From NCBI GenBank assembly GCA_964419495.1, contig CAYQQX010000004.1, positions 5,165-69,164 on the forward strand: 64,000 nucleotides of DNA. The letters are read 5' to 3'. This document shows, piece by piece, positions 1 to 64,000 of the stretch. The notes beneath the pieces were generated by a model. That model did no database searches and had not been told where the DNA came from. It saw only the letters and a list, made by a program, of their open reading frames with translations. The stretch is from an uncultured Anaerolineales bacterium. GTDB lineage: Bacteria > Chloroflexota > Anaerolineae > Anaerolineales > UBA11858. Every line of letters begins with the position of its first letter. The stretch's first letter is position 1. The translations under genes were made by a program, and so were the position numbers.

Positions 1-1679
1 AGCACATCCTGCACAAAATCAAAGGTTGAGCGTTTTCCTCGTTTTGATCCCCAGTTATCGTATTCACCAGGACCAATGTATATCATCGGTCCGTTGGGAT
101 CATGGACCCAGAAATCGTCACCAGCCCCCTTGGGATTCCATACCCCACTGGCGATATCGTCGTCTGTAAAATCACCTAAATGATGTTGGGAACTGACTGC
201 CAGAGTCAGCGCTTCAGGAGTCCAGGTGAAATTGGGGTACAGTAAACCTTGCTCCCCTTGCGTAAGGGTCTCCCATTGATCATGGTCATCCCACACCAGG
301 CCGCCGGCATTCTCACTGATCGCCGTAGTAACCTGGCCACCCAGGTAGCGGATATCGGCATAGTTGTCTTGCCCATCCTTGTCCCAGCCACCTTCTTGAT
401 GGGCGTCGATCTCGTAACCATAGCGCTCCGCCAGGAAATCGAGCACATTTTGTCCCTGGGTAGAGGACTGCATGCCCGCAGTTTCGCAGCTTGAGACTCC
501 CAGGAAGAATTCATAATCGATTTGCAGGTTGATAGCAGCTTGGTAGGGGGCAAATGCTTCGGCAAACTGCAGTAATTTTTCACGAAAATCTGGGTAGGCC
601 TGGCAATTTGCGTAGACGGGCACATCTTCAATGTGCAGTGCAACAGTCAAATAGATAGGAGGTATGGGGGTGTCAGTTTGTGAGATATTCTGCTGCTCAG
701 GCTGGGATAGTGAAGTTTCGGATTTGTTCGTGATGAGATGTTGATCAAAGAAGTCGATCACCATCTTTGAGATGGTTCTCAAATCCGGATTGAGCTCGCC
801 GTCACCCACGCGGGAGAATCCGTGCCCGGCATTTTCGACCACGACTAAGGTTGACTCCAGTCCTGCGCTGATCAAAGCTTCGTGAAGGATTTCAGATTGA
901 CTGAGAGGTACGACATTGTCTTTGTCGCCGTGAAGGATCAAGAATGGCGGATCATCTTGGTTGATGTGCGTTATCGGGCTGGCATTTGTAATAATCTCAG
1001 CATCGCAACTTGAAGCCCCAAATACAGGCTCGAGCTTCGAAGGAATACAAAAGGCGAGGCTATCCGTGGGGCCGAATAGATCTACAACAGCCTGAACGCG
1101 GCTGGAATACTCTAAGTGTTCTCCCGAACCTTCCAAGCCCGCAGATGGATCGCTGGTGCCTAACAAGGCGACTAAGTGTCCTCCCGCGCTGCCACCAAAG
1201 GCGCCAATGCGTTCGGGATCAAGATTGTATGTGGCCGCATTAGCACGCAGATAACGGACAGCGCATTTGACATCTTCAATGTGGGCTGGAAATTGATGAT
1301 CAGGCGAAAGTCGGTAGTTGATAGATGTCACCAGGAATCCCTGTCTGCGCAAAGGTTCGATTAGCCGTTGGCCAGCACCGCCAGATTTATCACCCCCAAC
1401 CCAGCCGCCGCCGTGAACGTACATCGTCGCAGGCCAAGGTCCATCGAGATCATCAGGGTAGTAAACGTCCATCAGCAGCGATTCGCCATTCGCGGTGCAG
1501 TAGGTGATATCTTTTTCCGTTGTGCCCAATTTCGAGGTATCAAATTCAAGGTTTTGTTCTTCTGCAATTTCAATTGGAGCAGCATCACCTATATTGTCGT
1601 TGACGGCTTTTGTTGCATTACAGGCGATAATCATGCTGCTGATTACGATTGCTGATAAAAATATTCGATTCATGTTCAT
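1..1679 (-). CDS. Secreted alpha/beta-hydrolase (fold-3 esterase/lipase type) fused to a C-terminal domain paralogous to ORF 9838..11616; 3' end runs off the window
   Basis: Frame is open to the left edge, so it is absent from the track. ATG at 1679 with signal-like MNMNRIFLSAIVISSMIIAC. HGGGW oxyanion motif, GGSAGG nucleophile elbow, LHGDKDNVVP, GHGF. Residues after ~330 align with both halves of 9838..11616. Confidence 0.8.
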   Translation of the reverse strand, partial: MNMNRIFLSAIVISSMIIACNATKAVNDNIGDAAPIEIAEEQNLEFDTSKLGTTEKDITYCTANGESLLMDVYYPDDLDGPWPATMYVHGGGWVGGDKSGGAGQRLIEPLRRQGFLVTSINYRLSPDHQFPAHIEDVKCAVRYLRANAATYNLDPERIGAFGGSAGGHLVALLGTSDPSAGLEGSGEHLEYSSRVQAVVDLFGPTDSLAFCIPSKLEPVFGASSCDAEIITNASPITHINQDDPPFLILHGDKDNVVPLSQSEILHEALISAGLESTLVVVENAGHGFSRVGDGELNPDLRTISKMVIDFFDQHLITNKSETSLSQPEQQNISQTDTPIPPIYLTVALHIEDVPVYANCQAYPDFREKLLQFAEAFAPYQAAINLQIDYEFFLGVSSCETAGMQSSTQGQNVLDFLAERYGYEIDAHQEGGWDKDGQDNYADIRYLGGQVTTAISENAGGLVWDDHDQWETLTQGEQGLLYPNFTWTPEALTLAVSSQHHLGDFTDDDIASGVWNPKGAGDDFWVHDPNGPMIYIGPGEYDNWGSKRGKRSTFDFVQDV

Positions 1680-1691
1680 ATCCTATGTGAA

Positions 1692-3752
1692 CTATTGATC
1701 AGTGTTTTCGATAATGTCTGCAAGCTTGGCTCGGGCTGTTTCCCAAACGTCGGGATCAGTGGACCAACTGATATCTGTGTACACCCAGGTAGGATCTTCG
1801 GGGTCGTCTACACCGTATTCCCATAAAACCTTGGGGATGATTTCTTCAACGATTTCTCGAGTTTTGGCGGGATCAATGGCTGCGGCCAAGGTCAGGTAGT
1901 CCACATCTTGCAAGCCGCGTCGAATTAGTTTCAGACGCAGTGAGGCAAGAGGTCCATTTACGTCATAACTCTCGTCGGGGAAAAATGTGTCCGTGCCAGG
2001 GTAGAACAGAATGCCATCCCCGTTGGTGTAATTCCAGCCGGTCTGACCCAGCTCGGGATCGTCTTCTTCATAACAGCCAAAAGTTTGTGCTCTTTGAAAT
2101 ACGTTGGTGTATGCTTCGGTTTCATTGCCATAGCACTGGAAGTTGTTGTAATAGGTCGACTCCCAATAGAACCAGCGATCAATCGATATTTTATACTGTG
2201 CCCAGGCAGATGCGCGCAAACCCACTCCATCATCTTCGATGGCATAGGTGCCGGAGCCAGGGCGTCCGCCATTGTAATAATAGAAATTTTTATCGGGATC
2301 GTTTAGATATCCCTCGACAGCAGGCGCCCATGTTAGGGGATCAGCGACCAGCACGAAGGAAGTCGGAATATCCAGCGAGGGGACATAGGCGGCCGCCAAA
2401 GGAGCGTCCAAGGTGGCCAGTGATTGCAGCTTGGCACCAGGTCCAAGGTTGTTATCCATCCAGCTGGCCCACTGCTCAATTTCCTCGAACTCATCAGATT
2501 CATCTATAAGATAAAGAAAATAATCCGTTGGTGTCTCCAGGGGATGCACATCAAACCAGTTGACCCACTCATCGGTATTAGCCCACATAGCCAATTGGCC
2601 GAATCCCATCCACGGCCAATCGCCGTAGGTGCCGATGGAATATACATTGTTGCCCACTCCTTCACCGACCCCAGCATAGCCATCGTCGTTAGTAAAAAGC
2701 TCACCACTCAGCCGATGATGCCAGACCTTTTCCATGAGATCTGGGGGGATATAACTATCGATCAATGATATTTTGTGCCTGTGTGCCATCTGGAAATGAC
2801 GATCCGCCAGCAGTTGAGATTGTGCATAAGCATCCGTTTTAGGGGCTGGATAGATATGTTGTGCTCCCAGGTAGCGCTCGTTGATATTTTCGATGCTGTA
2901 GTAAACCATCGTCAGCGCACTGGGATAATCTGGCAGGGCAAAGTCACGCACCTCAAGTTGTATGGGGATTTTCCAGCTCTGGTTGCCATCTTCTACAATA
3001 GTGATGGTGCCAGTATAGATTCCAGCAGGCGAATTCTTGGGAATATAGATATCTCCCCATATGGATTGATTTGTGCCTGTTGCAATCGTAAAGGGTGTTT
3101 CCAATTCCAGGGGCACAGCAATATCAGGATAGCGTTGGTTATGACACGGTCGATCATCCCAGTTTCCAGAGCCATCGCCATACTCATCGTAAGGTCGACG
3201 GCAGCGCTCGGGGATATGCCGCTCGTCATAGGTCTCATAGGTTAGTGTGCTCAGTCCCTGGATTTCGAGATAGCGCACAAAAAATAATTCGATATTGCGA
3301 CCCACGTAATGGAAAAGTTGATCTCCAGATGCTGGGGTTGTGTTGATCGCCGCACCCGAGGGATGGGTTAGTTCTGTAAAGGTTATCTCAATATTCTTGG
3401 AATCTGCATTTGGGGATTCCAGCACAAGGTTGAAGCTGACCACCTCATTGCGCGCCCCAAACAGCGAGACACTCGATCCATCCCAGACTGAATTGACAAC
3501 CGAGTTAGGGTCCATGCTGGCGCGTAGTTCGCTTTGAGTAACTTTGTCGCTGCCTTCGTTTGCCCAAATGTGTATGGTGGCATATGTGGAATCTATATGC
3601 GTTTCTGGCTTAGTAGGAAATGTATTAGATAGCTGGTTTGGCTGTGGTTCAAAATCTGGGACAGGGGTGGTGGCACATGCCTGAAAGATAAGCAAAAGGG
3701 AAGTCAGTATTATCAGGATTTGAAGTTTCTTCTCCATACTGCATATCTCCAT
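1692..3752 (-). CDS. Lipoprotein, putative glycoside hydrolase (DUF4091/GH123-like)
   Basis: 686-aa ORF with lipobox LLIFQAC. Likely true start is M6 (3737), 8 nt after GGAGA. The segment [32 protein letters not shown] matches the pattern I recall for DUF4091-type glycosidases; no search was run. Confidence 0.6.
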
Positions 3753-3780
3753 GTGTAATGTTTAGTTTGTTGTTGATACA

Positions 3781-3966
3781 GTCCGGCCACGCACTGGGAT
3801 AAATTCCCAGTGCTACCGAACAACGTCCGATTGCCGGCATCGAAGACGGCCCTGCGGCCGGCACGCCTGCCCGAAGGGCCGCAAAGCGTGGTGATTGGGC
3901 TTGGAAGCAAGGCGACCAAACCGGATTCATCCGATGTGTATACTAGCCCTGGAAATCATTCCAGGG
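3781..3966 (-). other. GC-rich multi-hairpin leader/intergenic element of unknown class
   Basis: About 185 nt, much GC-richer than its flanks. At least five stable local hairpins, e.g. ccctggaa/ttccaggg (3947-3966), cactggga/tcccagtg (3792-3812), a gccc-UUCG-gggc tetraloop and tgccggc/gccggca. Lies between two minus-strand genes. Confidence 0.3.
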
Positions 3967-4030
3967 TGAAAGGCGATTTTTAGAACGACAATAAAAAAAC
4001 TCAAAAGTCATCGAACCGCATGTGGATTTA

Positions 4031-5104
4031 TCACGGCCAGGGTTCGACATATTGATCTAAAGCCCGGTTGCTGACGAAGGGCACAAAGCCCAAGGCTCGC
4101 GAAGTCTCATAAACCCAGGCGATGTTCTCCTCATCCAGGGCATAATCGACGGTGAAGATGGGAATTCCCTTATCCTGGGCCAGGCTTAAATATTCTAGAT
4201 ATTCTTCGCTGCTCATGTGCAGGGTGCTCTCGGAAAATTCGTCGTATTGTATCTGGCAAGCCTTGGGTAAACTTTGGCGATAAGCCTCTGTATCAACATC
4301 ATCATAGGTACGTGGTAATGGACAATCCCCTGGCGGATGGTTGTCCGCCCCGCCGTCGAACCAGATTTGCTCTTGGGCAATGGTGTCGATGATCTCGACA
4401 TACTCATCATATTCTGCCAGCTCAGCTGCGTTCTGGGCAATAACGATGAATTCCGGATTGCGTGTACGCCCAAATTCCACGATATCCATCACCCACCAGA
4501 TCATCTCCTGCACCGGGTCGACATTTTTGGCTTCGGCGAAGGCGATCACGCTCTCATCGGAATAGGCTTCGACCCAATCCAGGTGCACCCCATTGAAGCC
4601 ATCGTCGATGATCTGCTGAAGAAGGCCCTCTGCACCGAGCCAGATCTCCCGATATTCGTCGTACCAATAAGCCACCGGGTAGTTGCCCTCCCAGCCATCG
4701 GGATCGCTGGACACGATCCACTCTGGGTATCCAATTTTCCAGCCTTCTAGCCAATAGGTGCGATAATCCTCAGCCTGTCCTGTATTGATATAGGCAATGA
4801 CCAGCTTGGGGTGTTCGGCAGCATGAAAGCGTTCAGCAACCTCAGCCATGGGGAAGTCGGTATTGTAGGCTTCAGATGGAATGTAATCAAGCACAACCAT
4901 GTCGTAGGTTGATTCTTCGATCTGTGCGATGGTGTCTTCGTATAAATTGACATCGATAAGGTAGAGCCAGTGCGAAACTTCTTCCAAGGGCTTTTTTTCA
5001 GGACCACCCTGATCATTTGCGCTTTTGCCCAGGGGAGTTGGTTGGAAAGCACATGCCATGGAGAACAGCATGATTGATATACTGAGCAGAATGGGATGTC
5101 TCAA
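4031..5104 (-). CDS. Lipoprotein, GH114-like / TM1410-MJ1477 family putative glycoside hydrolase (endo-alpha-1,4-polygalactosaminidase-like)
   Basis: 357 aa with signal plus lipobox FSMAC. TIM-barrel strand-end motifs VVLDY, LVIAYINTGQAEDYRTYW and GVHLDWVEAY are typical of this family. Confidence 0.7.
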   Translation of the reverse strand: MRHPILLSISIMLFSMACAFQPTPLGKSANDQGGPEKKPLEEVSHWLYLIDVNLYEDTIAQIEESTYDMVVLDYIPSEAYNTDFPMAEVAERFHAAEHPKLVIAYINTGQAEDYRTYWLEGWKIGYPEWIVSSDPDGWEGNYPVAYWYDEYREIWLGAEGLLQQIIDDGFNGVHLDWVEAYSDESVIAFAEAKNVDPVQEMIWWVMDIVEFGRTRNPEFIVIAQNAAELAEYDEYVEIIDTIAQEQIWFDGGADNHPPGDCPLPRTYDDVDTEAYRQSLPKACQIQYDEFSESTLHMSSEEYLEYLSLAQDKGIPIFTVDYALDEENIAWVYETSRALGFVPFVSNRALDQYVEPWP

Positions 5105-5228
5105 ACCTGGCCTCCAAACTGGGGCAACCTGAAGGATGAACTAAATCTATTGTAGCTTATATTTTGCTCCCGCTGACCGATTAGGCGTATAATCTGTTTG
5201 AAATCTGGCTTTGAGAGGATTCTGCTAA

Positions 5229-5609
5229 ATGAGTTTCAATTGCCCGAAATGTAAAACCGCTGGCACGCTGACAATAAGCCATTCCATAGAATTGCCACCT
5301 GATGCTCGCTCGGATGAAATCGCTCTCCAACTGGTGGCTTGCTCTGTGGATGAATGTGGCTTTCGAGGGGTTGCCATCTATGAAGAATCCCGCCGCGGAT
5401 CGTTAGGCTCAGATCATTGGGATCATACTGGATATATCGTTTCTGACGAAGTATTTGAAATGCTCCGAACTGCAATTGCTGGTTGTCCTGAACCATCGAT
5501 AGCGAGTTGCAAGTGTGACAGCTACCAAAATCTTGGCAAGGGTTCCCCTGCAGGACGTTGGCAGCCGCCGGAAGGAATCGAGTGGGGGAGCGCATTTCCG
5601 ATCGAATAA
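5229..5609 (+). CDS. Hypothetical Cys-rich (zinc-ribbon-like) protein
   Basis: 126-aa ORF with cysteine pairs CPKC...CSVDEC...CKC. No recognisable family. Confidence 0.45.
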   Translation: MSFNCPKCKTAGTLTISHSIELPPDARSDEIALQLVACSVDECGFRGVAIYEESRRGSLGSDHWDHTGYIVSDEVFEMLRTAIAGCPEPSIASCKCDSYQNLGKGSPAGRWQPPEGIEWGSAFPIE

Positions 5610-5657
5610 ATAATTGCGAAACTAGATGCCAATTTGAATCCAGATTGCTTAGATTGT

Positions 5658-5723
5658 TCACTTCGCTATGTTCAGAATGACAAAAAATTCTATCACCTGT
5701 CACTCTAAGCGCAGCGAAGAGTC
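5658..5723. repeat. Palindromic intergenic repeat, 'gtcattctga..gcagcgaag' family
   Basis: Arms tcacttcgctatgttcagaatgaca (5658-5682) and tgtcactctaagcgcagcgaagagtc (5698-5723) are imperfect reverse complements. The same motif occurs at 43565-43684, with a variant at 60282-60357. Confidence 0.7.
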
Positions 5724-5819
5724 TCCTGTACTTCAGATGGAAAGCACTGCAAGTGCAGGTGTAAGCATCGCTCTTCTGCTTCAAGCACTCTCAGGATGTC
5801 AGTGGCAAGAAATATGAAC

Positions 5820-6131
5820 TCAAGTTGCCACCAACCGGGGTAACATTCTGAGCGGAGCTGCAATGCCGTCCTGGTCATGACTGCGTATAGCCAATGCATT
5901 GGTTCCTTTTTGTGCGGTATAAGATACCACCTCGATATCGACCTTATTGTGCATCAAAGGTTTCCAGCCGCGGTCTCCATCTTCGAAGCCGAAGTTGGAG
6001 AGTTGATTGGGCGAATTGGGAGTGCTTGCCTGGGAAAGATCGCGCACAACCTGGGGTAAGGCAGCCTTGATGGGGAGTGCCTCTTGATTGATTGTCAGGG
6101 AGGTCGCTATGCTGGCTGGATCGAAAACCAA
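5820..6131 (-). pseudogene. Fragment of a carbohydrate-binding-module (CBM4_9-like) protein
   Basis: 103-aa ORF with SNFGFEDGDRGWKP...TNALAIRS, and no signal peptide or catalytic domain. Plausible continuation (GWWQLEFIFLATD) lies in another frame (5705..5899) and abuts the palindromic repeat. Confidence 0.35.
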
Positions 6132-6296
6132 TTTCAGTCCATCTTGCGTGGCAAGCTGAGCGCTGCCATCAGATTTCCTTTTTGTCTAATTTGGTGTTGG
6201 ATGATAGGCTTAGCATACCCCCCTAATGTATTTATCTAGATATCAGACTGTAAAGAGTTTGTAAATTTCTGAAATATTTTCCTGCCGTTTTTCCTG

Positions 6297-7655
6297 CTAA
6301 TTTGTGAAAGGGCAGATGTCCTCAGGGAGATAAATGCGACCCCAACCATAGAAACCACCCCCTAGTGGATTCAAGATTTCTGCTTGGTTTTCATCGGCAA
6401 AGGCGATTGCTGCCTGACAGGCTGATTTTATTTCTTCGCTAGCAGAATATTCTTCCCAGAAAGCCGTCGCCATTTGGGCAAATGCGTTGCCAGGAGTGCC
6501 GGATGGAAATTTTTCGATCAGCGTTTCGTAGACAATCGTTGCTTCGGGAACGTATTCTTGGAAAGTGTGCAAGAGCATGATCCGATAGCGGGAATAGGCG
6601 CTCAGGCGGGCGCGTTCGTCAGGATCAGGGGTGGGTGTTTCCTTGGGTTGATACGCTGGGGAAGATGAGCGACCTTCGCTCCAGCCTAAGAGTTTTTCGT
6701 CGAAGATTGCTTGCTGGTAGAAGGCCAGCGCGGCGTCGTAGTCCTGGCATTGTGCAGCATCATCGCCGTCCTGCATCGCCTGAAAACGGAATTTTGGCGC
6801 TGTCGCCGATTTCTGACATGACAGCGCAAAGCCTACCCCATCCCAAGACCATGTTTCTGTGCGGGTGCGCTCCAGGATGCTGACCTCGGGACCGCGTCCA
6901 AGACCATGATTAGTCACCAACTTGAAGATGCCATCTGAGTCCGTATCGCTGATCTCGAGGTCACCATTATGGATTTCAATTGTGTTGGGATAACTCTGCG
7001 AATTACTCTCGACCAGATTCGATAGCTGGCTGCCATCCCACTCAAAGATCTGAACATTGCGGGTGAAATTAACGTGCGTTCCGACCACCCAGATTTGTGA
7101 AATGACGATCTCTGGTATGCCATTGGCGTTCATATCGCGAATGGCGCGTATGCCATGGTCGGGTGAATCGCTGGAAAACAGATAGCCCAGTTGTGGTTCG
7201 GCGGCGATGGTTTCATAGTTGCCATCTTTGCACGTGAATACAAACATCGCACCATCGATATTCTCGCCGCTGAAAATCAGACCAAAATCGACAACTACTT
7301 CAGGGACATTATTCCCGGTGACATCGATTGAAAAAACTTGCGCAATAGCTGGCAGCTTTTCACCGTCCAAGTCGAATGGACCCTCTAGCGCAGGCTGCAA
7401 CTTATCTGCAGAGCCTCCGGAGTTAAGATACTCCAGAATTTGGGGTTGAAAGATTTCGATCAGATTGTTCCCCGGGCCGTCAAGAGAGAAGTCCGGGGAT
7501 TGATCACTCACAGTGGGGCAGGTAACCGTAGGGGTGGGGGGTGTGGTGGCTGCCAGGGAAGCTGCCCTAATCTCCATAGGAATCATGATGAAAACTAATA
7601 AGCTGACACCCAAGCAGATAATTTCTAGTAGGAGAAATTTATCTTTCGAAGTCAT
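6297..7655 (-). CDS. Membrane-anchored extracytoplasmic protein with FG-GAP/VCBS-like loops and TPR-like C-terminus
   Basis: 452 aa with an N-terminal TM helix. Asp-rich loops DVTGNNVPEVVVD, DMNANGIPEIVIS, SDTDSDGIF. The C-terminal helical part contains DYDAALAFYQQAI. Confidence 0.5.
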   Translation of the reverse strand: MTSKDKFLLLEIICLGVSLLVFIMIPMEIRAASLAATTPPTPTVTCPTVSDQSPDFSLDGPGNNLIEIFQPQILEYLNSGGSADKLQPALEGPFDLDGEKLPAIAQVFSIDVTGNNVPEVVVDFGLIFSGENIDGAMFVFTCKDGNYETIAAEPQLGYLFSSDSPDHGIRAIRDMNANGIPEIVISQIWVVGTHVNFTRNVQIFEWDGSQLSNLVESNSQSYPNTIEIHNGDLEISDTDSDGIFKLVTNHGLGRGPEVSILERTRTETWSWDGVGFALSCQKSATAPKFRFQAMQDGDDAAQCQDYDAALAFYQQAIFDEKLLGWSEGRSSSPAYQPKETPTPDPDERARLSAYSRYRIMLLHTFQEYVPEATIVYETLIEKFPSGTPGNAFAQMATAFWEEYSASEEIKSACQAAIAFADENQAEILNPLGGGFYGWGRIYLPEDICPFTN

Positions 7656-7746
7656 AGCTCTTACTCAAGTCTACATTTTCCAGTTTTCAGGAGATCGTTG
7701 TATTTCAAAGTTTCTGAAAACCTACTGACCACTACCCACCTCTCTA

Positions 7747-9738
7747 TCACTGCCCTCCGCCAGGATTGACTTTGTAGACAATCACAAAGCCCTGATCGGT
7801 AGCCGCCACTGAAGGATCACAGAGGATCATGCCGCTGCGGCTGGTATCCTGAATAACTCCTTGTTTCAGCAGCGCGAAATCTAAACCATCCTGGCTTTCG
7901 AAGACAGTGATGCCCTGGGCGCAGTTGTACATGCGGATGCTGTCATCGGGCATAACAATCGAGCCAGGCACAGACCCGTTTTCCACACGCACGCCTTCGT
8001 CCGCAGTAAATTCCAGGCCGTCGGTGCTGCTGGCGCTGTAGATATCGCCGCCGTTTAAATACATGCGATAGCTGCCATCGGGGAGCTGGATTACGTCGGG
8101 ATCATAGATGTTGTCCATCCAGATGCGCACACCCTCCTCGAGGGTGAAGGTGATGCCGTCATCAGAGATGGCGCTGTAAATGGGGTGGGAGAGCTGACGC
8201 ACAGCGATATCGTAGAAGTACATGCGAATGCGGCCATCAGGAAGCTCGAAGGCGTCCGGGTCAACGGGAACGATGTCGCCTAGGCCTGTGAACTCTGCAT
8301 TTCCAAGCATTTCCCAAGATTGCCCATTATCATTACTGCGAGCAATGCCAATGCGCTCCATATTGGGTCCCGTCATGTAGGTGAAGTCGACCCAATATGC
8401 CCACAGCGTGCCATCGGAAGTACGTATCACTTCTGGAACGGAGGCTTTGTCAGCCAATAGAATGCCTTCGCTCCAGGTCAGGCCATCGTTTGAGGTGGCG
8501 TAAAAGGTCTGGTCTACAAAGGCATTGTGCCCACCACCAGGGCCTTCACCGGGCTCGCCAGGGGACATAAAGGCATCGCCCAGGCATTCCTGCAGGAAAG
8601 GTTCTTCGTCAGTTGTTGGCGGTCGCTGAAAGGTAGATATGTCTTCAAAAACGTCATCTCCCCAGGCATCACGCAGACAACTTTCTTGCTCAGCAGTCAT
8701 GTTTTCGAAGGGATTGAATTCAGGAACATGCTGCCCGCCGGGTGCCCCCCCAGGAGTTCCAAATTGTGCATCTTCATCTGGATTGACCAACGCAAAACCT
8801 GGACTGGCAACGATAACTTCGTCGCCCAAACCAACCGATTCGGCAGAGATCACGGTGCTGAAATCTGCAGCACTTAATGGATGCATGAGGTCATTGTGAA
8901 CAGCCCTGCGGATAACGGTTTTTCCGTTCTGGTCGATATGTGCGTAAGTCCAATATTCGCCGGTTGCCATATCGAAAAATCCCGAGGGTACACCCCCTGT
9001 GCCCTTGGTTAGCAAGCCATCGGGAAGAGAGGGTTCCAAAACGTACTCACCCTGGAGTTCTTTTGAGACCCAAACTGAAGTTGACGGCCCGTGGGAAACA
9101 TACAGCACAAATTGGTTGCCGTCAAAGAATATATCTGGGTCTGAGAACGATCTGAACTTAGAAGAATTGGAGAGAGTTATCGTAGCGCGTTGGTCCTCAT
9201 CAAGGGTGAACTCCGCGCCATCGCTGCCCTTTACTTCCGTAGCAGATCCAATCTCTCGCACGCAGCTTTCCTCGTCGGAAGAGCAGCCGGCGGGGTCCAT
9301 GCCGAGTTGACCATATAGGAAGAACATCACCAAGTTACCACCCTCATCGATGATCAGGGACGGATCGACATACCCGCCTTCGAGGCCAGGAATTTGAACC
9401 CGCACAGGGGGGTCGAGAGTGTCGCTTTCTAAATCGTAGCGCACCAATTCTCCTGGGGTGTAGACATAGAGCGTGTTGCCGCGCTGGATCACATCGGGAA
9501 CTGACCCTTGATAAGGCTCCCAACCAGGGATCAGGCTCCAATTCTCGCCATCATCGCTCTGTGCCAGGTAAACCATGTGGGACTGTGGATTGTGACAGTC
9601 AGTGCCATCTGATGTATCGCAGGCGTGAAAAGCCATCAGGTAGATCCCGGTGACCGCTCCTGAAGATGCCTGGATCGAAGATGGAAGGGCAATAGCTATT
9701 CCTGTAATTACGAATAAGAATACGGATAATCTCTTCAT
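7747..9738 (-). CDS. Secreted BNR/Asp-box beta-propeller protein (sialidase/glycosidase-like)
   Basis: 663 aa with a signal peptide. Asp-boxes SDDGENWS, SNDGLTWS, SNDNGQSW, SDDGITF and STDGLEF match SxDxGxTW. Confidence 0.7.
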   Translation of the reverse strand: MKRLSVFLFVITGIAIALPSSIQASSGAVTGIYLMAFHACDTSDGTDCHNPQSHMVYLAQSDDGENWSLIPGWEPYQGSVPDVIQRGNTLYVYTPGELVRYDLESDTLDPPVRVQIPGLEGGYVDPSLIIDEGGNLVMFFLYGQLGMDPAGCSSDEESCVREIGSATEVKGSDGAEFTLDEDQRATITLSNSSKFRSFSDPDIFFDGNQFVLYVSHGPSTSVWVSKELQGEYVLEPSLPDGLLTKGTGGVPSGFFDMATGEYWTYAHIDQNGKTVIRRAVHNDLMHPLSAADFSTVISAESVGLGDEVIVASPGFALVNPDEDAQFGTPGGAPGGQHVPEFNPFENMTAEQESCLRDAWGDDVFEDISTFQRPPTTDEEPFLQECLGDAFMSPGEPGEGPGGGHNAFVDQTFYATSNDGLTWSEGILLADKASVPEVIRTSDGTLWAYWVDFTYMTGPNMERIGIARSNDNGQSWEMLGNAEFTGLGDIVPVDPDAFELPDGRIRMYFYDIAVRQLSHPIYSAISDDGITFTLEEGVRIWMDNIYDPDVIQLPDGSYRMYLNGGDIYSASSTDGLEFTADEGVRVENGSVPGSIVMPDDSIRMYNCAQGITVFESQDGLDFALLKQGVIQDTSRSGMILCDPSVAATDQGFVIVYKVNPGGGQ

Positions 9739-9837
9739 GGTTGTTTCCTTAAATTATTATCAATTTCATATCGGAGTGATTATAGCCGAATTCTAAGGCC
9801 AATCATCAATACGGCTAGGAATTTCGCCTGCTTCTTT

Positions 9838-11616
9838 CTAGGCCTCTGCTGTTTCGGAGAATGTAGCCCACCGAACAAAGGGATATTGATTTAGTCTATA
9901 GAACCAATTTTCGATTTCGATCAGCCCTTCATCTGATTTTGGCGTCTGCAAAGTTTTTGGTTGAATCATCACGCTGATGCTGAGTAAGGACGGGTAGTCG
10001 TTTCCAGCGGCAATTGATTCAACCAATGCTTCGCTATTCCCCAGGTTTACAATTGTCCCGCTGCCAACGGCGATCAGATTTCCGTCCGGGTCGTGTGAAG
10101 TGTAATCGGCCGCGCTGGCAGGCCGCCAAAGACCAATCGATTCGTCATCATTGCCTGGCGCGTGTCCCGCGCTGCCGCTGAGACCGGAGATGCCCCATAG
10201 GGCTTCAGCCTGCCAGGTAGAGCCGTCGTCGGCAGTGAAAGGCTGCCTAAGGGTGTCAAGTTCGGCGACCAAAAGGCCTGAAGCGACGTCTGTGGGATGT
10301 CCACCGAGCTCGGAGATTCTGGCGGCTGCTTCGGCGCGATCTTCCATGGCGTGGGTGTGAACATCCCATTCTACGCCCATGGCTTCAGTCGCCAGGATGA
10401 TCTCCCCGGCGCGCGGTTCACTTCGTAGCCAGTCAATGTCAGGACCCACTGACCAGCGCATCCCCAGGGAAGTGACCCTCTCAAAGAAATCGAGCAGCGC
10501 CTCGGGATCGGGCCAGGTTTGGCGGTTGTTCTCAATATGCATGGTGCCGGAGATATACAGAAGTGTGTCCTGATCGGTCTGCGTTGTTAGTGATGGCTCC
10601 GTTGTGGTTTGTTCTCCAGTCAGGATTTCCAGGATTGTGGATGCGTTGATCGACGTGACGCGGTCCTGGATCGAGGCAACATACTCCACTGCCGAAACAT
10701 AAGTTGCCCACATCTCATCTTGGGCTTCATCAGGGAGTAATCCTGCTTTATAACTGGTGTCCCAGGGCGGCTTACGGCCATGAGCCAGGTAGACTGTTGT
10801 CCAGGCAGATGATTCAGCGAAGAAGTCATTGTCGTGCATTTTAATGCCCACAAAATAAGGGGCGTGTCCGTTCGATGTCGCCCGGGCTTCTGTTAGAGCA
10901 TTATCTATTACCGAACCAACGTCTTCGCCAATGTACTCGAAGAGTTTCAGATCAACGTGTTCTGGTTTCAGGTATAAACCTTCGAGAGTTTCCCCCAAAT
11001 TGACCGCACGACCGTGGACCAGGGTGAAAGCAGCGCCGAGATCCTTGAATACGCCATAAACCGCTGCAGACAAGGGTTGATCGGGTAGGGTGCTGGCAAC
11101 ATAGGGACTGTATCCTAAATAGTCGGCTAATCCTTGATACCCCCCTGGGTTCGAGGTCGGTTCTCCTGTCGCCAGATTCAACCCATGGGTCTCATAGTCC
11201 ATAATGGTTGCATATTTTTGGTCGAACGTCATCTCGGCCAGATTCATCCAATCGTAATTGCGGTAGTAGGGCTTAGGTGGGCGCACATGGTAAGAGACCG
11301 CAACCATGGGCGATGTTTTCAGCCGCTCCTGGAGATCAGGTGCCTGTGCCCCGTAAACATCAAACATGGTGGTTGTCAGGTAGATGTCTACCGGAATCTG
11401 GTATTCCTCGTGCAAGGAGATGATATTGTTCAGCGCAGTAATACTTTCTTCAGGGTAGGAAAAATCCTGTGTGTTGATGGAAAAAGTGATGTAGGTTTCC
11501 GTGGTCGAATCTGCATCACTTTCTATCTCAGATTGAGCAAAGTCCGTTCCAGTGATATGGGATAGGGCAATTGAGAGTCCGGCTAAAAGTGATACTGCAA
11601 ATAAGATCCTTTTCAT
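9838..11616 (-). CDS. Secreted protein with two tandem deacetylase/GH57-like halves (function unknown)
   Basis: 592 aa with a signal peptide. Both halves open similarly (TYITFSINTQDF.. and LLYISGTMHIENN..). The second half aligns with the C-terminal domain of the edge ORF 1..1679. Confidence 0.5.
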   Translation of the reverse strand: MKRILFAVSLLAGLSIALSHITGTDFAQSEIESDADSTTETYITFSINTQDFSYPEESITALNNIISLHEEYQIPVDIYLTTTMFDVYGAQAPDLQERLKTSPMVAVSYHVRPPKPYYRNYDWMNLAEMTFDQKYATIMDYETHGLNLATGEPTSNPGGYQGLADYLGYSPYVASTLPDQPLSAAVYGVFKDLGAAFTLVHGRAVNLGETLEGLYLKPEHVDLKLFEYIGEDVGSVIDNALTEARATSNGHAPYFVGIKMHDNDFFAESSAWTTVYLAHGRKPPWDTSYKAGLLPDEAQDEMWATYVSAVEYVASIQDRVTSINASTILEILTGEQTTTEPSLTTQTDQDTLLYISGTMHIENNRQTWPDPEALLDFFERVTSLGMRWSVGPDIDWLRSEPRAGEIILATEAMGVEWDVHTHAMEDRAEAAARISELGGHPTDVASGLLVAELDTLRQPFTADDGSTWQAEALWGISGLSGSAGHAPGNDDESIGLWRPASAADYTSHDPDGNLIAVGSGTIVNLGNSEALVESIAAGNDYPSLLSISVMIQPKTLQTPKSDEGLIEIENWFYRLNQYPFVRWATFSETAEA

Positions 11617-11620
11617 TTGT

Positions 11621-12160
11621 TTACATCCTTACTCTTCGCCAGTGAAGAATGGTGCTGCCATCAGTAAATCCAAGGGGAAGCAGCGCGCCAAAAGTGAATA
11701 CCAATAGATTATCGAAGAAAAGAAATATGGCTATCCACCATACCGTGTTCCCCATTGGGTGTAAACTCCACGCGATTATGCCTGTGATTATAGTCAACAG
11801 CATACTGCTCAAGGGCCCACCCCATGCCCTACGGATGTGGACCTCTGGGGGAAGTTTGGGCTCATCTTTGGGGTAGCGCGACATCGCCAATGGCCCAATG
11901 AATAGAATGCCGCTCATGGGATATCCAGTACTTCGGGCGGCAACCGCGTGTCCCAGGTTGTGCCAAAGCTCTGAAGCGAAATGCAGCAGCGTAGCCATAA
12001 ATGCCCCTGCAATGGCACTGCTCAATGGCAAGTGGATCATGAAAATTGCAATCAACCCTAACAGTAGAAAGATGATCAGAAAGGCAATCAATGAAGAAAA
12101 TCTGGCATTGACTTCTAGTCTTATTATCCGTCCTAAATGAATTTTATTCAACATGAGCAA
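11621..12160 (-). CDS. M50 (site-2 protease)-like polytopic membrane protein with HNxxH instead of HExxH
   Basis: 179 aa with multiple TM helices. WHNLGHAVAA sits where M50 has HExxH, and LLPLGFTDGSTIL sits where M50 has the NxxPxxxLDG motif. Confidence 0.55.
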   Translation of the reverse strand: MLMLNKIHLGRIIRLEVNARFSSLIAFLIIFLLLGLIAIFMIHLPLSSAIAGAFMATLLHFASELWHNLGHAVAARSTGYPMSGILFIGPLAMSRYPKDEPKLPPEVHIRRAWGGPLSSMLLTIITGIIAWSLHPMGNTVWWIAIFLFFDNLLVFTFGALLPLGFTDGSTILHWRRVRM

Positions 12161-12183
12161 ATTCCAAGGTTAATTTGATTTGT

Positions 12184-12795
12184 TTAAGCGGGTGGATAGA
12201 TTACATTTTGGTCGGGGTCATCCTGCATATAAAGAACATATATCTTATTGCCAACGGCTTGGGTCTGCGGGTTGAAATTCCAAGATAACCCCTTGCCTTC
12301 ATAATATTTGCCGTGTACTTTGAAGGTATACAAAATTACCCAGGGGTTGCGCCCGTTGATGCTGATGCTGGGATCACGGTAGATGTCAATCACTTCTCCG
12401 ATGGTGGCTTGACCATGCTTGTAAGTGCGAATCTTTCCTCGTACATTTTGGATGCCAAAGTAGAGCATTCCCCCACCGAGTAGGGTAAAAATAGTTCCCA
12501 GGCTTCCGCCAATGACAAGAAAAAGCCACATACCTGGCAAAGTGATCCCAAGGATGGTGAAGACAATGCCCAAAGGAGCACCGACTAAGAGGAATATCAT
12601 GCCTACCAAACTCAGCGCCGATTGGGTGAAGTACATACGGCGTTTGTAGCCTTTGGGAAGTTTGCGCGGTGGAAGCGGCGGCGAAGGGCCGGGATCATCA
12701 CCTATAGGCGGTGTCAATGGGCCGCCACACCTACGGCATTCTAGGGCGTCTTCGGTTGTGCGTTGTTTGCACCAGGGACAGCTTAACGTTTCCAT
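12184..12795 (-). CDS. Zinc-ribbon plus DUF3592-like membrane protein
   Basis: 203 aa. N-terminal CPWC...CRRC, two TM helices, and a C-terminal beta-rich part resembling DUF3592. Confidence 0.55.
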   Translation of the reverse strand: METLSCPWCKQRTTEDALECRRCGGPLTPPIGDDPGPSPPLPPRKLPKGYKRRMYFTQSALSLVGMIFLLVGAPLGIVFTILGITLPGMWLFLVIGGSLGTIFTLLGGGMLYFGIQNVRGKIRTYKHGQATIGEVIDIYRDPSISINGRNPWVILYTFKVHGKYYEGKGLSWNFNPQTQAVGNKIYVLYMQDDPDQNVIYPPA

Positions 12796-12796
12796 A

Positions 12797-13133
12797 TTAT
12801 TTTTCCCAAGGACAGGCGGTTGGTTCCAGCACCGAGGCTGGTTGAGGTGCTACACACATGAATTCTAACAGGGTGCTTAGATGGTCGCGGTTCTCAAGGC
12901 TGGGATTGGTATCGATTTCGATTTCGAATGAATAATAGCCGGGTTGAGTATTGAAAGTGTCGTTCATTTCAAAACTCAAATCCAAGGGATCTCCAGATAG
13001 CGCCGCAGTGCTTTTCCGATGATCCTGCTGGGGGTTGTGGTGCAACCGGGTTGCTGTCTTGATCTGCTTCAGATGGCATGCTGCATGAAACTGCTGCCAG
13101 CAGTAGACAAGTGAACATTATTGATCGCTTCAT
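12797..13133 (-). CDS. Small lipoprotein, reading frame broken by one extra nt
   Basis: ATG at 13133 gives MKRSIMFTCLLLAAVSC (lipobox) and stops at 12969-12971. The track ORF 12797..13045 continues in the +1 frame. The break is compatible with the T4 run at 13012-13015. Confidence 0.45.
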
Positions 13134-13289
13134 ATTGGCCCTCCCGAAATTGATGATGTTATTCTTGATTATTCCAATGGTAAAGGAATCTTGTTCAGAA
13201 ATTGTTTAGGAGATATTTGGAAACTTTTAGGATGCTGTAATGATAATAACGGAAGCTGGATGCGTTTCAGTTTAAGGTATTCTTGTTGG

Positions 13290-13372
13290 CCCCCCTAACC
13301 TCCCAACATTGGGGGGGAAATCACTCCCCCAGACTTGCCCTGAGCTCGTCGAAGGGATTGGGGGATGGGGGG
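13290..13372. repeat. GC-rich palindromic repeat ('cccccctaacc.cccaa' family)
   Basis: Its reverse complement matches 60161-60221 (cccccc.a.cccccaa-cccttcga...ctcagggcaag...ttgggaggttaggggg), with a ~24-nt internal insertion here. Confidence 0.7.
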
Positions 13373-13453
13373 CTTTGCTGGAGTTACTCCAATTGATGAC
13401 CATGGCGAATTAAAGTAATCTCACCCCAAACTGAAATACGCCCCGGAAGCTCT

Positions 13454-14086
13454 TTGACTTGGCCCAGGTGTTGGTATACACTTAGATTGCTAATGTTCTC
13501 CCTACAAACCCAACTCTGGATTTCTGTCTTATCCTTCCTCGTCTTTGGGGGGCTAATCATGTTGTATGTGCGGCACGAATATCTGCAACGCGGCGCATTG
13601 ACCCAATTCGGCGCATTTTTGCAGATCACGGCTTATGGGTTGCAGGTGGTGCTCACCAGTTTTTCTATTTGGGGCACTCTTTGGCCATTGTGGGAAGATT
13701 ACATCCCAGACAATTGGCTTGGAGGATTTCTATTGTTACTCGGGATCCTGGTGTGTGGAATTGCCATCTGGAATTTCAGATCGATGACGCGACTCACGGG
13801 CAGGCGATCCGATCAGCTCGTCGTCAAAGGGTTGTACAAATACTCGCGTAACCCGCAGTATATTGGCTATGGGTTGTTGATCCTGGGGTTTGTGATCAGC
13901 CACTGGTCAGCAACTGCTTGGTTAGCCTTTGCGTCATATTTGCTGCTGGTGGGGGTTACAATTCGGATTGAGGAAGAGCATCTTGAAAATTTGTACGGTG
14001 AAGCATATCGTCAATATTGCCGAAGAGTGCCGCGCTTTATCGGTAGTGTATCAAAACTAGATGATCGAGGAGAAAGAGATGAGTGA
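13454..14086 (+). CDS. Isoprenylcysteine carboxyl methyltransferase (ICMT)/phospholipid methyltransferase family membrane protein
   Basis: 210 aa with multiple TM helices. Contains GLYKYSRNPQYIGYGLLILG...IRIEEEHLENLYGEAYRQYCRRVP. The start may be internal (M at 13493). Confidence 0.8.
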   Translation: MTWPRCWYTLRLLMFSLQTQLWISVLSFLVFGGLIMLYVRHEYLQRGALTQFGAFLQITAYGLQVVLTSFSIWGTLWPLWEDYIPDNWLGGFLLLLGILVCGIAIWNFRSMTRLTGRRSDQLVVKGLYKYSRNPQYIGYGLLILGFVISHWSATAWLAFASYLLLVGVTIRIEEEHLENLYGEAYRQYCRRVPRFIGSVSKLDDRGERDE

Positions 14087-14675
14087 GAAGATTTACTTCA
14101 ATGGGCATGTCTATAACAGCGTCAGCGAAATGGAACCGGACACCCGGCGACTCTATGAAAGATTGGATTCATTTCTCCAAGATCAAAATCGCGATGGCGT
14201 GCCTGATGTGATTCAGGAAGGCGGATTACAGGCCATCAAAGAAGCCTTCAAATTCATGAAAGAGATTTCGTCTGTGAGCCAGGGCGAAAAAACGATGACT
14301 CAGGAGCAAATGGCGATCATCAGAGAATCGGATACGAGCATCACTGTCAACGGCAGGACTTTTCGAGGTGTCGAGGAGATGCCCCCAGAAGTACGTCGAG
14401 TTTACCAACGCGTGGTGGGGAAGGCGAGTGCGGCTACACCAATTAAAACAAGTGAAAGTAATATTTACGATGAGCCCTGGCGCGAGCGAGACCGCGATTC
14501 GTATTTCACCCCTCACGATGATGAGAATATTCAACCCCAATATCGACAATCAAAAACACCAAGCGTGATGCAGCCGGTCACTTCAAACCTGGGCTTGGTG
14601 ATCGCAGCAGTTCTGGCAATCGTTTTTATGGTGATTGGAGCTTTGATTTGGATTTCAGGTGGGAATCTATTTTAG
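14079..14675 (+). CDS. Hypothetical protein with C-terminal TM anchor
   Basis: Track ORF 14061..14675. ATG at 14079 follows GGAGAAAGAG. The single C-terminal hydrophobic helix is LGLVIAAVLAIVFMVIGALIWI. Confidence 0.5.
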   Translation: MSEKIYFNGHVYNSVSEMEPDTRRLYERLDSFLQDQNRDGVPDVIQEGGLQAIKEAFKFMKEISSVSQGEKTMTQEQMAIIRESDTSITVNGRTFRGVEEMPPEVRRVYQRVVGKASAATPIKTSESNIYDEPWRERDRDSYFTPHDDENIQPQYRQSKTPSVMQPVTSNLGLVIAAVLAIVFMVIGALIWISGGNLF

Positions 14676-14947
14676 GAACTTGCTAAGCAGTGGTGAATTG
14701 ATGCAACCCCTAAACAATTACCAGATATCTCGTCATGGTTGTGTTTTAAACCTTATCTTAGTATATTTTTCCTAACATTATTGTAGGTTCTCGCAAGTTT
14801 GTAATTCGTATCACAGTTCGGAATATGATTATAATTATAGTGATGGGTTTTAAAGCAATGGTGGCGAAAACTAATAAGAAACAAAACGCGCTTGGGCATT
14901 TTTCATTTTGGCGTTGGCGGGTTGTTTGATGAACCAATATTCATATC

Positions 14948-15587
14948 ATGGTGTTGCAATCATGTGAACTGTCAAAATCACTGAAAGAAAAAGATATCCT
15001 CTTGAAGGAAATTCATCATTGAGTTAAGAATAACCTCCAGATGGTTTCAAGCTTGTTGAATATTCAATCGATGAAAGTCAAAGATCCGCGCATTTTGGAA
15101 TCTTGAGAGAAAGTCGGAATTGTATCTTATCCATGGCTGTGGTTCATGAGAAACTATATAAATCTGAAGATTTCACACACATCAACCTGATTGAGTACGT
15201 TCGCGACCTGGTGGATATACTGCAAGAAGTTTATCAGCCAGCTAATGAATCTATTGTTTTGATGTGCAGGTTGAAGAAATCTATATGGATATAAACTTGG
15301 CGATACCTTGTGGCATGATTCTCAATGAATTAATTACAAACGCCTTGATTCATGCATTTCCGCATCAAAAAGAGGGTACAATACGAATATATATTAGCCA
15401 TTATGAATACAAAAATGTGCTTACAGTGTGGGATAATGGTGTCGGAATTCCCAATTACGATGAAATAAGTCAACCAGAATCTCTTGGCTTTCAGTTGGTT
15501 TCTACTTTAGTTGATCAAATTGATGGTTCAATATCTATTGAGAGTAAGCATGGTACCAAGATCAGCATAGATCTACCCCTGGAGTAG
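14948..15587 (+). pseudogene. Small soluble HisKA_2/HATPase histidine kinase, disrupted (one TGA, two 1-nt frame breaks)
   Basis: ATG at 14948 gives MVLQSCELSKSLKEKDILLKEIHH, then TGA (15020-15022) where the paralog 16001..17665 has HHRVKNN. Frame breaks lie near 15101-15105 and 15260-15262. The tail (15264..15587) is an intact HATPase_c domain. Confidence 0.7.
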
Positions 15588-15632
15588 CACACATTCTGTG
15601 AACATAAAGTTTTCCCTGCTTCACAGGAGAAG

Positions 15633-16004
15633 ATGATTATGGAATACTTACGAATATTAATTGCAGAAGATGAGGGAATTGTTGCATTAGATTTAAGGTA
15701 TAGTTTGGAAGCTATGGGTTCCCAGGTTGTTGGGGTTGTTTCCAGTGGAAGAGATGCAATATTTCTAGCCGAGAAATATAAGCCTGATTTAGTATTAATG
15801 GATATACGATTACAAGGAGAAATGGACGGAATTGAAGCTGCCAGTGAGATTCTCTCAAATTTTCAAATCCCGGTGATATATCTTACTGCTATGGCTGATA
15901 AAAAAACCATCCAACGTGCGATGGCAACGAATCCAAATGGATTCATCACCAAACCTTTTTCAGAGCAGGAGTTGCGGGCAGCAATAGAAGAGGCCGTAAA
16001 ATGA
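15633..16004 (+). CDS. Single-domain response regulator (CheY-like receiver)
   Basis: 123 aa with ILIAEDE, DLVLMDIRLQGEMDG and a KP motif. Stop overlaps the next start (ATGA at 16001). Confidence 0.9.
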   Translation: MIMEYLRILIAEDEGIVALDLRYSLEAMGSQVVGVVSSGRDAIFLAEKYKPDLVLMDIRLQGEMDGIEAASEILSNFQIPVIYLTAMADKKTIQRAMATNPNGFITKPFSEQELRAAIEEAVK

Positions 16005-17665
16005 CCTGGCAATGGAACTCGCTGTTCGTTCCATTGTTGATTGGCGGGGCAGCTTCTTTTGTAATCGCAATTCATGTCTGGCGTCGGGGAATCATACTTT
16101 CGAAATCAGGGGCATTATTATTAATCGCTTCGGGGTTTTGGATTTTAGGTTCTGCTTTTGAAGTGCTTGGCGGGGATTTAGAAACCAAAATCTTTGCGAC
16201 CAAGTTTCAATATGTGGGAATTTGTTTTGTTACGCCATTGTGGGTAATTATGTCAATTCAGTTATCTGGAAGGGAAAGATGGCTGAGTTCTTTGAGTATC
16301 AGCATTCTCATGGTTATACCCCTTGTAACATTCATATTGGCGATTACCAACGATATGCACGGCTTGATATGGAAAGAAGCCTGGTTGTTCGATGACAACC
16401 CATTTGTGTTGAAATCAAAGGGAATCGTATTTAATGTTCTATTGGTGTATTCATACCTGTTAGCAGGTTTAGGAATTGTTATCACCCTGCTTACCGTAAT
16501 TAAGGCAAGGCGTTTGTACCGTTGGCAGGTAACCGCATTTTTGATTGTTGTGCTTATCCCCATGATAACGCATGCAGCAATAGACAACCTTGGATATTCT
16601 CCGAAATTTGAAATTGAATTGACTCCTTTTGTTATTTCGATTGTTGTCCCGGCGATGACCTTGGGGTTGCTTCGCTGGATGGAGAACAGCATCGTACCCA
16701 TTGCAAGGAATTTGGTTGTAGACAACATGAAAGATGGTTTGATCGTGTTAGATTTTCTTGGCCGGATAGCAGACAGCAACCCTGCTGGTCGAAATTTACT
16801 TACCAAAAGCAATGGCGAGATTCTCGGGAAACCCCTTAAAGAATTGAATTCGGAAATTGCAGCCATTTTGCAAGACGATTTTGCGCAGCAGGAATTCGAT
16901 GTGGAGATCCTGGTTGATGGGCAAATGCGCACTTACAATGCCGAGCGTTCAATTCTCAACCAACATCAAGACCGTTTGATGAGTGACATACTTGTGCTCC
17001 GAGATATAACTGAAAGAGTGCAAGCTGAGAAAAATATCAAAGAATCGCTTGATGAAAAAGATGCCCTGCTTAGAGAAGTGCATCATCGAGTAAAAAATAA
17101 TTTGCAAGTTATAACCAGTTTGCTAAATTTGCAAATTTCGAGCATCGAGAATGAGCAGGTAATATCAGAAATAAAGGAAAGCCAGAATCGAATTTCGTCC
17201 ATGGCCTTCGTTCACGAACAGTTGTATCAGTCGGAAAGTTTGGGACAGGTAGATTTTAAGCGCTATGTGCGGAAATTAGTAAATTATCTTTTTGATGTCC
17301 ATCACAGGATAGGATTAGATGTCGGGGTTGATTTGCAATTGGAGAAGATCACCTTGGACATTGAGAAGGCAATCCCATGTGGATTGATCGTCAACGAGTT
17401 GGTGTCGAATGTGTATAAGCATGCTTTCCCAAATGCAACTACGGGGAATATCAAGCTAAGATTGTGGATGGAGCCGGGAGACATTATCCACTTATTTATT
17501 CAGGATGATGGAATTGGGTTTCCATCAAATTTTGATTCTAAAAATACAACCAGCCTGGGATACCAATTGGTACATTTGTTGGTCACCCAATTAAATGGGC
17601 AGATAGAATTTAATGGTAATGGAGGCACTCAAATTGAGATTTTCTTCCATCATGTAAGGCCTTAG
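16001..17665 (+). CDS. Sensor histidine kinase: N-terminal 7TM sensor, PAS, HisKA_2, HATPase_c
   Basis: 554 aa with about 7 TM helices and a PAS-like region. H-box EVHHRVKNNLQ. The ATPase part contains PCGLIVNELVSNVYKHAF and DDGIGF. Confidence 0.9.
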   Translation: MTWQWNSLFVPLLIGGAASFVIAIHVWRRGIILSKSGALLLIASGFWILGSAFEVLGGDLETKIFATKFQYVGICFVTPLWVIMSIQLSGRERWLSSLSISILMVIPLVTFILAITNDMHGLIWKEAWLFDDNPFVLKSKGIVFNVLLVYSYLLAGLGIVITLLTVIKARRLYRWQVTAFLIVVLIPMITHAAIDNLGYSPKFEIELTPFVISIVVPAMTLGLLRWMENSIVPIARNLVVDNMKDGLIVLDFLGRIADSNPAGRNLLTKSNGEILGKPLKELNSEIAAILQDDFAQQEFDVEILVDGQMRTYNAERSILNQHQDRLMSDILVLRDITERVQAEKNIKESLDEKDALLREVHHRVKNNLQVITSLLNLQISSIENEQVISEIKESQNRISSMAFVHEQLYQSESLGQVDFKRYVRKLVNYLFDVHHRIGLDVGVDLQLEKITLDIEKAIPCGLIVNELVSNVYKHAFPNATTGNIKLRLWMEPGDIIHLFIQDDGIGFPSNFDSKNTTSLGYQLVHLLVTQLNGQIEFNGNGGTQIEIFFHHVRP

Positions 17666-17779
17666 GGAATATGCACAGCACAACATTCAGTTGCATTTAC
17701 CAATAATTCTATGAATGCTCAGGGCGTAATGATCATTTGATTTCTGATAGGAATGCTGATCTAAATGGGAGATATCTTG

Positions 17780-18520
17780 ATGAGCAAAACACGAATTTTG
17801 ATCGTCGAAGACGAAAGCATCATTGCCTTAGATTTAAAAACGCGTCTTGAGAGAATGGGGTATGTGGTTACGGCAATCGCTTCCAAAGGGGAAGATGCCT
17901 TTTCAATAGCTTCAGAAGACAAACCCGATATAGTTTTAATGGATATAAAATTAGCTGGCAAGATTGATGGAATTCAAACCGCAGACCGTATGCGTGAATT
18001 CTTTTCTTTGCCCATAATTTATTTATCTGCTTTTTCTGATGATGCCACTTTGGAAAGAGCAAAAATATCGCAACCCTTTGGTTACATTGTCAAACCCGTC
18101 ACCGATCAGGATTTGCGTTCCAGTATCGAAATTTCGCTTCATAACCACAAAATGCAGCAGCGCATTGAGGAAAGTGAACAATGGCTGACCTCAATGTTAG
18201 ATAGCATCAGTGATGGTGTTATTGCTACCAGCGACAAAATTTACATCAGGTTGATAAATCCTGTTGCTGAAATGCTCACCGGCTGGAATAAAAAAGACGC
18301 CGTTGGATTGCCGATAGACCGCGTTTTGCATTTGTTGAATCCTGAGGACAATCAACCAATATCCAATCTGATTGAAGAAATTTCTACCTGGCACGAGAAA
18401 GATTATATTTTGGTTTCGCGTCAGGGTATGCAAACGCCAATTGGTGCCAAAATTTCAATCATCAAAAATGATCAAGGTATTGTCAATGGAATAGTCGCTG
18501 TCTTCGATGTTGATTATTGA
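17780..18520 (+). CDS. Response regulator, receiver + PAS domain
   Basis: Track ORF 17765..18520. ATG at 17780 follows GGGAGA. Contains ILIVEDE and DIVLMDIKLAGKIDG, with a C-terminal PAS (SDGVIATS...GWNKKDAVG). Confidence 0.85.
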   Translation: MSKTRILIVEDESIIALDLKTRLERMGYVVTAIASKGEDAFSIASEDKPDIVLMDIKLAGKIDGIQTADRMREFFSLPIIYLSAFSDDATLERAKISQPFGYIVKPVTDQDLRSSIEISLHNHKMQQRIEESEQWLTSMLDSISDGVIATSDKIYIRLINPVAEMLTGWNKKDAVGLPIDRVLHLLNPEDNQPISNLIEEISTWHEKDYILVSRQGMQTPIGAKISIIKNDQGIVNGIVAVFDVDY

Positions 18521-18723
18521 TACGAATAAATAAAATGCGATTAAAATCATTTGGGTACTAATCTGAGAGCACAAACATAAATACAGTGATTGAATTGGCG
18601 ATAGCTTGATGTGGGGATAAGCCCGCATGGTGTTCGTGCAATGCTTTCCAAAGTGGTTCAATGACGGGCAATAAATCGCAATTTGCGTTGACAATAACGA
18701 TTTCAACTTGGGGAGCAATCAAC

Positions 18724-19800
18724 TTACATCACATTGAAGTGAGTAAAGTGAAATACGATCTCGTCATTCATCAAGCCGAAGGTGTCATTACCATCAAGCA
18801 CCTGTCCGGTGTCGGCCTTAGCAGTCCAGGAAAATGTACGTGAATTCCCAGAGGCTGTGAAACCCGTACGTGTAAATGTGCCATTGGGCAGGATCTGATT
18901 GAAAACATTCTGATACCATGCTCGGATTTTATCTTTGCCATTGATTGTCCTCTGGGCATTGGTGTGTACAGCCAGATCGGAGTAAAGATCGACTACCTGG
19001 TTGGGATCGCGGCTGTTAAGCGCATTGATGTATCGGCCCGTGATATCTACGTGCATATCACCGAATACGTCTGCCATGAATTCGTCACGCTTCTTGATAG
19101 AGACATTCAAGTCGGCATTGGTCATGCCATCGGGGAATTGGGGATCATTGGTGTGGCGGTTGTAGATATAAAAACGCCCATCGCCGTGGTGGCTGAATTG
19201 CCAAAGGATAACTTTTTCTCCAAGCCCAACGTTAGTGGATGTTCTCGGAATTTTCCAGGCGTGGTCATTGACGAATTTGTCAAACCTTTTGTACAGACGC
19301 TGGATGGGCCATAAACTGCTTACAAACACATACCACGCAATCCACAGCGGGTACTGCTTGGCATCATTGATGAATCCGATGGTGCTCAGTACATCTATGT
19401 TGGAATAGAGGATCGGTTTCTTCCCGATTAGGGCTTCTAACTCTCCCAGGTAGCTGCGCAGCTGGTTGCTGGTTGGCGGCGGCGTACCTTGGCGTGGTGA
19501 TTCTATATCGACAATATATGATTTCTGGTTGGAGCCCATCCAGTCGACATATTTTTTTGCCTGGTTGACCATATTCAACTCGGGGTCAGGGAAGTGGTAA
19601 GTTGTCCAGGGAATGTCGTGTTGAATGCAGCCATTGACTTGCTCATCGAAAATATCCACTTTGTTGAACCCCAAGCCAACCTTTAGGATCACAAAATCAT
19701 AAACCCCAGCCTGGATGTGATCTCTAGCCAGCGCAAAGTTAGTCCCACCTCTCCTTGCATATTGATTGATATCGATACCAAGCGCTTGTCGGTCAGTCAT
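18724..19800 (-). CDS. GH25 muramidase (lysozyme) domain fused to C-terminal NTF2/SnoaL-like domain; no signal peptide
   Basis: 358 aa. GIDINQY...FVILKVG...YHF and IVDIE resemble the GH25 pattern. The last ~110 aa (INALNSRDPNQVVDLYS...WYQNVF) look SnoaL-like. Confidence 0.65.
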   Translation of the reverse strand: MTDRQALGIDINQYARRGGTNFALARDHIQAGVYDFVILKVGLGFNKVDIFDEQVNGCIQHDIPWTTYHFPDPELNMVNQAKKYVDWMGSNQKSYIVDIESPRQGTPPPTSNQLRSYLGELEALIGKKPILYSNIDVLSTIGFINDAKQYPLWIAWYVFVSSLWPIQRLYKRFDKFVNDHAWKIPRTSTNVGLGEKVILWQFSHHGDGRFYIYNRHTNDPQFPDGMTNADLNVSIKKRDEFMADVFGDMHVDITGRYINALNSRDPNQVVDLYSDLAVHTNAQRTINGKDKIRAWYQNVFNQILPNGTFTRTGFTASGNSRTFSWTAKADTGQVLDGNDTFGLMNDEIVFHFTHFNVM

Positions 19801-19926
19801 CTTTTTTCTCCTGATATTCAGAGTGAAGAAAGTTTAAATTTTTGATATTTCCTGTTACCTGGGGAAAGGATGGCGAATTTGTGATACACCAAACCAGAAT
19901 CCCAAAATGGAGTGATCTTGTCAAAT

Positions 19927-20439
19927 TTATTCGGAAGGTTCAGGTTTTGCCCCCATCCATTCAACGCCAAAATCGGTTTCTGCGTTCAGCCGTTCGTTGA
20001 GTTCGCCGGCGTGGCTCTGCAGGTGCCGGATGTTGTAGAATTGCAATTCCAGCTTATTAAGCGGGATCCACGAAAACCCAGATTCGGTTTCTAAGTTTAT
20101 TTCGTCAATCCTCTCATCAATCTGGCATTGAAAGAATTCCAAATATTCCAGCACTTCATCTATTGTGTATGGCTCCTCGATTTGCGGCCTTTCGAAGGGG
20201 GGCCAGGGCAGCGGGCCCATGAAGTTGTAGTTTTCCTTGGCTTTGTCCCAGGGGATGAAATTACCCTCAATTTGATAAATGTACAGGTGAGTGTAGAAAA
20301 TTGCGTGGTAAGCAATATGCCAGAATTGATTCTCGAATTTGTCGTCTACCCATAATTTATCGGGGCATTGCACAATGGCGCTTTTTAGCATTTCGATGGA
20401 CGCATGGTACTGAGATTTGATAACTGATTTGATCTCCAT
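19927..20439 (-). CDS. DinB-family four-helix-bundle protein
   Basis: Track ORF 19927..20457. ATG at 20439 follows AAGGAGG. Contains WHIAYHAIFYTHLY and a C-terminal IRHLQSHAGEL His pattern. Confidence 0.6.
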   Translation of the reverse strand: MEIKSVIKSQYHASIEMLKSAIVQCPDKLWVDDKFENQFWHIAYHAIFYTHLYIYQIEGNFIPWDKAKENYNFMGPLPWPPFERPQIEEPYTIDEVLEYLEFFQCQIDERIDEINLETESGFSWIPLNKLELQFYNIRHLQSHAGELNERLNAETDFGVEWMGAKPEPSE

Positions 20440-20492
20440 GTTAGCCTCCTTTCGCATCTGGATTAATTATAAATGATGTACAATATTTACCT

Positions 20493-21239
20493 ATGAATCT
20501 CTTTGCTGAAATCATCTCTTCCTTACCCCAAGGCGAAATTCGGGATGTCTGCATTGGACTGAATTGGACGGCAGTTGTTGTCGATGTCGATGGCCAAACC
20601 CAATGTGGATTAGCTTCGACTATGGGTGGTGATCATGATCACAGTGGCGATCCGGGTGTCCCGATGGCTGGTCAGATAGTTGGGTTGCCTACCTCTGCGC
20701 TGCTTGCCGATATTGATGGGATTGCTTCGCCCCGCAAGAGTCTTGCTGTTGCCACCCTTAACGCTTCATTGCGGCGCCAGCCCGAAACCTGGACAGAACT
20801 CAACGCTGTAGAGGTCATTGCCGAGCAGGGTCAGTCTGCTCGCATTGCCTTAATTGGTCATTTTCCCTTTGTAGATCGTCTCCGTGCTAGAGTAAAACAT
20901 CTTGATGTAATTGACTACAACCCTCTCGATGGCGATTTGCCCGCTGAAGCCGCGCCTGACGTACTCCCTCGGGCTGATTTCATCGCCATCACCGGTATAA
21001 CCTTGCTCAATGGCACATTCGAGTCGCTGGTGGCGCTTCGTAAACCTGGGGCGCAGGTCATGATGCTAGGACCCACCACCCCGCTCAGCCCAATAATGTT
21101 CGAGCATGGTATCAATATCTTGGCTGGCGCTATCGTAGAAAATATTGATGACGTGATGCGTGTAGTCGGTCAGGGCGGTAATTTCAGGCAGACCAGAAGG
21201 GCGGGGGTGCGCCTGGTAACACAAACTGCCTTAGCATAA
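20493..21239 (+). CDS. DUF364/DUF4213 (putative metal-chelation Rossmann-like) protein
   Basis: 248 aa. VCIGLNWTAVV...CGLAST and ARIALIGHFPF...DFIAITGITLLNGT match the family pattern as I recall it. Confidence 0.55.
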   Translation: MNLFAEIISSLPQGEIRDVCIGLNWTAVVVDVDGQTQCGLASTMGGDHDHSGDPGVPMAGQIVGLPTSALLADIDGIASPRKSLAVATLNASLRRQPETWTELNAVEVIAEQGQSARIALIGHFPFVDRLRARVKHLDVIDYNPLDGDLPAEAAPDVLPRADFIAITGITLLNGTFESLVALRKPGAQVMMLGPTTPLSPIMFEHGINILAGAIVENIDDVMRVVGQGGNFRQTRRAGVRLVTQTALA

Positions 21240-21276
21240 TCCACATCACTAATGAGTATTTTTATTTAGAGAAAAG

Positions 21277-21302
21277 CTCTGCGTTCTCAGCGTCTCTGCG
21301 GT
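21277..21302. repeat. Half-copy of 'ctctgcggt' (aaccgcagag) repeat family
   Basis: ctctgcgttctcagcgtctctgcggt. The same motif is found in hairpin form at 22032-22103 and 23893-23970, and degenerate at 30903-30930. Confidence 0.55.
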
Positions 21303-21308
21303 AAATAT

Positions 21309-22007
21309 TTACCTCCGCCGTCCCCCAATCCCAGCCACCAGCGAGGCCCAGTACAGTAACTGTAGAATTGCCGTAAAAATGGCAGCGACATAGGTCAGTG
21401 CGGCGGCATTGAGCACCGCGTTGACGCCGCGTTGTTCCTCCTCGGTGCGAATCAGCCCCGAGTTGGTCAACAGCGCCTTGGCTCGGGCCGAGGCATTCAG
21501 CTCAACGGGCAAAGTTGCCAACGAGAAGATCGCTCCACCCGAAAAGACTAAAACACCCAACCAGGCCAGATCTGTCATCCGTAAAAATAGACCGATCATG
21601 ATTAATATCCATCCCAGGTATGAGCCGATATTGACCACCGGCACCAACATGCTGCGGAAGCGCAAGGGAAAATATTCATCTTGATCTTGCAGCGCATGAC
21701 CCAGTTCATGGGCGGTGATAGCCAACGATGCTACAGAATTTCCTCTGTAGACGCCCTCTGAAAGGCGCAGCGTATTCGAGCGAGGGTCGTAGTGATCAGT
21801 AAGTTTCCCTCGGGTTCCTTGAATTTCAATATTATACAGACCCGCATAACGAGTGAGCCGCTGAGCGGCTTCAGCGCCGTTGATCTGGCTGGATGCAGGC
21901 ACACGCTGCCACTTGCGATATGTCGAATTGACATACAATTGCGCCAACATGGTCAAGATGAATGCCGGGGCCATGAATAGCAAGTAATAGGGGTTGTAGA
22001 AGAGCAT
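21309..22007 (-). CDS. Membrane zinc metallopeptidase (PF04298-type)
   Basis: 232 aa. The N-terminus MLFYNPYYLLFMAPAFIL...TDHYDPR and AHELGHALQD are typical of this family. Confidence 0.85.
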   Translation of the reverse strand: MLFYNPYYLLFMAPAFILTMLAQLYVNSTYRKWQRVPASSQINGAEAAQRLTRYAGLYNIEIQGTRGKLTDHYDPRSNTLRLSEGVYRGNSVASLAITAHELGHALQDQDEYFPLRFRSMLVPVVNIGSYLGWILIMIGLFLRMTDLAWLGVLVFSGGAIFSLATLPVELNASARAKALLTNSGLIRTEEEQRGVNAVLNAAALTYVAAIFTAILQLLYWASLVAGIGGRRR

Positions 22008-22031
22008 CTTTCTGTCCTTTATTTCGATTTT

Positions 22032-22103
22032 GCGCCACAGAGATCAGAGAGCATTAAGAGAATTGATTGGCATTTGCTCCGCGATCTCGGTGTGCTCTGT
22101 GGC
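22032..22103. repeat. Palindromic intergenic repeat ('gccacagag' / 'ctctgtggc' arms)
   Basis: gcgccacagagatcagagagc ... gctccgcgatctcggtgtgctctgtggc form imperfect inverted arms. Lies between the S41 stop and the metallopeptidase start. Confidence 0.55.
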
Positions 22104-22104
22104 T

Positions 22105-23652
22105 CTACTGGCCAATGATTTCCATCAATACCTCTACGGCTTTGTCGAGTTGGGGGTCGCGACCGTCTTGGATGTCTTGCTCGCTAAGGATGATGACCTG
22201 CTCTAATGGCAGACCGAAAGACTCAATATCGAAACCTTCGTCGACGGCAGCCTGAGAAATGGTCGCCAATGGATAATCCGGCTCCAGGCCGGTTTGATGG
22301 ATTTGACGCTCATTGGGGGTTAGCCAGCGTGCGATGGTAATGCGCACCGCGCCTTGATCATTGGTTAGTGGAATCCAATTTTGCACTGAACCCTTACCAA
22401 AAGAAGTTGTTCCAATCAGGGGGGCGCGTTCGTAATCCTGGATCGCTCCGCTGACAATTTCAGAAGCAGAAGCGGTGCCTTCATTGATCAGTACCACTAA
22501 GGGGATTTCTGTTGCCAGACCTTCACCATCGGCTTCATACGTGTCGCGTGTGCCATCACCATACTCTTCATAAAGTACGACACCTTCTCCAATAAACTCT
22601 GAGGTGACTTCGACAGCCGTATGCAGGAAACCGCCACCGTTATTGCGCAGATCGAAGACTAATCCAACTGGATCATTCTCGTAGAGATCCTCCAGGGCAT
22701 TGCGCAGATCTTGATGCGTGTCATCGCCAAAGTTGAACAGTTGAACATAGGCGATGTCGCCTTCGAGCATGCGGTATTCTACGCTAGGGATTGTAATTCT
22801 GCCGCGGGTAATTTCTACATCGAATGGATCCGCAACCCCAGCGCGCCGGATGGTTAACACAACCAGTGAGCCCGCGGGACCTAACACCCGGCGGATGACC
22901 AAATTGCCATCAATGCCGGTCATGTCATCTCCGTCCACGGCGATGATTTCGTCCCCAGGAAGCAGGCCGGCTTCCTCGGCGGGCGAACCAGACATTGGGC
23001 TGATGATGGTCAGATATTCTTGGTTTGGGTCTACCCAGGCGCCTATGCCTTCGTAAGTGCCATCTAAGGGGATGTTGGCCTGTGTAAATTGATCGGGGTC
23101 CATATAGGATGTGTGATCATCACCCAAAGCATTGAGCATTCCACTAATGGCGCCATAAAGTAGGGCTTGGTCATCGGGTTGGTGGGCGAAAGCCCAGGTT
23201 TCCCAGAAAGGACTGAATAGTTCCTGCAGTTCCGCGGGGGTGCCTGTTTCGTCACCGCTGGGGACAGGCATTGATTCGTATGTGGTGTATTTGGCCAATT
23301 CGTAGGCGCTCAACATGCCCTCGATAGCACCGTTCATCAAAGCTTCGTCATCCACGGGCTGGTCAACAAATTGCTCGTGAACGATATCCCAGGTTTCCCA
23401 AAAAGGAGCGAAGAGATCATCCAACTCATCGGCCGCGATGGTCACGGGTACTTTTGATTCAACTGTGGGGTGCCCGGGGGGTAATTCGGGGGTCTCTTCT
23501 GCGTTTACTGCCGTATCGGAAGTATTTGCCACAGCTGAGTCCGTAACAGGGGTGAAGAGAGGCGCTACTAATTGGCAGGCCATTGAAACGCTGACCAATA
23601 AAATTACGATCAGAGTAAGGCCAATATTTTTCTGGGTTGCGGTTTTCATCAT
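22105..23652 (-). CDS. S41 family C-terminal processing (tail-specific) peptidase with PDZ domain
   Basis: Track ORF 22105..23670. Signal/lipobox VSVSMAC, PDZ GLLPGDEIIAVDG, and catalytic region LINEGTASASEI...TSFGKGSVQ. The N-terminal helical segment is duplicated (FAPFWETW / FSPFWETW). Confidence 0.9.
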   Translation of the reverse strand: MMKTATQKNIGLTLIVILLVSVSMACQLVAPLFTPVTDSAVANTSDTAVNAEETPELPPGHPTVESKVPVTIAADELDDLFAPFWETWDIVHEQFVDQPVDDEALMNGAIEGMLSAYELAKYTTYESMPVPSGDETGTPAELQELFSPFWETWAFAHQPDDQALLYGAISGMLNALGDDHTSYMDPDQFTQANIPLDGTYEGIGAWVDPNQEYLTIISPMSGSPAEEAGLLPGDEIIAVDGDDMTGIDGNLVIRRVLGPAGSLVVLTIRRAGVADPFDVEITRGRITIPSVEYRMLEGDIAYVQLFNFGDDTHQDLRNALEDLYENDPVGLVFDLRNNGGGFLHTAVEVTSEFIGEGVVLYEEYGDGTRDTYEADGEGLATEIPLVVLINEGTASASEIVSGAIQDYERAPLIGTTSFGKGSVQNWIPLTNDQGAVRITIARWLTPNERQIHQTGLEPDYPLATISQAAVDEGFDIESFGLPLEQVIILSEQDIQDGRDPQLDKAVEVLMEIIGQ

Positions 23653-23892
23653 TTTCTCCTGATTCAACAAAAATCCTAATAAGATCTAGAGATAGGCACT
23701 TAATGCCTTTGAGTCTGATATGCAATCTAACCAAAGCGCTAGACGTGCAGCATTATAGCTATCTTAACTTATCACGACAAGATTAGCGCAAAATAAATTT
23801 AGTGTAATAGAGATATATGAGCGATGTGAAAATTTTATGTAGAATGGGGTTGCCTTTAGCCCCCAACATAGCCTGAAGTTATTACCAATATA

Positions 23893-23970
23893 AACCGCGA
23901 AGAGCGCAAAGATCGCAGAGATTTGTCAATTAAAACGTTTCTCTCGGCGCTCTCAGCGCACTCTGCGGTT
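23893..23970. repeat. Palindromic intergenic repeat ('aaccgcgaagagcgca..' family)
   Basis: Arms aaccgcgaagagcgcaaagatcgcagagat and tctctcggcgctctcagcgcactctgcggtt are imperfect reverse complements separated by a 17-nt loop. Confidence 0.65.
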
Positions 23971-24022
23971 AATTGGTGAGATGTTTTTCTATGCAACACT
24001 AAAGACGGAGACCCTCGTCAGT

Positions 24023-24835
24023 TCAATCCGCGTTATTCGCGTCCTGAATTTCTTCAAAATATGCCCGCCAACTCTCTGGGTTGCTGACCTGTTCGGTGTA
24101 GGCCAGGATTGATTGGCCATCCATGGGGTAGAGCGGGTGGCAAGAAGTTGGCGCCGCACCACGGGGAGTGTGTACAACTGCCTCGACCAGGGGCGCCACC
24201 AGATCGGCCTGGGTTAAATCAGGGACGATTTCCTCGGCCGTGATAATGACTGTTTCCGCCGTCAGGCAGAGTTCTTCGTCAACGGCTTTGTTTTTACCGA
24301 TTTGGGCATTGCCTTCTGCATCGGCACGCAGGGCATGGATCACGGCGACATCGGGCTTAATGGCAGGAAACGCCATCAACTCTTCGCCGTTGTAAGGGTC
24401 TGATATGGTGCACACGTCTGGGCGCAGTTTGGGTAGATCGGTGCCGATCCAGCCGCGCCCTGGCATAAAGTTGATGCCTGCCATTTGTGCGCGCAGCCCG
24501 AAGGCTAAGCTGGCCTCGGTTTCTTCTAGAATTTCAATTTCACCTCGATTGGCATAATAGGTAAACATGGGTGCCAGGCCAAAGATCTCCAAGCCAAAAT
24601 AGCAACTGCGTACGCGCTTGATCATCCCTGCGCCAACCAATAGATCACTCTCGTAGCCGGCCGTAAATGCGAACAGGCTTAGTCCTTTAGGTTTACCAGA
24701 CTCCAAAAATCTGCGTGCTAGTTCGATGGCAAAGGCCACTGGGCGGCGATAGAGAGTCATACCACCCAAAGAGAGTAAATCTCCAGATTTGACGAGTTGG
24801 GCAGCTTCTGCCAGCGATATTAGTTTATTGGCCAT
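24023..24835 (-). CDS. CoA-transferase family I, subunit A-like (no adjacent B subunit)
   Basis: 270 aa. LISLAEAAQLVKSGDLLSLGGMTLYRRP is a typical alpha-subunit N-terminus. The ~350 nt downstream is non-coding. Confidence 0.6.
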   Translation of the reverse strand: MANKLISLAEAAQLVKSGDLLSLGGMTLYRRPVAFAIELARRFLESGKPKGLSLFAFTAGYESDLLVGAGMIKRVRSCYFGLEIFGLAPMFTYYANRGEIEILEETEASLAFGLRAQMAGINFMPGRGWIGTDLPKLRPDVCTISDPYNGEELMAFPAIKPDVAVIHALRADAEGNAQIGKNKAVDEELCLTAETVIITAEEIVPDLTQADLVAPLVEAVVHTPRGAAPTSCHPLYPMDGQSILAYTEQVSNPESWRAYFEEIQDANNAD

Positions 24836-24870
24836 TTTTTATTGCCTAACTGCGAGTTAAATCCTGAAAA

Positions 24871-24936
24871 TGCCTGAGCGGACACTGAGCTGAACCCTGA
24901 GCCTGTCGAAGGGTGACGAAGTGGTAGTCGAAGGCT
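24871..24936. repeat. 66-nt repeat, copy A (near-identical to 31916-31981)
   Basis: tgcctgagcggacactgagctgaaccctgagcctgtcgaagggtgacgaagtg[g/c]tagtcgaaggct, with a single mismatch between copies. Flanked by aaatcctg ... caggattt. Confidence 0.9.
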
Positions 24937-24973
24937 TGATACAGGATTTTGCTCCGTTTATCGACAGCTTGAG

Positions 24974-25618
24974 TTATGCATCCCACAACTCGGGTACACC
25001 CTGGCGCAGGGCGTGGATATCTGGAATCGAACGATCCGCTGCGGGGTTCGATCCATTCTCACCAACAAATACGGTAAAGAACCCCGCCTCATGGGCAGGG
25101 GTTAAATTACGAATCGAATCATCGAGAAAAACACACGCCCGAGCATCAGGAGCCCGCGCAATTTCCAGAGCAAGTTGGTAGGCTTCGGCCTGGGGTTTGC
25201 AAAAGGGGTCCAAAGCCCAAACATCAACAATTCCATCAAAACAATCTTGAACCTGCATTTTGTTCAAAACTCTCTCGACGTGATCAAGGTCAGAATTGGT
25301 GAAAATCCAGCGATGGTGGGGGATGCTCAGTAAATTTTCCCGGAGATGGGGTTCGGGTTTTAGGTATTCATCCAAAGGAAGATCATGGACGAAATCCAGA
25401 TAATCTTGTTGATCAATGCTGAAATGAGCCTGCAAGCCGCGCAGTGTGGTACCGTAGTTGACGAAATATCTATGCCGCAATTCGGGAATTTCATCGAATG
25501 ACATGCCCATGCGCTCGTGCATATACAAGTCGATGCGCTGGCGGATTTTCTTCCACATGCCATTGGATTCGGGATACAGTGTTGAATCCAAATCAAAAAA
25601 TATGGTATGAATTTTCAT
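24974..25618 (-). CDS. HAD-superfamily hydrolase, pyrimidine 5'-nucleotidase-like
   Basis: 214 aa. Motif I FFDLDSTLY, motif II IFTNS, motif IV FLDDS. Confidence 0.85.
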   Translation of the reverse strand: MKIHTIFFDLDSTLYPESNGMWKKIRQRIDLYMHERMGMSFDEIPELRHRYFVNYGTTLRGLQAHFSIDQQDYLDFVHDLPLDEYLKPEPHLRENLLSIPHHRWIFTNSDLDHVERVLNKMQVQDCFDGIVDVWALDPFCKPQAEAYQLALEIARAPDARACVFLDDSIRNLTPAHEAGFFTVFVGENGSNPAADRSIPDIHALRQGVPELWDA

Positions 25619-25751
25619 CTATGCTATTTTACTTGCTCTTTGGGGTAGAGCAAGGGCTGGGGATCGCTGGGAGTGGAAATTTTCGTGGTGTTTAAACATA
25701 TAGCCTGGCTGGTTGGGCTTCGAGAACCTCAGCCCTCTGATCATCCGCTGT

Positions 25752-25810
25752 CTGAGCCTCTCGAAGAACGCGGAGTTTCGTCAGCCCCCCAATGTTGGGG
25801 GTATAGGGGG
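25752..25810. repeat. Composite repeat fragment (ctgagcctctcgaag + ccccccaatgttggggg)
   Basis: Shares ctgagcct.tcgaag with the 66-nt repeat, and cccccaa..ttggggg with the GC-rich family at 13290 and 60161. Confidence 0.5.
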
Positions 25811-25843
25811 CAACTACGTAACTCCTAAAGAATATATATGGCG

Positions 25844-26473
25844 TTAGGGTAGCGCCTGCTTCAGGTGGTGGATGTCCTTGATTGTTAAATCCGCCAAAGG
25901 CTGAACACCATTTGAACTGACCAGCACAGTATTAAACCCGCCCTCTCTGGCCGCGATGATATTCTTGGGCGCATTATCCATAAAAACACATTCACGGGGA
26001 TTATGGATCGCAGCAATATCCAGCGCTCGCTGGTAGGCTTCTTTCTGTGGCACGTAATAGGGGAAAAGACTCCAATAATCGATGATGCCAGCGAAACAAT
26101 CATCGATTTTGAGGGTGGAGAGCACACGCTGGATATAATCGTTGTCTGCATTGGACAAAATCCAGCATCGATAGGGGAGATTGAGCAGCGTTTCTCTGAG
26201 ACCCGGATCGGGGTGCAGGTAGTCGCTTATATGCAGATCGTAAATGAAGCGCAAATAATCCCACTGATTGACAGTAAAGTTTTCTTGCAGCCCCTTTAAT
26301 ATCGTGCCGCAATTATGGCTCAAGCTTGCCCGCAGTTGGGCGATTTGGTAATGGGATAACCCCAAGCGGTTCTGCAAGAATAAATCAATCCGCCCATCGA
26401 TGGCAGTGCGAAGCCGGTTGTTTGTGGGGAATAGGGAAGATTCTAGTTCACGAAATAAGGTGCTCAATTTCAT
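25844..26473 (-). CDS. HAD-like paralog with degenerate catalytic motifs (probable pseudoenzyme)
   Basis: Collinear with 24974..25618, but motif I is FRELESSLF (DxD to ExE), motif II is ILSNA and motif IV is FMDNA. Start taken at M75 of the track ORF (26473), because the longer version overlaps mutL. Confidence 0.65.
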   Translation of the reverse strand: MKLSTLFRELESSLFPTNNRLRTAIDGRIDLFLQNRLGLSHYQIAQLRASLSHNCGTILKGLQENFTVNQWDYLRFIYDLHISDYLHPDPGLRETLLNLPYRCWILSNADNDYIQRVLSTLKIDDCFAGIIDYWSLFPYYVPQKEAYQRALDIAAIHNPRECVFMDNAPKNIIAAREGGFNTVLVSSNGVQPLADLTIKDIHHLKQALP

Positions 26474-26560
26474 GAAGCGAATTTTACTGCTAATAAGAAT
26501 GCAAGTATGTAGGATAAATGTCATTGCCTGGGTGGTGCTATAATTCAACCAGGTGTACTT

Positions 26561-28336
26561 ATGCCAATCAAAATTCTTCCCGATGAAATTGCATCCCAAA
26601 TTGCCGCTGGCGAAGTGATTGAACGGCCAGCTTCGGTGGTTAAGGAACTCGTTGAAAATGCCATTGACGCTGGCGCCAGCCATATTTCTGTTCAAGTTGA
26701 GGGGGCAGGCAAATCGGTCATTGAGGTCGCCGATGATGGCCTTGGGATTGCCCCTGGTGAATTAGTTTTATCAGTTACACGTCATGCCACCAGTAAGCTG
26801 GCCTCAGCAGAAGATCTCTTCGAAATTGATACTTTGGGTTTCCGGGGTGAAGCACTAGCTTCTATTGGATCCGTTTCCCGAATGACGATCACATCGCGGC
26901 CGCGTGATTCTGAGATGGGCATGCAATTACAGGTCGATGGGGGTAAAGCTGCCGAACCGCAGCCATTGGGTGCCCCCTCAGGAACAGTTGTGCGTGTGGA
27001 AGATCTATTCTACAACGTGCCCGCCCGTTTGAAATTCCTCAAGAGCGATCGCACTGAGCGTCGCCATATCACTACCCTTGTTACGCACTACGCCCTTGCA
27101 TACCCTCAAATCCGTTTCCAGTTGAGACAAGCAAATCGCCAGGTTTTACAGACCAGCGGCAAGGGTGAACGCCGTGAGGTGCTGGCATCGCTCTACGGCG
27201 TTGATATCGCCCGACAAATGCTCGAAGTGCTGGCTCAATTTGATGATCTGGCAATTAGGGGCTTTGTTAGCCCAACATCCGTGACTCGTTCGAATAGGCG
27301 AGATATCATCTTTTATGTCAACGGCCGGCCAGTTCAGGATTTTTCGTTGACAACTGCCGTGGTAAAAGCCTATCATACGATGTTAATGGTGGGGCGATTC
27401 CCCATGGCCACGATCTTCTTGGAGATGCCCCCAGATGCCGTTGATGTCAATGTCCATCCCACCAAGGCGGAAGTACGCTTCCGTCAGCGAGATGAAATAT
27501 TTCGCAGTGTTGGCCTTGCAACTCGCCAGGCCTTACTCGCCAATACGCCCATCCCAGAAATAGACGAAATGAAGGAGCGTATCCAGTGGATCGACCAGTC
27601 CTTTGGGCGTGATTCGGAGCAAAAAGAGAAGGACCCGGCCTGGGGGATGGACAAAAGCGTCGAAGGTTGGTCTTTGGATGTTGAGCGTACTCCCCCCCAG
27701 GATGTGCTTGATCCGAAACCCATAGCCAGTGCCGAACAAGCCGAACTTCCTGATGTAAATGTCCCACTTCTGCGTCTTATCGGTCAGGTGGCAGCGACGT
27801 ACTTGATTGCCGAGGGCCCAGATGGACTTTATCTCATCGATCAGCATGCCGCTCATGAGCGCGTGCTCTTCGAGCGCTTCCTTGCCCAAAGGAGCCAGGA
27901 GATTCCCGCTCAGCAGCTTATGGAGCCGGCTACCGTCGAGCTTCCCTTGGCCAGCGCAGACCTGCTCGAGGAGCAAATCCCACTGTTGTCTAAATTGGGT
28001 TTCCAGGTTGAGCCTTTCGGGAGAGGTACTTTTCTGGTTAGAGCAATTCCGGCTTTGTTGTCTGGGATGGATCCGGGTGCCGCGCTGCGCGTGGTTGTGG
28101 AAGATTTTGAAGAGGACGAAACGCCACTCAAGGACGCGGTTGAAAATAAAATCATCGCCAGGGTTTGCAAGCGCGCGGCGGTCAAAGGAGGCCAGGTGCT
28201 ATCCCCAGATGAGCAAGAAGCTTTACTGCGTGATTTGGAAGCCAGTCAGGCTCCGCGCACATGCCCGCATGGCCGGCCGACCATGATCCACCTTTCGGTA
28301 GATTTGCTCGAGAGGCAATTTGGCCGCAAAGGCTAG
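26561..28336 (+). CDS. mutL: DNA mismatch repair protein MutL
   Basis: 591 aa with GHKL N-terminus IAAGEVIERPASVVKELVENAIDAG, a DNA_mis_repair domain and the C-terminal dimerisation domain. Confidence 0.95.
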   Translation: MPIKILPDEIASQIAAGEVIERPASVVKELVENAIDAGASHISVQVEGAGKSVIEVADDGLGIAPGELVLSVTRHATSKLASAEDLFEIDTLGFRGEALASIGSVSRMTITSRPRDSEMGMQLQVDGGKAAEPQPLGAPSGTVVRVEDLFYNVPARLKFLKSDRTERRHITTLVTHYALAYPQIRFQLRQANRQVLQTSGKGERREVLASLYGVDIARQMLEVLAQFDDLAIRGFVSPTSVTRSNRRDIIFYVNGRPVQDFSLTTAVVKAYHTMLMVGRFPMATIFLEMPPDAVDVNVHPTKAEVRFRQRDEIFRSVGLATRQALLANTPIPEIDEMKERIQWIDQSFGRDSEQKEKDPAWGMDKSVEGWSLDVERTPPQDVLDPKPIASAEQAELPDVNVPLLRLIGQVAATYLIAEGPDGLYLIDQHAAHERVLFERFLAQRSQEIPAQQLMEPATVELPLASADLLEEQIPLLSKLGFQVEPFGRGTFLVRAIPALLSGMDPGAALRVVVEDFEEDETPLKDAVENKIIARVCKRAAVKGGQVLSPDEQEALLRDLEASQAPRTCPHGRPTMIHLSVDLLERQFGRKG

Positions 28337-28356
28337 CCTTTTAGGACTGAGTTAGC

Positions 28357-29869
28357 ATGTCGGATTGGATTCTCATTATTCGGGTTTCGGGGGAAGAGGC
28401 GATCAATTATGAGTTAAAAACTGGATGTAACAGCATTGGCAGAGGGTTAGGGAACGACATTGTCATTGAGGACGAGTCTGCCTCCCTCAAACACGCTGAG
28501 ATCAATCTTGATTGGAGAAAGAAAAAAATCACAATCCATGATTGCGGCAGCACCAATGGTACTTTTGTCAATCGACAACGCCTTACAGGAAAAAGGATAT
28601 TAAAAAACAAAGATGTCATTCGGATTGGCAGCTCAGTGCTGAAACTGGTTTTGAGTGGGGCCAGCGAAGATACGCGCGCTTTGTCTGGCACACAGCATTT
28701 TTCGCGTGAACAAGTACTCGAAGCATTAGATCATCACGCCGTGCTCATGTATGAGATATCCGAACGACTGAATGTGGTTACGGATATTGAAACAGCATTG
28801 TTAGAGGTTTCTTCTCTGATGCAAAAGGCCATGGGGGCCAATAAATGCAGCGTTATTCTTGCGGATCAATTTGATATTTTGCCCAGTATTGGTTTCCCAA
28901 AAACCATTGCGGAAACTGCCATTACCACTCGATCGGCTGTGATAGTCCAAGACAAAAACAAGATCAAAGGCGCCAGCGCCCAATTGATTGGGATTGAATC
29001 GGCAATGTGTATTCCAATTTTGGAGAAGGAAGAAGTCATCGGGCTGGTCTATATGTACAAAACCAGTGCACGGGCGCGCCCTTTTTGCAAAAAATGATTT
29101 GGAGGTGGCTATTGCAATTAGCCATCAGGCGTCGTTGGTCATCCAACGAATGCAGTTGCTAGAGCGAGTCCAGGAAGAGCAAAACATCCGGCAGGTTTTA
29201 CAGCGTTTCATTTCCCCTCAGGAAGCGGAATTCCTCTCGAAAAATTTTGATGTTGGCACCCAATTGCCTGGTCTTTCCGAGAAAAAAGTTTCAGTTATGT
29301 TTGTGGATGTTGCCGAATCGACTGCTCTGGCCGAAAAGCTTAGCCCCCAAAAGTTTGGTGAATTGCTGAATGCTTTTTATCTGGCAATCACAGATATTAT
29401 ATTCGCTCATGATGGTGTAGTTCGCTACCTTGGCGATGGCGTCATGGCGGTCTTTGGTATGGTCGGTGCACAAACAAAATTTGAGATCAAATCCGCACGT
29501 GCGGGTTTAGCTATCCTCTCCAAACTTGGATATCATTTAGAAGGATTTGGCGTTGAATTTATCGTTGGGATCAGCATCGCCTCGGGTCAGGCGGTCTTGG
29601 GGTATGTGGGCACAGACCAAAGAGTTGAATTTACCGTTTTAGGTGATACTGTAAATTTGGCGGCCAGGTTGCAGCAATACGCCCGTCCAAATCGCCTGTT
29701 GGTCGATACACAAACCGTCGAAGCACTTGAGGAAAGGTTTTTGGTGCGAAAATTGCGGCCAATAAAAGTTAGAGGCCGCCAAACTGAAGATCCAATTTTC
29801 GAAGTTTTTGCTGAATCCGAAAAATGGGATAAATTATTCTTCACGGAGGAGCAAAATGAGATTCACTAA
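28357..29869 (+). CDS. FHA - GAF - class III adenylate/guanylate cyclase, split by a 1-nt frame break
   Basis: ORFs 28357..29097 (FHA, then GAF) and 28988..29869 (GAF end, then cyclase with FVDVAEST and YLGDGVMAVFG) join as ...ARPF|AKNDLEV... if one nt is removed from ccctttttgcaaaaaa (29075-29094). Confidence 0.8.
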
Positions 29870-30884
29870 ATTACTATGGGTAGGATTGTTGGTATTAATT
29901 TTCGGTTGTCAAGAAGCTCCCCCGGCTTTAGAGCACACAGAATTCAAAGACGAAGTTGAAGTTGTACCTATATCTTTAGCGGGTCCTGTTTCCAAACGAA
30001 ATGCTGAAATATCTGGATTGGCCTGGTATGGAGATACCTTGATTCTTGTGCCTCAATACCCTCAAATATTCCCAACTGAGATTGGGGGCAGTCTTTTTGC
30101 CATTCCCAGGGATCAGATTCTTGCCTACCTTGAAGGCAGCTCTACGGATGAGATTACGCCCCAGGTGATCCCATTTGATGATGCTGGCTTGGGGGATAGT
30201 ATTACAGGTTTTGAAGTTTTTGAAGCGATTGGGTTTTCGGGCGAGGGTGTATTCATGACCATCGAATCGGAAACTAACACCGGCATGATGGGCTTCCTTG
30301 TGACTGGTGAGATTCAATCAAACCTCAACGGATTATTTATAGAAGGCAGTTCTTTGCGAGAAATTCATCCCCAAGCGGATTTAGACAATTTCACCGACGA
30401 ATCCATTCTGATGCTGGATGATAAATTTTTCACCTTCTATGAAGCCAATGGAGCCAATCTCAACCCACTACCCATTGGACACGGCTTCGATCTGAGCCTC
30501 AATCCAGTTGAGAATGTGGCCTTCCCAACGATCGAATATCGCATCACCGATATGACCACAATCGATGATCAAGGTCGATTTTGGGCGATCAATTATCATT
30601 ACTCCGGTGACACTAATAAGATGAACCTGGCAGAAGATCAAATTGTTATCAGATACGGCCAAGGAGCGAGCCATGCTGAATCCGAGCATGTCGAGCGTCT
30701 GGTTGAGTTTCAATATACCCAGGAGGGCATCACCTTTATTGATAATCAACCCGTCCTCCTGCGCTTGCTGGATAACGGCAAAGCACGTAATTGGGAAGGT
30801 ATTGTTCGTCTGGACGATCTTGGCTTCTTACTGATTACAGACAAACACCCCGGAACCATTTTGGGTTTTGTGCCATTCCCCTAA
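29856..30884 (+). CDS. Lipoprotein, beta-propeller-like (phytase-like esterase family?)
   Basis: Start at M17 of the track ORF, behind GGAGG. MRFTKLLWVGLLVLIFGC lipobox. EISGLAWYGD and GFEVFEAIGF resemble PF13449-type proteins, but only weakly. Confidence 0.45.
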   Translation: MRFTKLLWVGLLVLIFGCQEAPPALEHTEFKDEVEVVPISLAGPVSKRNAEISGLAWYGDTLILVPQYPQIFPTEIGGSLFAIPRDQILAYLEGSSTDEITPQVIPFDDAGLGDSITGFEVFEAIGFSGEGVFMTIESETNTGMMGFLVTGEIQSNLNGLFIEGSSLREIHPQADLDNFTDESILMLDDKFFTFYEANGANLNPLPIGHGFDLSLNPVENVAFPTIEYRITDMTTIDDQGRFWAINYHYSGDTNKMNLAEDQIVIRYGQGASHAESEHVERLVEFQYTQEGITFIDNQPVLLRLLDNGKARNWEGIVRLDDLGFLLITDKHPGTILGFVPFP

Positions 30885-30943
30885 ATGAATAGGACATTTC
30901 ATCCGCGCTGATCTGCGTTTATCGGCGGTTAGAATATTCTCTA

Positions 30944-31933
30944 ATGCAGGCAATCTGGCTCGAAGATCAAAAACTTGGCATTCGTAACGATATTTCTGTT
31001 CCTAAGCCAAATCCAGGAGATGCTTTAATCCGTGTGCGGTTGGCAGGCATCTGCAGCACAGATTTGCAACTGGTGCGCGGTTATTATCCTTTCACCGGCA
31101 TTTTGGGGCACGAGTTTGTCGGTGAAGTCGTTGAAGCTCCAGGGTATCCCCAATGGGATGGGCAGCGCGTGGCCGGAGAAATCAACATCGTTTGCGGAAA
31201 ATGCAGCTCATGCATGGCGGGGCGGGCAAATCATTGTGAACAGCGCTCCGTTTTGGGGATCAAAAATTGGCATGGTGCTTTTGCCGAATACCTGACTTTG
31301 CCTGTTGAGAATCTTCAACGAATTCCTGGAAAATTATCTGATGAAGCAGCCGTTTTTGTTGAGCCGCTTGCTGCTGCCCTGCAGATTCAAGAACAAGTGG
31401 ATATTCAACCCTCTGACCAGGTGTTGGTAGTGGGTGCTGGCCGTTTGGGCCAGTTGATCGCCCAATCCTTGACGCTGACCGGATGTGAATTACAGGTTGT
31501 TGCTCGCCATGACAGCCAACGCAAGCTCCTTAGCGAACGAGGTATTATGGCCATAGGAGAATCTCAAATTCCCGAGCGAAGTATGGACATTGTCGTAGAT
31601 GCCACTGGCGCCCCAGGCGGCTTTGATTTAGCCCGTAAAGCCATCCGCCCTCGCGGCACGCTGGTGGTCAAGAGTACCTATGCCTGTGATCTGCAGTTGA
31701 ATTTTTCGGCCATTGTCGTCGATGAGATCACTGTCATCGGCTCGCGCTGCGGGCCCTTCAAGCCGGCCATACAGCTGCTTGAAAATGGGCAGATCGATCC
31801 CAGACCGTTGGTGTCGGCCCAGTATTCATTGGCAGATGGCTTGGCTGCGATTGCTCATGCTGAGCAGTCGGGCGTTATGAAAGTGTTGCTCAAATGCGAG
31901 CAGATTACCAAAAACTGCCTGAGCGGACACTGA
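30944..31933 (+). CDS. Zinc-dependent medium-chain alcohol/polyol dehydrogenase
   Basis: 329 aa with GICSTDLQLVRGYYP..GHEFVGEVVE, structural Zn cysteines CGKCSSCMAGRANHC, and Rossmann motif VVGAGRLG. The last 6 codons lie inside repeat copy B. Confidence 0.9.
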   Translation: MQAIWLEDQKLGIRNDISVPKPNPGDALIRVRLAGICSTDLQLVRGYYPFTGILGHEFVGEVVEAPGYPQWDGQRVAGEINIVCGKCSSCMAGRANHCEQRSVLGIKNWHGAFAEYLTLPVENLQRIPGKLSDEAAVFVEPLAAALQIQEQVDIQPSDQVLVVGAGRLGQLIAQSLTLTGCELQVVARHDSQRKLLSERGIMAIGESQIPERSMDIVVDATGAPGGFDLARKAIRPRGTLVVKSTYACDLQLNFSAIVVDEITVIGSRCGPFKPAIQLLENGQIDPRPLVSAQYSLADGLAAIAHAEQSGVMKVLLKCEQITKNCLSGH

Positions 31934-32002
31934 GCTGAACCCTGAGCCTGTCGAAGGGTGACGAAGTGCTAGTCGAAGGCTGGCTTATGGCGTCCGCTCA
32001 GG
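31916..32002. repeat. 66-nt repeat copy B with 11-bp terminal inverted repeat (MITE/REP-like)
   Basis: 31916-31981 matches 24871-24936. cctgagcggac (31918-31928) is the reverse complement of gtccgctcagg (31992-32002). Confidence 0.85.
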
Positions 32003-32141
32003 ATTTTGCAACGTTGGGCGTTGTTTCTAATATCTGAGCCAAACCGTTTGGGCTGGCTGCCCAAGTGAGTAGTCTCAACCTTAGAGTATTTAAAAGGATT
32101 GGTTGAGTGGATTAGAATGTATTCGTTTCGGTGAATTAATG

Positions 32142-33335
32142 TCACTGTGGAGTGATAGGTAAGTGGAACGTAAAAGTTGTGCCCTTATCTGCTTCACTCT
32201 CGAAATCAATTTCACCCCCATGGCCTTCGATTATTCGTTTGACGATTGAAAGGCCCAGACCCGTTCCCTGTGCGTAGCGTTCAGAACCGGGAACTCGGAA
32301 AAATTTACTGAACAATCGATTGTGGTATTTTTGGTGAATTCCAATCCCTGTATCTTTCACAATAATGTGAATAAGATTTTGGTGGGAATCCGCTTTGAGT
32401 AAAATCTTGCCCCCCGTGGGTGTGTATTTGATAGCGTTGCTCAGCAGGTTTATCACAGCTTGCTTGATTTTGTCACAATCCCCCTGGATATTAGGAAGAT
32501 CGTCGGGAACTTCGATGCTGCAAAACAATCCTTTTTCTTCGGCCTGACCAATGATTAATTGAAAACATTCATTGAGCAGGATCCCCGGGTTGAAGATTTC
32601 CACCTGTAATTGAGATCTTCCAGATTCAAGCCGGGCAACATTCAAGAAATCGCTCGACATATCTGCCAACCGCGTTGTTTCCCTTTGGATATTTTTGGCC
32701 AGTTGTTCGCGTTTTTGGTCGTTAATCTCGGGGTGGGTCAGCAAGTGCGTTGCTGTGCGCAGGGATGCCAGTGGGGTGCGTAATTCGTGCACAAATTCTG
32801 AAATCAGGTCAAATTGCTGGAAAAGGCGCGAGTTCTCGATAGCGATGGCGGCTTGGGCCCCGAGGTTTAGCAAGGCTTCTTGATCATCGGCTGAGAAATT
32901 GCCATTTTGTTTGTTAATCGCTTCCAGAACGCCGCTGACTTTATCCTTGGCAATCAAGGGAACACCCAGCAGCGAATCTGTCTTTTGCCCAAGAGATTGA
33001 TCTATCTGGCCGAAGTGCCGGTCATCTTTTGTGGTATCGTCAATGATGATCGGTTTGCGGTTTTTTACAATCCACCCCGCAATACTCCCTTCCACAGGCA
33101 CTTCAACCCCTCGGAGCATTGGGTCTTCAAATTGAGAAGCAACTTGAAAGTATATGCGCTCCAGCCGTTCATCATAAAACAATATCGATGCCGCTTCGGA
33201 GTCTGTCAATTCGGCAGCGGCTTCAACGATGCGCTTCAACAAAATGTCCAAATCTAGTGTCGAAGTGAGGTCTTTGGAAATTGACAGGATCTTCTTATAA
33301 CGAGAGATTTGAGAATTTTTAGGTTTATTAGTCAT
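32142..33335 (-). CDS. Cytoplasmic GAF-domain sensor histidine kinase (HisKA + HATPase_c)
   Basis: Start taken at M26 of the track ORF (ATGACTAA overlaps the sirtuin stop). GAF region, H-box FVHELRTPL, then NLLSNAIKYT and DTGIGI. Confidence 0.85.
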   Translation of the reverse strand: MTNKPKNSQISRYKKILSISKDLTSTLDLDILLKRIVEAAAELTDSEAASILFYDERLERIYFQVASQFEDPMLRGVEVPVEGSIAGWIVKNRKPIIIDDTTKDDRHFGQIDQSLGQKTDSLLGVPLIAKDKVSGVLEAINKQNGNFSADDQEALLNLGAQAAIAIENSRLFQQFDLISEFVHELRTPLASLRTATHLLTHPEINDQKREQLAKNIQRETTRLADMSSDFLNVARLESGRSQLQVEIFNPGILLNECFQLIIGQAEEKGLFCSIEVPDDLPNIQGDCDKIKQAVINLLSNAIKYTPTGGKILLKADSHQNLIHIIVKDTGIGIHQKYHNRLFSKFFRVPGSERYAQGTGLGLSIVKRIIEGHGGEIDFESEADKGTTFTFHLPITPQ

Positions 33336-34095
33336 CGATAAGTTCGGCTGCGATAGCAGGGATGATCTCAGCCACATCGCCCTGCAGGACGGCTTCAGCT
33401 TGGGGATCAATATAAGTTTCCGATTTGTTCACTACTATGATTTTAGCATTATTCTCGGCTGCTCGGGCTGGCAATCCCGCCACCGGCATCACTTCGAGGG
33501 ATGAACCTGCAACAATCATCACATCACAATTTTCGCTGGAACGGCGAGCACTCAACCATGTTTTGGCGGGAAGCTGCTCTTCGAAAAGAACCACATCGGG
33601 CTTGAGAATCTGCTGGCATTCTGGGCAGCGGGGGATCTCCCCGTGGTCGATATAGGCATCGATGAAATCGTCAGTCGATTGCTGTTGGTAGCATCCAATG
33701 CACGTCAGGGTGTTAAGTGTGCCGTGAACTTCCAATACGTTTGCTGAGCCAGCACGCTGGTGTAAGCCGTCAATATTTTGCGTAATTACTGTCTTCAGGA
33801 ATCCTTGCTTTTCCAGTTGGGCAAGAGCTAGATGCGAAGCATTAGGCTGTGCGTTGAGCATATGACTCGCCAAAGGGCGCAGCCATTCAAAAAATCGTTC
33901 CGGCTTATACCGGAACGATGAAAGTGATGCGACCTCCATGGGCAAAAACCGGGTCCACAACCCACTGCCCGCGGATCGAAAGTCTGGAATTCCTGAAGGG
34001 GTTGAGCTGCCCGCCCCCGTGAGCACTACTGCATGTCTAGCGTTTTTTAGCAGGCGAACTGCTGCATCTAGATCTACATTTTGGGGGCGAATCAT
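33328..34095 (-). CDS. cobB: NAD-dependent protein deacylase, SIR2/CobB family
   Basis: 255 aa with GAGSSTPSGIPDFRS, TQNIDGLHQRAG, catalytic HG, Zn ribbon CIGC...CPEC, and GSSLEV. Confidence 0.9.
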   Translation of the reverse strand: MIRPQNVDLDAAVRLLKNARHAVVLTGAGSSTPSGIPDFRSAGSGLWTRFLPMEVASLSSFRYKPERFFEWLRPLASHMLNAQPNASHLALAQLEKQGFLKTVITQNIDGLHQRAGSANVLEVHGTLNTLTCIGCYQQQSTDDFIDAYIDHGEIPRCPECQQILKPDVVLFEEQLPAKTWLSARRSSENCDVMIVAGSSLEVMPVAGLPARAAENNAKIIVVNKSETYIDPQAEAVLQGDVAEIIPAIAAELIDD

Positions 34096-34107
34096 AAATG
34101 GCGAATA

Positions 34108-35264
34108 TTATTGCTGAATGATCGTTGACGCTAATTTGGTAAATTGTTCCGCAGTCAGGCTGGTGGGCTGCTGAACAACCATCGGAACATTGATTTCGAC
34201 AGCTTTGTAGGCTAAATCTGGCGCTGGTGTGATCACCGTGGCAATGGGGTGTTGAATGGCCTCTTGAACGTCGGACCAGTTCAGCTGCATGCTCGTGCGC
34301 TGGCGATTGACCAGGGCAGCGCGAATGCGGTTCTTGTTGACTCCCAAGGCAACTAGATCATCGATTAGCGCTTTGGTTTGCTGCACACCAAGGGGCGTTG
34401 GTTCGACAACAACCAGGAATTCGTTGATGTCTTCGAGAATGGCCTGTGTGACTAGGGACAAAGCCGAACCGAGGTCAAGCACAATGAACTTTGCCATACT
34501 GGGAAGTTGTTGCGCGATGGTTTTGAACTGATCAACCCTGGTGCCATAGATGGCGTCCCTCGGTCGTGGATACCACTATCATGAGTCAAAACATGATTTT
34601 GGATATCCATGGCAGTGATCATCTTGGCATCTTTGCGCAGTAATTGTGCCGCACCATTAGCCGTAAACCCAAGGCTCAGGCCGATATCGCCACTCCCAGG
34701 AGTGAAGTCTGCAACAACAACATTATCGCGAGTCAGTTTCTGAATCGACACAGCCAGATTCGTCGCCAATGACGAAACCCCTAATCCGCCTTTTGCAGCC
34801 AGAACGCCAACCACGTATCCACGTGTTGGGACTACTGGAGCTGCTGGTTCAGGTTGCGCAACTGGCGCTTTTTGCGAGCGGGCCAGCAGCGCCTTAACTT
34901 GGGCCAAAAGCTCTCTGGGTTGGGTTGGCTTTGTCAGGTATGCATCTGCCCCGGCCTCCAGGCCCTCAACTTTGTCATCCACCTGAGCTTTGGCTGTGAA
35001 CATAATGATGGGAATCGAAGCCGTATGGACATTGGCGCGCAATCGCTTGGCAACTTCAAAACCGCTCATGTCCGGCATCATTACATCCAGAAGAATCAGA
35101 TTGGGGAGATCGGATTGAGCCTTATCTAAGGCTCGTTCACCATTATCAGCCGCGCTGATCTGATAGCCCTGGCGTTCAAGCATTAACCCTACCAGGCGTA
35201 AGGTTTCGACATCATCATCAACAATTAAAACCTTTTCAGCCATTACGTCCTCCTTGGGAGACAC
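34108..35264 (-). CDS. Response-regulator receiver fused to MinD/ParA(CpaE)-like domain; 1-nt frame break; degenerate Walker A
   Basis: ORF 34452..35264 (receiver, DVMMPDMSG; then AKGGLGVSS in place of KGGxGK[ST]) continues as ...PRPRDAIYGTRVDQFKTIAQQLPSMAKFIVLDLG in the frame of ORF 34108..34497. The break lies near 34566-34574. Confidence 0.75.
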
Positions 35265-35341
35265 AATCCCTATCAGTCTAGCACAAACTGTAGGTCACTA
35301 CAAGCGTACTCTAGTAACTCCAACGCGTTATAATTGCCTTA

Positions 35342-36757
35342 ATGTTATCACATTTTGGCGATTTTTTGCGCATAGATTTAAAGATCGACCCTTCAGAAAC
35401 GTTAATTGTGGGCGTATCTGGAGGGCCTGATAGCCTTTGTTTGCTAGATCTCCTTCATCGGGAAGGATTCTCGTTGGTTGTGGCGCATTTGGATCATGGA
35501 CTGAGGCCTGAATCAGCGGCTGAAACGCGCCGGGTGGGGTTGATTGCTGGGGCCCTGGGGGTGCCATTTGTCTCCGATGTGCGTATAGCCAGCGATTTCC
35601 CAGGAAAATCTATTGAAGAAGCGGCCCGAATTGCTCGTTATGAATTTTTATTCCAGCAGGCCGTTGAGCTTGGGGCCCAAGCCGTAGTTGTGGGTCACAA
35701 CGCCGATGACCAGGCTGAAACTGTTTTGATGCATCTGCTGCGCGGTAGTGGATTGGGTGGGCTCAAGGGCATGCGGCCAATCTCGCTGCCCAATCCCTGG
35801 AGCGAAACGATTCCTTTAGTACGGCCGCTCTTGCGTACCTGGCGGTCTGAGATCGAGGATTATTGCCAGCAACGCGGCTTGGATCCTTTTCAGGATAGCA
35901 GCAACGCCGACACGAAATTCTTCCGCAACCGCCTGCGCCATGAGTTGATCCCTTTGCTCGATGACTACGTCCCAGGGGTTGCCAAACGTCTCTGGCACAT
36001 GGCCGAAGTCCTTACGGAGGATAATGCTGTCTTGGAAGATGCCGTTGATGCGGCCAGAAACCTATGTCTTCATTCTGTGGACAGCGGCCATATCAGCTTT
36101 GATGCCCGTGTTCTAAGATATCAACCTTTGGCCATCCAGCGACGGCTGATCCGCTGGGCAGTGACGCAGCTTCGTTCCGACATCCGTGACCTGGACTTCG
36201 CTGCTGTAGAAAGAGCCTTGCAGCCTCTGACATCTCAGGAACCCAAACAATACGACCTTGCCCTGGGACTACGCACCTTCCTCGAAAACGACCTGCTCTA
36301 CATTGCCGACTGGACCGCGGATTTGCCCAATTCAAGTTGGCCGCAACTAGATACGGAGATCCAACTTGAAATCCCCGGCGAAGTAGAATTGGCCAACGAC
36401 TGGCGCTTGAAAGCGAGGTTAGTTGACGATGTGAAAGCCGCCTGGGAACAGATGCTTGAAAACACCGACCCTCTTCGAGCATGGATTGATCTTGGGGACC
36501 ACGAACCCACCCTGAATATCAGACCACGCCGACCCGGTGATAGGTTTCAACCTTTTGGCATGGGGGGCAAAACCAGTAAAATTTCTGACTTCATGATTAA
36601 TCACAAAATCCCCGCCCGGGCGCGACACAGTTGGCCCTTAGTATGTGTAGGCGATGAGTTTGCCTGGGTGGCGGGATTCCGCATTGGGCATATTTTTTCG
36701 ATCAGCCCGAAAACCAAGCGGGCGATCTTTCTGCAGTTGCTTGAGCCGAATAATTAG
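35342..36757 (+). CDS. tilS: tRNA(Ile)-lysidine synthetase
   Basis: 471 aa with PP-loop VGVSGGPDS, plus the TilS substrate-binding and C-terminal domains. Confidence 0.9.
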   Translation: MLSHFGDFLRIDLKIDPSETLIVGVSGGPDSLCLLDLLHREGFSLVVAHLDHGLRPESAAETRRVGLIAGALGVPFVSDVRIASDFPGKSIEEAARIARYEFLFQQAVELGAQAVVVGHNADDQAETVLMHLLRGSGLGGLKGMRPISLPNPWSETIPLVRPLLRTWRSEIEDYCQQRGLDPFQDSSNADTKFFRNRLRHELIPLLDDYVPGVAKRLWHMAEVLTEDNAVLEDAVDAARNLCLHSVDSGHISFDARVLRYQPLAIQRRLIRWAVTQLRSDIRDLDFAAVERALQPLTSQEPKQYDLALGLRTFLENDLLYIADWTADLPNSSWPQLDTEIQLEIPGEVELANDWRLKARLVDDVKAAWEQMLENTDPLRAWIDLGDHEPTLNIRPRRPGDRFQPFGMGGKTSKISDFMINHKIPARARHSWPLVCVGDEFAWVAGFRIGHIFSISPKTKRAIFLQLLEPNN

Positions 36758-36867
36758 AGACAAATATCCCTTTCGGTGTATTTTTGATACGTTTTCCCCT
36801 AGGGTGGCAGGCCAACCGCGTTGGCCGTCAATTTCAGATAGGGGTCTGATTATATAAAAAAGTTAAT

Positions 36868-38241
36868 CTAAGGTTCGGCCCAAATAATGAAGCTCTCACT
36901 CTTGCAGGTTTGCAATTCATTGAAAAGATTGACGCAAACATCATAAGAAATGCTTGTGCCGTTTGGGGCATTGATGGGATATAACGACAAAGACGAACTC
37001 CCATCGGCTTGGGTTGGGGGCATAGAAATCGTGATGCTGATATTTTCAGGCAGCCTGAGAATCAGATCGGGCTTTATGTTCTCCAATGGAATTTGATCTT
37101 TAAGAATCTTCACTGTAACTATCTGTGATGAGTTTGGGGGAACGTATGAAAATTCTTGGAAGACATTTAATATGTCTGTTTGGTAAATAGATTGCAATTC
37201 GGAATTTAAGAAATCTGTTTTGTGATAGAACTTATCCCGATAAAGGTATCCAAGCGGGAGAGGCCTGATCTTGAGATTTTCAGGGTTGTTGGGGAAATAA
37301 TCTAAGCACAAATTCTGGAAGCACTGTCTGTAAAGGTGATCGCTCAATCTCGTCAGAGGCGTAACTACAGAACCGGCATATTGAAGGCCAATGTTGCGTT
37401 CAAGATACTCAACAAATAACACGGGGATTTCATGGGCAATTTCTGGTTGCAGGGGCATCCCAAGCATGGATGGAATTGGACGCAGTTGAATATCTTGCAG
37501 GTTGTTTGGCGAGACTACAAAAACAACATTTTGAAAGATTTGTTCGATCTTGCCATCCGTGGCTATATGGGGTATTGCCAATGGCCTGCCGATTGTTTCA
37601 GGAGAAAGACTGTTGATCACAGTGATAAACGGTTGTGCTGATTTGCCTAGCAAGATGACTTCGCTATTCCCTTGATTTGCAAAATCACATTCCTTTGCGC
37701 ACTTCCATACACCATAATCAAGCAGGTGAACCTGACCGGGTACATCAGAATCTAATTGATAAAATCCCAGGTTTTCGAAATGCTGTTCGATTCTGGATTT
37801 TTCACTGTTGTAGAGCACATTGGTCAAAGGTTTTCCGGTGACGGTTTCGCCCCCTAACTGAATATAGAACTCTAGAAATCCTGGGTATACCTCAATCCCT
37901 TTCGTCAGGTCCCCAGGCGATCCAAAGTATTCGGCGACACCCATAGATATTCCAATCGGCGCTAATTTTACTTGCTGATCCGAAGGCAAGGTTGCGTTGT
38001 ATTCGAAACGAACCGCGGATGTGTATTGGTAATCAATGCCACCTGCTTGCAGTAAGGGGGAAATTGCAGGCCCCAGTACATTTTCCCCACCTAAGAGGCT
38101 GTATTGCGGGATAAAGCGATTGTCGATGAAATAGGATTTGGGGACATCCGGAGTTGATGGAATGTCGGATTGCAGACACCCAGAAACGATCAATGAAACA
38201 AGCAGTGTAATGATTACCCAACGGTGTGTTAGTTTGTTCAC
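36868..38241 (-). CDS. Hypothetical lipoprotein
   Basis: Track ORF 36868..38403, whose 5' part overlaps the divergent regulator. Plausible GTG start at 38241 gives VNKLTHRWVIITLLVSLIVSGC (lipobox). No family recognised. Confidence 0.5.
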   Translation of the reverse strand: MNKLTHRWVIITLLVSLIVSGCLQSDIPSTPDVPKSYFIDNRFIPQYSLLGGENVLGPAISPLLQAGGIDYQYTSAVRFEYNATLPSDQQVKLAPIGISMGVAEYFGSPGDLTKGIEVYPGFLEFYIQLGGETVTGKPLTNVLYNSEKSRIEQHFENLGFYQLDSDVPGQVHLLDYGVWKCAKECDFANQGNSEVILLGKSAQPFITVINSLSPETIGRPLAIPHIATDGKIEQIFQNVVFVVSPNNLQDIQLRPIPSMLGMPLQPEIAHEIPVLFVEYLERNIGLQYAGSVVTPLTRLSDHLYRQCFQNLCLDYFPNNPENLKIRPLPLGYLYRDKFYHKTDFLNSELQSIYQTDILNVFQEFSYVPPNSSQIVTVKILKDQIPLENIKPDLILRLPENISITISMPPTQADGSSSLSLYPINAPNGTSISYDVCVNLFNELQTCKSESFIIWAEP

Positions 38242-38370
38242 AATATGTATTGTATGAAAATAGATTTCAGCCAACAATAACACTCTAGGGCTATTATACC
38301 AAGGCCAGTAAATTTTCTTGCGCTCAATGGAGTGATAGAGTAGAATATCCACATTAAAAATTATTTTAAC

Positions 38371-39384
38371 GTGGATGTGATTCCAATGGATAGATTCCAA
38401 CAAATCTCGGATTTTGATGCGATTAAGGTTTTATCGGACCCGCGTCGCTTGGCAATCTTGCGTGCATTGATGTTGAACTCGGCAACGCTGACGCACCTGG
38501 GGGGTGATATGGATATGCACCCAGCTAAAGTTCGCTATCATCTCAAATTGTTGCAAGATGTTGGATTGGTGAAACTGGAACGCACCCAAATCGTAGGCAA
38601 CTATACAGAAAAATACTACACTGCCACTGCGATGGCGTTCCATATCCAAACATCTATACTGCCGCATGGTACGGGGGAGAATGTCATTATTGCCACAGGG
38701 AGTCATGATATTGCACTGGAGTTGATCGCGGATTCCTTCTGTGAGGATCAAAAGACCCCGACCATGTTCACCCTGCCTGTGGGCAGCCTGGATGGGCTGA
38801 TTGCCTTACGCCAGGGTCTTTGTCAGGTGGCGGGCTGTCATTTGCTCGATCCCATTGGTGGCGAATACAACACTTCCTATGTGCGCCATTTCTTTCCCGG
38901 GCAGCTGATGCGTATTATCACTTTGGCGCATCGTCAGCAGGGACTTCTGGTGGCAAGGGGTAATCCAAAGGGCATCCAGAATTTAGGAGATTTGGTTCGG
39001 GATGATGTTTTATTTGTCAACCGCAATCAGGGTTCGGGAACGCGCCTTTGGCTGGATCAGCAGCTCAAAGCTTTAGGTATAGAGGCGGCACAAATCCCAG
39101 GTTACAACACGGAGGTGAACACGCACGTTCAGGTTGCGGAATCCGTTTTCAAAGGGAGTGCAGATGTGGGCTTAGCCGTATTGGCATCTGCGCAAAAACA
39201 TGATCTAGATTTCCTGCACTTGTTCGAAGAGCGGTTTGATCTGGTCATCCCTGATGACGTTTACAGTTCTGCTATGCTAACGCCATTGTTAGATCACCTG
39301 ACCAGCGGCGATTATCTAAGAACGCTGGATAGTTTAGATGGCTACGATGCGCGTCAGGCTGGCAGAGAGATTTCGATTCAATGA
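38371..39384 (+). CDS. Transcriptional regulator: ArsR-like wHTH + periplasmic-binding-protein-like oxyanion (molybdate/tungstate) sensing domain (COG1910-type)
   Basis: 337 aa. N-terminus LSDPRRLAILRAL...HPAKVRYHLKLLQDVGLV. C-terminal region GSLDGLIALRQGLCQVAGCHLLD...FVNRNQGSGTR. Sits immediately upstream of tupABC. Confidence 0.7.
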   Translation: MDVIPMDRFQQISDFDAIKVLSDPRRLAILRALMLNSATLTHLGGDMDMHPAKVRYHLKLLQDVGLVKLERTQIVGNYTEKYYTATAMAFHIQTSILPHGTGENVIIATGSHDIALELIADSFCEDQKTPTMFTLPVGSLDGLIALRQGLCQVAGCHLLDPIGGEYNTSYVRHFFPGQLMRIITLAHRQQGLLVARGNPKGIQNLGDLVRDDVLFVNRNQGSGTRLWLDQQLKALGIEAAQIPGYNTEVNTHVQVAESVFKGSADVGLAVLASAQKHDLDFLHLFEERFDLVIPDDVYSSAMLTPLLDHLTSGDYLRTLDSLDGYDARQAGREISIQ

Positions 39385-39409
39385 AGATACCATTACCAAG
39401 GAGCATTAC

Positions 39410-40285
39410 ATGAAGTCTTTTCGCATAATCATCTTTCTGGGGATCCTAACCATTTTGCTGGTTGCATGCCGATCATCAGAGCTTGAAAACCAATCTGTGG
39501 AACCTCCAAGCAATCCCAATCTGATCTTGGCGACGACAACCTCTACCCAGGATTCTGGCTTGCTGGATGTTCTTGTTCCCATGTTCCAGGATCAAACGGG
39601 GTATGTCGTTCAGACTGTAGCAGTGGGGACTGGGGCAGCATTGAAAATGGCTGAAGAGGGTAACGCCGATGTATTACTGGTTCATGCACCTGCGGCTGAG
39701 AAGGCCCTCATGGATGCCGGCTGGGGGAAAGATCGCATGTTGATCATGCACAACGATTTTGTCATCGTCGGCCCGAATGATGATCCAGCTGGCATAACTG
39801 GCTTGTCTGCAGCCGCAGAGAGCTTTCAAAAAATCGCCGATGCAGGCGCGACTTTTATTACACGCGGCGATGACTCAGGGACCAACAAAAAAGAGATAAG
39901 TTTGTGGGCAGAGACTTCCGCTGATCCGAATGGGCAACCCTGGTACATTGATTCTGGTCAGGGTATGGGCGCTACCCTGATAATTGCATCCGAGAAACAG
40001 GCATACACACTCACGGATCGAGCGACATATTTGGCGAACAGTGTCAATCTCGAACTCGTAATTTTGGTTGAGGGAGATGCCGTCCTTCTCAATGTGTACC
40101 ACGTGATGACAGTCAATCCTGAGAAATGGCCAGAAACTAATTATGAAGGTGCATTTGTGTTCGCAGTATTTATGACCGCTGCTGAGACGCAAGAGTTGGT
40201 TGGCGAGTTTGGATTAGATATATATGGTCAACCCTTGTTTTTCCCCGACGCCGACAAGACTGACGCGGATTTGGGGTTTGACTAA
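39410..40285 (+). CDS. tupA: Tungstate ABC transporter substrate-binding lipoprotein
   Basis: Start at M25 of the track ORF, behind AAGGAG. Lipobox LLVAC. LATTTSTQDSGLLDVL and TRGDDSGTNKKE are TupA-type signatures. Confidence 0.8.
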   Translation: MKSFRIIIFLGILTILLVACRSSELENQSVEPPSNPNLILATTTSTQDSGLLDVLVPMFQDQTGYVVQTVAVGTGAALKMAEEGNADVLLVHAPAAEKALMDAGWGKDRMLIMHNDFVIVGPNDDPAGITGLSAAAESFQKIADAGATFITRGDDSGTNKKEISLWAETSADPNGQPWYIDSGQGMGATLIIASEKQAYTLTDRATYLANSVNLELVILVEGDAVLLNVYHVMTVNPEKWPETNYEGAFVFAVFMTAAETQELVGEFGLDIYGQPLFFPDADKTDADLGFD

Positions 40286-40325
40286 ACAATTATCAAGTTA
40301 AAAATTCTCCCAGGGAGTCCCAACA

Positions 40326-40973
40326 ATGATATTTGATGGTGAAGTTCTCCAAATTACGATCCTCTCGCTTCAGATCTCTGCCCTGGCGACTGGATTGAGC
40401 CTGCTGATTGGCTTGCCGTTTGGCACAGTGCTGGCACTAGGGAAGATCCCTGGGAGGTCATTTCTTTTGAGCATGGTCAATACAGGCATGGGATTGCCGC
40501 CGGTTGTGGTGGGTCTGTTCGTGGCGATGATGTTATGGCGTTCTGGCCCGCTTGGAGATTTGCGACTGATCTACACGCCAACGGCGATCATCATTGCTCA
40601 AGTGATCATTGCATTTCCTGTGGTCACCGGAATAACCGCTGCGGCGTTACAAGCATTGGACCCACGGCTTAGGTTGCAGCTCTACGGCTTGGGCGCTTCA
40701 CGATTGCAAATGATCTGGATGCTTTGGCGAGAAGCGCGTCTGCCTTTGTTGGCCGCGTTAATGGCCGGGTTTGGCTCGGTTATTTCGGAAGTCGGCGCCT
40801 CGATGATGGTGGGTGGGAACATTCGTTACCAGACCCGTGTATTAACCACTGCGATTGTGCTCGAAACCAGCAAGGGCCATTTTGATATCGCCATTGCTCT
40901 CGGTATGTTGTTGCTGCTGATCACCTTTTTGGTCAATTGGGCACTGACTTGGATCCAACAAAAAGATGCTTAG
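40326..40973 (+). CDS. tupB: Tungstate/oxyanion ABC transporter permease
   Basis: 215 aa, about 5 TM helices, with a BPD_transp_1-like EAA loop region. Overlaps tupC by 8 nt. Confidence 0.8.
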   Translation: MIFDGEVLQITILSLQISALATGLSLLIGLPFGTVLALGKIPGRSFLLSMVNTGMGLPPVVVGLFVAMMLWRSGPLGDLRLIYTPTAIIIAQVIIAFPVVTGITAAALQALDPRLRLQLYGLGASRLQMIWMLWREARLPLLAALMAGFGSVISEVGASMMVGGNIRYQTRVLTTAIVLETSKGHFDIAIALGMLLLLITFLVNWALTWIQQKDA

Positions 40974-42081
40974 CAATCATCCCAATAACCACAAACAGCC
41001 CATTTTGGAGGCCCGTAATCTTTCCTGCAGTCGGGGGGAGAAGCTGGTTTTGCGCATCGAGAAATTTTCAATCAATGAGGGGGAGACTGTGGCTATTATT
41101 GGTCCAAATGGCGCGGGGAAAAGCACTTTATTGTTGATGCTGGCGCAGCTATTGAAACCAGACCAAGGAGAGATATTTTTACGTGGGCAAATGGTTTCCA
41201 AAGCCGAGAGTCTCGCAATTCGTAGGCGGATTGCCCTGGTATTGCAGGATCCACTGCTGGTGAATGGAAACGTTTTTGAAAATGTCGCATTAGGGTTGCG
41301 TTTTCGCGGATTTCCAAAGCAGGAGATCAGTCGACGAGTTGAAGATTGGCTGTCTCGCTTAAATATATCCCATTTGAAAGACCGTCGCTCAAACCAGCTG
41401 TCTGGAGGCGAAGCTCAGCGCGTCAGCTTGGCGAGAGCGCTGGTTACCGAGCCTGATATTCTTATGCTGGATGAGCCCTTCAGTGCTTTAGACGCTCCTA
41501 CACGAGCTACCCTTTTGGAAGATTTCCAAGAACTGGTTTCAGAGCTGTCCTTGACAATGATTTTTGTGACACATGATCTTGATGAAGCGCTTTTCCTGGG
41601 GAATAAAGTGGCCGTGATCTTAGACGGAGAACTTAGGCAGCAGGGTCCGCCCGAAGAAATCTTCACCGCGCCAGCAGATTTGGAAGTGGCCGCATTTGTT
41701 GGTGTGGAAACGGTAATCCCGGGTAAGGTAGCTGAAATAAGGAATGGCCATGTAACCGTAGCGGTTGCAGATATTCAGATCGAAGCTGTGGGCGAAGCGA
41801 GGCTTGATCAGCCTGTTTATGTGTGTCTCCGACCCGAAGATTTGACTCTTTGGCATGGAACTGACATTCCACCTTCAAGCGCGCGAAATTTCCTTAAGGG
41901 AAAAGTCAATCGTTTATCTTCGCAAGGTCCTTTAGTGCGAGTAGTTTTGGACTGCAACTCTTTTAGGGCGGTTGCCTTGGTCACACGCACGTCTTTGCAA
42001 AAATTGAAATTAAATATTGGGGATGAAGTCGCCGCTACCTTTAAGGCTAGCGGCGTGCATATAATCCCCCGTTTGGATTAA
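40966..42081 (+). CDS. tupC: ABC transporter ATP-binding protein with C-terminal TOBE/Mop domain
   Basis: 371 aa. Walker A GPNGAGKST, signature LSGGEAQRV, Walker B LMLDEPFSALD, and a TOBE-like tail. Confidence 0.85.
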   Translation: MLSNHPNNHKQPILEARNLSCSRGEKLVLRIEKFSINEGETVAIIGPNGAGKSTLLLMLAQLLKPDQGEIFLRGQMVSKAESLAIRRRIALVLQDPLLVNGNVFENVALGLRFRGFPKQEISRRVEDWLSRLNISHLKDRRSNQLSGGEAQRVSLARALVTEPDILMLDEPFSALDAPTRATLLEDFQELVSELSLTMIFVTHDLDEALFLGNKVAVILDGELRQQGPPEEIFTAPADLEVAAFVGVETVIPGKVAEIRNGHVTVAVADIQIEAVGEARLDQPVYVCLRPEDLTLWHGTDIPPSSARNFLKGKVNRLSSQGPLVRVVLDCNSFRAVALVTRTSLQKLKLNIGDEVAATFKASGVHIIPRLD

Positions 42082-42103
42082 CATACCCAAGGTAATAATA
42101 GTT

Positions 42104-43012
42104 CTAGGGGGTTTCTGACTGTGCGTCCAGGCGTCTGAGTTTCTGGCTGACCTCGCGCCATTGCACTTTTGAAATTCCTAACTTCTGCCTGATCTTTTCT
42201 GGCTCCATGCCAGATTGCCAATCGATGAGGGCACATGTCCAGCGGCACATGCTAAAGGAAAGGTGCTTTTCCAGGCCGGCCTCTTTACTCAAATCCTCAA
42301 GCAAATATTCGAGCCGCCGCTGCGACCAGGGAAAGAGTTGATCGCTGAGATTATGTTCATTGCTGTAATCATCGTATGCAGCCACCCAGCTATCTGGTAG
42401 AGCGATTTTGCGTTCTTTGTAGCGATGCTTGGGATTGGTGTAACGCACAAAAAGCGTAGGCCCACCTTTGGCGTCAGCATCGAGATTGACATGGTTAGGG
42501 CTGAGATTCAGGCATTCGCTTTTCTTAATCCCCGTGGATAGCAGCAAATCTAAAAGGGCATAATAACGCGTGTCGGGTTTTTCGGCTCGACGGTAGGCCC
42601 CTGCGATTTCATACACGGCTTCAACCTCTGCACGAGTGAGCACTTCAGGAAGAGGACTGCGTACGGATTTTTGGACCACCTTCTCGGCAGGATCGACTAT
42701 GAGAACCCCCGCACCATGCAACCAGCGGAAGAAGGCTTTGATAGAGGTGATCCTGCGCGCCAGGGTTTTAGGGCTGCAAGGTACCCCGCGTTCATCAGTC
42801 AACCATTTTAGGAAGTTGTTGAGGTCACTGGTCGTGATGCTGCCCAAAGTGCGGTCTGGAGGGAGGAAGGACGCTAGCAGCCCAATGTCACCCATAAATG
42901 CCTTGACTGTATGGGGGGAACTGCCTTGATCGTTGAGAAAGATTTCCCAACCATTGATTGCTGGAGCGAGTGTTGTTTGCGCAGTGATATGAGCCGTCTT
43001 CTGATCCGCCAT
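42104..43012 (-). CDS. Tyrosine-recombinase (XerC/D-like) homolog lacking the catalytic residues
   Basis: Start at M5 behind GGAGG. SAM-like N-domain (ARRITSIKAFFRWL). Box I is TGIKKSE (Arg to Lys). Box II is FSMCRWT...KLGISKVQWRE, where HxxR becomes SxxR, LGH becomes LGI, and no Tyr sits at the nucleophile position. Confidence 0.65.
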   Translation of the reverse strand: MADQKTAHITAQTTLAPAINGWEIFLNDQGSSPHTVKAFMGDIGLLASFLPPDRTLGSITTSDLNNFLKWLTDERGVPCSPKTLARRITSIKAFFRWLHGAGVLIVDPAEKVVQKSVRSPLPEVLTRAEVEAVYEIAGAYRRAEKPDTRYYALLDLLLSTGIKKSECLNLSPNHVNLDADAKGGPTLFVRYTNPKHRYKERKIALPDSWVAAYDDYSNEHNLSDQLFPWSQRRLEYLLEDLSKEAGLEKHLSFSMCRWTCALIDWQSGMEPEKIRQKLGISKVQWREVSQKLRRLDAQSETP

Positions 43013-43230
43013 CCTTACCTCCATGTACTGTTATTCGCATAGCCATCACGCTGCGTATAGTTTATCCCAGGCTGGAGTGAAAGTCAACAGGACTGAAGTA
43101 CTAACCAGAAATCAAGAATGAAATTACGCTGATAACGTAGCCCGTTAACCCAATTAAGAGAAGTCTGGAGGCGATATGATATCGTTTAGTACGTAGATTT
43201 CTTTGTTGAATAAGACGGATAAGGGATTGG

Positions 43231-43815
43231 TCAATCCCGATTTTTTATCAGATTCAACCATGTTGGGTGGGTGGTAAATTTATTCCAACGCAAATCCAAG
43301 AATCGCAAGCTTCGTAGGATCCCAAAATCCTCGGGCAGCGAGGTCAAGTTGTTGAACCGGAGTTTCGAGTCAGTGAGGGCTTGGAGTCGTGTGATGCATT
43401 TAGGGAGTATGGTAAAGCGATTGCCCTGGAGGTCTAATATGCGCAACTCCGAGAGCTTTCCCAGCGCGTTGAGGAGAGATTCCAGCGTATTATTCATGGC
43501 GTAGAATTCTCGAAGGTGGGAGTGGTCTAAATGGTGGTGTTTCACAAAATCCACTGGAATAAGTGTCATTCTGAACGCAGCGTCGCCGAAGGCGTGCAGA
43601 GCAAGCGGAGTGAAGAATCCCTGAAACCAAACAATTATCAAGCAAAGCAGGATGCCTGGGATTCCTCGCTCCACTCGGAATGACAATAGAAAAGTTTGTG
43701 CCTTCTGAATAATGAACACCACGAAAATCACCACTCCCTCGAAGGTTGTTCAAATTGCCAATTGAATCTGGAAGTCGGGAAATGGCATTGTTGTATAGAC
43801 GAAATTCAATCAGAG
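43231..43815 (-). pseudogene. Leucine-rich-repeat protein remnant (5'-truncated, interrupted by MITE)
   Basis: LIEFRLYNNAISRLPDSIGNLNNL (43746-43815) and REFYAMNNTLESL...LDLQGNRFTILP...NNLTSLPEDF (43231-43516) are LRR units. No start codon: the frame opens only 10 codons upstream, after a TAG. Confidence 0.7.
43517..43737. mobile_element. 221-bp non-autonomous element (MITE) with 8-9-bp target-site duplication
   Basis: Direct repeat ctcgaagg(t) at 43509-43516 and 43738-43745. Terminal inverted repeat ggagtggt (43519-43526) / accactcc (43730-43737). Internal palindrome gtcattctgaacgcagcg...cgctccactcggaatgac (43565-43684). Confidence 0.8.
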
Positions 43816-43817
43816 AA

Positions 43818-44411
43818 TTATGTGGCGGAGTCAGGCGGAGCTACCCTCATAATTTCCGTGACTCTGATCTTTAGTGTTTTTTCATACTCAAAGTAGATAT
43901 CGTAGAAATCTGTCTTTGTGTTCCTCTCGCCCGCATTACTTGCTGTTATGGCTTCAATTTTTACGCGAAGCTTGTACCTTCCCAGTAAGTGATGGGTTTT
44001 TCCCGCAGACACATCATGGTATGAGATTTTGAAATGGGGATTTGGAATTCTGCGCGCTTTTGTAATTTCAATTTGACTTGACTTTTTGGCCGCGATATCC
44101 AGCTTGCCTTTTATGGGTTCATTTCTTACACGCCACTTGAGCGCTTTGCGTTCATACCCATTTGGCGCCATCATCCAGTCATCTCGATAATAGAATTCGA
44201 AACCTTCTACAATAACGCAGCAGTTACGAACTGGTTCTCCTTCATTTTTCACTACCAATCGGACACTTTTTTCATCTCTATTTGGTTTTAATATTCTCTG
44301 GAGAGATATTCTTTTTGAACCTTTTTCGATTGTCAAATCAGGGTTGGTTTTTTGGTCTCTAGACAGCATTTGGGCCTTCTCTTCATTGACTGGACGTTGT
44401 TTCACCATCAA
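43818..44411 (-). CDS. Hypothetical Lys/Arg-rich protein (AT-rich island)
   Basis: 197-aa ORF with no recognisable motif and low GC. Confidence 0.45.
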   Translation of the reverse strand: MMVKQRPVNEEKAQMLSRDQKTNPDLTIEKGSKRISLQRILKPNRDEKSVRLVVKNEGEPVRNCCVIVEGFEFYYRDDWMMAPNGYERKALKWRVRNEPIKGKLDIAAKKSSQIEITKARRIPNPHFKISYHDVSAGKTHHLLGRYKLRVKIEAITASNAGERNTKTDFYDIYFEYEKTLKIRVTEIMRVAPPDSAT

Positions 44412-44419
44412 AGCACCGT

Positions 44420-45268
44420 TTAGTACACTGCCAGGTCCTTCCCTATGAGGACTTCTCCCGAATATACATCGGCAATCTCCGCCAGGATTTCCTCTTCAGT
44501 GCCGCCCCAAAAGAGGGTGTGATAAAGCACCAATAGCTTTGGCTTGATCTGGTTGGCAATTTCGGCCAGTTCCTGAGTGGATGTGTGATGATCAGCGTGA
44601 TATTTCTGCCACAACTCATCTTTCTGATCGAAGGCTTTTTTATAATACACCTCGTGGAATAGCATGTCAGCATCCTGGCCGTATTTGATGATGTTTTCGC
44701 AGGGAGCGGTATCCCCTGAAATCACAATAACCCTCTCCGAGGTTGTGAAGCGCAAGCCATAGGCATTGGGCCAGGTGCCATGTTTCACCGGGAAAGCTTC
44801 AGCCTGGACGTTGTCATCCTGATAAATCAAGCCCTGTTCAATTTCATGAACATTGACCTGCCAACCTAAGTCGTTGGTAGGTTCCAATCCATATACCCTG
44901 TAGTGGATGTCATCTCGATAGGCTTTGAGAATGTGCTCAGTCAGCTCCTGCGTGCCCTTAGGGCCATAGACCTCCAACGGCTTGTCTCTGCCCATCACCC
45001 AGGGTGTCAGGATCAAATCAGGATAACCGATGGTGTGATCGGAGTGTAAGTGGGTGAGAAAGGCCGTCTTGAGATTCTTGATTTTGAGTTCGTGGAGATT
45101 GCCCCCATATTTGGACGTCAGCGCGGCGGCTTGACGGATGAGACCGGCTCCAAAATCGACCACATAGGGTGTATCACCGACCATGACGAGGATCGAAGGT
45201 CCCTGATGATTGGGATCTGGGTTGGGGTTGCCCGTACCCAATAGAATGACTTTGACATGCGAGCTCAT
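44420..45268 (-). CDS. MBL-fold metallo-hydrolase (RNase Z/beta-lactamase-like)
   Basis: Start at M35 of the track ORF (MSSHVKVILLGTG). HLHSDH (HxHxDH) motif, with later His/Asp ligands. Confidence 0.8.
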   Translation of the reverse strand: MSSHVKVILLGTGNPNPDPNHQGPSILVMVGDTPYVVDFGAGLIRQAAALTSKYGGNLHELKIKNLKTAFLTHLHSDHTIGYPDLILTPWVMGRDKPLEVYGPKGTQELTEHILKAYRDDIHYRVYGLEPTNDLGWQVNVHEIEQGLIYQDDNVQAEAFPVKHGTWPNAYGLRFTTSERVIVISGDTAPCENIIKYGQDADMLFHEVYYKKAFDQKDELWQKYHADHHTSTQELAEIANQIKPKLLVLYHTLFWGGTEEEILAEIADVYSGEVLIGKDLAVY

Positions 45269-45446
45269 GGACGGAAACTTTTCAGCTTGGCGACTACAAC
45301 TTGATCGGGGACGATATCGACTTCTTTGAGAACATCTACATTGATATAGGACCCATAGAAAAAGGTCCATACTAAGGGTTGGTTCACTCGAAAACTCCTT
45401 TTACAGCTCTGAGTGGAGCTCAGTTCACTCTAAGGTAGCTGGCGAA

Positions 45447-45797
45447 TTATTTCTTGCGGAATAGTTGTATGTAACCGAAGTAGATCAACGCTACCAACAT
45501 AGGTACAAAGATAAGCGCTTTGCCAATGGTGGCGAGGCTAAAGTCATTGAAATTGAAAATTCCCAATATCGGAACTGCGACCATCAGAATCGCGATGATG
45601 GTAAATAATATGAAAACTTTCTTGCCCCGTAATTGAAAATACAATACCATAGCGGGAATCAACATGACTAGTAAACCTATTAGGGAGGCTGGATCAAAGG
45701 CATCAATTCCCACATTTACTATTGCGTCATAGATGAAAAAGCCCAAAAATCCAACGACGAACAAAATCAGATAAATCCAAAGTGCTTTTTTCCACAT
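45447..45797 (-). CDS. Small polytopic membrane protein
   Basis: Start at M18 (MWKKALWIYLILF). Four hydrophobic helices. No family recognised. Confidence 0.5.
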   Translation of the reverse strand: MWKKALWIYLILFVVGFLGFFIYDAIVNVGIDAFDPASLIGLLVMLIPAMVLYFQLRGKKVFILFTIIAILMVAVPILGIFNFNDFSLATIGKALIFVPMLVALIYFGYIQLFRKK

Positions 45798-45886
45798 GGT
45801 AATCTCCTTTGATTCTCCTAATGATTGATATGGATTATAGCATTTCAATTAAAAAAGTCGCATGGCCGTACCCATATCGGTGAAGA

Positions 45887-46288
45887 TCATACCTTTTTCA
45901 AGTAGTCTTCAAATTTCTCCAGTGCTTCACCAAACTTGCGGCGTCCAAAACCCATGCGCATGTATTTGTCATCATAGCCCAATGTTGTAGCCGGCTGGAT
46001 CTGGGAAAAGGGCATAATCTTTTTTGATGTTCCCTTTGGGAAAATATTGTAGCTGTGTTGCTTCACCGTTGTCGATGAGTTTTTGAATGCCGTTTGCAGT
46101 TTATAAATTGTAGAGATTGATGACATCTTCCGCGCTAACCATATTCTCACTCTTTGAAATAAGATAAATGTTTGGGTCTCTAGGAATCGCCGTGGTAAGG
46201 TTCCACATTTGCTACCCCCAAATGAGAGGTCTCTCACGGGAATTCCCATAGAACGAAATGTTTTAGTCTCACCGATGAATGGATCCAC
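45887..46288 (-). pseudogene. Uncertain: decayed gene (coding signal spread over two frames)
   Basis: The track ORF has an implausible N-terminus. An alternative frame reads MVSAEDVINLYNL*TANGIQKLIDNGEATQLQYFPKGNIKKDYALFPDPAGYNIG, then joins the track frame (YDDKYMRMGFGRRKFGEALEKF). Confidence 0.3.
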
Positions 46289-46409
46289 TAGGATTGCCCA
46301 GTCAGTATAACGATTCTATCTGGCAATGGCAATATAGCCAATCGATAACGCCACCCTAAAGGATGGCGTTATATCGAAATAGATTCAGTTTGAAAGACAG
46401 TCTTTGGGA

Positions 46410-46670
46410 TCAATCTTTGCCAAGCTGGGCAACAACAAATTTTGCCGCATTAGCCGTCCAATCTCCCTCCCCAGGAACATTTTCTAACCAGGATGATAAC
46501 TCGCTGGGTGTAACAAAATCTCCCAGACGCCCCAAGACATATGCCGCATACCAGCCCGGCCATAGTTCATCGTGAACACCTTTAAGGGCGTTCATTTCAT
46601 ATTCGTGATGGGCATTCCAGGCTGCTTGCAGTGTTTGGTGGAGTTCTTCTTGTGTTGGTTGAGCAGACAT
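46410..46670 (-). CDS. Hypothetical small protein
   Basis: 86-aa ORF (HDELWPGWYAAYVLGRL). No family assigned. Confidence 0.5.
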   Translation of the reverse strand: MSAQPTQEELHQTLQAAWNAHHEYEMNALKGVHDELWPGWYAAYVLGRLGDFVTPSELSSWLENVPGEGDWTANAAKFVVAQLGKD

Positions 46671-46712
46671 TTATTTTCTCCTTCTAAAATATCAGATCCC
46701 TAAACCCAAGGC

Positions 46713-47189
46713 TCACAGGGAATCGCGGTAAACATTGATCTGGGCAACGTGCTCGCGCTTATGCGCATAATTTGTGTACACAACAAAATCATTTAAACAA
46801 TACTCATCGCCGTACCACGGGATCGTGCCATTCTCGCGAAACACCTCGGCGGGAATTTTTTGTGCTATTTCAGCAACAATTGCCTGGGTAGTGGAGTATT
46901 CTTCTAAAATCTCCGCTACACTCATATTCTTGCGCTTGGATACTTCTACATCATTAAAATCTTCGTCTCCCTGGTTGAGATATGCATTTAGCGTCGGCAA
47001 TTCCTCTTCACCCGAGATTGAACTAAGGACATCCTTGAGTAAGTGTTCAAAGGAGATCAAGTGAGCCATGATCTCTTGCACAGACCAGACACCACAAACG
47101 CCTCCGACCCCCCAATACTGTTCGTCTAAATCACTCACTGTGTCGAAAACCATTAAATTTCCATATTTGAGAATGTCATTTACATTCAT
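46713..47189 (-). CDS. DinB/ClbS-like four-helix-bundle protein
   Basis: 158 aa with WSVQEIMAHLISFEHLL and a C-terminal YAHKREHVAQI His pattern. Confidence 0.55.
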   Translation of the reverse strand: MNVNDILKYGNLMVFDTVSDLDEQYWGVGGVCGVWSVQEIMAHLISFEHLLKDVLSSISGEEELPTLNAYLNQGDEDFNDVEVSKRKNMSVAEILEEYSTTQAIVAEIAQKIPAEVFRENGTIPWYGDEYCLNDFVVYTNYAHKREHVAQINVYRDSL

Positions 47190-47508
47190 AATTTTTCTCC
47201 AATCGATGTTGATTCGAAACCGCTAAAGAATGATGCTCAAATGAAAAGACGCACTAGCAGGAGTGCGCCTTACTTGATATTTGAGAGCGTGTCTAATTGA
47301 GGCAGGATTTCAGTTGCTTGGTGGGGTATAAACAGGCGGGGGTATTAGCGTTTTCCTAATAGTACAAACTACAGCATTTTTACTGGCGATAGAAAGTTTT
47401 CCAGAATAATATTTGATTTGAGAATACATCGCATTTTTTGAGTGAAGCAGTGATTTCTAGGAATACGTGGCATGCAATATGTATTCATACAAAAGAGACT
47501 CCTGCTTC

Positions 47509-47742
47509 TCAAAAAACATATTTATATAGCAAGTAAGCAACTATGATCAAAAGTAATATGATAAGAAATAATATCTCATTAAATTTGGTCTCATCAAGTT
47601 TTATATAGCCACGCCTTTCACTTAGCTGGTTGGTTATGTTTACAGCATCAGATTTCCGGAGATTAGGATCTAGTGGTTCTTGTGTGTAGGAGAAATATCT
47701 ATCAGTGGGATTTTCTTGTTTTTCTTGACTATTCTTCGGCAT
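47509..47742 (-). CDS. Possible small membrane protein (very AT-rich)
   Basis: Track ORF 47509..47772 with an internal M at 47742. One C-terminal TM helix (ILFLIILLLIIVAYLLY). Weak coding signal. Confidence 0.25.
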   Translation of the reverse strand: MPKNSQEKQENPTDRYFSYTQEPLDPNLRKSDAVNITNQLSERRGYIKLDETKFNEILFLIILLLIIVAYLLYKYVF

Positions 47743-48031
47743 TGAGTTTTTCCTATAATATAAATAAAACACCCACCGCCATCATCGGGATGAGTGAAAT
47801 TTTCAGAGTTGCCTATTCCATTGTCGCCCCGATGGTGCGGGCTGATATGTTGGGGGCATTATAGCATACTGATATTTACACCATCTATATTTGTGAATAT
47901 CAATGTTAGGAGTTACACAGATGAAGTGAGTAACTCCTAAATATCACAAAAAAATAGGTCAATTTCCATATGAAGATACCATCTGCTCTTTTTTTACTTA
48001 CATGTTCATTAAGTGGACTCCGAAAAGCTCT

Positions 48032-48139
48032 TTAATTTCCTGTCATCCTGAAGTATCCTTCTCTGGCTAATCGTTGGGCATAGGCAGCGCCAATGCTGCT
48101 GGTGGCACCTGTGACAAAGGCTGTTGGTTTATCTATCAT
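48032..48139 (-). pseudogene. 5' stub of a short-chain dehydrogenase/reductase gene
   Basis: ATG at 48139 overlaps the upstream stop (ATGA). MIDKPTAFVTGATSSIGAAYAQRLAREGY (TGxxxxIG cofactor motif) diverges after that and stops after 35 codons. Confidence 0.6.
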
Positions 48140-49579
48140 GCTGCTCTCTCGATAATCTCTACAATTCCCTGGCCGCCATCAACACGAACGAGATCTCCGG
48201 TTTTGAGCACTGAAGAGGCATTGAAGCAACCTGCCACGGCTGGGATTCCCAGTTCTCGGGCGACGATGGCGGCATGTGAAAGCGGCGCGCCCACATCGGT
48301 GATCACTGCCGCGGCGCGCGGAAAGATGGGAGTCCAGCCAACGTTAGTGGTGATAGCCACCAAGATTTCACCCGGTTGTAGTTGATCGCCCTCCTGGGCA
48401 GAGTTAAAAATCCGCACGCTCCCTTCGACGGTCCTGGCGGAGCCGGATGAGCCTTCGATCTGGCTATTAATGATTTCGTCATGCTCCATGAAAAAGGCAT
48501 CGTCCTCAAGCCCTGTTAACTGTCCAACACGTTGGACAAACGTACGCGAAATCCAGAATGCGCGCATGCCATCAGAGCGTCCCGCCTCGCTCAGGCGAGT
48601 TAGACGGGCTGCTTCACCCAGTCTTTTCTGGAGCGCATCGAATTTCCTGGGAGTGATTTGGAGTAAATTTTTCAGCGCAGAGTTGTAGCGCATGCTTTGC
48701 TCACGTAGAAGTGAGTCAACATCTTGCGGAGCATATTCGAGGTTTGCTAATTGTCGATCGATCCATTCTGGATCCTTGGCTGGTCGAGGAATGAACAGCT
48801 CTGCCTCATGTGGGCCGCGATGCCCATATGCTATTTCATATTCTTTCCGGTTGATATGCCCTCTTCGCAGACGATCTAGTCCGGCAACAATGCCAAGGCT
48901 AGCCAGGATCTCATCTTTGCTGCTGACATTCGACAGTAGTGCTACGGTGTCGTCCGGACCGACGATCTGGTTTAAATCCGCGCGCAGTTTGCTGATCGAA
49001 TTCGATAAGGCAATCGCCGGGCTGACCATCACCCAAAAGGTTCTGATCATGTAGGGTAGCAGAGACTCTTCTGACCAGCGAATGAGATCTCCCTTCTCCA
49101 TCTTTAGAAGATCGCGGTGCTGAGTGTCACACCAGGATGGGTTGGCATCGATAAAGTGATCTATATCTTTCAATGCCCTTTTGACATTGGACATGATCTG
49201 AATCACATTACGCTAAACGCGTTATTTTGTCGATAAAAGTGGTTGGAATATAAGAGATTTTCCAATCACCAAGATCATTTGGATCGATACCGTATAGCTC
49301 TTTGCTGGATGCATCAAATGAATTTTGCCGACCGAGTATTTTGAAAGCCGTGGCTCCTACACTGCCGTTGTTGTAGATGTGACCGCAGATATTACCGATA
49401 GGCAAAAAGCCGGGTAGCATGATCATTTGTGCAAACCCGTTACGCATCGCAGACCAGGAATAAGGTGTCATTACATCAGGAGATGCCTCGCGGGTAATGA
49501 CGCTCGATCACAGATAGTTGCAGGTCAGGCTGTCATTCCACTCGCCTGTTTCAGCGTTGTAGCCGTTGATTTTGAACAT
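48136..49579 (-). pseudogene. Stand-alone PEP-utilising module (central domain + phosphohistidine swivel, no ATP-grasp), disrupted
   Basis: ATG at 49579 gives MFKINGYNAETGEWNDSLTCNYL, then in-frame TGA (49508-49510), then SSVITREASPDVMTPYSWSAM... A frame break lies at 49207-49210. The tail contains ITTNVGWTPIFPRAAAVITDVGAPLSHAAIVARELGIPAV. Confidence 0.7.
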
Positions 49580-49603
49580 GCTGAATCATTTGCCAGGTAG
49601 GTT

Positions 49604-50893
49604 TCATGCCTGAGGAATATTTTTCTTCTTGAGGATATTCTTCTGAACCCAAGTTGCCATTTGCCAGGCCGCTGCCCCGGCTAAGAGATAAAGAACCCAG
49701 TCAATAGGGATGCGGTAGCGGGGCATGTAGCCGACCACATAGTAGACTAGTGGAAATGTCCCCAAGGGGATTAGCAGTGCGACGCGCTGGGGGATTGTCA
49801 GAAGAGACCATATACGCCAAAATCCCAGGATCGCCAGCATCGTCAGTACGCTGACGCCCAAGGCAATCCCAAAATTGTAAGGGGGTCCAAACCAGACGTT
49901 GACAACGCGCAGCGCTGTCAATTTAGTGAATTCCACCGGATTTGTTTTGATCCATTCAAAGGCCTCGGTTTTAGCTTCCTGCATGTAAGCCATCTCGCCG
50001 ACTTCGCGCAATCTCATGGCATCTGCGATATGGGCTGCGGGATGGCGATGTTCATCACCCAGCGCGTCCATGATTTCCATTGTGGGGGCCGCGCCTTCAT
50101 GATTGCCCATGCGCAGCTCTAACCCAAAGTTGCTGCGGATAAAGAAGATTGAGTCGAAAGCGACGTAGTTGCGCCAGCCCCATGGGATGCTGGCTGCCAA
50201 AATTCCAACGATCACTACACCAGCGTAGGCCCACCTTTTCGAGTTTCGAGACCAGAACAATTCGAAAATCAAACAACCCAAGATGACAGTCAGCAAGGCT
50301 GGCTGCACATGAAACGCGACGCTGATTCCTACTCCTAAAAGCAGCGAACCACCCCAGGTGTAATGCTGATGATCCCAGCGCCGAAGGAAGGCGACCAAAA
50401 TAAAACCCATGGCGATCGCGGCCAGGTATTCTCCATGCCCCGGCCATTCGACGAACAGCGCGCCAGCAACACCACCAATGATCCCTGGTTGTATGCCCAA
50501 CCCCATCTTTTCTGATAACCAAGGCAGCAGCGCGTAGATAATCGAGCCAGTCAGGACCATGAGCTGCATGCTGCGAAGGCCGCCTAATGATGTCAATCCA
50601 TAGATGCGATAGATAAAGCTGACAAGATAAGGATAGATGGGCGGCAGATGCGCGGTGGGTCCTGTGGTGATCATATATGGGTTAGCGAAACCTTCACCAT
50701 TGAACAGCGAAATGGCGATGGAACTGAGTTCCCAGCCAGGGTTGGGGCGCATGTAGCGGCTGGGAATCTTTGATAACTCAGCGCTGCGAACCCTAAATGC
50801 TAGCATGAAGATCAGGATGAAGGCCATCACCTTAGGCTGGGTCAACCAACCTAAGGCTATCTGAGATTTTTCTCTAATTCTTAAATTCTTCAT
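49604..50893 (-). CDS. Polytopic membrane protein, GT-C (ArnT/PMT, GT39-like) glycosyltransferase candidate
   Basis: 429 aa with about 11 TM helices. The first loop NPGWELSSIAISLFNGEGFANPY resembles the GT39/GT83 DE-loop region. Weak assignment. Confidence 0.5.
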   Translation of the reverse strand: MKNLRIREKSQIALGWLTQPKVMAFILIFMLAFRVRSAELSKIPSRYMRPNPGWELSSIAISLFNGEGFANPYMITTGPTAHLPPIYPYLVSFIYRIYGLTSLGGLRSMQLMVLTGSIIYALLPWLSEKMGLGIQPGIIGGVAGALFVEWPGHGEYLAAIAMGFILVAFLRRWDHQHYTWGGSLLLGVGISVAFHVQPALLTVILGCLIFELFWSRNSKRWAYAGVVIVGILAASIPWGWRNYVAFDSIFFIRSNFGLELRMGNHEGAAPTMEIMDALGDEHRHPAAHIADAMRLREVGEMAYMQEAKTEAFEWIKTNPVEFTKLTALRVVNVWFGPPYNFGIALGVSVLTMLAILGFWRIWSLLTIPQRVALLIPLGTFPLVYYVVGYMPRYRIPIDWVLYLLAGAAAWQMATWVQKNILKKKNIPQA

Positions 50894-50929
50894 TGCCAGC
50901 TCCTCTAAGTTTGCTCCTAAGAGGTCAGA

Positions 50930-53900
50930 TCATTCCCCATTGTGGATCTTGATCGTTCCCGCGTTGCCATCAACGGTGATTGTCTGTCCGCTTTGAATGC
51001 GCTTTGTGGCCACACCCGTCCCCATGACAGCCGGGATGCCGAATTCACGGGCCACGATCGAGCCGTGGCTGAGCGGGCCACCAATATCGGTGACAACTGC
51101 AGCTGCCATTGAAAAGAGCGGCGTCCAAGCAGGGGTAGTGGTGTTTGCAACCAGAACATCACCTGGGCGCATCTGATCAAAATCCTCGGGGCCAAGCAGG
51201 ATTCGGGCTGGGGCTGTCACACTGCCAACACTGGTCGGCTCGCCTTTGAGCGTATCTCCTGTCTGCGACTCTCCCGTTTGTGCGATAAAAAGATCTGACT
51301 TGATGCCCATCATTCTTTCTTTGTAAGGTAGCATCGGGGGCGGAGTCTCATCTTTTGCGCGTTGCCAAAAATCCCTGCGTTCGGAAACGTGCCCCGCCAA
51401 TTTATCTACGCCTATGTCACTTTCCAGGTTCGCCACACAAAGATCAATCTCTTCCTTCTCCAGCCAAAAGACATCGTCCCTGGCGGTGATTGCTCCTGCG
51501 GAGACAAATCGATCTCCTAACTCGCGTAGCAGCTGGCGCAATTTGGGGAACGCCAATCCAATTTCTGCGATGGCGTCCTCGCGGACTTCGGCCATTTTTT
51601 GTCCCCAATTGAGCGCAGTGCGGAAGATCCAACCTTTAAGGCCCTTGACACGCCCCAGCATCTCCTGGGAAGTCTGAATTCGGATGGCTTCGTTCTTACG
51701 CTGACGTTCATAGGGGTTGCTGCCTTGGCCGCTGAGATATAGCTTGACCATTTCGAGCATCGGTTCAGGGTGATCAAGGGGTAGGTCATAGGCAAAGTCC
51801 ATTTGATAGATGATGTGACCAAACTGCTTCAGATGTTGATTGAATTTCTTTTGCAGCGCTTCAAATTCTTCGCAGTCGACCTCGGCGGGTGGACTACCAG
51901 CAGCGAGGAGTTTTGCAAGTGTTGTGGTGGGTGTCTGTTGGATATATGTGTTGAGAGCGGCTCTCTCACGGCACCACATGGCCAGATCGTAGAGCGACTT
52001 TTCTGAATGAATGGTGATGTTGTCCCAGCCCATCAAAAGCACGGTAGCGCTGGGGGCACCATCGTTTTGCGCCATTTTTTTGTAAACTCTAGTGAGCAGT
52101 CCTTCTGAACCTGCAGAGGCTCCCATGGTGGCAAACATAATTCCGCATAGATATGTCATCGCTTCGGCCACGATCTCTTGGGCTTGTGCCCAAAGATCGG
52201 CGACAGATAATTCACTGGGAACTATTTTTTCTATCTCTGCCGCATAGGCCTGGTATTCTGGGTGCAGCTCATCTCGCCAAATGGGGACAAGATTCTTGAG
52301 CAGTTTTGGATAGGCGGGCAGCATGCGCGTCAGCAGCCACCAGAAAGCTTTGGGCGGGTACGTTGAGTTCATGTAAGCATACGTGTTGATCTCAGTGAAG
52401 TAATCTTCTGCCAAAACGGGCTCTGAGCCCAACAAGCGTTTCCCGATTACGGGCATTTGTTGCTTGAAGGTGGGAATTCCCAACGTTAAGTAAAGCGGGC
52501 TCAGCGGGTCAGGCATTAAATCGACGATGCTGGCCCGCACGTAAGTGCCCTTAGGAGTAGGGGGTGCCCATTCGATGGCAGGGGCTTGGTCAGAATCCGG
52601 GGACGAGTCTGGGACGTCCAGCAGCACCGTTCCGTTGGTACCGTCGACAGTAATGGTCTGTCCATCCTGGATGCGCTTGGTTCCCACGCCTGAGCCCATC
52701 ACGGCGGGGATGCCGTATTCGCGCGCCACAATCGAGCCGTGGCTGAGCGGTCCGCCAACATCCGTGACCACCGCGGATGCCATGGCAAAGAGCGGCGTCC
52801 AGGCAGGCGTAGTCGTGGCCGCGACCAGCACATTGCCAGGTTTCATCTTGCCAAAGTCGGCGGGGCTGAGCAGTACACTGGCAGGCGCTGTCACAATGCC
52901 GGCACTCGTCGCCATACCGCTGAGAGTATCGCCCGCTTGTTCCTCGTCGGAGCCATGCACAAAGTGATCGGTTTTCATCCCTTTGACCCTTTTCTTCTTA
53001 GGGATGATGGGCGGCGGGGGCGAGTGGCTTACTCTTCCCGAAAATGCTTTGCGTGAATCCACACGACCCGAGAGACTCTCGGCGGTATTCCCGCTTTCAA
53101 GTTGCGCCAAGCTACCTTCAATTTCATCTTTCTCCAACCAGAAGATATCGTCTTTGTGTTGGACCCCGCCTGCATCGGCCAGACGCTGTCCCAGTTCGAG
53201 CAGCATGGCTCTCAATTGGGGATACCCGAGCCCGAGGTAGGCCAGGGCGTCATCGCGTGCTTCGGCGTTCGATTGGGCATAGTTGAGGGCCTTGGTAAAT
53301 GCCCACAGCCTGAAGCCTTTCAGACGCTGGAGTATGGCTTCCGTAGTCTCGACGCGCTTTGCTTCGCTGTTCTTCTGGCGCTGGTGTGGATCAGTTCCCT
53401 CACCGCGCAGGTACATCTTGATTATTTCCAGCATTGGCTCGGGATGTTCCAGCGGCAGCGGTTCGGCAAAGTCCAACGAGTAAATGATGTATCCATAGCG
53501 ATCCAAGTGAGATTGGAACCGGGAATCAAACTCGTCCCGTTGATCGATATCATCTCTCGAAGATCGTTGGGCCAATTCCTCTGTGGATGTCTCTAGAATA
53601 TGTCTGGCTAATTCATCGTGTTCTTTGATCCACATTGCCAGATCGAAAAGTGATTTTTCGGCCTTGACCGGGACGTTGTCGTAACCCATTAACAAAGTTG
53701 CTGCGGGCGGGTCTCCCTCACCCTGGGCCATTTTTTCGTAAACGCTTGTTAGAATGCCCTCAGAGCCGGCTGAATTTTTCATGGTGGAGTAGCGCAGCCC
53801 AGCCAGGTAATACATGGCCGCATCCAGAATTTCTTGCACATCTGTCCAAATTTCGTTTGAACTCATTTCGCCAGCCACTTTGTCTTTGTAAGCGGCGATC

Positions 53901-55189
53901 TTCTCTTGATATTCGGGCAGCATTTCATCTCGCCACATGGGAAGCAGGCGCATGATGCGCATAGTTGAGGGCAGCAGCCCGGTAAAGATCCAACGCACAG
54001 CTTCCGTGGGCACAGTTGTATTCATGTAGGCATAGCCGTTGATGGCCGTGAAATAATCCTTAGCAAAGGCCGGCTCGGAGCCCGTAATGCGCTCCGTCAT
54101 GGGGTAGGTTTGCTCAATCAATGCTGGCAGCCCTAAGGAAGCAAATAAAGGGCTCAACGGATCGGGCATCAGGTCGACGGCGCTGGTGCGCAGATAAACG
54201 CCCTTTGGATCAGGCGGCGACCAATCCAGGGGCGGATCGGGCAAAGCGGTTACCGGGCGCGCCTGCACGATGGCGAATTCGCCATCGGTCAGTGTCCACT
54301 CGATGTCCATAGGTATGCCATAAATTATTTCGATTTGATTTCCCAATTCTGTCAACTCAGCCGCCTGTTCATCGCTGAGGGCGGGGATATTTTGCAGATG
54401 TTCGGGAACGGGCTGTGTCTCAATACCGGAGTCTGTGGGCGCGGTTTGGATGCGTTTGGGGGCTAGCTCGCGGTTGATCACTGCACCCGAAGTTTTTTCT
54501 ACCGTGAAGGTGTCTGGCGTGACCTGACCTCCCACAATGGCTTCACCTAATCCCCAGGCGGCGTTGATCACGGCTTCGGCGCGCTGCCCGTTGAGCGGGT
54601 TGGCGGTGAACATGATCCCGGCTACCTCGGCGGGGATCATCGACTGCACAACCACGGCTAAGGCCACACCTTCAGACTCAATTTCTTGCCGCATGCGGTA
54701 GCCGATGGCGCGCCCTGTCCATAGCGAGGCCCAGCACTTTCTGACCGCCTCCAGAACTGCTTCTGGGCCGCGGACATTCAGGTAGGTTTCCTGCTGACCG
54801 GCAAAGGATGCCTCGGGTAAGTCTTCGGCAGTAGCCGACGAACGCACCGCCACAGCAGGGGAGTCAGTGCTGATTTGCGCATAGCCATCAAGGATGGCAT
54901 CTGCCAGGGATGGGGAAATCTCTCCAGCCAAGAACAGCTCATGGATTTCTTGAGATGCCGTCTCCAATGTTTGGGGGCTGGATAGATCTATGGGCGCAAG
55001 CGCACGCCGAATTCCAGGTTGCAGTTTGTTTTCTTTCACAAACAAGCGGTAAGCGTCTGTGGTGATGTGAAATCCGCCCGGAACCGGTAATCCGCCTCGG
55101 ATCAAGCGGGCCAGGGAAGCTCCTTTACCACCGACTGTTTCCAGCGTGGCTGCGGCGTTATCGAGGGGCAGTGTGTATTGATTAATCAT
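50930..55189 (-). CDS. Giant PEP-utilising (PEP synthase / rifampicin-phosphotransferase-like) enzyme: ATP-grasp head + two tandem [central + His-swivel] modules
   Basis: Start at M18 of the track ORF, behind GGAGA. PPDK_N motifs GGKGASLARL...PVPGGFHITTDAY. Two swivel domains carry GGPLSHGSIVAREYGIPAV and GGPLSHGSIVAREFGIPAV. The two ~550-aa units align end to end. Confidence 0.85.
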   Translation of the reverse strand: MINQYTLPLDNAAATLETVGGKGASLARLIRGGLPVPGGFHITTDAYRLFVKENKLQPGIRRALAPIDLSSPQTLETASQEIHELFLAGEISPSLADAILDGYAQISTDSPAVAVRSSATAEDLPEASFAGQQETYLNVRGPEAVLEAVRKCWASLWTGRAIGYRMRQEIESEGVALAVVVQSMIPAEVAGIMFTANPLNGQRAEAVINAAWGLGEAIVGGQVTPDTFTVEKTSGAVINRELAPKRIQTAPTDSGIETQPVPEHLQNIPALSDEQAAELTELGNQIEIIYGIPMDIEWTLTDGEFAIVQARPVTALPDPPLDWSPPDPKGVYLRTSAVDLMPDPLSPLFASLGLPALIEQTYPMTERITGSEPAFAKDYFTAINGYAYMNTTVPTEAVRWIFTGLLPSTMRIMRLLPMWRDEMLPEYQEKIAAYKDKVAGEMSSNEIWTDVQEILDAAMYYLAGLRYSTMKNSAGSEGILTSVYEKMAQGEGDPPAATLLMGYDNVPVKAEKSLFDLAMWIKEHDELARHILETSTEELAQRSSRDDIDQRDEFDSRFQSHLDRYGYIIYSLDFAEPLPLEHPEPMLEIIKMYLRGEGTDPHQRQKNSEAKRVETTEAILQRLKGFRLWAFTKALNYAQSNAEARDDALAYLGLGYPQLRAMLLELGQRLADAGGVQHKDDIFWLEKDEIEGSLAQLESGNTAESLSGRVDSRKAFSGRVSHSPPPPIIPKKKRVKGMKTDHFVHGSDEEQAGDTLSGMATSAGIVTAPASVLLSPADFGKMKPGNVLVAATTTPAWTPLFAMASAVVTDVGGPLSHGSIVAREYGIPAVMGSGVGTKRIQDGQTITVDGTNGTVLLDVPDSSPDSDQAPAIEWAPPTPKGTYVRASIVDLMPDPLSPLYLTLGIPTFKQQMPVIGKRLLGSEPVLAEDYFTEINTYAYMNSTYPPKAFWWLLTRMLPAYPKLLKNLVPIWRDELHPEYQAYAAEIEKIVPSELSVADLWAQAQEIVAEAMTYLCGIMFATMGASAGSEGLLTRVYKKMAQNDGAPSATVLLMGWDNITIHSEKSLYDLAMWCRERAALNTYIQQTPTTTLAKLLAAGSPPAEVDCEEFEALQKKFNQHLKQFGHIIYQMDFAYDLPLDHPEPMLEMVKLYLSGQGSNPYERQRKNEAIRIQTSQEMLGRVKGLKGWIFRTALNWGQKMAEVREDAIAEIGLAFPKLRQLLRELGDRFVSAGAITARDDVFWLEKEEIDLCVANLESDIGVDKLAGHVSERRDFWQRAKDETPPPMLPYKERMMGIKSDLFIAQTGESQTGDTLKGEPTSVGSVTAPARILLGPEDFDQMRPGDVLVANTTTPAWTPLFSMAAAVVTDIGGPLSHGSIVAREFGIPAVMGTGVATKRIQSGQTITVDGNAGTIKIHNGE

Positions 55190-55248
55190 TTCTATCTCCA
55201 AAAATACTATCAAAACGAACGATGGTCGCTTCTGTTGCAAAAAAATAT

Positions 55249-55842
55249 CTATGCCTGGATTCCTTTGAAGAAAATTTCCAGGGCATCCTCGAGCATTTCT
55301 TCCGGGCTGCCTGCGGGACGTGTGGTAAAGACAACCGGAGTCATAATGGCTAATAACGATTTCATTGCCACCGCGGCATTGATAGGCCGGATGCTGCCCT
55401 GGGCGATGCCCTCTTCAAGTAATTCGACCAGCATATCTTGGTAGGCGTATCGTTTAACCTGGTATCGCTGCTGACTCTCAGCGCTGAGGCTTTGTGCTGC
55501 CATAAAGAGCTTTAGGATGAAAGCCTTATCGCGCAGCAAAATTTCCAGGTGCATAAACATTACTTTTCTTAAACGCGTGAGTACATTTCCACCTTCTGCG
55601 ATGATCTGTTCGGCGCCTAGGTTGAGTTCATTGAGAGGCTCATCGAGTAAATAGAGAATAATTTCATCCTTGGTGGGAAAATAATCGTACAGGGAAGATT
55701 TACCCATGGAAGCAGCTTTTGCTATCTGGCTGACAGAGGTTTCAGTGAAACCATTCTCGAATATTAAGTCCGCGGCGATGTGTGCGATCTCTCGGCGCCG
55801 TTCTTCTCTTTCTTCTTTTGTGAGGGGAATACCTTTAGGCAT
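55249..55842 (-). CDS. TetR/AcrR family transcriptional regulator
   Basis: Start taken at M24 of the track ORF. HTH FTETSVSQIAKAASMGKSSLYDYFPTKDEI. Lies 59 nt upstream of the giant gene on the same strand. Confidence 0.85.
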   Translation of the reverse strand: MPKGIPLTKEEREERRREIAHIAADLIFENGFTETSVSQIAKAASMGKSSLYDYFPTKDEIILYLLDEPLNELNLGAEQIIAEGGNVLTRLRKVMFMHLEILLRDKAFILKLFMAAQSLSAESQQRYQVKRYAYQDMLVELLEEGIAQGSIRPINAAVAMKSLLAIMTPVVFTTRPAGSPEEMLEDALEIFFKGIQA

Positions 55843-56052
55843 AATTATGTCCTTTGAAACCGACCGTTGGTCGCTACTAGTGTATGCGATGTTGATTTTT
55901 GGCATACCCATATTATTTAGGGGTTGTATAAATTTATTTGACGATATTTGTCATGGTTTTATAGAGTATGTATATCGCATTCGACAGTTGTGAGCGTGAT
56001 AGAATGATGGTATCCATAGTTTCTCTTTGGTCGAATAAAATAGGAAATTACC

Positions 56053-57684
56053 ATGGCAACAAACGAAACCCTCAATTTGGGTGAAAAACTTTCTGACCTC
56101 GTTTTTTCCGTTCCAGTACGTATTAAAATCACCGGGATCATGATATTGCCGATAGCGATTTTAGGCTTGGCGCTTAATTATTGGATCCAGACAGGGCTTT
56201 CTGACTGGCTGTCATACTTATTGACGGATGAACGCGTTCAAATGGCCATGCAGGCTGGCAGCCGAAGTGTGAGTCTGGTAACCATGTTGTCGGCAGGTGC
56301 ATCAATTCTTTTGACCTCTCTCTTGATGTTGTCACTCACCAAACCTTTGCTGGAATTACGACAGGTTGCCCAGCGGGTAGCAGATGGCGATTTCGCTTCG
56401 CGAGCCAGGATATGGGTTCAAGATGAGATAGGGGAGGTAGCCCGAACGATCAATCTCATGCTGGATCGACTGGTTAGCAGTCAGGAAAAGCTAGAACGCA
56501 GCAACCGGCGCTTAGAGGCAATCAACCAGGTTGCTCTCGCGGCTGGTAAAGAGCTGGAACTTCAGGATGTTCTAGATGCATCTCTTAACTCGACGCTGAA
56601 TGTTTTTGGACTTGAAAGTGGCTGGATCTATATGCGCGATCCAACAGACCCGGGCGGGAGAAGTTTTCATCTGGCCAGCGCGGTCGCCTTACATGCTGAG
56701 TTGTATGCAGATATCACGGATGATTCGAAAGAAGTGTGTACATGCAAGCGTGGTCTGACGGGCAATGAAGTTGGCGCAGATGCACAAATTAACGTTTGTG
56801 CGAGATTGAAATTGTTAGTTGATGACTCGCACCAGGAAATTTTCCACATCACGATCCCCCTAGAGGCGCGTGCAGAACGATTTGGGATGATCAACCTGGT
56901 TTGTTTAGAAGATTCAAAACCATCGGAAAATGACATCGATACGCTGACCACCATTGGCGCACAAGTATCTGAATTAGTTGCCAATGCCTGGCTGCACGCA
57001 AGCTTGAAAGAAAAGGAAGCTGCGCGGCAAGGATTGCTGACGGCACTGGTAAACGCGCAGGAGAACGAGCAGGCTCGATTAGCTAGAGAACTGCATGATG
57101 ATGCGGGTCAGAGTCTAACCAGTTTGTTAATCCGCTTGAAAACCCTGGAGAATCGCGCCACTAGTGACGACATTCGGAGTAGCGTAGCTGAGTTGTGTAC
57201 AACAACTTCCGAAACAATTGAAAAAGTTCGCGGGGTCTCTCACCGTCTTCGACCAGCAGCATTAGAACAATTGGGCCTCGAAGTGGCTCTGCGCACTTTG
57301 GCCGAAGAAATGCTTGACGATATTGGTGCAAGTGTGGACTGCCAATTTCATCTGGATGGCAAGCGTTTTCCATTCGAGATCGAAACCAATTTGTATCGCA
57401 TTACCCAAGAAGCCCTGACGAACGTTGTCAGGCATGCTGGGGCTAAGAACGTTATCATAGAACTAGCAGTACAGCCCTTTGCGATTGGATTGCGCATTGA
57501 AGATGACGGTGTTGGGTTTGAAACCGACAAAATAACTACGAAAGAAACCCGACATCGCTTGGGCTTGATCAGTATGTTGGAGAGGGCGGAGATGTTGGGA
57601 GGATCAGTAGTATTCGATTCGGCTCCTGGTAAGGGAACCGCGCTAAATATTCATATCCCATATGATGTTGAGGATGAGTCTTAA
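56053..57684 (+). CDS. Sensor histidine kinase: 2 TM, HAMP, GAF, HisKA_3, HATPase_c (NarX/LiaS-type)
   Basis: 543 aa. HAMP VADGDFASRARIWVQDEIGEVARTINLMLDRL, H-box ARELHDDAGQSLT, and an ATPase part with EALTNVVRHAGA and DDGVGF. Confidence 0.9.
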   Translation: MATNETLNLGEKLSDLVFSVPVRIKITGIMILPIAILGLALNYWIQTGLSDWLSYLLTDERVQMAMQAGSRSVSLVTMLSAGASILLTSLLMLSLTKPLLELRQVAQRVADGDFASRARIWVQDEIGEVARTINLMLDRLVSSQEKLERSNRRLEAINQVALAAGKELELQDVLDASLNSTLNVFGLESGWIYMRDPTDPGGRSFHLASAVALHAELYADITDDSKEVCTCKRGLTGNEVGADAQINVCARLKLLVDDSHQEIFHITIPLEARAERFGMINLVCLEDSKPSENDIDTLTTIGAQVSELVANAWLHASLKEKEAARQGLLTALVNAQENEQARLARELHDDAGQSLTSLLIRLKTLENRATSDDIRSSVAELCTTTSETIEKVRGVSHRLRPAALEQLGLEVALRTLAEEMLDDIGASVDCQFHLDGKRFPFEIETNLYRITQEALTNVVRHAGAKNVIIELAVQPFAIGLRIEDDGVGFETDKITTKETRHRLGLISMLERAEMLGGSVVFDSAPGKGTALNIHIPYDVEDES

Positions 57685-58346
57685 TGACAGAAACACTTAT
57701 GCGCGTAATTTTGGTGGATGACCATCAGGTTTTACGAGAGGGTTTGCGTGCTCTCTTGGATGAAGAAGACGATATCCAGGTTGTTGCAGAAGCCGGCTCC
57801 GCAGATGAGGCCATAAAACAGGTTGTAGCCCATGATCCTGATATCGTGGTCATGGATCTGGGATTGCCCGACCGAAGCGGGTTAGATGCCATTAGACAAA
57901 TCCGGGCGGAGGAATATCCGGTGCGTATCATTGTGCTCTCCATGCACAGCGGACGTGAATTGGTCATGCAAGCTCTACAAGCTGGCAGCGATGGGTATGT
58001 GCCCAAATCATCGGCCCATACTGATCTACTGCAGGCTATTCGTGCCGTTCACCAGGGCAAACGCTTTTTGCACCCCGATGCGGCGACTGCAGTGGTTGAT
58101 GAGTTGCTTGAAAGGCAAGCCGAAGCCCAAATGCTGGAAAGCCTCTCTGAGCGAGAAACGGAAGTCTTGCGGCTGACCGCCATGGGATACACCAGCAGAG
58201 AAGTTGGGGACAAGTTGTCCTTGAGTCCAAAAACCGTTGACACGTACCGTCAACGGGCAATGGAGAAGTTGGATCTCAAACACCGTTCCGAAGTGATCCA
58301 ATTTGCATTGAAGGCTGGATTACTGGATGACATCGATCAAATCTAA
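57684..58346 (+). CDS. NarL/FixJ-family response regulator (receiver + LuxR HTH)
   Basis: 220 aa. Contains ILVDDHQVLREG and DIVVMDLGLPDRSG, with a C-terminal LSERETEVLRLTAMGYTSREVGDKLSLSPKTVDTYR. The start overlaps the kinase stop (TAATG). Confidence 0.9.
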   Translation: MTETLMRVILVDDHQVLREGLRALLDEEDDIQVVAEAGSADEAIKQVVAHDPDIVVMDLGLPDRSGLDAIRQIRAEEYPVRIIVLSMHSGRELVMQALQAGSDGYVPKSSAHTDLLQAIRAVHQGKRFLHPDAATAVVDELLERQAEAQMLESLSERETEVLRLTAMGYTSREVGDKLSLSPKTVDTYRQRAMEKLDLKHRSEVIQFALKAGLLDDIDQI

Positions 58347-58386
58347 CTTTGTCAGAAATTCCCTTACAAAAACAAGGTGTATTCCT

Positions 58387-58434
58387 GATAGATATAGAAC
58401 GATCAATTTGCTACGATAGAGATACACGCTGATC
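58387..58434 (+). promoter_or_regulatory. Direct repeat in the rdhA upstream region (candidate response-regulator site)
   Basis: GATAGATATAGAACGATC (58387-58404) and GATAGAGATACACGCTGATC (58415-58434), with repeat starts 28 nt apart, 17 nt upstream of the rdhA ATG. The functional link is inference. Confidence 0.3.
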
Positions 58435-58450
58435 TGTTTAGGAGACTTTA

Positions 58451-59842
58451 ATGGTAGATAGACGCAAAAATCCAATTAGCCGCAGAGATTTCTTGCGCAT
58501 TGCGGGATTATCCGCTTCAACGATTGCAACTGGAAATCTTTCCTCGGTGCCAAGTTTAGACTATTGGGCTCCAGATAATGTAGAAGGCGGGAATGCGCGC
58601 CCCTGGTGGGTGCGCACTGTCGATGAGCCAACAACTGAAGTAAACTGGGACAATGTAAAACGCTTCGATGCTCGTCGCACTGTGAGAGGGCAAGGCTTGG
58701 CCGAGTATATTGGACAGGATGAGGCGGATCGACTGAGCCAAATCAGAAGCCAAGTCCGAAAAAATCGTTTGGAAAATAATGTTCCCGGGTACACATTGAA
58801 GGATGAAGCGCTTAGTGCAGCACAGTCTACACACACTATTGGCAGCCGATCTTTCCTTGGACCTCAAAAAACCAAAACACCAGCTGAACGAGGTGTTTCA
58901 AATTGGGTTGGGACAGCCGATGAAGCTGCTCAAATTTTGCGATCAGCGATGCGCCATTTTGGTGCTGCTACTGTAGGGTTTGTCGAGCTCAATAAGAATA
59001 CTCGCAAACTAACTTATTCCTACGATCCGGATGAAAAAGAAATCGTTTTCGAAAACGTTGACGAAGCCTATGAAACTGACCAAAAGCGAGTGATTCCGGA
59101 CAAGGCAAAGTGGATGATCGTATTTACTGTTCAAATGTCATCAGAAAGCTTGAAGCGAGCCCCGACAGTGGTCGCTGAGCAAACGACAAGGTTATCCTAT
59201 GCCCGAGCTTTAGATATTCAAAACAAAACCCAAGAGTTCTTGCGTGGGTTGGGGTATCAGTGTTTGGGACAGGCCAGCAGCAATGCATTAGGCATCTCGC
59301 CCGCATTTGCCGTCTTGGCCGGATTAGGGGAGCTGGGACGGCACAACCGCTTGATTACGCCAGAATTTGGCCCCATGGTGCGCGTGTTCAAAATGATCAC
59401 TGACCTGCGAGTTCAACCGGATAAACCCATTGATGCCGGGATATTGAAATTTTGCCAGCACTGTAAAAAGTGCGCTGAAGCCTGTCCGGCCAGTGCTCTG
59501 AGTCTCGATGATGAACCGTCTTGGGAAATTCAGGGAGACTGGAATAACCCTGGCCATAAAGCCTATTTCGAAGACTCGATAAAGTGCCGAACATATCAAT
59601 GGGAAAGTGCGGGAACCAATTGCGGCATTTGTTTTGCCGTATGCCCCTTTGCAAAGAAAAACAAGGTTTGGATCCATCAGTGGGCAAAAGCGGGTATTTC
59701 CACATTCCCAGTGATAGATGGCTTACTCCGCAGTATGGATGATGCTTTCAGTTATGGGGCGCAAAAAGACCCGGAAGCATGGTGGGGTTTGGATCTGCCT
59801 GAATATGGCATCGATACAGAACAAACCACGAACGATGAATAA
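58451..59842 (+). CDS. rdhA: Reductive dehalogenase catalytic subunit homolog, Tat-exported
   Basis: 463 aa. Twin-arginine signal SRRDFLRIAGLSAS, RPWWVRTVD, LGELGRHNRLITPEFGP, and Fe-S motifs CQHCKKCAEACP and CGICFAVCPF. Confidence 0.9.
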   Translation: MVDRRKNPISRRDFLRIAGLSASTIATGNLSSVPSLDYWAPDNVEGGNARPWWVRTVDEPTTEVNWDNVKRFDARRTVRGQGLAEYIGQDEADRLSQIRSQVRKNRLENNVPGYTLKDEALSAAQSTHTIGSRSFLGPQKTKTPAERGVSNWVGTADEAAQILRSAMRHFGAATVGFVELNKNTRKLTYSYDPDEKEIVFENVDEAYETDQKRVIPDKAKWMIVFTVQMSSESLKRAPTVVAEQTTRLSYARALDIQNKTQEFLRGLGYQCLGQASSNALGISPAFAVLAGLGELGRHNRLITPEFGPMVRVFKMITDLRVQPDKPIDAGILKFCQHCKKCAEACPASALSLDDEPSWEIQGDWNNPGHKAYFEDSIKCRTYQWESAGTNCGICFAVCPFAKKNKVWIHQWAKAGISTFPVIDGLLRSMDDAFSYGAQKDPEAWWGLDLPEYGIDTEQTTNDE

Positions 59843-60071
59843 CCGCGAAAACGACGATTGTAAAGATTTTATCTTGATCGAGCGCAGACCTTGGTATGAG
59901 TGGGTATTGTGGGGATTTTGGGTGTTTCTGGAAATCATATTTTTCCAGGCCGCAGTTGCCAGCAGCAAAGAGCTTGAACCTCGGGCAGCGATAGTATTCT
60001 GGTTGCTTTTTGGCGTATTTTTGCTGGGGGGAATTACAGTTTGGATCATTCGCCGTGAGCGACTGATCTGA
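59835..60071 (+). CDS. rdhB: RdhB-like small membrane anchor
   Basis: ATG at 59835 overlaps the rdhA stop by 8 nt. 78 aa with two TM helices. RPWYEW...SSKELEPRAA resembles the RdhB pattern as I recall it. Confidence 0.65.
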   Translation: MNNRENDDCKDFILIERRPWYEWVLWGFWVFLEIIFFQAAVASSKELEPRAAIVFWLLFGVFLLGGITVWIIRRERLI

Positions 60072-60160
60072 AACATAAACTTCTGACGACAACAAAAAAC
60101 GCTAAACATGACACATCTCGGAATTAATTGAATTAGTCAATGGAAGGTTGAACAAATCTG

Positions 60161-60221
60161 CCCCCCTAACCCCCCAACCCTTCGATATCACTCAGGGCAA
60201 GCCTTGGGAGGTTAGGGGGGG
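60161..60221. repeat. GC-rich palindromic repeat (same family as 13290-13372)
   Basis: Arms cccccctaaccccccaa (60161-60177) and ttgggaggttagggggg (60204-60220). The core cccttcgatatcactcagggcaag matches the reverse complement of 13331-13360. Confidence 0.75.
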
Positions 60222-60263
60222 CTTACTCCCGAATACTCTTTTCATCTGCGTAACTCCAAATTT

Positions 60264-60386
60264 CAGTAGATCACGATTTTGTGTCATTGCGAGGCGTTTC
60301 ATGCCGAAGCAATCCCCCTCTAAAGGGTGGAGATTGCTTCACTCCGTTCGCAATGACATCCATAATTGGGAATCTGTGATCTACTG
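60264..60386. repeat. 123-bp nested inverted-repeat (MITE-like) element
   Basis: Outer 11-bp inverted repeat cagtagatcac (60264-60274) / gtgatctactg (60376-60386). Inner arms gtcattgcgaggcgtttcatgccgaagcaatc / gattgcttcactccgttcgcaatgac. Confidence 0.7.
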
Positions 60387-60558
60387 AATTTATTTAATAT
60401 GGAGTGCCTAATATTTTGTTTGTCAGGTAAACCCCTACAAATCAGGGGGCTTTTCCCGCTACACCGAAATGCCCCCCTTTGCTAAGATGATAGTGCAATA
60501 ATTCACTCATCATCGCTCCCGTCGCAAGTGCAGACGTGTACGTGCAGAGGACATCTTT

Positions 60559-62325
60559 ATGAAGCGCTTTTTTGGAAAAATCCGCCGATTTTTCTATCCA
60601 GCACCGGAAGCCTCTCGCTGGGTAAAACTCCTTCCCTATGCAGTCCTAATTGCCCTATTTGTTATCGTCCTGATTGCAGGTGCCTACGCCTGGGACTATA
60701 CCAACTCCACAGAATTTTGCGGTTCAGCCTGTCACGGCATCCACCCTGGGGAAATCCTTGCCTATCAGACCTCGCCCCACGCAGAAGTCAAGTGTGTCGA
60801 ATGCCACATCGGGCGCGCCTTCATTGGTAACCAGGTCTCTCGAAAAATTGGGGAATTCCGGCATTTCACTGCGGCTGCGTTCAAGAGTTATGAATACCCC
60901 TTACATGTCAAAAGCCTAAGACCTGCCAGAGAGGTTTGTGAGCTTTGTCATAACCCAGATAAGTTTTCCGACGACAGCCAACGGGTAATCCATCACTATG
61001 GTTCGGATGCGGATAATACGCTGGAGAGGACGTATCTGGTCATGAAAACCGGTGGAGGCACCGTACGCCAGGGCCTGGGGGATGGTATCCATTGGCATAT
61101 CAAAAATAAGGTGCTTTATTACCCAACGGACGAAACCGAGCAAGAAATACCCTTTATCAAAGTTTTTGATGAAGAGTACAGCGCCGTGTATGAATACGTC
61201 GATGTCAGTTCAGATTTTAATCCTTTTTCAATTGATGAATCGGATCTCAAGGAAATGGACTGCATCACCTGTCATAACCGTATCTCTCATTTCTTCCCCA
61301 ATCCCGAAGAAGCGGTCGATAGCGCCCTTTCGCGAAATCTAATTTCTAGCGAAATACCTGAAATTCGACGTAAAGCTGTCGAGGTTTTAAACGCCTCCTA
61401 TGAGTCGAAAGAAAAAGCCCTCAGGGATATCGATGTGTTGCGAAATTACTATCGGGACAATTATGCTGATTACCAGCAGGACCACATCGATGAGATCGAT
61501 CAGGCAATCAAGGCTATTAAAGATATTTACAAGCAAAGCGTATTCCCTGACCAATTAGTGGATTGGAATACGCATCCCAATAATCTGGGACACATGAATG
61601 ACCCTGGGTGCTTCCGCTGCCATGATGGCAAGCATTTGGATATTGCAGGATACGCCGTTCGCCTGGAGTGTAATTTATGCCATGCCATCCCGGCGATCAC
61701 AGGGCCTGAAGATCTAGAAACCCAGATACTCATCAGCCATGAGCCGCAGCCTAAAAGCCATCACAATCCCAACTGGATTGCCCTGCATCGCTTCGTCTAT
61801 GACGAGGTGGATGAAAATGAATACTGCAGCGAGTGTCACGATGTGAGCAATTTTGGGGAAGCCGATAACTCATCTTTTTGCTCAAATTCCGCCTGCCACC
61901 ACCAAACCTGGGAGAACGTTCAACTAGATTTCCTTGATAATGGTGATGTATTCGAAAAGATTGTGCGTCAGTTATCCCATTATCCGACGACATTAGATCC
62001 AATCGCGGCCTGGGTGGAAGAACCTGACCTTGATGAGATCCACAGGGAACAGGAAGAAATGCTCTGTGAGGATTGTCATACCGAATGGCCACCCATGGGA
62101 CCACCATCCAACGAGATTTGCATCGAATGTCATGGGGAGAGCCTGACTGGGTTTGAAGAACTAACCGCCATGTACGAACCCAACCCGCATGACTCGCATT
62201 ATGGAGAAGATTACCCTTGTGCTGAGTGTCATCCCAATTTCAGCCCCATGGAACCGGTTGAATCTTGCGCCTTTTGTCATGTGATGGAAGATATCAAATT
62301 AATCGAAGAAACATCTTCTCAATAG
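60559..62325 (+). CDS. Membrane-anchored multihaem cytochrome c with NapC/NirT/NrfH-like N-terminus (up to 12 haems)
   Basis: 588 aa with an N-terminal TM helix. Ten CxxCH motifs (CVECH, CELCH, CITCH, CFRCH, CNLCH, CSECH, CEDCH, CIECH, CAECH, CAFCH), plus CGSACH (Cx3CH) and CSNSACH (Cx4CH). Confidence 0.85.
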   Translation: MKRFFGKIRRFFYPAPEASRWVKLLPYAVLIALFVIVLIAGAYAWDYTNSTEFCGSACHGIHPGEILAYQTSPHAEVKCVECHIGRAFIGNQVSRKIGEFRHFTAAAFKSYEYPLHVKSLRPAREVCELCHNPDKFSDDSQRVIHHYGSDADNTLERTYLVMKTGGGTVRQGLGDGIHWHIKNKVLYYPTDETEQEIPFIKVFDEEYSAVYEYVDVSSDFNPFSIDESDLKEMDCITCHNRISHFFPNPEEAVDSALSRNLISSEIPEIRRKAVEVLNASYESKEKALRDIDVLRNYYRDNYADYQQDHIDEIDQAIKAIKDIYKQSVFPDQLVDWNTHPNNLGHMNDPGCFRCHDGKHLDIAGYAVRLECNLCHAIPAITGPEDLETQILISHEPQPKSHHNPNWIALHRFVYDEVDENEYCSECHDVSNFGEADNSSFCSNSACHHQTWENVQLDFLDNGDVFEKIVRQLSHYPTTLDPIAAWVEEPDLDEIHREQEEMLCEDCHTEWPPMGPPSNEICIECHGESLTGFEELTAMYEPNPHDSHYGEDYPCAECHPNFSPMEPVESCAFCHVMEDIKLIEETSSQ

Positions 62326-62335
62326 GAGAAAAAAT

Positions 62336-62518
62336 ATGTTTGGACTGGGTCCTACCGAATTAATCATCATTCTCGTAATTGTCATTGTTCTGTTTGGTGT
62401 GGGTCGCGTGAGCAAAATTGGTGGAGAGCTAGGGTCTGCAATCCGAGAATTTCGAAAAGGCGTCTCACGCGACGATGAGACAGATGCCGAAGAATCAACC
62501 CAAGAGGCAGCAGGTTAG
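62336..62518 (+). CDS. tatA: Twin-arginine translocase subunit TatA
   Basis: 60 aa. MFGLGPTELIIILVIVIVLFGVGRVSKIGGELGSAIREFRKG. Confidence 0.9.
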   Translation: MFGLGPTELIIILVIVIVLFGVGRVSKIGGELGSAIREFRKGVSRDDETDAEESTQEAAG

Positions 62519-62561
62519 ATGACAGTCACTTAGCAAGTGACTGTCATCTCGAGGTTTTTTT
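62518..62561 (+). terminator. 13-bp perfect hairpin plus T7 tract between tatA and tatC (partial terminator/processing or translational element)
   Basis: gatgacagtcact (62518-62530), loop tagca, agtgactgtcatc (62536-62548), then tcgagg and ttttttt (62555-62561) directly before the tatC ATG. GAGG at 62551-62554 would be the tatC RBS. Confidence 0.45.
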
Positions 62562-63332
62562 ATGACCACCGAAGAACAAGCAAATTTAGCCGAAGGTATC
62601 AGTCAAAAGCGTCAGGCTTTTTGGGGGCACATGGAGGAGCTTCGCCGACGATTGTTAAAGGCGGTGATAGTGCTGATCCTCGCTTCAGGGGTTAGTTTAG
62701 TTTTTGTAAAACGTGGATTAGAGTTCTTGCTGCTTCCTATGGGAGAAAACCGACCCGTCGCCCTTCACCCAACTGAGTCGATCGTTGTTTATTTCCGCAT
62801 CGCACTGATGCTGGGCTTGGTGATTGCCATGCCGGTGATGGTTTACCAGGTATTGGCATTCTTTGTGCCCGCGCTGACCCGCAGCGAGCGCAGGGTGCTG
62901 CTGACCTCTGTGGTTGGCATTGGCATCTTCTTTGCGCTGGGCGTGGCGTTTGCAGGTGGGGTGATGCTGCCCTTGGCGATCAATTATTTGCAGGGCTTCA
63001 TGGATGATCTGGTTCAGCCGACATATTCGATTGATGGCTACGTCTCATTCGTTACGACAGTGATGATCAGCAGTGGTGTGATATTCGAAACTCCCTTGTT
63101 ATTGGCCTTAGTCGCTCGCATGGGCCTGGTCACATCAAAGCAATTAGCTAAGGGTAGGCGCTTTGCTCTGGTCGCCATCGCCATCATCGCGGCAGTAATT
63201 ACGCCAACGCCAGATATGTTCAATATGCTGCTCGTGATGGCGCCCCTTTTGGTGCTTTATGAACTTGGCATTGTGCTGGCCTGGTTTGCTGGACGAGCGC
63301 GCGAGAGAGCATTAGCCGAGGTCGGAGTTTGA
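62562..63332 (+). CDS. tatC: Twin-arginine translocase subunit TatC
   Basis: 256 aa, six TM helices, with a typical TatC N-terminus (FWGHMEELRRRLLKAV). Confidence 0.9.
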   Translation: MTTEEQANLAEGISQKRQAFWGHMEELRRRLLKAVIVLILASGVSLVFVKRGLEFLLLPMGENRPVALHPTESIVVYFRIALMLGLVIAMPVMVYQVLAFFVPALTRSERRVLLTSVVGIGIFFALGVAFAGGVMLPLAINYLQGFMDDLVQPTYSIDGYVSFVTTVMISSGVIFETPLLLALVARMGLVTSKQLAKGRRFALVAIAIIAAVITPTPDMFNMLLVMAPLLVLYELGIVLAWFAGRARERALAEVGV

Positions 63333-63341
63333 GGTATTGAT

Positions 63342-63554
63342 ATGAAATTCTTTAGCTTAGGTGCTAGTGAATTAATACTGATTTTGATTTTTGCCATTTT
63401 GGCAGTTGGGCCTAAAGAAACCATTCGCTTAGCCAGTCAGGCTCGCGACGCAATTGGGACCGTCCAAAAAGCTTTCAACGAATTATCGGGTGAAGTATCG
63501 CGCATGGCCTCAGATGTTGTCAGCGATATTAACGAGACTGAGAAGAAAAATTGA
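63342..63554 (+). CDS. tatB: TatA/TatB-family subunit (TatB-like)
   Basis: 70 aa. MKFFSLGASELILILIFAILAVGPKE, then an amphipathic helix. GP after the TM is as in TatB. Confidence 0.7.
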   Translation: MKFFSLGASELILILIFAILAVGPKETIRLASQARDAIGTVQKAFNELSGEVSRMASDVVSDINETEKKN

Positions 63555-63600
63555 AGTTAGTGATCGTTTGCGATCACCTTTAGAGAATGGAGGCAAAGAT

Positions 63601-64000
63601 ATGAAAAAAATCCTAATTACCGCATTATTGTTAACAGCGACCGTTTTTTTGGTTGCCTGTGGCGGGGGCGGTGGGCAGAGTGATGAGATCATCATGGATG
63701 AGCCCGTACCCAAAGGGGCTGAAGATGCCTTTTTGGTCGAGCTGGAGTTCTCTGCTGAAGAGATTGTCCCAAATCACATTACCATTCCCGCTGGAGAAAA
63801 GATCTACTTCGTCGTCTATAACAGTGACATCGCAGAAGGCGACATGAATGAAGATCACAACCTGGTCAGCCCTGATCTTGGGTTGCGTGAAATTCTGGTT
63901 GTCCCCGGCCAAACTGTGCGCCGCATCTGGGATGGCTACGATGTCCCCGGTACATATAAAGTTGGCTGCACGATCCACCCCTGGATCGTTATGGAAATCA
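63601..64000 (+). CDS. Lipoprotein cupredoxin (type-1 copper protein), 3' end off the window
   Basis: Absent from the track because it is open at the right edge. ATG at 63601 behind GGAGG. Lipobox FLVAC. Cu ligand pattern EDHN ... GCTIHPWIVM (H, C-x2-H-x4-M). Confidence 0.75.
   Translation, partial: MKKILITALLLTATVFLVACGGGGGQSDEIIMDEPVPKGAEDAFLVELEFSAEEIVPNHITIPAGEKIYFVVYNSDIAEGDMNEDHNLVSPDLGLREILVVPGQTVRRIWDGYDVPGTYKVGCTIHPWIVMEI

Follow-up and report, generated by a model that had tools for sequence, protein, structure and literature searches.

A 221-bp element, very probably a MITE, in a remnant LRR gene of a marine Anaerolineales bacterium

Bacterial MITEs include Correia/NEMIS in Neisseria, RUP in Streptococcus pneumoniae, Nezha in cyanobacteria, and Chunjie in Geobacter. 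They are non-coding sequences of 100 to 400 bp, bounded by terminal inverted repeats (TIRs) and a target-site duplication and folding as a long hairpin, which occur in several near-identical copies and insert into genes and IS elements. All of these properties are shared by a 221-bp element within the window, the 64,000-nucleotide stretch of Anaerolineales DNA analyzed here. We consider it very probable that this element is a non-autonomous DNA transposon (MITE) inserted into the LRR coding sequence of a marine Anaerolineales bacterium. A first-pass annotation made from the sequence had read the site as a MITE insertion, and the evidence below supports that reading as essentially right.

The direct repeat that was reported to flank the insertion is reproduced: CTCGAAGGT is present twice, at 43509-43517 and 43738-43746. 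It had been taken as a duplication of either 8 or 9 bp, and the longer option is refuted. Because the ends of the element are set at 43518 and 43738 by alignment with a second copy (L035), the duplication is 8 bp, and the ninth base of the match (C, 43738) already belongs to the element, as its final nucleotide. The exact 8-bp direct repeat abuts both ends, at 43510-17 and 43739-46. The inverted termini noted just inside it are perfect over 9 nt, GGGAGTGGT (43518-43526) and ACCACTCCC (43730-43738) being fully complementary in inverted orientation, and the imperfect arms reach 24 nt with 75% complementarity. Each TIR contains two GTGGTG sub-repeats, 12 nt apart, and nested inverted repeats lie further in (43564-82/43667-85 and 43604-21/43658-75). 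As single-stranded DNA, the element folds into one long hairpin (MFE -40.9 kcal/mol, z = -4.4), a stability that none of 200 shuffled sequences reaches. The parts of the insertion are as follows.

43510 to 43517, unstranded: left copy of the target-site duplication, TCGAAGGT; boundary from comparison with the second copy
43518 to 43738, unstranded: the presumed MITE, 221 bp, non-coding; limits from homology in L035 6447-6647, L056 1188-1388, and L052 1-244, and from the fold
43518 to 43541, plus strand: left TIR, GGGAGTGGTCTAAATGGTGGTGTT; from the inverted repeat and the pattern count
43715 to 43738, minus strand: right TIR, reading GGGAGTGGTGATTTTCGTGGTGTT on the minus strand; from the inverted repeat and the pattern count
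43739 to 43746, unstranded: right copy of the target-site duplication, TCGAAGGT; an exact repeat

This arrangement is not expected by chance. When all perfect 9-nt inverted repeats with a spacing of 40 to 600 nt in the window are counted (197 pairs), the pair at this element is the sole one with an exact flanking 8-bp direct repeat, compared with 0.003 expected; 200 Markov simulations gave two structures with a 7-bp repeat. The terminal 9-mer has only two matches in the whole window, both at the ends of the element, and the pattern GGGAGTGG-N8-GTGGTGTT has three, compared with 0.06 expected. At 221 bp, the element lies below the limit of about 600 bp for a MITE, and it has no transposase coding capacity. 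Its internal 50-aa ORF has no Pfam match, an Rfam search of the element returned no match, and its TIR, written as GGGAGTGGT-N7-GTGGTGTT, has no annotated match in the collections searched.

Other copies with the same ends, which the first-pass annotation had called for as a check, were recovered. All six frames of the element were translated and searched against 5.8 billion proteins, and one frame was searched by phmmer against 1.84 billion cluster representatives; both searches recovered spurious ORFs built from other copies, and these were the sole matches of the six-frame translations. Four kinds of copy were found beyond the window.

L035 6447-6647 (also L036 to L038): copy (a), 201 bp, differing from the window element by 5 mismatches and an internal deletion of 20 nt; flanked by GTTTGTC, 7 bp
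L056 1188-1388: copy (b), the same 201-bp variant at another locus; no flanking duplication
L052 to L055: copy (c), 98% identity over 151 nt, with 43 nt more in its interior; left flank missing, all four loci shown starting at nucleotide 17 of the element
P0027: copy (d), a full copy with other flanks, represented by protein only

Homology between the window and L035 copies begins and ends exactly at GGGAGTGGT and ACCACTCCC, and the element boundaries are base-identical at three unrelated loci. The same TIRs are found in all copies; the right TIR is matched base for base by L035 and L056 over its first 24 nt and by the related element of L007 described below over positions 3 to 24. The duplications are specific to their sites, with TCGAAGGT in the window, GTTTGTC at L035, ATCAAGG(G) at L007, and none at L056, and their length varies by locus (8 bp in the window, 7 at L035, 7 or 8 at L007). 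Outside indels the copies are ~97 to 98% identical. The element is found at at least five loci across metagenomes of one sample series; the window contains one full copy and one partial sister copy, and a plasmid BLAST with the element returned nothing. In tetranucleotide composition, L052 (r = 0.87) and L056 (r = 0.80) fit the window lineage, and the fit of L035 is lower (r = 0.70). The copies document what appears to be a family recently active in marine Anaerolineales, and on the present sampling it seems to be a small family confined to this lineage.

The L035 copy lies within an IS1182-type transposase gene (DUF772 and DDE_Tnp_1_6). Removal of the element together with 7 bp restores the transposase frame, whose C terminus then reads …VEGSLSALIRGNGLRVSRYVGQRKRHLQAVFTGCAANLQRV…, and extends the DDE_Tnp_1_6 match from 1-89/125 (45.5 bits) to 1-124/125 (73 bits). 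The IS1182-type element (L035 5009-6765, ENA ERZ23498668) is broken twice, by a gap or frameshift between two ORFs and by the MITE in its C-terminal domain, so that the locus is a nested insertion of one mobile element inside another. It was considered as the parent and rejected. The contig carries ~185 nt beyond the transposase remnant, and no matching TIRs were found in the portion of the IS element that it covers; the transposase domain is itself cut through by the MITE. The IS1182-type element is thus the target rather than the parent.

The same TIRs also bound elements with other interiors, two of which are listed here.

L007 5480-5648: sister element, 169 bp, intergenic, with the same TIRs and an unrelated interior; flanked by ATCAAGG(G), 7 to 8 bp
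25669 to 25760 of the window (end approximate), plus strand: partial sister-MITE copy with the same TIR (GGGAGTGGAAATTTTCGTGGTGTT) and a different interior; second TIR missing

About 90 nt of the 25669 copy align to the complete 169-bp element of L007. The intergenic regions of L007 and the window do not align, so that the window provides no empty site for the L007 element. L019 carries an 81-nt mini-element that has little beyond two TIRs. The strict TIR pattern gave 9 listed matches in GTDB genomes, 12 in metagenomes (a collection that lacks the source contig of the window), and 13 in viral contigs, almost all of them single chance matches; only L007/L016, L019, and possibly L020 look real among them. 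At L020, one convincing TIR lies beside a DUF1287-like gene, with no transposase and no clear second end. The TIR-like sequences of L004 and L014 (Aggregatilineales) were rejected as MITE ends, since they are direct repeats of ~90 nt upstream of genes and are probably regulatory. In L004 these repeats (617-700 and 4156-4240) lie upstream of a Rieske-type oxygenase gene, beside a ZnuA-like operon, and both open with the TIR-like GGGAGTG(G/C)TGAATAT…; the same locus is present in L014.

Taken together, the duplications and TIRs are what a DDE transposase characteristically leaves when it mobilizes a non-autonomous element in trans. The enzyme, encoded at another locus, would bind the 24-nt TIRs, for which the GTGGTG sub-repeats are plausible binding sites, cut the target with a stagger of 7 to 8 nt, and join the element to it; gap repair would then generate the 8-bp duplication. 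The cognate transposase that the first-pass annotation had suggested looking for was not found. No parent with matching TIRs is encoded in the window, where the search included Pfam analysis of 10 ORFs in low-GC regions, which revealed no transposase, and none was present among the listed matches of the genome, metagenome, and viral scans or in plasmids.

The central palindrome of the element had been described as common to other repeats of the window, and this is confirmed because a hairpin covariance model matches several further window sites. The matched unit is 25 nt long, with the form GTCA-NNNN-GAGCGNAGCGA-NNNN-TC, and combines a stem of 5 bp with tandem G·A pairs and a mini-hairpin, GCGNAGC. 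This core is a motif known as an “extraordinarily stable mini-hairpin” (PMC13037366). The units in the window are as follows.

43657 to 43687, minus strand: 25-nt hairpin module GTCATTCCGAGTGGAGCGAGGAATC, the better-preserved inner arm of the 221-bp element; covariance model R1, 35.9 bits, E = 2e-6
5696 to 5726, plus strand: hairpin unit; covariance model, 38.8 bits
60329 to 60360, minus strand: hairpin unit; covariance model, 20.5 bits
5649 to 5684, minus strand: hairpin unit; covariance model, 16.7 bits
60280 to 60317, plus strand: hairpin unit

A degenerate inverted partner of the 43657-43687 hairpin lies around 43564-43621 on the plus strand. The interior is therefore a face-to-face doublet of a short structured hairpin, which is the architecture of a REPIN (PMC3116915), and the element could be read as a hairpin repeat of the REPIN or PATE kind, mobilized in single-stranded form by a RAYT- or IS200/IS605-type HUH (Y1) transposase. 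The strong compensatory covariation of the hairpin unit and its wide occurrence on its own agree with such an origin. However, HUH-mobilized elements make no target duplication and do not need terminal inverted repeats, whereas both are present here: exact 8- and 7-bp duplications flank the element at two loci, a 7- to 8-bp repeat surrounds the sister element, and the 24-nt TIRs are common to elements without the hairpin interior (L007, window 25669, and L019). We regard mobilization by an HUH transposase as very improbable and retain the MITE reading.

The distribution of the hairpin unit extends far beyond the element. The pattern GTCATTCYGAGYGNAGCGARGAATC occurs in at least 120 viral contigs, and among the matches listed its positions 8 and 20 are T/A in 117 and C/G in 26, with 0 mismatched. 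When four stem positions were freed (GTCANNNNGAGCGNAGCGANNNNTC), the stems were perfectly complementary in 206 of the 223 viral instances listed, with 11 variants. These compensatory stem variants indicate that the 25-nt unit is a hairpin. The viral loci taken were L057 to L176 and L297 onward. The unit is also present in plasmids of Planktothrix, Calothrix, and Oscillatoria (Cyanobacteria), Hymenobacter (Bacteroidota), and Granulicella (Acidobacteriota). Rfam 15 has no entry for it, and none of the papers found by a literature search gives the sequence. About 20% of the units listed have a downstream inverted partner, 127 of 206 listed are intergenic by a crude ORF call, and those listed with genes on both sides lie between convergent genes in 22 cases, compared with 4 between divergent genes. 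A second motif, CCCTTCGACARGCTCAGGG, found in the interior of the sister subfamily with the same TIRs, likewise occurs in at least 120 viral contigs.

The insertion itself is routine, and its only unusual feature is a tiny hairpin module that is also found in phages and several bacterial phyla. A tentative suggestion, which we think rather unlikely, is that the TIR-bounded elements of this lineage are carriers of, or preferred landing sites for, self-mobile hairpin modules that cross phylum and phage boundaries. If so, the element would be a snapshot of undescribed mobile or functional single-strand hairpins hitchhiking in a conventional transposon. This side observation could matter more than the insertion, and an uncatalogued, covarying 25-nt hairpin found across phyla deserves a targeted survey.

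Other small repeats were noted in passing. A second MITE-like hairpin element of 133 bp occupies 60259-60391 of the window; its 16-nt inverted termini (AATTTCAGTAGATCAC and GTGATCTACTGAATTT) are 94% complementary, and it encloses a face-to-face doublet of the 25-nt hairpin unit with a covarying ATTGC/GCAAT stem. No duplication is evident at its ends. A 70-nt intergenic repeat occurs at 24867-24936 and 31912-31981, with 97% identity between the two copies, and contains ACCCTGAGCCTGTCGAAGGGT, which resembles the reverse complement of CCCTTCGACARGCTCAGGG. C-rich/G-rich palindromes at 60161-60220 (CCCCCCTAACCCCCC…GGGAGGTTAGGGGGG) and 25770-25800 (CCCCCCAATGTTGGGGG) have the appearance of a further family of small hairpin repeats located between genes. 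One viral contig with a hairpin unit (L091) has a sub-threshold match to the Rfam Acido-Lenti-1 RNA at 3877-3918 (30.5 bits, compared with a gathering score of 37).

The host gene of the window copy could be compared with its orthologs in related contigs. The gene order in L023 to L030 is MBL hydrolase, orf184, a 298-aa LRR protein, GNAT, MarC, XerC-like integrase, and ABC ATPase; in the window, it is MBL hydrolase, orf197, LRR fragments with the element, integrase, and ABC ATPase. Protein identity between the window and its relatives is 66% for orf184 and 83% for the integrase, and the intergenic stretch upstream of the integrase has 81% nucleotide identity. Between window positions 43100-43820 and L027 2957-5116, the genes for the GNAT acetyltransferase and MarC have been lost from the window, while orf197 and the XerC-like integrase are intact. 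The features of the window locus beside the element are as follows.

43818 to 44411, minus strand: orf197, the conserved upstream neighbor, 197 aa, no known domain; synteny anchor
43747 to 43813, minus strand: upstream piece of the LRR remnant (…NSLIEFRLYNNAISRLPDSIGNLNNL…), aligning to ortholog residues ~154-178
43231 to 43509, minus strand: downstream piece of the LRR remnant (…FYAMNNTLESL… to the stop codon), 48 to 49% identical to the C-terminal half of the ortholog; Pfam LRR_8 and LRR_4

A fusion of orf197 with the LRR gene was considered and ruled out, because orf197 is 62 to 69% identical to stand-alone proteins of ~180 aa encoded directly upstream of the intact LRR gene in the related contigs, where the LRR protein is a separate 298-aa gene product.

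The 298-aa ortholog is an LRR protein (Pfam LRR_8, 141 bits) and is uninterrupted over the insertion point, where it reads GDLSNLRELYAMNN and the window reads GNLNNL/REFYAMNN (the slash marks the junction). The N-L-R-E codons are present in a single copy in the ortholog DNA; in the window, ACCTTCGA flanks the insert at either end. The empty site is taken here from orthologs that are ~50% identical in the LRR gene; no same-strain empty-site allele was present among the assemblies inspected, and the restored LRR protein is absent among 5.8 billion proteins. The in-frame junction proposed in the first-pass annotation was reproduced, in that deletion of 43517-43745 (229 nt) joins …RLPDSIGNLNNL (…IGNLNNL) to REFYAMNNTLESL… in one minus-strand frame. 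After this removal, the in silico empty site reads …AATTTGAACAACCTTCGAGAATTCTACGCC…, and the restored frame (…IGNLNNL/REFYAMNN… across the junction) has 126 residues, is collinear with the orthologs, and matches Pfam LRR_8, LRR_4, and LRR_14. The LRR period is 23 residues rather than the 24 that had been given.

The 229-nt insertion, 3n+1 in length, cuts the LRR frame in two and leaves a pair of overlapping ORFs that each consist in part of translated element. Of the description of the locus as one gene plus a translated MITE, the part that attributes the two ORFs to the insertion stands, but the integrity of the gene was overstated, as it is a remnant even after excision. Immediately upstream, the restored frame has stop codons (…SRKL-stop-G-stop-LRLTPPHNSLIEF…), and it contains no ATG, GTG, or TTG until just before the insertion point. 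It aligns to residues ~152-292 of the 298-aa orthologs with 48 to 49% identity; ortholog residues 1 to ~153, or about 150 N-terminal codons, are absent from the window, as is one 23-residue repeat near the C terminus. In the window, the homology to orf184 stops ~22 nt before the homology to LRR residue 154 begins. Because the LRR gene lacks a start codon, its N-terminal half, and one repeat after excision, the element sits in a decaying gene, and excision leaves this remnant broken. The annotation of the region can be mended accordingly: the ORFs at 43231-43734 and 43490-43753 and a JGI-called 50-aa ORF are artifacts of an insertion in a pseudogene. The locus is an example of gene decay where gene order is otherwise conserved.

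The state of the host gene bears on an origin of the 229 nt without a transposase, by template switching, slippage, or gene conversion, in which the flanking repeat would be microhomology. LRR genes are internally repetitive, the loss of one repeat and the N terminus marks this locus as recombinationally unstable, and the L056 copy has no duplication. Against this, the inserted sequence is unrelated to the LRR sequence, its boundaries are base-identical at three unrelated loci, and directly beyond these termini the L035 copy and the sister element are each bordered by a repeat of their own; we consider such an origin even less probable than mobilization by an HUH transposase. That the element is removed or bypassed by self-splicing or programmed frameshifting, with the LRR protein still made, is scarcely credible: the element is open in two minus-strand frames and contributes the GTG start codon of the 167-aa ORF that lies downstream, but it has no Rfam match, the insertion length is 3n+1, the LRR gene lacks a start codon and ~150 N-terminal codons whether the element is present or not, and the same element also disrupts a transposase gene at L035. 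Transposition of a MITE into a gene already in decay or since decayed remains by far the preferred account.

The insertion is carried by every inspected assembly that extends past the site (L001 and L031 to L034; five contigs from four or more samples). L001/L031 (JGI contig Ga0115650_1000808) and L032 differ from the window by one base, inside the element, and the shorter assemblies L033 and L034 show no difference from the window wherever they cover it. The variable base is at 43676, where the window has T and L001/L031/L032 have C; the 2-bp inner stem of the hairpin unit thus has a G·T wobble in the window and a G-C pair in the other assemblies. Because every inspected same-strain contig carries the insertion as far as it extends, the insertion is not an assembly artifact. 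Two window-strain assemblies end 30 and 54 nt inside the element, and those of the L052 locus also break within it, as expected for a repeat. The host organism, an uncultured marine bacterium, is closely related to the MAG “Anaerolineales bacterium BS150m-G17.” Positions 6764-7850 of its contig L007 align to window positions 19812-18729 with 82% nucleotide identity, the GH25/SnoaL protein encoded there is 87% identical, and its tetranucleotide correlation with the window (0.915) lies among the values for 5-kb pieces of the window itself.

Compared with the bacterial MITEs named at the outset, the element differs in that it duplicates 7 to 8 bp, whereas Correia and RUP duplicate TA, and in that its family has no known parent IS. 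An 8- to 9-bp duplication with GG/GGG termini would fit IS256, ISKra4/ISMich2, IS1595, or ISL3, which, according to ISfinder, have similar duplications of 7 to 9 bp, GGG termini, and TIRs of ~24 nt; as the sequences searched yielded no transposase gene bounded by the TIRs of the element, it is assigned to none of these families. ISKra4 was reportedly first described in a Chloroflexota species.

Like the Rickettsia palindromic elements (RPEs), the 221-bp element is palindromic, lies inside a protein-coding gene, and is translated within an ORF. However, RPEs keep the reading frame on insertion and functional proteins tolerate them, whereas this insertion has a length of 3n+1, breaks the frame, and has a remnant as its host. 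With the REP/REPIN-RAYT system (PMC3116915), it shares an interior made of an inverted doublet of a short structured hairpin, and the solo and doublet hairpins are mostly intergenic and favor convergent gene ends. In contrast, REPINs lack both TIRs and duplications and are tied to a single genome and a single RAYT, while the hairpin here lies inside a TIR-bounded element and is nearly sequence-identical across phyla and phages. A literature search found no paper on MITEs in Anaerolineae. Overall, what is known in this locus is ordinary transposon biology, and what is new is an undescribed, low-copy MITE family in marine Anaerolineales.

Follow-up and report, generated by a model that had tools for sequence, protein, structure and literature searches.

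A reductive dehalogenase locus in an Anaerolineales genome and its probable control by a co-inherited NarL-family two-component system

Genes and proteins of the locus

The window, a 64-kb stretch of DNA from an uncultured Anaerolineales bacterium, carries on its forward strand genes for a sensor histidine kinase (56053-57684; 543 aa; Pfam, NCBIfam), a NarL/LuxR-type response regulator (57684-58346; 220 aa; Pfam, sequence), RdhA, a homologue of Tat-exported corrinoid/Fe-S reductive dehalogenases (58451-59842; 463 aa; TIGR02486), and an RdhB-like membrane anchor (59835-60071; 78 aa, two TM helices; assigned from synteny and motifs). The original prediction had placed these four genes here, and their coordinates and identities are borne out by sequence and domain profiles: the start codon of the regulator (ATG) and the stop codon of the kinase (TAA) have one base in common (the TAATG overlap, read as cttaATGac), the gap between regulator and rdhA (58347-58450) is exactly 104 nt, and the rdhB-like gene starts at the internal ATG 59835, overlapping rdhA by 8 nt (ATGAATAA). 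The range then proposed, 56053-60071, proved too short, since a cytochrome-tat operon (60421-63554, operator included) carries the same operator as rdhA and is therefore counted in the unit.

The kinase comprises HAMP (90-141), HisKA_3 (339-404) and HATPase_c domains (Pfam, NCBIfam), and hydropathy places its TM helices at 24-42 and 75-93, so that the outside loop spans about 30 aa rather than the approximately 45 aa first estimated. A GAF domain at about 160-310 carries C229-x-C231-x17-C249 and H265. Although the GAF_2 match of the window kinase (24.4 bits) lies under the Pfam cutoff of 28.6, the cytoplasmic GAF domain anticipated earlier is confirmed: precomputed GAF matches occur in nearly all homologues, and when residues 140-330 were modelled with AlphaFold (pLDDT 82.3), solved GAF domains came out as the top fold matches, DosS GAF-A being one of the matches obtained. 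The NarL-type assignment of the regulator likewise holds, with a REC domain (Response_reg, 100.2 bits) and a GerE/LuxR helix-turn-helix (GerE, 62.7 bits; both Pfam).

RdhA matches TIGR02486 at 288.7 bits (cutoff 160.35) and PF13486 at 127.6 bits, and the full Tat signal, PWWV and both Fe-S motifs ascribed to it are present as SRRDFLR, RPWWV, CQHCKKCAEACP and C-x11-CGICFAVCP, all fully or almost fully conserved across 23 relatives. Its best solved relative is PceA (4UQU; 187.7 bits), whose Y246, N272 and R305 align to the invariant RdhA residues Y250, N278 and R311; catalytic roles have been described for Y246 and R305 (PMC10624902). With these residues and the Tat and Fe-S motifs kept, RdhA appears functional, as had been suggested, and a kinship with QueG, which the original prediction had named as a possible refutation, is contradicted by the retained catalytic Tyr and Arg and by 42.8 bits on TIGR00276 against a cutoff of 200. 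Residues K489, H495, R499, D515 and Y520 of the menaquinone pocket of D. hafniense PceA align, with a numbering offset that we infer, to RdhA K402, H409, K413, D430 and Y435, each of them either invariant or conserved at 90% or more; as the interface residues are conserved in quinone-independent dehalogenases too (PMC10624902), this does not prove menaquinol use.

The RdhB-like protein carries RPWYEW before TM1 and ELEPRAA in its outside loop, the RdhB ExE motif being invariant or almost so. Against the canonical 3-TM RdhB of locus L020, hhalign gave a probability of 50.6% (E 1.6e-4) over TM2-TM3 of the latter; a precomputed Pfam match to PF27193 VcrB is marked weak, and no sequence match was found in the PDB. 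The 78-aa ORF is thus described as a putative RdhB-like membrane anchor of weak sequence similarity.

A shared operator-promoter and the cytochrome-tat operon

Pattern search and nhmmer located two copies of a conserved operator-promoter on the forward strand, one before rdhA (58350-58417) and one before the cytochrome-tat operon (60421-60488). The first consists of the arms TGTCAGAAAT (58350-58359) and TATTCCTGATA (58380-58390), with a CCTTACA element within, and is followed by TTTGC and a TG-extended -10, TACGAT, at 58412-58417, the rdhA Shine-Dalgarno AGGAG lying at 58440-58444. The second reads TGTCAGGTAAACCCCTACAAA, then CTTTTCCCGCTACA, then TTTGC and TAAGAT (60483-60488), in identical register, TGTCAG and the -10 being 62 nt apart in both. 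The pattern matched twice in 64 kb, with 0 matches expected, and the nhmmer profile matched at 58349-58428 (E 5.4e-11) and 60420-60495 (E 4.5e-14). A survey with the latter of 80 loci, each kept from a separate genome record, found the operator upstream of rdhA in 50, and the box also precedes the cytochrome gene in all nine related loci that possess it. Assignment of the promoter is based on the conserved TAnnnT and its spacing, the consensus and TAnnnT standing at a fixed distance in 44 of 44 instances; the promoter was not picked up by a scan for a generic sigma-70 consensus. In L020 and L042 the operator is found before a further, unrelated rdhA (26% identity) as well, these paralogues forming canonical rdhAB-rdhC, and in L043 it stands before each copy of a duplicated rdhAB.

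An alternative reading, which we consider improbable, is that the inverted repeat serves another regulator or acts as a transcript hairpin or terminator, the two-component system controlling different targets. The kinase gene has no box upstream of it, and the tie between operator and regulator is thus one of co-occurrence only; moreover, a TetR gene lies divergently upstream here and in the closest relative, L001, and in L020, L028, L057 and L065 the entire element forms a near-perfect palindrome with 17-nt arms that could fold. However, no regulatory genes other than those of the two-component pair are conserved alongside the box across loci, while TetR is restricted to the closest relatives among those compared. 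GerE-type regulators such as NarL, DosR and LuxR bind inverted repeats as dimers. Two features also speak against this reading: the constant distance to the TAnnnT suits a promoter element, and complementarity (75%) is confined to the outer 11-nt arms, which are conserved as sequence, the inner nine positions being complementary at chance level (24%).

Between rdhB and the second operator lie two strong hairpins, formed by inverted repeats (60160-60222 and 60259-60391, forward strand); the region 60160-60391 folds at -99.2 kcal/mol (z = -7.0) and matched no Rfam family. In L001 only about 68 nt separate rdhB from the operator box, and the region is therefore regarded as an insertion in the window genome. 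It may serve as a terminator or stabilise the transcript, or it may be a repeat element that was inserted here.

Downstream, on the same strand, a membrane-anchored multihaem cytochrome c (60559-62325; 588 aa; Pfam, NCBIfam and motif count) has one N-terminal TM helix, a NapC/NirT-type N-terminus and a c3/c7-type C-terminus (Cytochrom_NNT 30.1 bits, Cytochrom_c3_2 46.6 bits). It contains 10 CxxCH and two atypical motifs (CGSACH, CSNSACH), that is, 10-12 haems, and its haem and TM counts are kept in 10 orthologues; its score on the NrfH model TIGR03153 is 41.5 bits (cutoff 134). It is followed by TatA (62336-62518; 60 aa; PF02416 50.4 bits, syntenic in related loci), TatC (62562-63332; 256 aa with six TM helices; PF00902 190 bits, hydropathy, synteny) and a second TatA/TatB-like protein (63342-63554; 70 aa, one TM helix at 4-22 by hydropathy) with a weak PF02416 match (E 0.022) and synteny in L001, L002, L003, L006, L007, L010, L011 and L034. 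This operon is linked to rdhAB solely in the closest, marine clade, and the cytochrome is a paralogue of one in Rieske/cytochrome b clusters of other Anaerolineae, such paralogues serving general respiratory clusters.

Conservation of the cassette in Anaerolineae

The kinase-regulator-rdhA-rdhB arrangement is a cassette nearly unchanged throughout Anaerolineae. Kinase and regulator lie upstream of rdhA on the same strand in 59 of the 63 related loci with enough flank, an rdhB-like gene with the same motifs directly follows rdhA in 62 of 75, and identity to the window co-varies across loci between RdhA and kinase (r = 0.83) and between RdhA and regulator (r = 0.77). Since nearly all loci share this gene order and the 58347-58450 gap holds a conserved operator, the two-component system is, on these sequence grounds, very probably the regulator of rdhAB.

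It had been suggested that two-component or MarR regulators beside rdhAB are characteristic of Dehalococcoidia genomes. The comparison stands insofar as two-component genes typically adjoin rdhAB in Dehalococcoides and Dehalogenimonas, in a similar order (PMC12961961, PMC13390414); the implied affiliation does not, since every close relative of RdhA, kinase and cytochrome is from Anaerolineae. RdhA relatives form more than 120 clusters at 58-80% identity, Anaerolineae or Chloroflexota wherever named, the best (80%) coming from a Black Sea Anaerolineales MAG. That this is instead one of many variable, often horizontally acquired rdh loci of Dehalococcoidia type, with RdhS/RdhP regulators, is very improbable and was rejected: in addition to the Anaerolineae relatives, the kinase is membrane-anchored with two TM helices and HAMP, unlike the TM-less kinases of Dehalococcoides and Dehalogenimonas (PMC13390414), multihaem cytochromes are encoded and share the operator with rdhAB, and the members of the cassette diverge together. 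Core genes (MutL, TilS and others) flank the locus, and no tRNA or tmRNA was found within the 64-kb window, which likewise speaks against that origin.

RdhA is not usually conserved across a class to this degree (58-80% identity, with a mean column identity of 69% in the RdhA alignment), so the substrate might not be a xenobiotic and might even lack halogen. Such ortholog-like conservation would be explained if RdhA were a conserved corrinoid/Fe-S reductase whose periplasmic substrate is non-halogenated or of a housekeeping kind, and this reading would be in line with one genome record per locus among the 80 loci, as against the 1-13 further rdhA near two-component clusters in Dehalogenimonas (PMC13390414), and with the description of dehalogenation in Anaerolineae as unconfirmed (PMC9303371). 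Nonetheless, we regard this as unlikely, given that RdhA scores far above the reductive dehalogenase cutoff and far below that of QueG, and that the PceA catalytic Tyr/Asn/Arg are invariant. Tat export, the ExE motif of RdhB and the apparent co-regulation with rdhAB-rdhC in L020 and L042 also fit respiratory dehalogenases, and a 2025 preprint has reported an Anaerolineae MAG with RDase genes from a PCE-dechlorinating marine culture (10.1101/2025.05.17.654656).

Signal perception and proposed mechanism

Sensing of the signal had been expected to take place within the cell or the membrane; conservation puts the membrane module first and the GAF domain second. TM1, the loop and TM2 form the most conserved kinase region in a 68-sequence alignment and, with HAMP, the best-conserved part of the protein, and they are retained even in the divergent Aggregatilineales/Flexifilum clade, which keeps the cassette but whose kinases have no GAF cysteines. 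In that alignment C229, C231 and C249 are conserved at 87%, 79% and 91%, while in a 61-sequence set C249 is invariant and C229, C231 and H265 reach at least 90%. Tentatively, a membrane-perceived cue tied to organohalide availability or RdhAB activity may be sensed, with the GAF site as a redox gate.

With the same architecture, the kinase could instead sense redox state or anaerobiosis alone, in the manner of AirS, NreB or DosS, and not organohalides. Anoxia would then turn on the oxygen-sensitive dehalogenase, together with the genes for its export and for electron transfer, through a Cys/His-bound Fe-S cluster, metal or thiol switch in the GAF domain, or through a quinone pool sensed by the TM module. 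The conserved cysteines together with H265, located in the lid region and a beta-strand of the modelled GAF fold, and the match to DosS GAF-A are consistent with this, as is the spacing C-x-C-x17-C, which equals that of the last three ligands of the four-cysteine AirS [2Fe-2S] motif C-x7-C-x-C-x17-C (PMC4601167). Anoxia gating would also be sensible in the facultative or aerobic Caldilineaceae, Ardenticatenaceae and Promineifilaceae, in which the cassette family occurs, and NarL-type two-component genes also flank other Anaerolineae respiratory clusters. On the other hand, the first AirS cysteine is absent, and the Aggregatilineales/Flexifilum kinases imply that the Cys site cannot be a universal sensor, which leaves this explanation somewhat doubtful.

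Under the reading in which the two-component system governs rdhAB, a cue at TM1-loop-TM2 would pass through HAMP and the GAF domain with its three-Cys/one-His site to HisKA_3 autophosphorylation, and the phosphorylated REC-GerE regulator would bind the 11-nt inverted repeat (TGTCAGGAAAA ... TTTTCCYGATA) and activate transcription, the promoter-proximal arm presumably abutting the -35 position of the TG-extended -10 promoter. Two operons would respond in the window genome, rdhAB and that of the NapC/NrfH-like multihaem cytochrome with tatA-tatC-tatB. Cofactor-loaded RdhA would then be exported by the Tat system, dock on the 2-TM RdhB through its ExE loop on the outside of the membrane and reduce an organohalide. 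Menaquinol would most likely supply the electrons where RdhA and RdhB meet, as it does in PceA2B2, and the co-regulated cytochrome would offer a further or alternative route linked to quinol.

In Sulfurospirillum, experiments have shown that a two-component system controls an rdh regulon (PMC7755780), and the system described here would be a membrane-sensing, NarL-type variant of such known control of rdhAB. In conclusion, the locus is likely (with a probability of roughly 0.7) to represent a respiratory-type reductive dehalogenase module of Anaerolineales that is run by its own co-inherited NarL-family two-component system.

The rdh cassette, its hosts and its gene products

The cassette comprises four genes on the forward strand, namely those for a sensor kinase (56053-57684, ending in TAA), a response regulator (57684-58346) and RdhA (58451-59842), followed by an rdhB-like open reading frame (ORF) of 78 aa (59835-60071). 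The original prediction had placed the genes at these positions, and all four agree exactly with the ORF table and with the sequence, as do the finer details of the layout: the last A of the kinase stop codon is also the A of the regulator ATG (57684), regulator and rdhA are separated by 104 nt, and the rdhB-like ORF begins at an internal ATG (59835), sharing its first 8 nt with rdhA. When one genome was scanned per species, 197 relatives were found, and the loci of the best 80 were compared with the window by tblastn of its proteins. Kinase and regulator genes lie upstream of rdhA on the same strand in 59 of the 63 loci with 2.7 kb or more of sequence on that side; two further loci carry both with a more divergent kinase, and the pair is absent only from two metagenome-assembled genomes (MAGs), both labelled Acidobacteriota. 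The rdhB-like gene is found directly 3' of rdhA in 62 of 75 loci, the exceptions belonging mostly to the Aggregatilineales/Flexifilum clade, in which two loci (L061 and L067) encode a divergent membrane protein of 123-124 aa between regulator and rdhA instead of a downstream RdhB. Across the loci, identities to the window are correlated between RdhA and kinase (r = 0.83) and between RdhA and regulator (r = 0.77), and this, together with the synteny, indicates that the four genes evolve as one unit. A TetR-family regulator gene divergent from the kinase gene (55249-55911, reverse strand) was considered as part of this unit and ruled out, since it is kept only in the closest relatives (locus L001 and identical metagenome contigs); being absent from more distant loci, it probably lies outside the conserved unit.

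It had been suggested that two-component regulators next to rdhAB are characteristic of Dehalococcoidia genomes. This affiliation is contradicted here, because the relatives of both RdhA and the kinase are Anaerolineae and the kinase carries two transmembrane (TM) helices and a HAMP domain; a two-component system beside rdhAB is thus no marker of Dehalococcoidia, and a tempting error is corrected. The RdhA search gave more than 120 clusters aligned over the full length at 58-80% identity and, where named, these were MAGs of Anaerolineales, Anaerolineae or Chloroflexota. The best 80 of the 197 relatives come from Anaerolineales, Promineifilaceae, Ardenticatenaceae, Caldilineaceae, Aggregatilineales, Thermoflexales, Ca. 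Desulfolinea, Ca. Flexifilum and similar groups, with a few labelled as other phyla. The closest relative, at 80% identity, belongs to an Anaerolineales MAG from the Black Sea at 150 m, and JGI and ENA metagenome contigs encode an identical protein, with the gene order unchanged. Family members in MAGs of other phyla include L074 and L079 (Acidobacteriota), which have rdhAB without two-component genes, L025 (Cyclobacteriaceae) and L071 (Nitriliruptoraceae); such labels could be due to mis-binning or to horizontal transfer. In the accessible portions of the earlier literature, rdhA in Anaerolineae is known as annotation only (PMC4959059; Fincker et al. 2020 as cited in PMC9303371), while Anaerolineae have been named the main Chloroflexota hosts of reductive dehalogenase genes in the ocean (bioRxiv 10.1101/2025.05.17.654656). 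The literature searched, including PMC12219181, PMC11748557 and Chloroflexota reviews, holds no description of rdh regulation in Anaerolineae.

The rest of the window consists of ordinary chromosomal genes (MutL, TilS, Sir2, ABC transporters), and a tRNA/tmRNA scan of the window for an ssrA-type island found none. Upstream of the cassette, the reverse strand encodes a protein of 1436 aa (50930-55240) that seems to have arisen from a PEP-utilising enzyme by internal tandem duplication; its domains are one PPDK_N and two PEP-utilizers mobile domains. Two smaller neighbours follow on the same strand (49604-50893 and 48136-49206), one with another mobile domain. In L001, a 59%-identical match that covers more than half of the query is placed likewise with respect to the rdh cassette. 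A tyrosine-recombinase gene of the phage integrase family (42104-43024, reverse strand) and a region of lower G+C (44000-48000, 0.41-0.45) encoding LRR, metallo-beta-lactamase-fold and DinB-like proteins may together represent a small integrated element. Another stretch of low G+C (13000-19000, 0.41) has a strong positive GC skew and encodes a 7TM-receptor histidine kinase (HisKA_7TM and HisKA_2) and a REC-PAS protein. Six consecutive same-strand ORFs of 179-663 aa (5236-12795, reverse strand), without a Pfam match at E <= 1e-5, lie downstream of GH114-like and GH123-like glycoside hydrolase genes. The window also encodes, on the reverse strand, a second GAF kinase (GAF 78.7 bits, HisKA-type, no HAMP) and nearby a REC-only-type regulator (32142-33410 and 34452-35264), neither of which is related to the rdh cassette.

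RdhA matches TIGR02486 with 288.7 bits (cutoff 160.35) and PF13486 with 127.6 bits (cutoff 24.3). The features that had made it look functional were confirmed: in 23 relatives, R11, R12 and F14 of the Tat signal (SRRDFLRIAG) are invariant, as are the cysteines of both Fe-S motifs (C335, C338, C341, C345 and C379, C391, C394, C398). In the printed alignment of 23 sequences, PceA residues Y246, N272 and R305 correspond to RdhA Y250, N278 and R311, all invariant; the roles of the catalytic Tyr and Arg of PceA (Y246 and R305) have been described (PMC10624902). The closest solved structure is PceA of Sulfurospirillum multivorans (4UQU, 187.7 bits), followed by PceA of Desulfitobacterium hafniense (8Q4H, 144.3 bits). 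That RdhA has a non-dehalogenating function is improbable. Its conservation is unusually tight, which favours such a function, and relatedness to epoxyqueuosine reductase, which would have spoken against a dehalogenase, was looked for and not found, the QueG model scoring 42.8 bits with a cutoff of 200. The same tight conservation suggests that the family shares a common natural substrate, which bears on halogen cycling in marine and wastewater environments. Corrinoid binding has no simple sequence motif, and the window contains neither a cobalamin riboswitch nor cobalamin genes; Rfam searches of the whole window at gathering thresholds and of 58300-60600 at E-value thresholds found no riboswitch or known RNA.

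With regard to the electron donor, the menaquinone-pocket residues of D. hafniense PceA (K489, H495, R499, D515 and Y520; PMC10624902) would correspond, with an inferred numbering offset of 48, to K402, H409, K413, D430 and Y435 of RdhA, which are invariant or at least 90% conserved. These residues are kept in quinone-independent enzymes as well (PMC10624902), so that the pocket is compatible with menaquinol use and is no proof of it. The rdhB-like product has 78 aa and two TM helices. RPWYEW is a conserved motif in it, and its outside loop contains the ExE sequence ELEPRAA, in which E46 is invariant and E48 at least 90% conserved; an ExE motif before the last TM helix of RdhB has been described (PMC10624902), and RdhBs of about 75 aa with two TM helices are known from Dehalogenimonas (PMC13390414). 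The protein aligned to TM2-TM3 of the canonical RdhB with three TM helices from L020, another related locus (hhalign probability 50.6%, E 1.6e-4), and it has a precomputed match to Pfam PF27193 (VcrB) that is marked weak. A profile search of the PDB with the RdhB alignment found no sequence match, PceB chains included.

An inverted-repeat element before rdhA and the cytochrome-tat operon

By aligning the gaps between regulator and rdhA across loci, a conserved element was found, and a degenerate pattern derived for it has exactly two matches in the 64 kb (58350-58386, before rdhA, and 60421-60457, before a cytochrome gene), with none expected from shuffles. The two copies align through to a TTTGCTAnGAT motif. 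An nhmmer profile places the element upstream of rdhA in 50 loci and upstream of the cytochrome gene in all nine loci that have that gene; in L020 and L042 it also stands before a second rdhA of only 26% identity. The consensus of 44 instances is nTGTCAGgAAAAnccCtACAaAa-N9-tTTTCCcGaTAcc-N14-tttGnTAnnnT, with TAnnnT in identical register in all 44. Complementarity is seen in 75% of cells for the outer 11-nt arms and in 24% for the nine inner positions, the latter being the chance level; since the inner positions are unpaired, the element is, judged by its sequence, a protein operator and not a hairpin. A hairpin or attenuator was ruled out on the same ground, the spacer being without pairing. 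With a spacer of 17 nt, the proximal arm would end at the place of the -35 box, a geometry that we infer to be that of an activator-dependent promoter.

That a protein other than the neighbouring regulator binds this box is slightly less probable still than a non-dehalogenating RdhA. The element occupies the gap directly behind the regulator gene in locus after locus. In the divergent clade (L061-L077; Aggregatilineales, Ca. Flexifilum and related loci) there is no significant match to the box profile. No box stands upstream of the kinase gene, where two ordinary promoter-like sites are found (55938-56008). Control by the regulator of the cassette remains the preferred reading. A generic scan for sigma-70 promoters and terminators did not flag the rdhA and cytochrome promoters, and terminators were fewer than in shuffles; because the generic scan missed these promoters, cross-locus conservation was used instead.

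Variations on this arrangement are seen in several loci. In L043 (5950-9401) the conserved rdhAB pair is tandemly duplicated with its own operator before each copy, and in L020 (9671-14060) and L042 (9835-11799) a second operator follows the conserved rdhAB and precedes a different rdhA with a canonical rdhB encoding three TM helices; in L020 the second rdhA and this rdhB are followed by genes for an RdhC-like FMN_bind/Fer4_5 membrane protein and for ApbE. In the window, rdhB and the second operator are separated by a stretch with two strong nested hairpins (60160-60222 and 60259-60391; fold -99.2 kcal/mol, z = -7.0), which match no Rfam family. In the closest relative, L001, this stretch measures only some 68 nt, so that the region looks like inserted DNA (a repeat or MITE-like element) or like a stabiliser in the 3' UTR.

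The second operator precedes a multihaem cytochrome c gene (60559-62325), followed on the forward strand by tatA, tatC and a second tatA/B-like gene, the operon ending at 63554. The cytochrome has 588 aa, with one N-terminal TM helix (24-42), ten CxxCH and two atypical haem motifs and a c3/c7-type tail. Its NapC/NirT module matches PF03264 (30.1 bits, cutoff 24.1), with the first haem motifs at residues 54, 79 and 127; it falls below the cutoff of the NrfH equivalog TIGR03153 (41.5 bits, cutoff 134.2), and there is no nrfA near the gene. The family is very large in Anaerolineae and was ruled out as being rdh-specific, abundant paralogues occurring in Rieske/cytochrome b clusters. Within it, only the subgroup of 580-600 aa, which includes the window protein and adjoins rdhAB in nine loci, appears to be rdh-linked; for ten or more additional members of this subgroup, the longest contig has the same length as that of an RdhA or kinase hit. 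In four other loci (L084-L087), a paralogue of roughly 565 aa lies in a large cluster with multihaem cytochromes, b-type Ni_hydr_CYTB and a Rieske/cytochrome b complex with a fused multihaem c. These clusters are flanked by other HisKA_3/GerE pairs, the kinase having a HAMP domain in L084 and L085, and NarL-type two-component genes seem to turn up repeatedly beside respiratory modules in Anaerolineae. From this family context, the cytochrome is best seen as a quinol-linked protein of respiratory-chain type that one clade has put under the rdh operator, and it is a putative electron donor to RdhA. In one metagenome assembly (L082, 5109-6875; JGI 3300009374), gene calling splits the cytochrome gene, which is identical in other respects, into two ORFs of 165 and 404 aa; this suggests a frameshift or a population variant.

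Signal perception by the kinase

The regulator is of NarL type, with Response_reg (REC, 100.2 bits) and GerE (62.7 bits) domains, and the kinase has HAMP, HisKA_3 (48.4 bits) and HATPase_c (48.2 bits) domains in Pfam. The cytoplasmic GAF domain that had been proposed for the kinase is borne out by its homologues, which have precomputed GAF, GAF_2 or GAF_3 hits, and by structure prediction: GAF_2 itself scores 24.4 bits, below the Pfam cutoff of 28.6, and NCBIfam gave no match to the isolated GAF region, while an AlphaFold model of residues 140-330 built from 61 sequences (pLDDT 82.3) has solved GAF domains as its best matches (TM-scores 0.6-0.7, E about 1e-7). The extracytoplasmic loop is shorter than the approximately 45 aa first proposed, as hydropathy places the TM helices at 24-42 and 75-93 and so leaves about 30 aa outside.

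In an alignment of 68 sequences, conservation along the kinase is highest in TM1-loop-TM2, where the column mean is 0.71-0.76 as compared with 0.68 for HisKA_3 and 0.57 for HATPase; the TM segment has the motif VPVRIKI.GI..LP..ILG..LNYW..TGLSDWLSYLLTDERV..AM.AGSRSV. The TM1-loop-TM2-HAMP module is recognisable also in the divergent clade L061-L077, the kinases of which are only 33-36% identical overall, and the GAF region is less conserved than the TM module. This pattern of sequence conservation argues for perception in or at the membrane and, by analogy with intramembrane-sensing kinases, a hydrophobic organohalide, the quinone pool or the RdhAB complex itself are candidate signals. The main rival on this point is that the kinase is purely a redox sensor, which is unlikely on balance and still the most serious of the alternatives. 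It draws on the GAF domain of the main clade, where C229-x-C231-x17-C249 is conserved in 87%, 79% and 91% of the 68 sequences (C249 being invariant, and C229 and C231 at least 90% conserved, among the 61), together with H265 (at least 90%) and C284 (65%); the model would place these Cys and His residues at the ligand-binding region of GAF domains, partly in the helical lid from beta-2 to beta-3 and partly on a beta-strand. The GAF cysteines are absent from the kinases of the divergent clade. The Cys/His site suggests a redox input added to perception at the membrane.

Two groups of known kinases resemble this one in part. The [2Fe-2S] redox-sensing kinase AirS (YhcS) of Staphylococcus aureus has the motif C-x7-C-x-C-x17-C (PMC4601167). 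As in AirS and NreB, a NarL-family kinase-regulator pair is present here and, the C-x-C-x17-C spacing is identical to that of the last three AirS ligands; the position 8 residues upstream is not a Cys in any clade, and H265 or C284 may replace the first AirS cysteine. A 2026 paper on NreB offers no useful information about AirS or GAF. In contrast to AirS, the kinase has TM helices and HAMP. With the intramembrane-sensing HisKA_3 kinases LiaS and VraS it shares two TM helices, a short outside loop, HAMP and HisKA_3, although the LiaS model scores only 88.3 bits on the kinase core, far below its equivalog cutoff of 450. Signal input to kinases of the LiaS/VraS type often comes via a membrane partner. 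Here, by contrast, there is an extra GAF domain and no LiaF-like partner, RdhB being the only conserved membrane neighbour.

Known dehalogenation systems and the proposed regulon

The rdhS/rdhP loci of Dehalococcoides and Dehalogenimonas resemble the cassette in that kinase and regulator lie immediately beside rdhAB, that RdhA is Tat-exported and that RdhB is small, with two to three TM helices (their dcpB has 228 bp). The role of rdhS/rdhP in these organisms has been inferred from adjacency (PMC12961961, PMC13390414), and their kinases are cytoplasmic and without TM helices (PMC13390414), whereas here the host belongs to Anaerolineae and the kinase is membrane-anchored, with two TM helices, HAMP and GAF. 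Furthermore, the present cassette is not one among many variable paralogues: it is conserved and co-diverging, with a defined operator common to rdhA and the cytochrome-tat operon.

The closest functional precedent is PceS/PceP (TCS2) of Sulfurospirillum, which controls pceAB and electron-transfer and accessory operons through one cis element at several promoters (PMC7755780). That element mostly overlaps the -35 box, and the two-component operon itself is expressed without an element at the usual position (PMC7755780). The present system is not a member of this type, since PceP is an OmpR-type regulator binding the direct repeat CTATW-N17-CTATW (PMC7755780), whereas the regulator here is of NarL/GerE type and the element is an 11-nt inverted repeat with a spacer of 19 nt. 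The Sulfurospirillum regulon includes norcobamide synthesis and a NapGH-like quinol dehydrogenase; in its place a NapC-like multihaem cytochrome and Tat genes are found here. Compared with NapC/NirT/NrfH, this cytochrome begins in the same way, with a TM anchor at the N-terminus and a tetrahaem NapC/NirT region behind it, but it differs in its length of 588 aa, its 10-12 haem motifs and its c3/c7-type extension, and in being linked to rdhAB and tat instead of nap, nir or nrf. As to the enzyme, the catalytic Tyr and Arg, the two Fe-S clusters, the ExE loop and the polar residues of the menaquinone pocket of D. hafniense PceA2B2 (8Q4H) all have conserved counterparts in the aligned sequences; the differences are an rdhB-like product with two TM helices (apparently equivalent to TM2-TM3 of PceB), the lack of pceC and pceT and the extra co-regulated multihaem cytochrome, and RdhA is nearer to PceA of S. 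multivorans (187.7 bits) than to that of D. hafniense (144.3 bits).

The best-supported model is that a dedicated NarL-type two-component system would activate rdhAB and the cytochrome-tat operon via one operator, that RdhA would be exported by Tat and dock on RdhB at the outer face of the membrane, and that it would there reduce an organohalide using menaquinol-derived electrons. A bolder version is rather doubtful, if less so than a different function of RdhA or a different protein at the box: the cassette would be an ancient, vertically inherited regulon of organohalide respiration in Anaerolineae, in which an intramembrane-type kinase, having no ligand-binding periplasmic or cytoplasmic receptor, would read the state of RdhAB or the menaquinone pool by TM1-loop-TM2, assisted by a previously undescribed 3-Cys/1-His GAF redox centre, and to which the marine clade would add a dedicated multihaem-cytochrome electron route to RdhA outside the membrane. 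If true, this would be a third type of electron-transfer chain, beside menaquinol-PceAB and the quinone-independent complex of Dehalococcoides.

What sets this locus apart is the membrane HAMP-GAF kinase with a NarL-type regulator, the defined inverted-repeat operator, the class-wide conservation outside Dehalococcoidia and the coupling, in one clade, to a multihaem cytochrome and Tat. The four-gene unit, as found in the window and its 80 relatives, is usable as a marker, and the defined operator and promoter of about 40 bp make regulation directly testable. The regulon also names candidate partners: for the marine clade the multihaem cytochrome and Tat, for other loci RdhC/ApbE and additional rdhA genes. 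In conclusion, no paradigm is broken, and an uncultured, abundant group gains a concrete, testable regulatory and respiratory module.

Follow-up and report, generated by a model that had tools for sequence, protein, structure and literature searches.

A conserved island with two reductive dehalogenase pairs and a dodecahaem cytochrome in uncultured Anaerolineales: candidate haem-wired electron supply to RdhA

Cytochromes of the NapC/NirT/NrfH type serve in several systems, namely NrfH with NrfA, CymA with Fcc3/STC in Shewanella, and NapC together with NapGH, which deliver electrons to NapAB in E. coli. We know of no corrinoid dehalogenase that accepts electrons from c-type haems, and to our knowledge c-type cytochromes are absent from Dehalococcoides. 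The electron supply of reductive dehalogenases (RdhA) has been explained in other ways. In Desulfitobacterium hafniense the PceA2B2 structure shows that the RdhAB pair alone can take menaquinol electrons, because of which an extra donor is not strictly needed (PMC10624902). In Sulfurospirillum multivorans, the NapGH-like putative quinol dehydrogenase PceMN has been proposed as the link from the quinol pool to RdhA (PMC4585668). With any carrier, electrons from menaquinol (-75 mV) have to move uphill to reach Co(II)/Co(I) (about -360 mV), and in Desulfoluna a cytochrome c3 has been proposed to bridge this gap (PMC7031245).

The locus described here belongs to an uncultured marine Anaerolineales bacterium and reaches the end of the window, that is, the whole 64,000-nt stretch of DNA that was analysed. 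A sequence-only reading had reported a dehalogenase, a cytochrome, tat genes and a cupredoxin on the plus strand between 58451 and 64000, and all of them are present at that position and on that strand. The order is rdhA, rdhB, then the gene of a 588-aa cytochrome, separated from rdhB by a hairpin-bearing spacer of 487 nt, and after it tatA, tatC, a gene like tatB and one for a type-1 cupredoxin lipoprotein. The conserved island to which they belong is larger than the window, whose end cuts through it. Its first gene encodes a sensor histidine kinase (56053..57684, plus strand; HAMP-GAF-HisKA_3-HATPase in Pfam), kept at the same position in all the related loci, and directly 3' of the window there follow a second rdhAB, a Zn-ribbon gene, a CuA-cupredoxin::NapH-like fusion (CuNapH), a DUF4418 gene and a MacB-type ABC gene. 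Comparison of the related loci gave an invariant core, composed of the histidine kinase and response regulator (HK-RR), rdhA1B1, the dodecahaem cytochrome and rdhA2B2, and a variable part with the tat genes, the cupredoxin and CuNapH. Outside the island the flanks vary: P0002 has narHJI and MFS genes there, the window a PEP-utilising gene, and L174 recA with RNase Y.

The gene rdhA1 (58451..59842, plus strand) was assigned by Pfam, NCBIfam, PDB profile and motifs to the Tat-exported catalytic subunit of a reductive dehalogenase. Its product of 463 aa has the Tat motif SRRDFLR and the FeS motifs CxxCxxCxxxCP (residue 335) and CxxCxxxCP (391), and matched PF13486 (127.6 bits), TIGR02486 (288.7 bits, cut-off 160), PceA (4uqu_A, E = 3e-54) and 8q4h_A, also annotated as a tetrachloroethene reductive dehalogenase (E = 5e-41). 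Within the island, twin-arginine signals were seen only on the two RdhA precursors. The start of rdhB1 (59835..60071, plus strand, from the gene calls; the existing VcrB Pfam annotation is marked 'weak') overlaps the rdhA1 stop (ATGA). It encodes a small membrane anchor of 78 aa, with two TM helices and an ELE motif, and an alternative start at 59805 would give 88 aa. Pfam and NCBIfam scans of the 78-aa protein gave no match, nor did a Pfam scan of the 117-aa ORF that covers the gene (59718-60071).

A lineage-specific, MITE/REP-like insertion with two strong palindromic hairpins (60148..60400) separates the rdhB1 stop from the promoter region of the cytochrome gene. It was recognised from the inverted repeats I1-I5 and the folding energy (MFE -104 kcal/mol, z = -8.2). 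The corresponding spacers in related loci measure 150-230 nt and do not have it. The sequence-only reading had described a spacer of 490 nt filled with repeats; they exist, in 487 nt, as nested inverted and not direct repeats. A partial copy of the GC-rich arm of the hairpin is found at 13291.

A 21-nt motif, with the consensus TGTCAG-N7-CnTACAAA, is present on both sides of this region. The first candidate operator copy, TGTCAGAAATTCCCTTACAAA (58350..58370, plus strand), starts 101 nt upstream of the rdhA1 ATG; the motif has the same position in 7/12 related loci and is absent upstream of rdhA1 in the other five. The second copy, TGTCAGGTAAACCCCTACAAA (60421..60441, plus strand), ends 117 nt upstream of the cytochrome ATG and is followed on its 3' side by a conserved TTTCCyGCTACA and a TGCTAnnAT -10-like element; before this gene the motif was found in all 14 loci compared, 94-140 nt upstream of the ATG. 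In a background of 2.57 Mb there were no exact matches and two with at most one mismatch. The motif is a likely regulator-binding site common to rdhA1 and the cytochrome gene, and the candidate binder is the NarL/LuxR-type response regulator encoded at 57684..58346 on the plus strand (Response_reg and GerE HTH by Pfam; synteny).

The cytochrome (60559..62325, plus strand; Pfam, NCBIfam, PDB profiles, haem motifs and synteny) is membrane-anchored, with a TM helix (~22-44), an NrfH-like head, a haem-rich middle and an Fcc3/c3-like tetrahaem C-terminal domain (~498-574). The count of 12 haems given by the sequence-only reading is right, with the correction that ten sites are CXXCH and the others CX3CH (54-59) and CX4CH (441-447). 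All 12 motifs are invariant in 19 orthologues, as are 13 further histidines in the alignment. Likewise, the NapC/NirT-like N-terminus that had been noticed is present and does not extend beyond the TM helix and haems 1 and 2: PF03264 matched with 30.1 bits over profile positions 9-99 of 174, and residues 33-88 matched NrfH (2j7a) with E = 3e-5. Residues 498-572 matched the tetrahaem domain of Shewanella Fcc3 (1qo8) with E = 8e-4. The AlphaFold model (pLDDT 54.8) is too poor for haem-wire geometry or docking.

This protein is part of a distinct clade (47-88% identity) within a large Anaerolineae family. Synteny in relatives, proposed as a check by the sequence-only reading, came out in favour of a link with rdhA: for all clade members whose upstream DNA is available, rdhA(B) precedes the cytochrome gene by 150-490 nt, in about 13 lineages (window/L001-L004, P0002, L088, L092, L094, L096, L098, L099/L100/L173, L101, L169, L174 and L005), and another rdhA(B) follows in all the loci that extend far enough downstream. 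The ~565-aa paralogues of the family, which match mainly the first ~450 residues and differ at the C-terminus, contrast with this: 79 of the best 80 GTDB-genome loci surveyed carry one, none of these has rdhA, tatC or a cupredoxin within 10 kb, 47 have a 398-aa multihaem protein and a b-type cytochrome beside it, and 16 have Rieske/cytochrome b. L170 has no large cytochrome; there a free 100-aa c3 protein, with 44% identity to window residues 501-563 (E = 2e-17), precedes cupredoxin-rdhAB.

The genes that follow the cytochrome, all on the plus strand, are less constant. A full TatA-C-B set had been claimed; tatA (62336..62518; PF02416, 50.4 bits) and tatC (62562..63332; PF00902, 190 bits) are confirmed, and the third gene (63342..63554; existing annotation PF02416) can be assigned to the TatA/B family only, with an N-terminus (SELILI...VGPKE) that resembles TatB and NCBIfam scores of 31 bits for TatA/E and 28.6 bits for TatB, both under the cut-offs. 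The type-1 cupredoxin lipoprotein (63601..64000; PF13473) loses its last 14 nt to the window end; the full-length protein (137 aa, in L001) reached 34.5 bits against a cut-off of 27, and its lipobox and H...C-x2-H-x4-M ligand set are kept in 13 orthologues, some of which come from rdhA-free clusters. Both tat and cupredoxin are absent from L174, tat from L101, and the cupredoxin from L098-L100 and L173, so the cluster can do without them. Putative quinol dehydrogenases of the NapH type belong regularly to the island, and CuNapH may give way to a NapGH-like pair, as in L173 and L174, where a plain NapG-like/NapH-like pair comes after rdhA2B2. The copper module also exists without rdhA in other phyla (Desulfurispirillum, Desulfuribacillus).

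Our best explanation as a whole, to which we give a probability of about 0.55, is that the genes in the window make up the left half of an organohalide-respiration island, conserved in uncultured Anaerolineales/Chloroflexota and regulated by a two-component system, in which the clade cytochrome would provide a haem-wired electron supply to RdhA. The NarL-type regulator probably acts on the 21-nt motif before rdhA1 and before the cytochrome gene, which would be separate, co-regulated transcription units. Both RdhA precursors would be exported, in most lineages, by the cluster-encoded TatA-TatC-TatB-like set, and RdhB would anchor RdhA to the outer face of the membrane. These steps are partly borne out by the data; the electron transfer is what we infer from the sequences. 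One N-terminal helix would hold the cytochrome in the membrane, menaquinol or a NapH-type partner may supply electrons to its NrfH/NapC-like head, these would pass along ~12 low-spin haems, and the C-terminal Fcc3/c3-type tetrahaem domain would reduce the FeS clusters of RdhA. Quinol oxidation by the head is putative: its similarity to NrfH is partial (TIGR03153, 41.5 bits, cut-off 134), haem 1 is CX3CH, and in the window protein isoleucine stands in place of the methionine of the NrfH-type CHxM. Beside this core there is a second, exchangeable membrane module, either the NapGH-like pair or CuNapH with small cupredoxins.

It had been suggested that electrons reach RdhA through haems and copper. 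Comparative genomics supports the haem link well. It does not support the copper link, which is weak, since the cupredoxin, like the tat genes, can be missing from the cluster and the copper module occurs without rdhA; thermodynamically, too, a copper route would be awkward. The window cupredoxin belongs to the exchangeable downstream copper module and is probably off the direct path to RdhA. The cluster points to an undescribed way of feeding electrons to enzymes that reduce pollutant and natural organohalides, and our literature search found no paper in which RdhA is linked to a cytochrome of this kind or to a cupredoxin. The novelty claimed for the route has to be tempered, because menaquinol to Qrc to cytochrome c3 to RdhA was already hypothesised for Desulfoluna (PMC7031245).

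It is unlikely, although worth weighing, that RdhAB is a self-sufficient menaquinol:organohalide oxidoreductase and that the cytochrome, NapH-type and copper modules serve another co-regulated purpose, such as scavenging of O2, peroxide or other oxidants to protect an oxygen-sensitive RdhA at oxic-anoxic interfaces, quinol-pool balancing, or another periplasmic acceptor. The PceA2B2 structure has menaquinone bound directly at the RdhA/RdhB interface (PMC10624902), the potentials of copper centres are normally far too high for RdhA reduction, the rdhA-free copper module adjoins a MauG/CCP-type dihaem peroxidase-like protein, and several contigs apparently come, by sample names only, from redox-stratified water-column metagenomes. 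However, the cytochrome clade is never found apart from rdhAB, it is flanked by rdhAB pairs on both sides even in L174, which has neither copper nor tat genes, its gene has the upstream motif in common with rdhA1, the free homologue of its tail precedes rdhAB in L170, and no oxidase or peroxidase genes were seen in the Chloroflexota islands.

Quite unlikely, in our opinion, is that the cytochrome is a quinone-independent inlet, a haem counterpart of the quinone-free Dehalococcoides complex, by which electrons collected on the outer face would be wired directly to RdhA. Conceivable sources are a complex of the bc type, a hydrogenase or formate dehydrogenase in the periplasm, reduced species of sulfur or iron, and donors outside the cell. 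In its favour, the window protein does not keep the NrfH-type quinol-site signature CXXCHxM. Furthermore, its ~565-aa paralogues are encoded together with Rieske/cytochrome b and other multihaem proteins, and not as quinol dehydrogenases that stand alone. The L173 island has one more multihaem protein, of 569 aa, and many Anaerolineae have large multihaem cytochromes, interpreted in one study as extracellular electron-transfer proteins (10.1101/2021.08.23.457424). On the other hand, the N-terminal helix and first two haems do align to NrfH, NapH-type modules are regular in the island, and the islands examined showed no genes for a hydrogenase, a formate dehydrogenase or a bc complex; in L005, Rieske and cytochrome b matches lie ~8 kb upstream on the opposite strand.

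That the cytochrome, tat and cupredoxin genes are mere housekeeping neighbours of rdhAB is very improbable: the related family, with more than 7900 matches in at least 594 GTDB species, does look housekeeping-like in Anaerolineae that show no rdhA close by, and tat genes and cupredoxin are sometimes missing, but the synteny contradicts a coincidence, since the c3-tailed clade was found only in rdhAB islands despite its sequence divergence and differing flanks, and with a common upstream motif. Neighbours kept without rdhA, named by the sequence-only reading as evidence against its proposal, were found only for the paralogues and the copper module, and not for the cytochrome clade.

Compared with PceA2B2 of D. 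hafniense (PMC10624902) and PceA of S. multivorans (4uqu), the island has the same Tat-exported corrinoid/2x[4Fe-4S] RdhA, a small RdhB anchor with an ExE motif, and the two-component or other local regulation usual in such clusters. The PceA2B2 operon has no reported cytochrome, cupredoxin or tat genes, whereas here the dodecahaem cytochrome is invariant and there are just two TM helices in RdhB1. With PceMN (PMC4585668) the island shares a membrane FeS module of the NapH type next to rdhAB; unlike there, the NapH-like protein of the window lineage is fused to a CuA-type cupredoxin domain and accompanied by further cupredoxins, and a NapC/NrfH-headed multihaem cytochrome is added. The flavoprotein RdhC/PceC of the NosR/NirI family (PMC5928378) occupies the slot just after rdhAB in the sister Chloroflexota clusters L171 and L172, where, behind the same HK-RR front end, a classical RdhC (FMN_bind and Fer4_5) replaces the cytochrome and NapH-type modules; in L171 the 21-nt motif also precedes rdhA. 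CuNapH has the Fer4_5 CX3CP membrane motif in common with RdhC, but its periplasmic domain is a CuA-type cupredoxin, the pairwise similarity is insignificant (E about 0.04), and no FMN_bind domain is on record in the Pfam-annotated island loci (L001-L004, P0002, L169, L173, L174).

The Hup-OmeAB-RdhAB complex of Dehalococcoides (PMC6005880) is also from a Chloroflexota host and joins RdhAB to dedicated protein-based electron delivery; in our island OmeAB and Hup genes were not seen, and a multihaem cytochrome is central. The Desulfoluna hypothesis (PMC7031245) has in common with ours a low-potential c3-type tetrahaem donor to a periplasmic RdhA. There, the type I cytochrome c3 and Qrc are general sulfate-reducer components without genetic linkage to rdh genes, while here the rdh island itself codes for the c3-type domain, which is either joined to a membrane anchor or, in L170, a free protein. 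With the NapC/NirT/NrfH systems the island shares one N-terminal TM helix followed by outer-face haems, an Fcc3/STC-like tetrahaem terminal donor, a Tat-exported periplasmic reductase as acceptor, and a NapC-type cytochrome with a NapH-type module in one system. It differs in that a single protein of 588 aa and 12 haems combines head and tail, separated by about six additional haems, in the CX3CH of haem 1 and a score far under the NrfH equivalog cut-off, and in that the acceptor would be a corrinoid dehalogenase. As a whole the architecture is similar to that of Nap in E. coli, in which the Tat-exported NapA receives its electrons from NapC and NapGH.

The genes considered here follow one another on the plus strand and belong to an island larger than the window, the identical contig being present in several metagenome assemblies (L001-L004). 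The ORF list and the Pfam/NCBIfam scans gave a HAMP-GAF histidine kinase (56053-57684) and a NarL/LuxR-type response regulator (57684-58346), followed by rdhA (rdhA1; 58451-59842, 463 aa), rdhB (59835-60071, 78 aa), a spacer of 487 nt, a c-type cytochrome (60559-62325, 588 aa), tatA (62336-62518), tatC (62562-63332), a gene of the TatA/B family whose N-terminus shows TatB-like features (63342-63554) and a cupredoxin lipoprotein gene that starts at 63601 and loses its last 14 nt to the window end. Together with a PDB profile search, these data show that the sequence-only reading had described the genes correctly save for small details. Past the cupredoxin, L001-L004 present a second rdhA/rdhB, a Zn-ribbon gene, a 663-aa membrane protein, DUF4418, and a MacB/FtsX permease with an ATPase; related loci continue with a beta-propeller lipoprotein and a cupredoxin of the COX2-like type. 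Elsewhere in the window, a 1436-aa ORF on the minus strand (50930-55240; 1419 aa in the public gene call of L001) contains a PPDK_N domain and two Rph_4th/PEP-utilizers repeats, its two halves appearing by eye as an internal tandem duplication, and is followed by a TetR regulator (55249-55911). A tyrosine recombinase gene (42104-43024, minus strand) and two stretches of clearly lower G+C (14000-18000 and 44000-48000; 0.41-0.45 vs about 0.49) may represent horizontally acquired segments.

RdhA1 scored above the curated cut-offs of PF13486 (127.6 bits; cut-off 24.3) and TIGR02486 (288.7 bits; cut-off 160.35), and its nearest solved structure is PceA of S. multivorans (4uqu, E = 3e-54). It carries the twin-arginine motif SRRDFLR at residues 10-16 and two FeS motifs, CQHCKKCAEACP at 335 and CGICFAVCP at 391. 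The product of rdhB1 has the features of the small membrane anchor, namely two hydrophobic helices and an ELE motif in a 78-aa ORF that overlaps the rdhA stop; its precomputed VcrB Pfam match is weak, and Pfam and NCBIfam scans gave no match. The second pair is 52% identical to the first and shows the Tat motif TRREF. RdhA and RdhB are thus ordinary members of their families, and the novelty sits in the accessory wiring. Directly 5' of rdhA2, approximately 250-440 nt past the window end, there is a cobalamin riboswitch (RF00174, L001:13695-13882), present at the same position in four more lineages (L085:3486-3730, L092:12191-12364, L094:7930-8113 and L099:11563-11778), with copies scoring 39-61 bits, above the gathering score. 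A B12-dependent enzyme, as opposed to a B12 synthesis or uptake function, is an unusual product for a gene behind such a riboswitch. The Rfam search of window positions 58000-64000 gave nothing at E <= 0.1. Farther downstream in the related island L169 (17389-20530), a second cobalamin riboswitch precedes the genes of a BtuF/FecCD-type transporter (BtuF-like binding protein, FecCD and ABC components), which would be a corrinoid uptake system attached to the rdh island. The riboswitch of rdhA2 and this transporter would speak indirectly for a corrinoid-dependent dehalogenation activity.

The 12-haem cytochrome recognized by the sequence-only reading does contain 12 haem sites, as 10 CXXCH, one CX3CH and one CX4CH motifs, behind a single N-terminal transmembrane helix, and all of them are invariant among 19 orthologues, together with 13 further histidines. 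The resemblance of the N-terminus to NapC/NirT is partial. PF03264 matched with 30.1 bits (cut-off 24.1), only over profile positions 9-99 of 174, which correspond to the transmembrane helix and haems 1-2, and the PDB profile search placed residues 33-88 on NrfH (2j7a, E = 3e-5). The NrfH equivalog model TIGR03153 gave 41.5 bits against a cut-off of 134.2, and the NrfH haem-1 motif CXXCHxM is absent from the window protein, which has CGSACH (CX3CH) followed by G-I instead of x-M; the clade consensus carries M where the window cytochrome has I. At the other end, the match of residues 498-572 was to flavocytochrome c3 of Shewanella, in its tetrahaem domain (E = 8e-4). An AlphaFold2 model built on the 19-sequence alignment (pLDDT 54.8, pTM 0.36) was too poor for a fold search.

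The family to which this cytochrome belongs is large, with more than 7900 matches, nearly all in Anaerolineae/Chloroflexota; among the GTDB species representatives, at least 594 contain relatives. Two groups could be distinguished in it. Of the 80 best genome loci, 79 carry paralogues of about 565 aa, which match chiefly the first ~450 residues of the window cytochrome and end in PSCyt1/CBB3-type domains. Within 10 kb of these paralogues, none of the 79 loci had rdhA, tatC or a cupredoxin. Instead, 47 of the 79 (among L006-L084) adjoin a ~398-aa multihaem c protein and a Ni_hydr_CYTB-type b cytochrome, and in 16 of the 79 Rieske/cytochrome b genes are also adjacent; these loci are respiratory housekeeping genes. 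The same gene sets were seen at L165:5605-12758 and L166:1115-9695, and the combination of the paralogue, the multihaem c protein and the b cytochrome, often with Rieske/cytochrome b, suggests an undescribed bc-type complex with multihaem decoration in Anaerolineae.

The second group is a clade of 580-596-aa cytochromes ending in a c3-type tetrahaem domain, gathered by a metagenome scan specific for the C-terminus, with L005 coming from the genome scan, and by direct look-ups. All the organisms are uncultured, each locus was inspected to 10 kb on either side (P0002 was compared from its gene table), and lineages rather than contigs were counted, owing to the near-duplicates L088-L091 and L099/L100/L173. 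Every clade member with enough DNA presented the same island, in about 13 lineages with cytochrome identities from 88% down to 47%, so that the synteny with rdhA was retained among relatives. The order is histidine kinase, response regulator, rdhA1B1, cytochrome, tatA, tatC-tatB, cupredoxin, rdhA2B2, Zn ribbon, and finally either the 663-aa protein (here CuNapH) with its followers or NapG-like/NapH-like genes, while the genes flanking the island vary from locus to locus. The tat genes and the cupredoxin are optional: the cupredoxin is missing in L098-L100 and L173, the tat genes in L101, and tat, cupredoxin and CuNapH in L174; a plain NapG-like/NapH-like pair occupies the CuNapH position in L173 and L174. 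The constant element is the cytochrome flanked by two rdhAB pairs. In the related locus L170 there is no large cytochrome; cupredoxin-rdhAB-CuNapH is preceded by a free-standing c3 protein of 100 aa that has 44% identity to window cytochrome residues 501-563 (E = 2e-17). This suggests that the rdh-specific piece is the tetrahaem tail. Two sister clusters (L171 and L172; RdhA 59-60% identical) have the same kinase-regulator front and a classical RdhC (FMN_bind + Fer4_5) after rdhAB; therefore, this position of the cluster is where electron-transfer accessories are placed. In the Pfam annotation of L001-L004, P0002, L169, L173 and L174, no gene has an FMN_bind hit that would indicate RdhC.

Co-transcription of rdhAB and the cytochrome had been considered doubtful because of a spacer filled with repeats. 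In related loci this spacer measures just 150-230 nt, and the window lineage carries an extra block (~60148-60400) with two very stable hairpins (z = -8.2), which has the appearance of a palindromic element inserted there. The GC-rich palindrome arm CCCCCTAACCyCCCAA has a second, partial copy in another intergenic region (13291-13309), and these copies may belong to a dispersed short palindromic repeat family. The spacer had no blastn match to plasmids, dispersed repeats of the GTCATTGCGAGG type occurred in a single copy in the window, and a simple terminator scan of the spacer found none. An imperfect palindrome of 21 nt, TGTCAG-N7-CnTACAAA, lies 94-140 nt 5' of the cytochrome ATG in all 14 loci (60421-60441 in the window, downstream of the hairpin block). 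It is also found ~80-100 nt 5' of rdhA1 in 7 of 12 loci, including the window (58350-58370), and, in L171 with its RdhC-type cluster, 5' of rdhA. As background, unrelated Anaerolineae loci totalling 2.57 Mb gave 0 exact occurrences and 2 with <=1 mismatch. Past the motif (60444-60495) there is a conserved half-site-like TTTCCyGCTACA and an extended -10-like element TGCTAnnAT, with equivalents in 13 related loci, which form a conserved predicted promoter architecture. The cytochrome-tat unit thus has its own conserved putative promoter region, which shares the motif of rdhA1, and this argues for co-regulation of both. The regulator acting on this motif is probably the adjacent NarL-type protein.

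Regarding the Tat set, the assignments of TatA (PF02416, 50.4 bits) and TatC (PF00902, 190 bits) were corroborated. The third gene stayed below the cut-offs of TIGR01410 (28.6 bits; cut-off 56.5) and of a TatA/E model (31 bits; cut-off 77), and by eye its N-terminal Glu and GP motif are TatB-like. Twin-arginine signals were seen in the island on the two RdhAs only. A perfect 15-bp hairpin with a T-run, terminator- or attenuator-like, lies between tatA and tatC (62517-62549) and could set the TatA:TatC expression ratio.

Among the copper genes, the cupredoxin has the type-1 fold (PF13473, 34.5 bits; cut-off 27), and its lipobox and plastocyanin-type ligand set (H, C-x2-H-x4-M), by which copper binding is predicted, are kept in 13 orthologues. 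CuNapH (L001:16201-18192) is a 663-aa fusion whose N-terminal domain resembles the CuA domain of NosZ/COX2 (TIGR04244, E = 6e-14; motif H...C-x3-C-x3-H-x2-M), and the rest has a cysteine cluster of the ferredoxin type besides Fer4_5 motifs like those of NapH, NosR and RdhC. It stays below the cut-off of the NapH family (TIGR02163, 18 bits; cut-off 213), only Fer4_5 passing (25.6 bits; cut-off 22). Homology of CuNapH to RdhC was rejected, since BLASTP gave motif-level matches only (E about 0.04), and is kept as an analogy. We also discarded a split clade III lactonase-type N2O reductase (L-NosZ): NF052460 gave at best 44.6 bits vs a cut-off of 700, and the beta-propellers are non-homologous between phyla (PQQ_2/BamB-like in the Chloroflexota locus L088 vs YNCE-like in D. 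indicum). The module of cupredoxin, CuNapH, COX2-like cupredoxin, DUF4418 and MacB-type ABC occurs without rdhA in Desulfurispirillum indicum (CP002432; L167:3290-11364), with two type-1 cupredoxins, a beta-propeller, DUF4418, MacB/FtsX + ABC, the CuA::NapH-like fusion and a COX2-like cupredoxin. A partial, likewise rdhA-free version (cupredoxin-dihaem-fusion-COX2-like) is found in Desulfuribacillus stibiiarsenatis (L168:7362-11373), and in both hosts a MauG/CCP-type dihaem protein is adjacent. It is therefore an independent, portable unit, swappable for NapGH-like genes, and in these two hosts an uncharacterised portable copper/FeS redox module. In L170 an LpqE/PCuAC-like protein (PF04314; L170:12194-12616) stands in the DUF4418 position; this replacement is a hint that DUF4418, which is rich in cysteine and methionine, may handle copper in the membrane. 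The window cupredoxin belongs to this exchangeable module and is an unlikely direct donor to RdhA. The potentials of copper centres normally exceed what RdhA requires by several hundred mV, and comparative genomics does not support the suggestion that electrons reach RdhA via copper. The Co(II)/Co(I) couple lies at about -360 mV (PMC7031245).

From the gene content, domain relationships, strict synteny and shared motif observed by comparative genomics, we favour, with a probability of roughly 55%, the cytochrome as a dedicated, co-regulated electron-transfer partner of both RdhAB enzymes. Its NrfH/NapC-like membrane head would receive electrons from the quinol pool or a NapH-type module, and the haem wire would pass them to the Fcc3/c3-like tail for the reduction of RdhA, while the cluster-encoded Tat proteins would export both RdhAs; in this scheme, the oxidation of quinol, the direction in which electrons move and the contact with RdhA by docking are inferred. 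A rather unlikely alternative is that RdhAB is self-sufficient and the extra modules serve for protection or for another acceptor, for which PceA2B2 is a precedent (PMC10624902). It also seems improbable that the cytochrome takes in electrons from other donors independently of quinones. A bolder reading, to which we give very little credit, is that the island may encode a third type of organohalide respiratory chain, with two redox branches sharing the oxidation of quinol, a low-potential haem/FeS branch and a high-potential copper branch. In the former, the NrfH-headed dodecahaem wire with its c3-type end and NapH-like FeS clusters would supply the hard electron for Co(I); in the latter, the CuA domain on the NapH-like protein and type-1 cupredoxins would take or deliver the easy electron. 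If true, such a Q-cycle-like split would explain how menaquinol (-75 mV) drives a cofactor at -360 mV with no separate machinery for reverse electron flow. A merely fortuitous adjacency of cytochrome, tat and cupredoxin to rdhAB is contradicted by the synteny and is hardly credible.

The main open question in organohalide respiration is the electron path to RdhA and the bridging of the potential gap between menaquinol and cob(I)alamin. Two architectures are established: the quinone-free complex of Dehalococcoides (PMC6005880) and a direct menaquinol:RdhAB complex (PMC10624902), with RdhC (PMC5928378) or NapGH-like proteins such as PceMN of Sulfurospirillum (PMC4585668) as unproven accessories. 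Our full-text literature searches, Anaerolineae included, met with no report of cupredoxins or of a multihaem cytochrome with a NapC/NrfH-type head in an rdh cluster. A Qrc to cytochrome c3 route, lacking genetic linkage, was already hypothesised for Desulfoluna (PMC7031245). A cytochrome genetically locked to rdhAB, whose head resembles quinol dehydrogenases, whose c3-like tail is presumably of low potential and whose upstream motif recurs before rdhA1, would be a concrete candidate for a haem-based route in this long-debated path. Its hosts are widespread uncultured marine and groundwater Chloroflexota, several contigs appearing by their sample names to come from redox-stratified water columns, which connects dehalogenation with lineages and habitats other than those of the classical dehalogenators; the island also reveals copper proteins in the company of a corrinoid enzyme. 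The proteins are small enough to be expressed, and therefore the idea is directly testable. The proposed logic of the island resembles the Nap system, in which NapC and NapGH feed the Tat-exported NapA, and the head feeding a tetrahaem tail would be comparable to the transfer from CymA to Fcc3.
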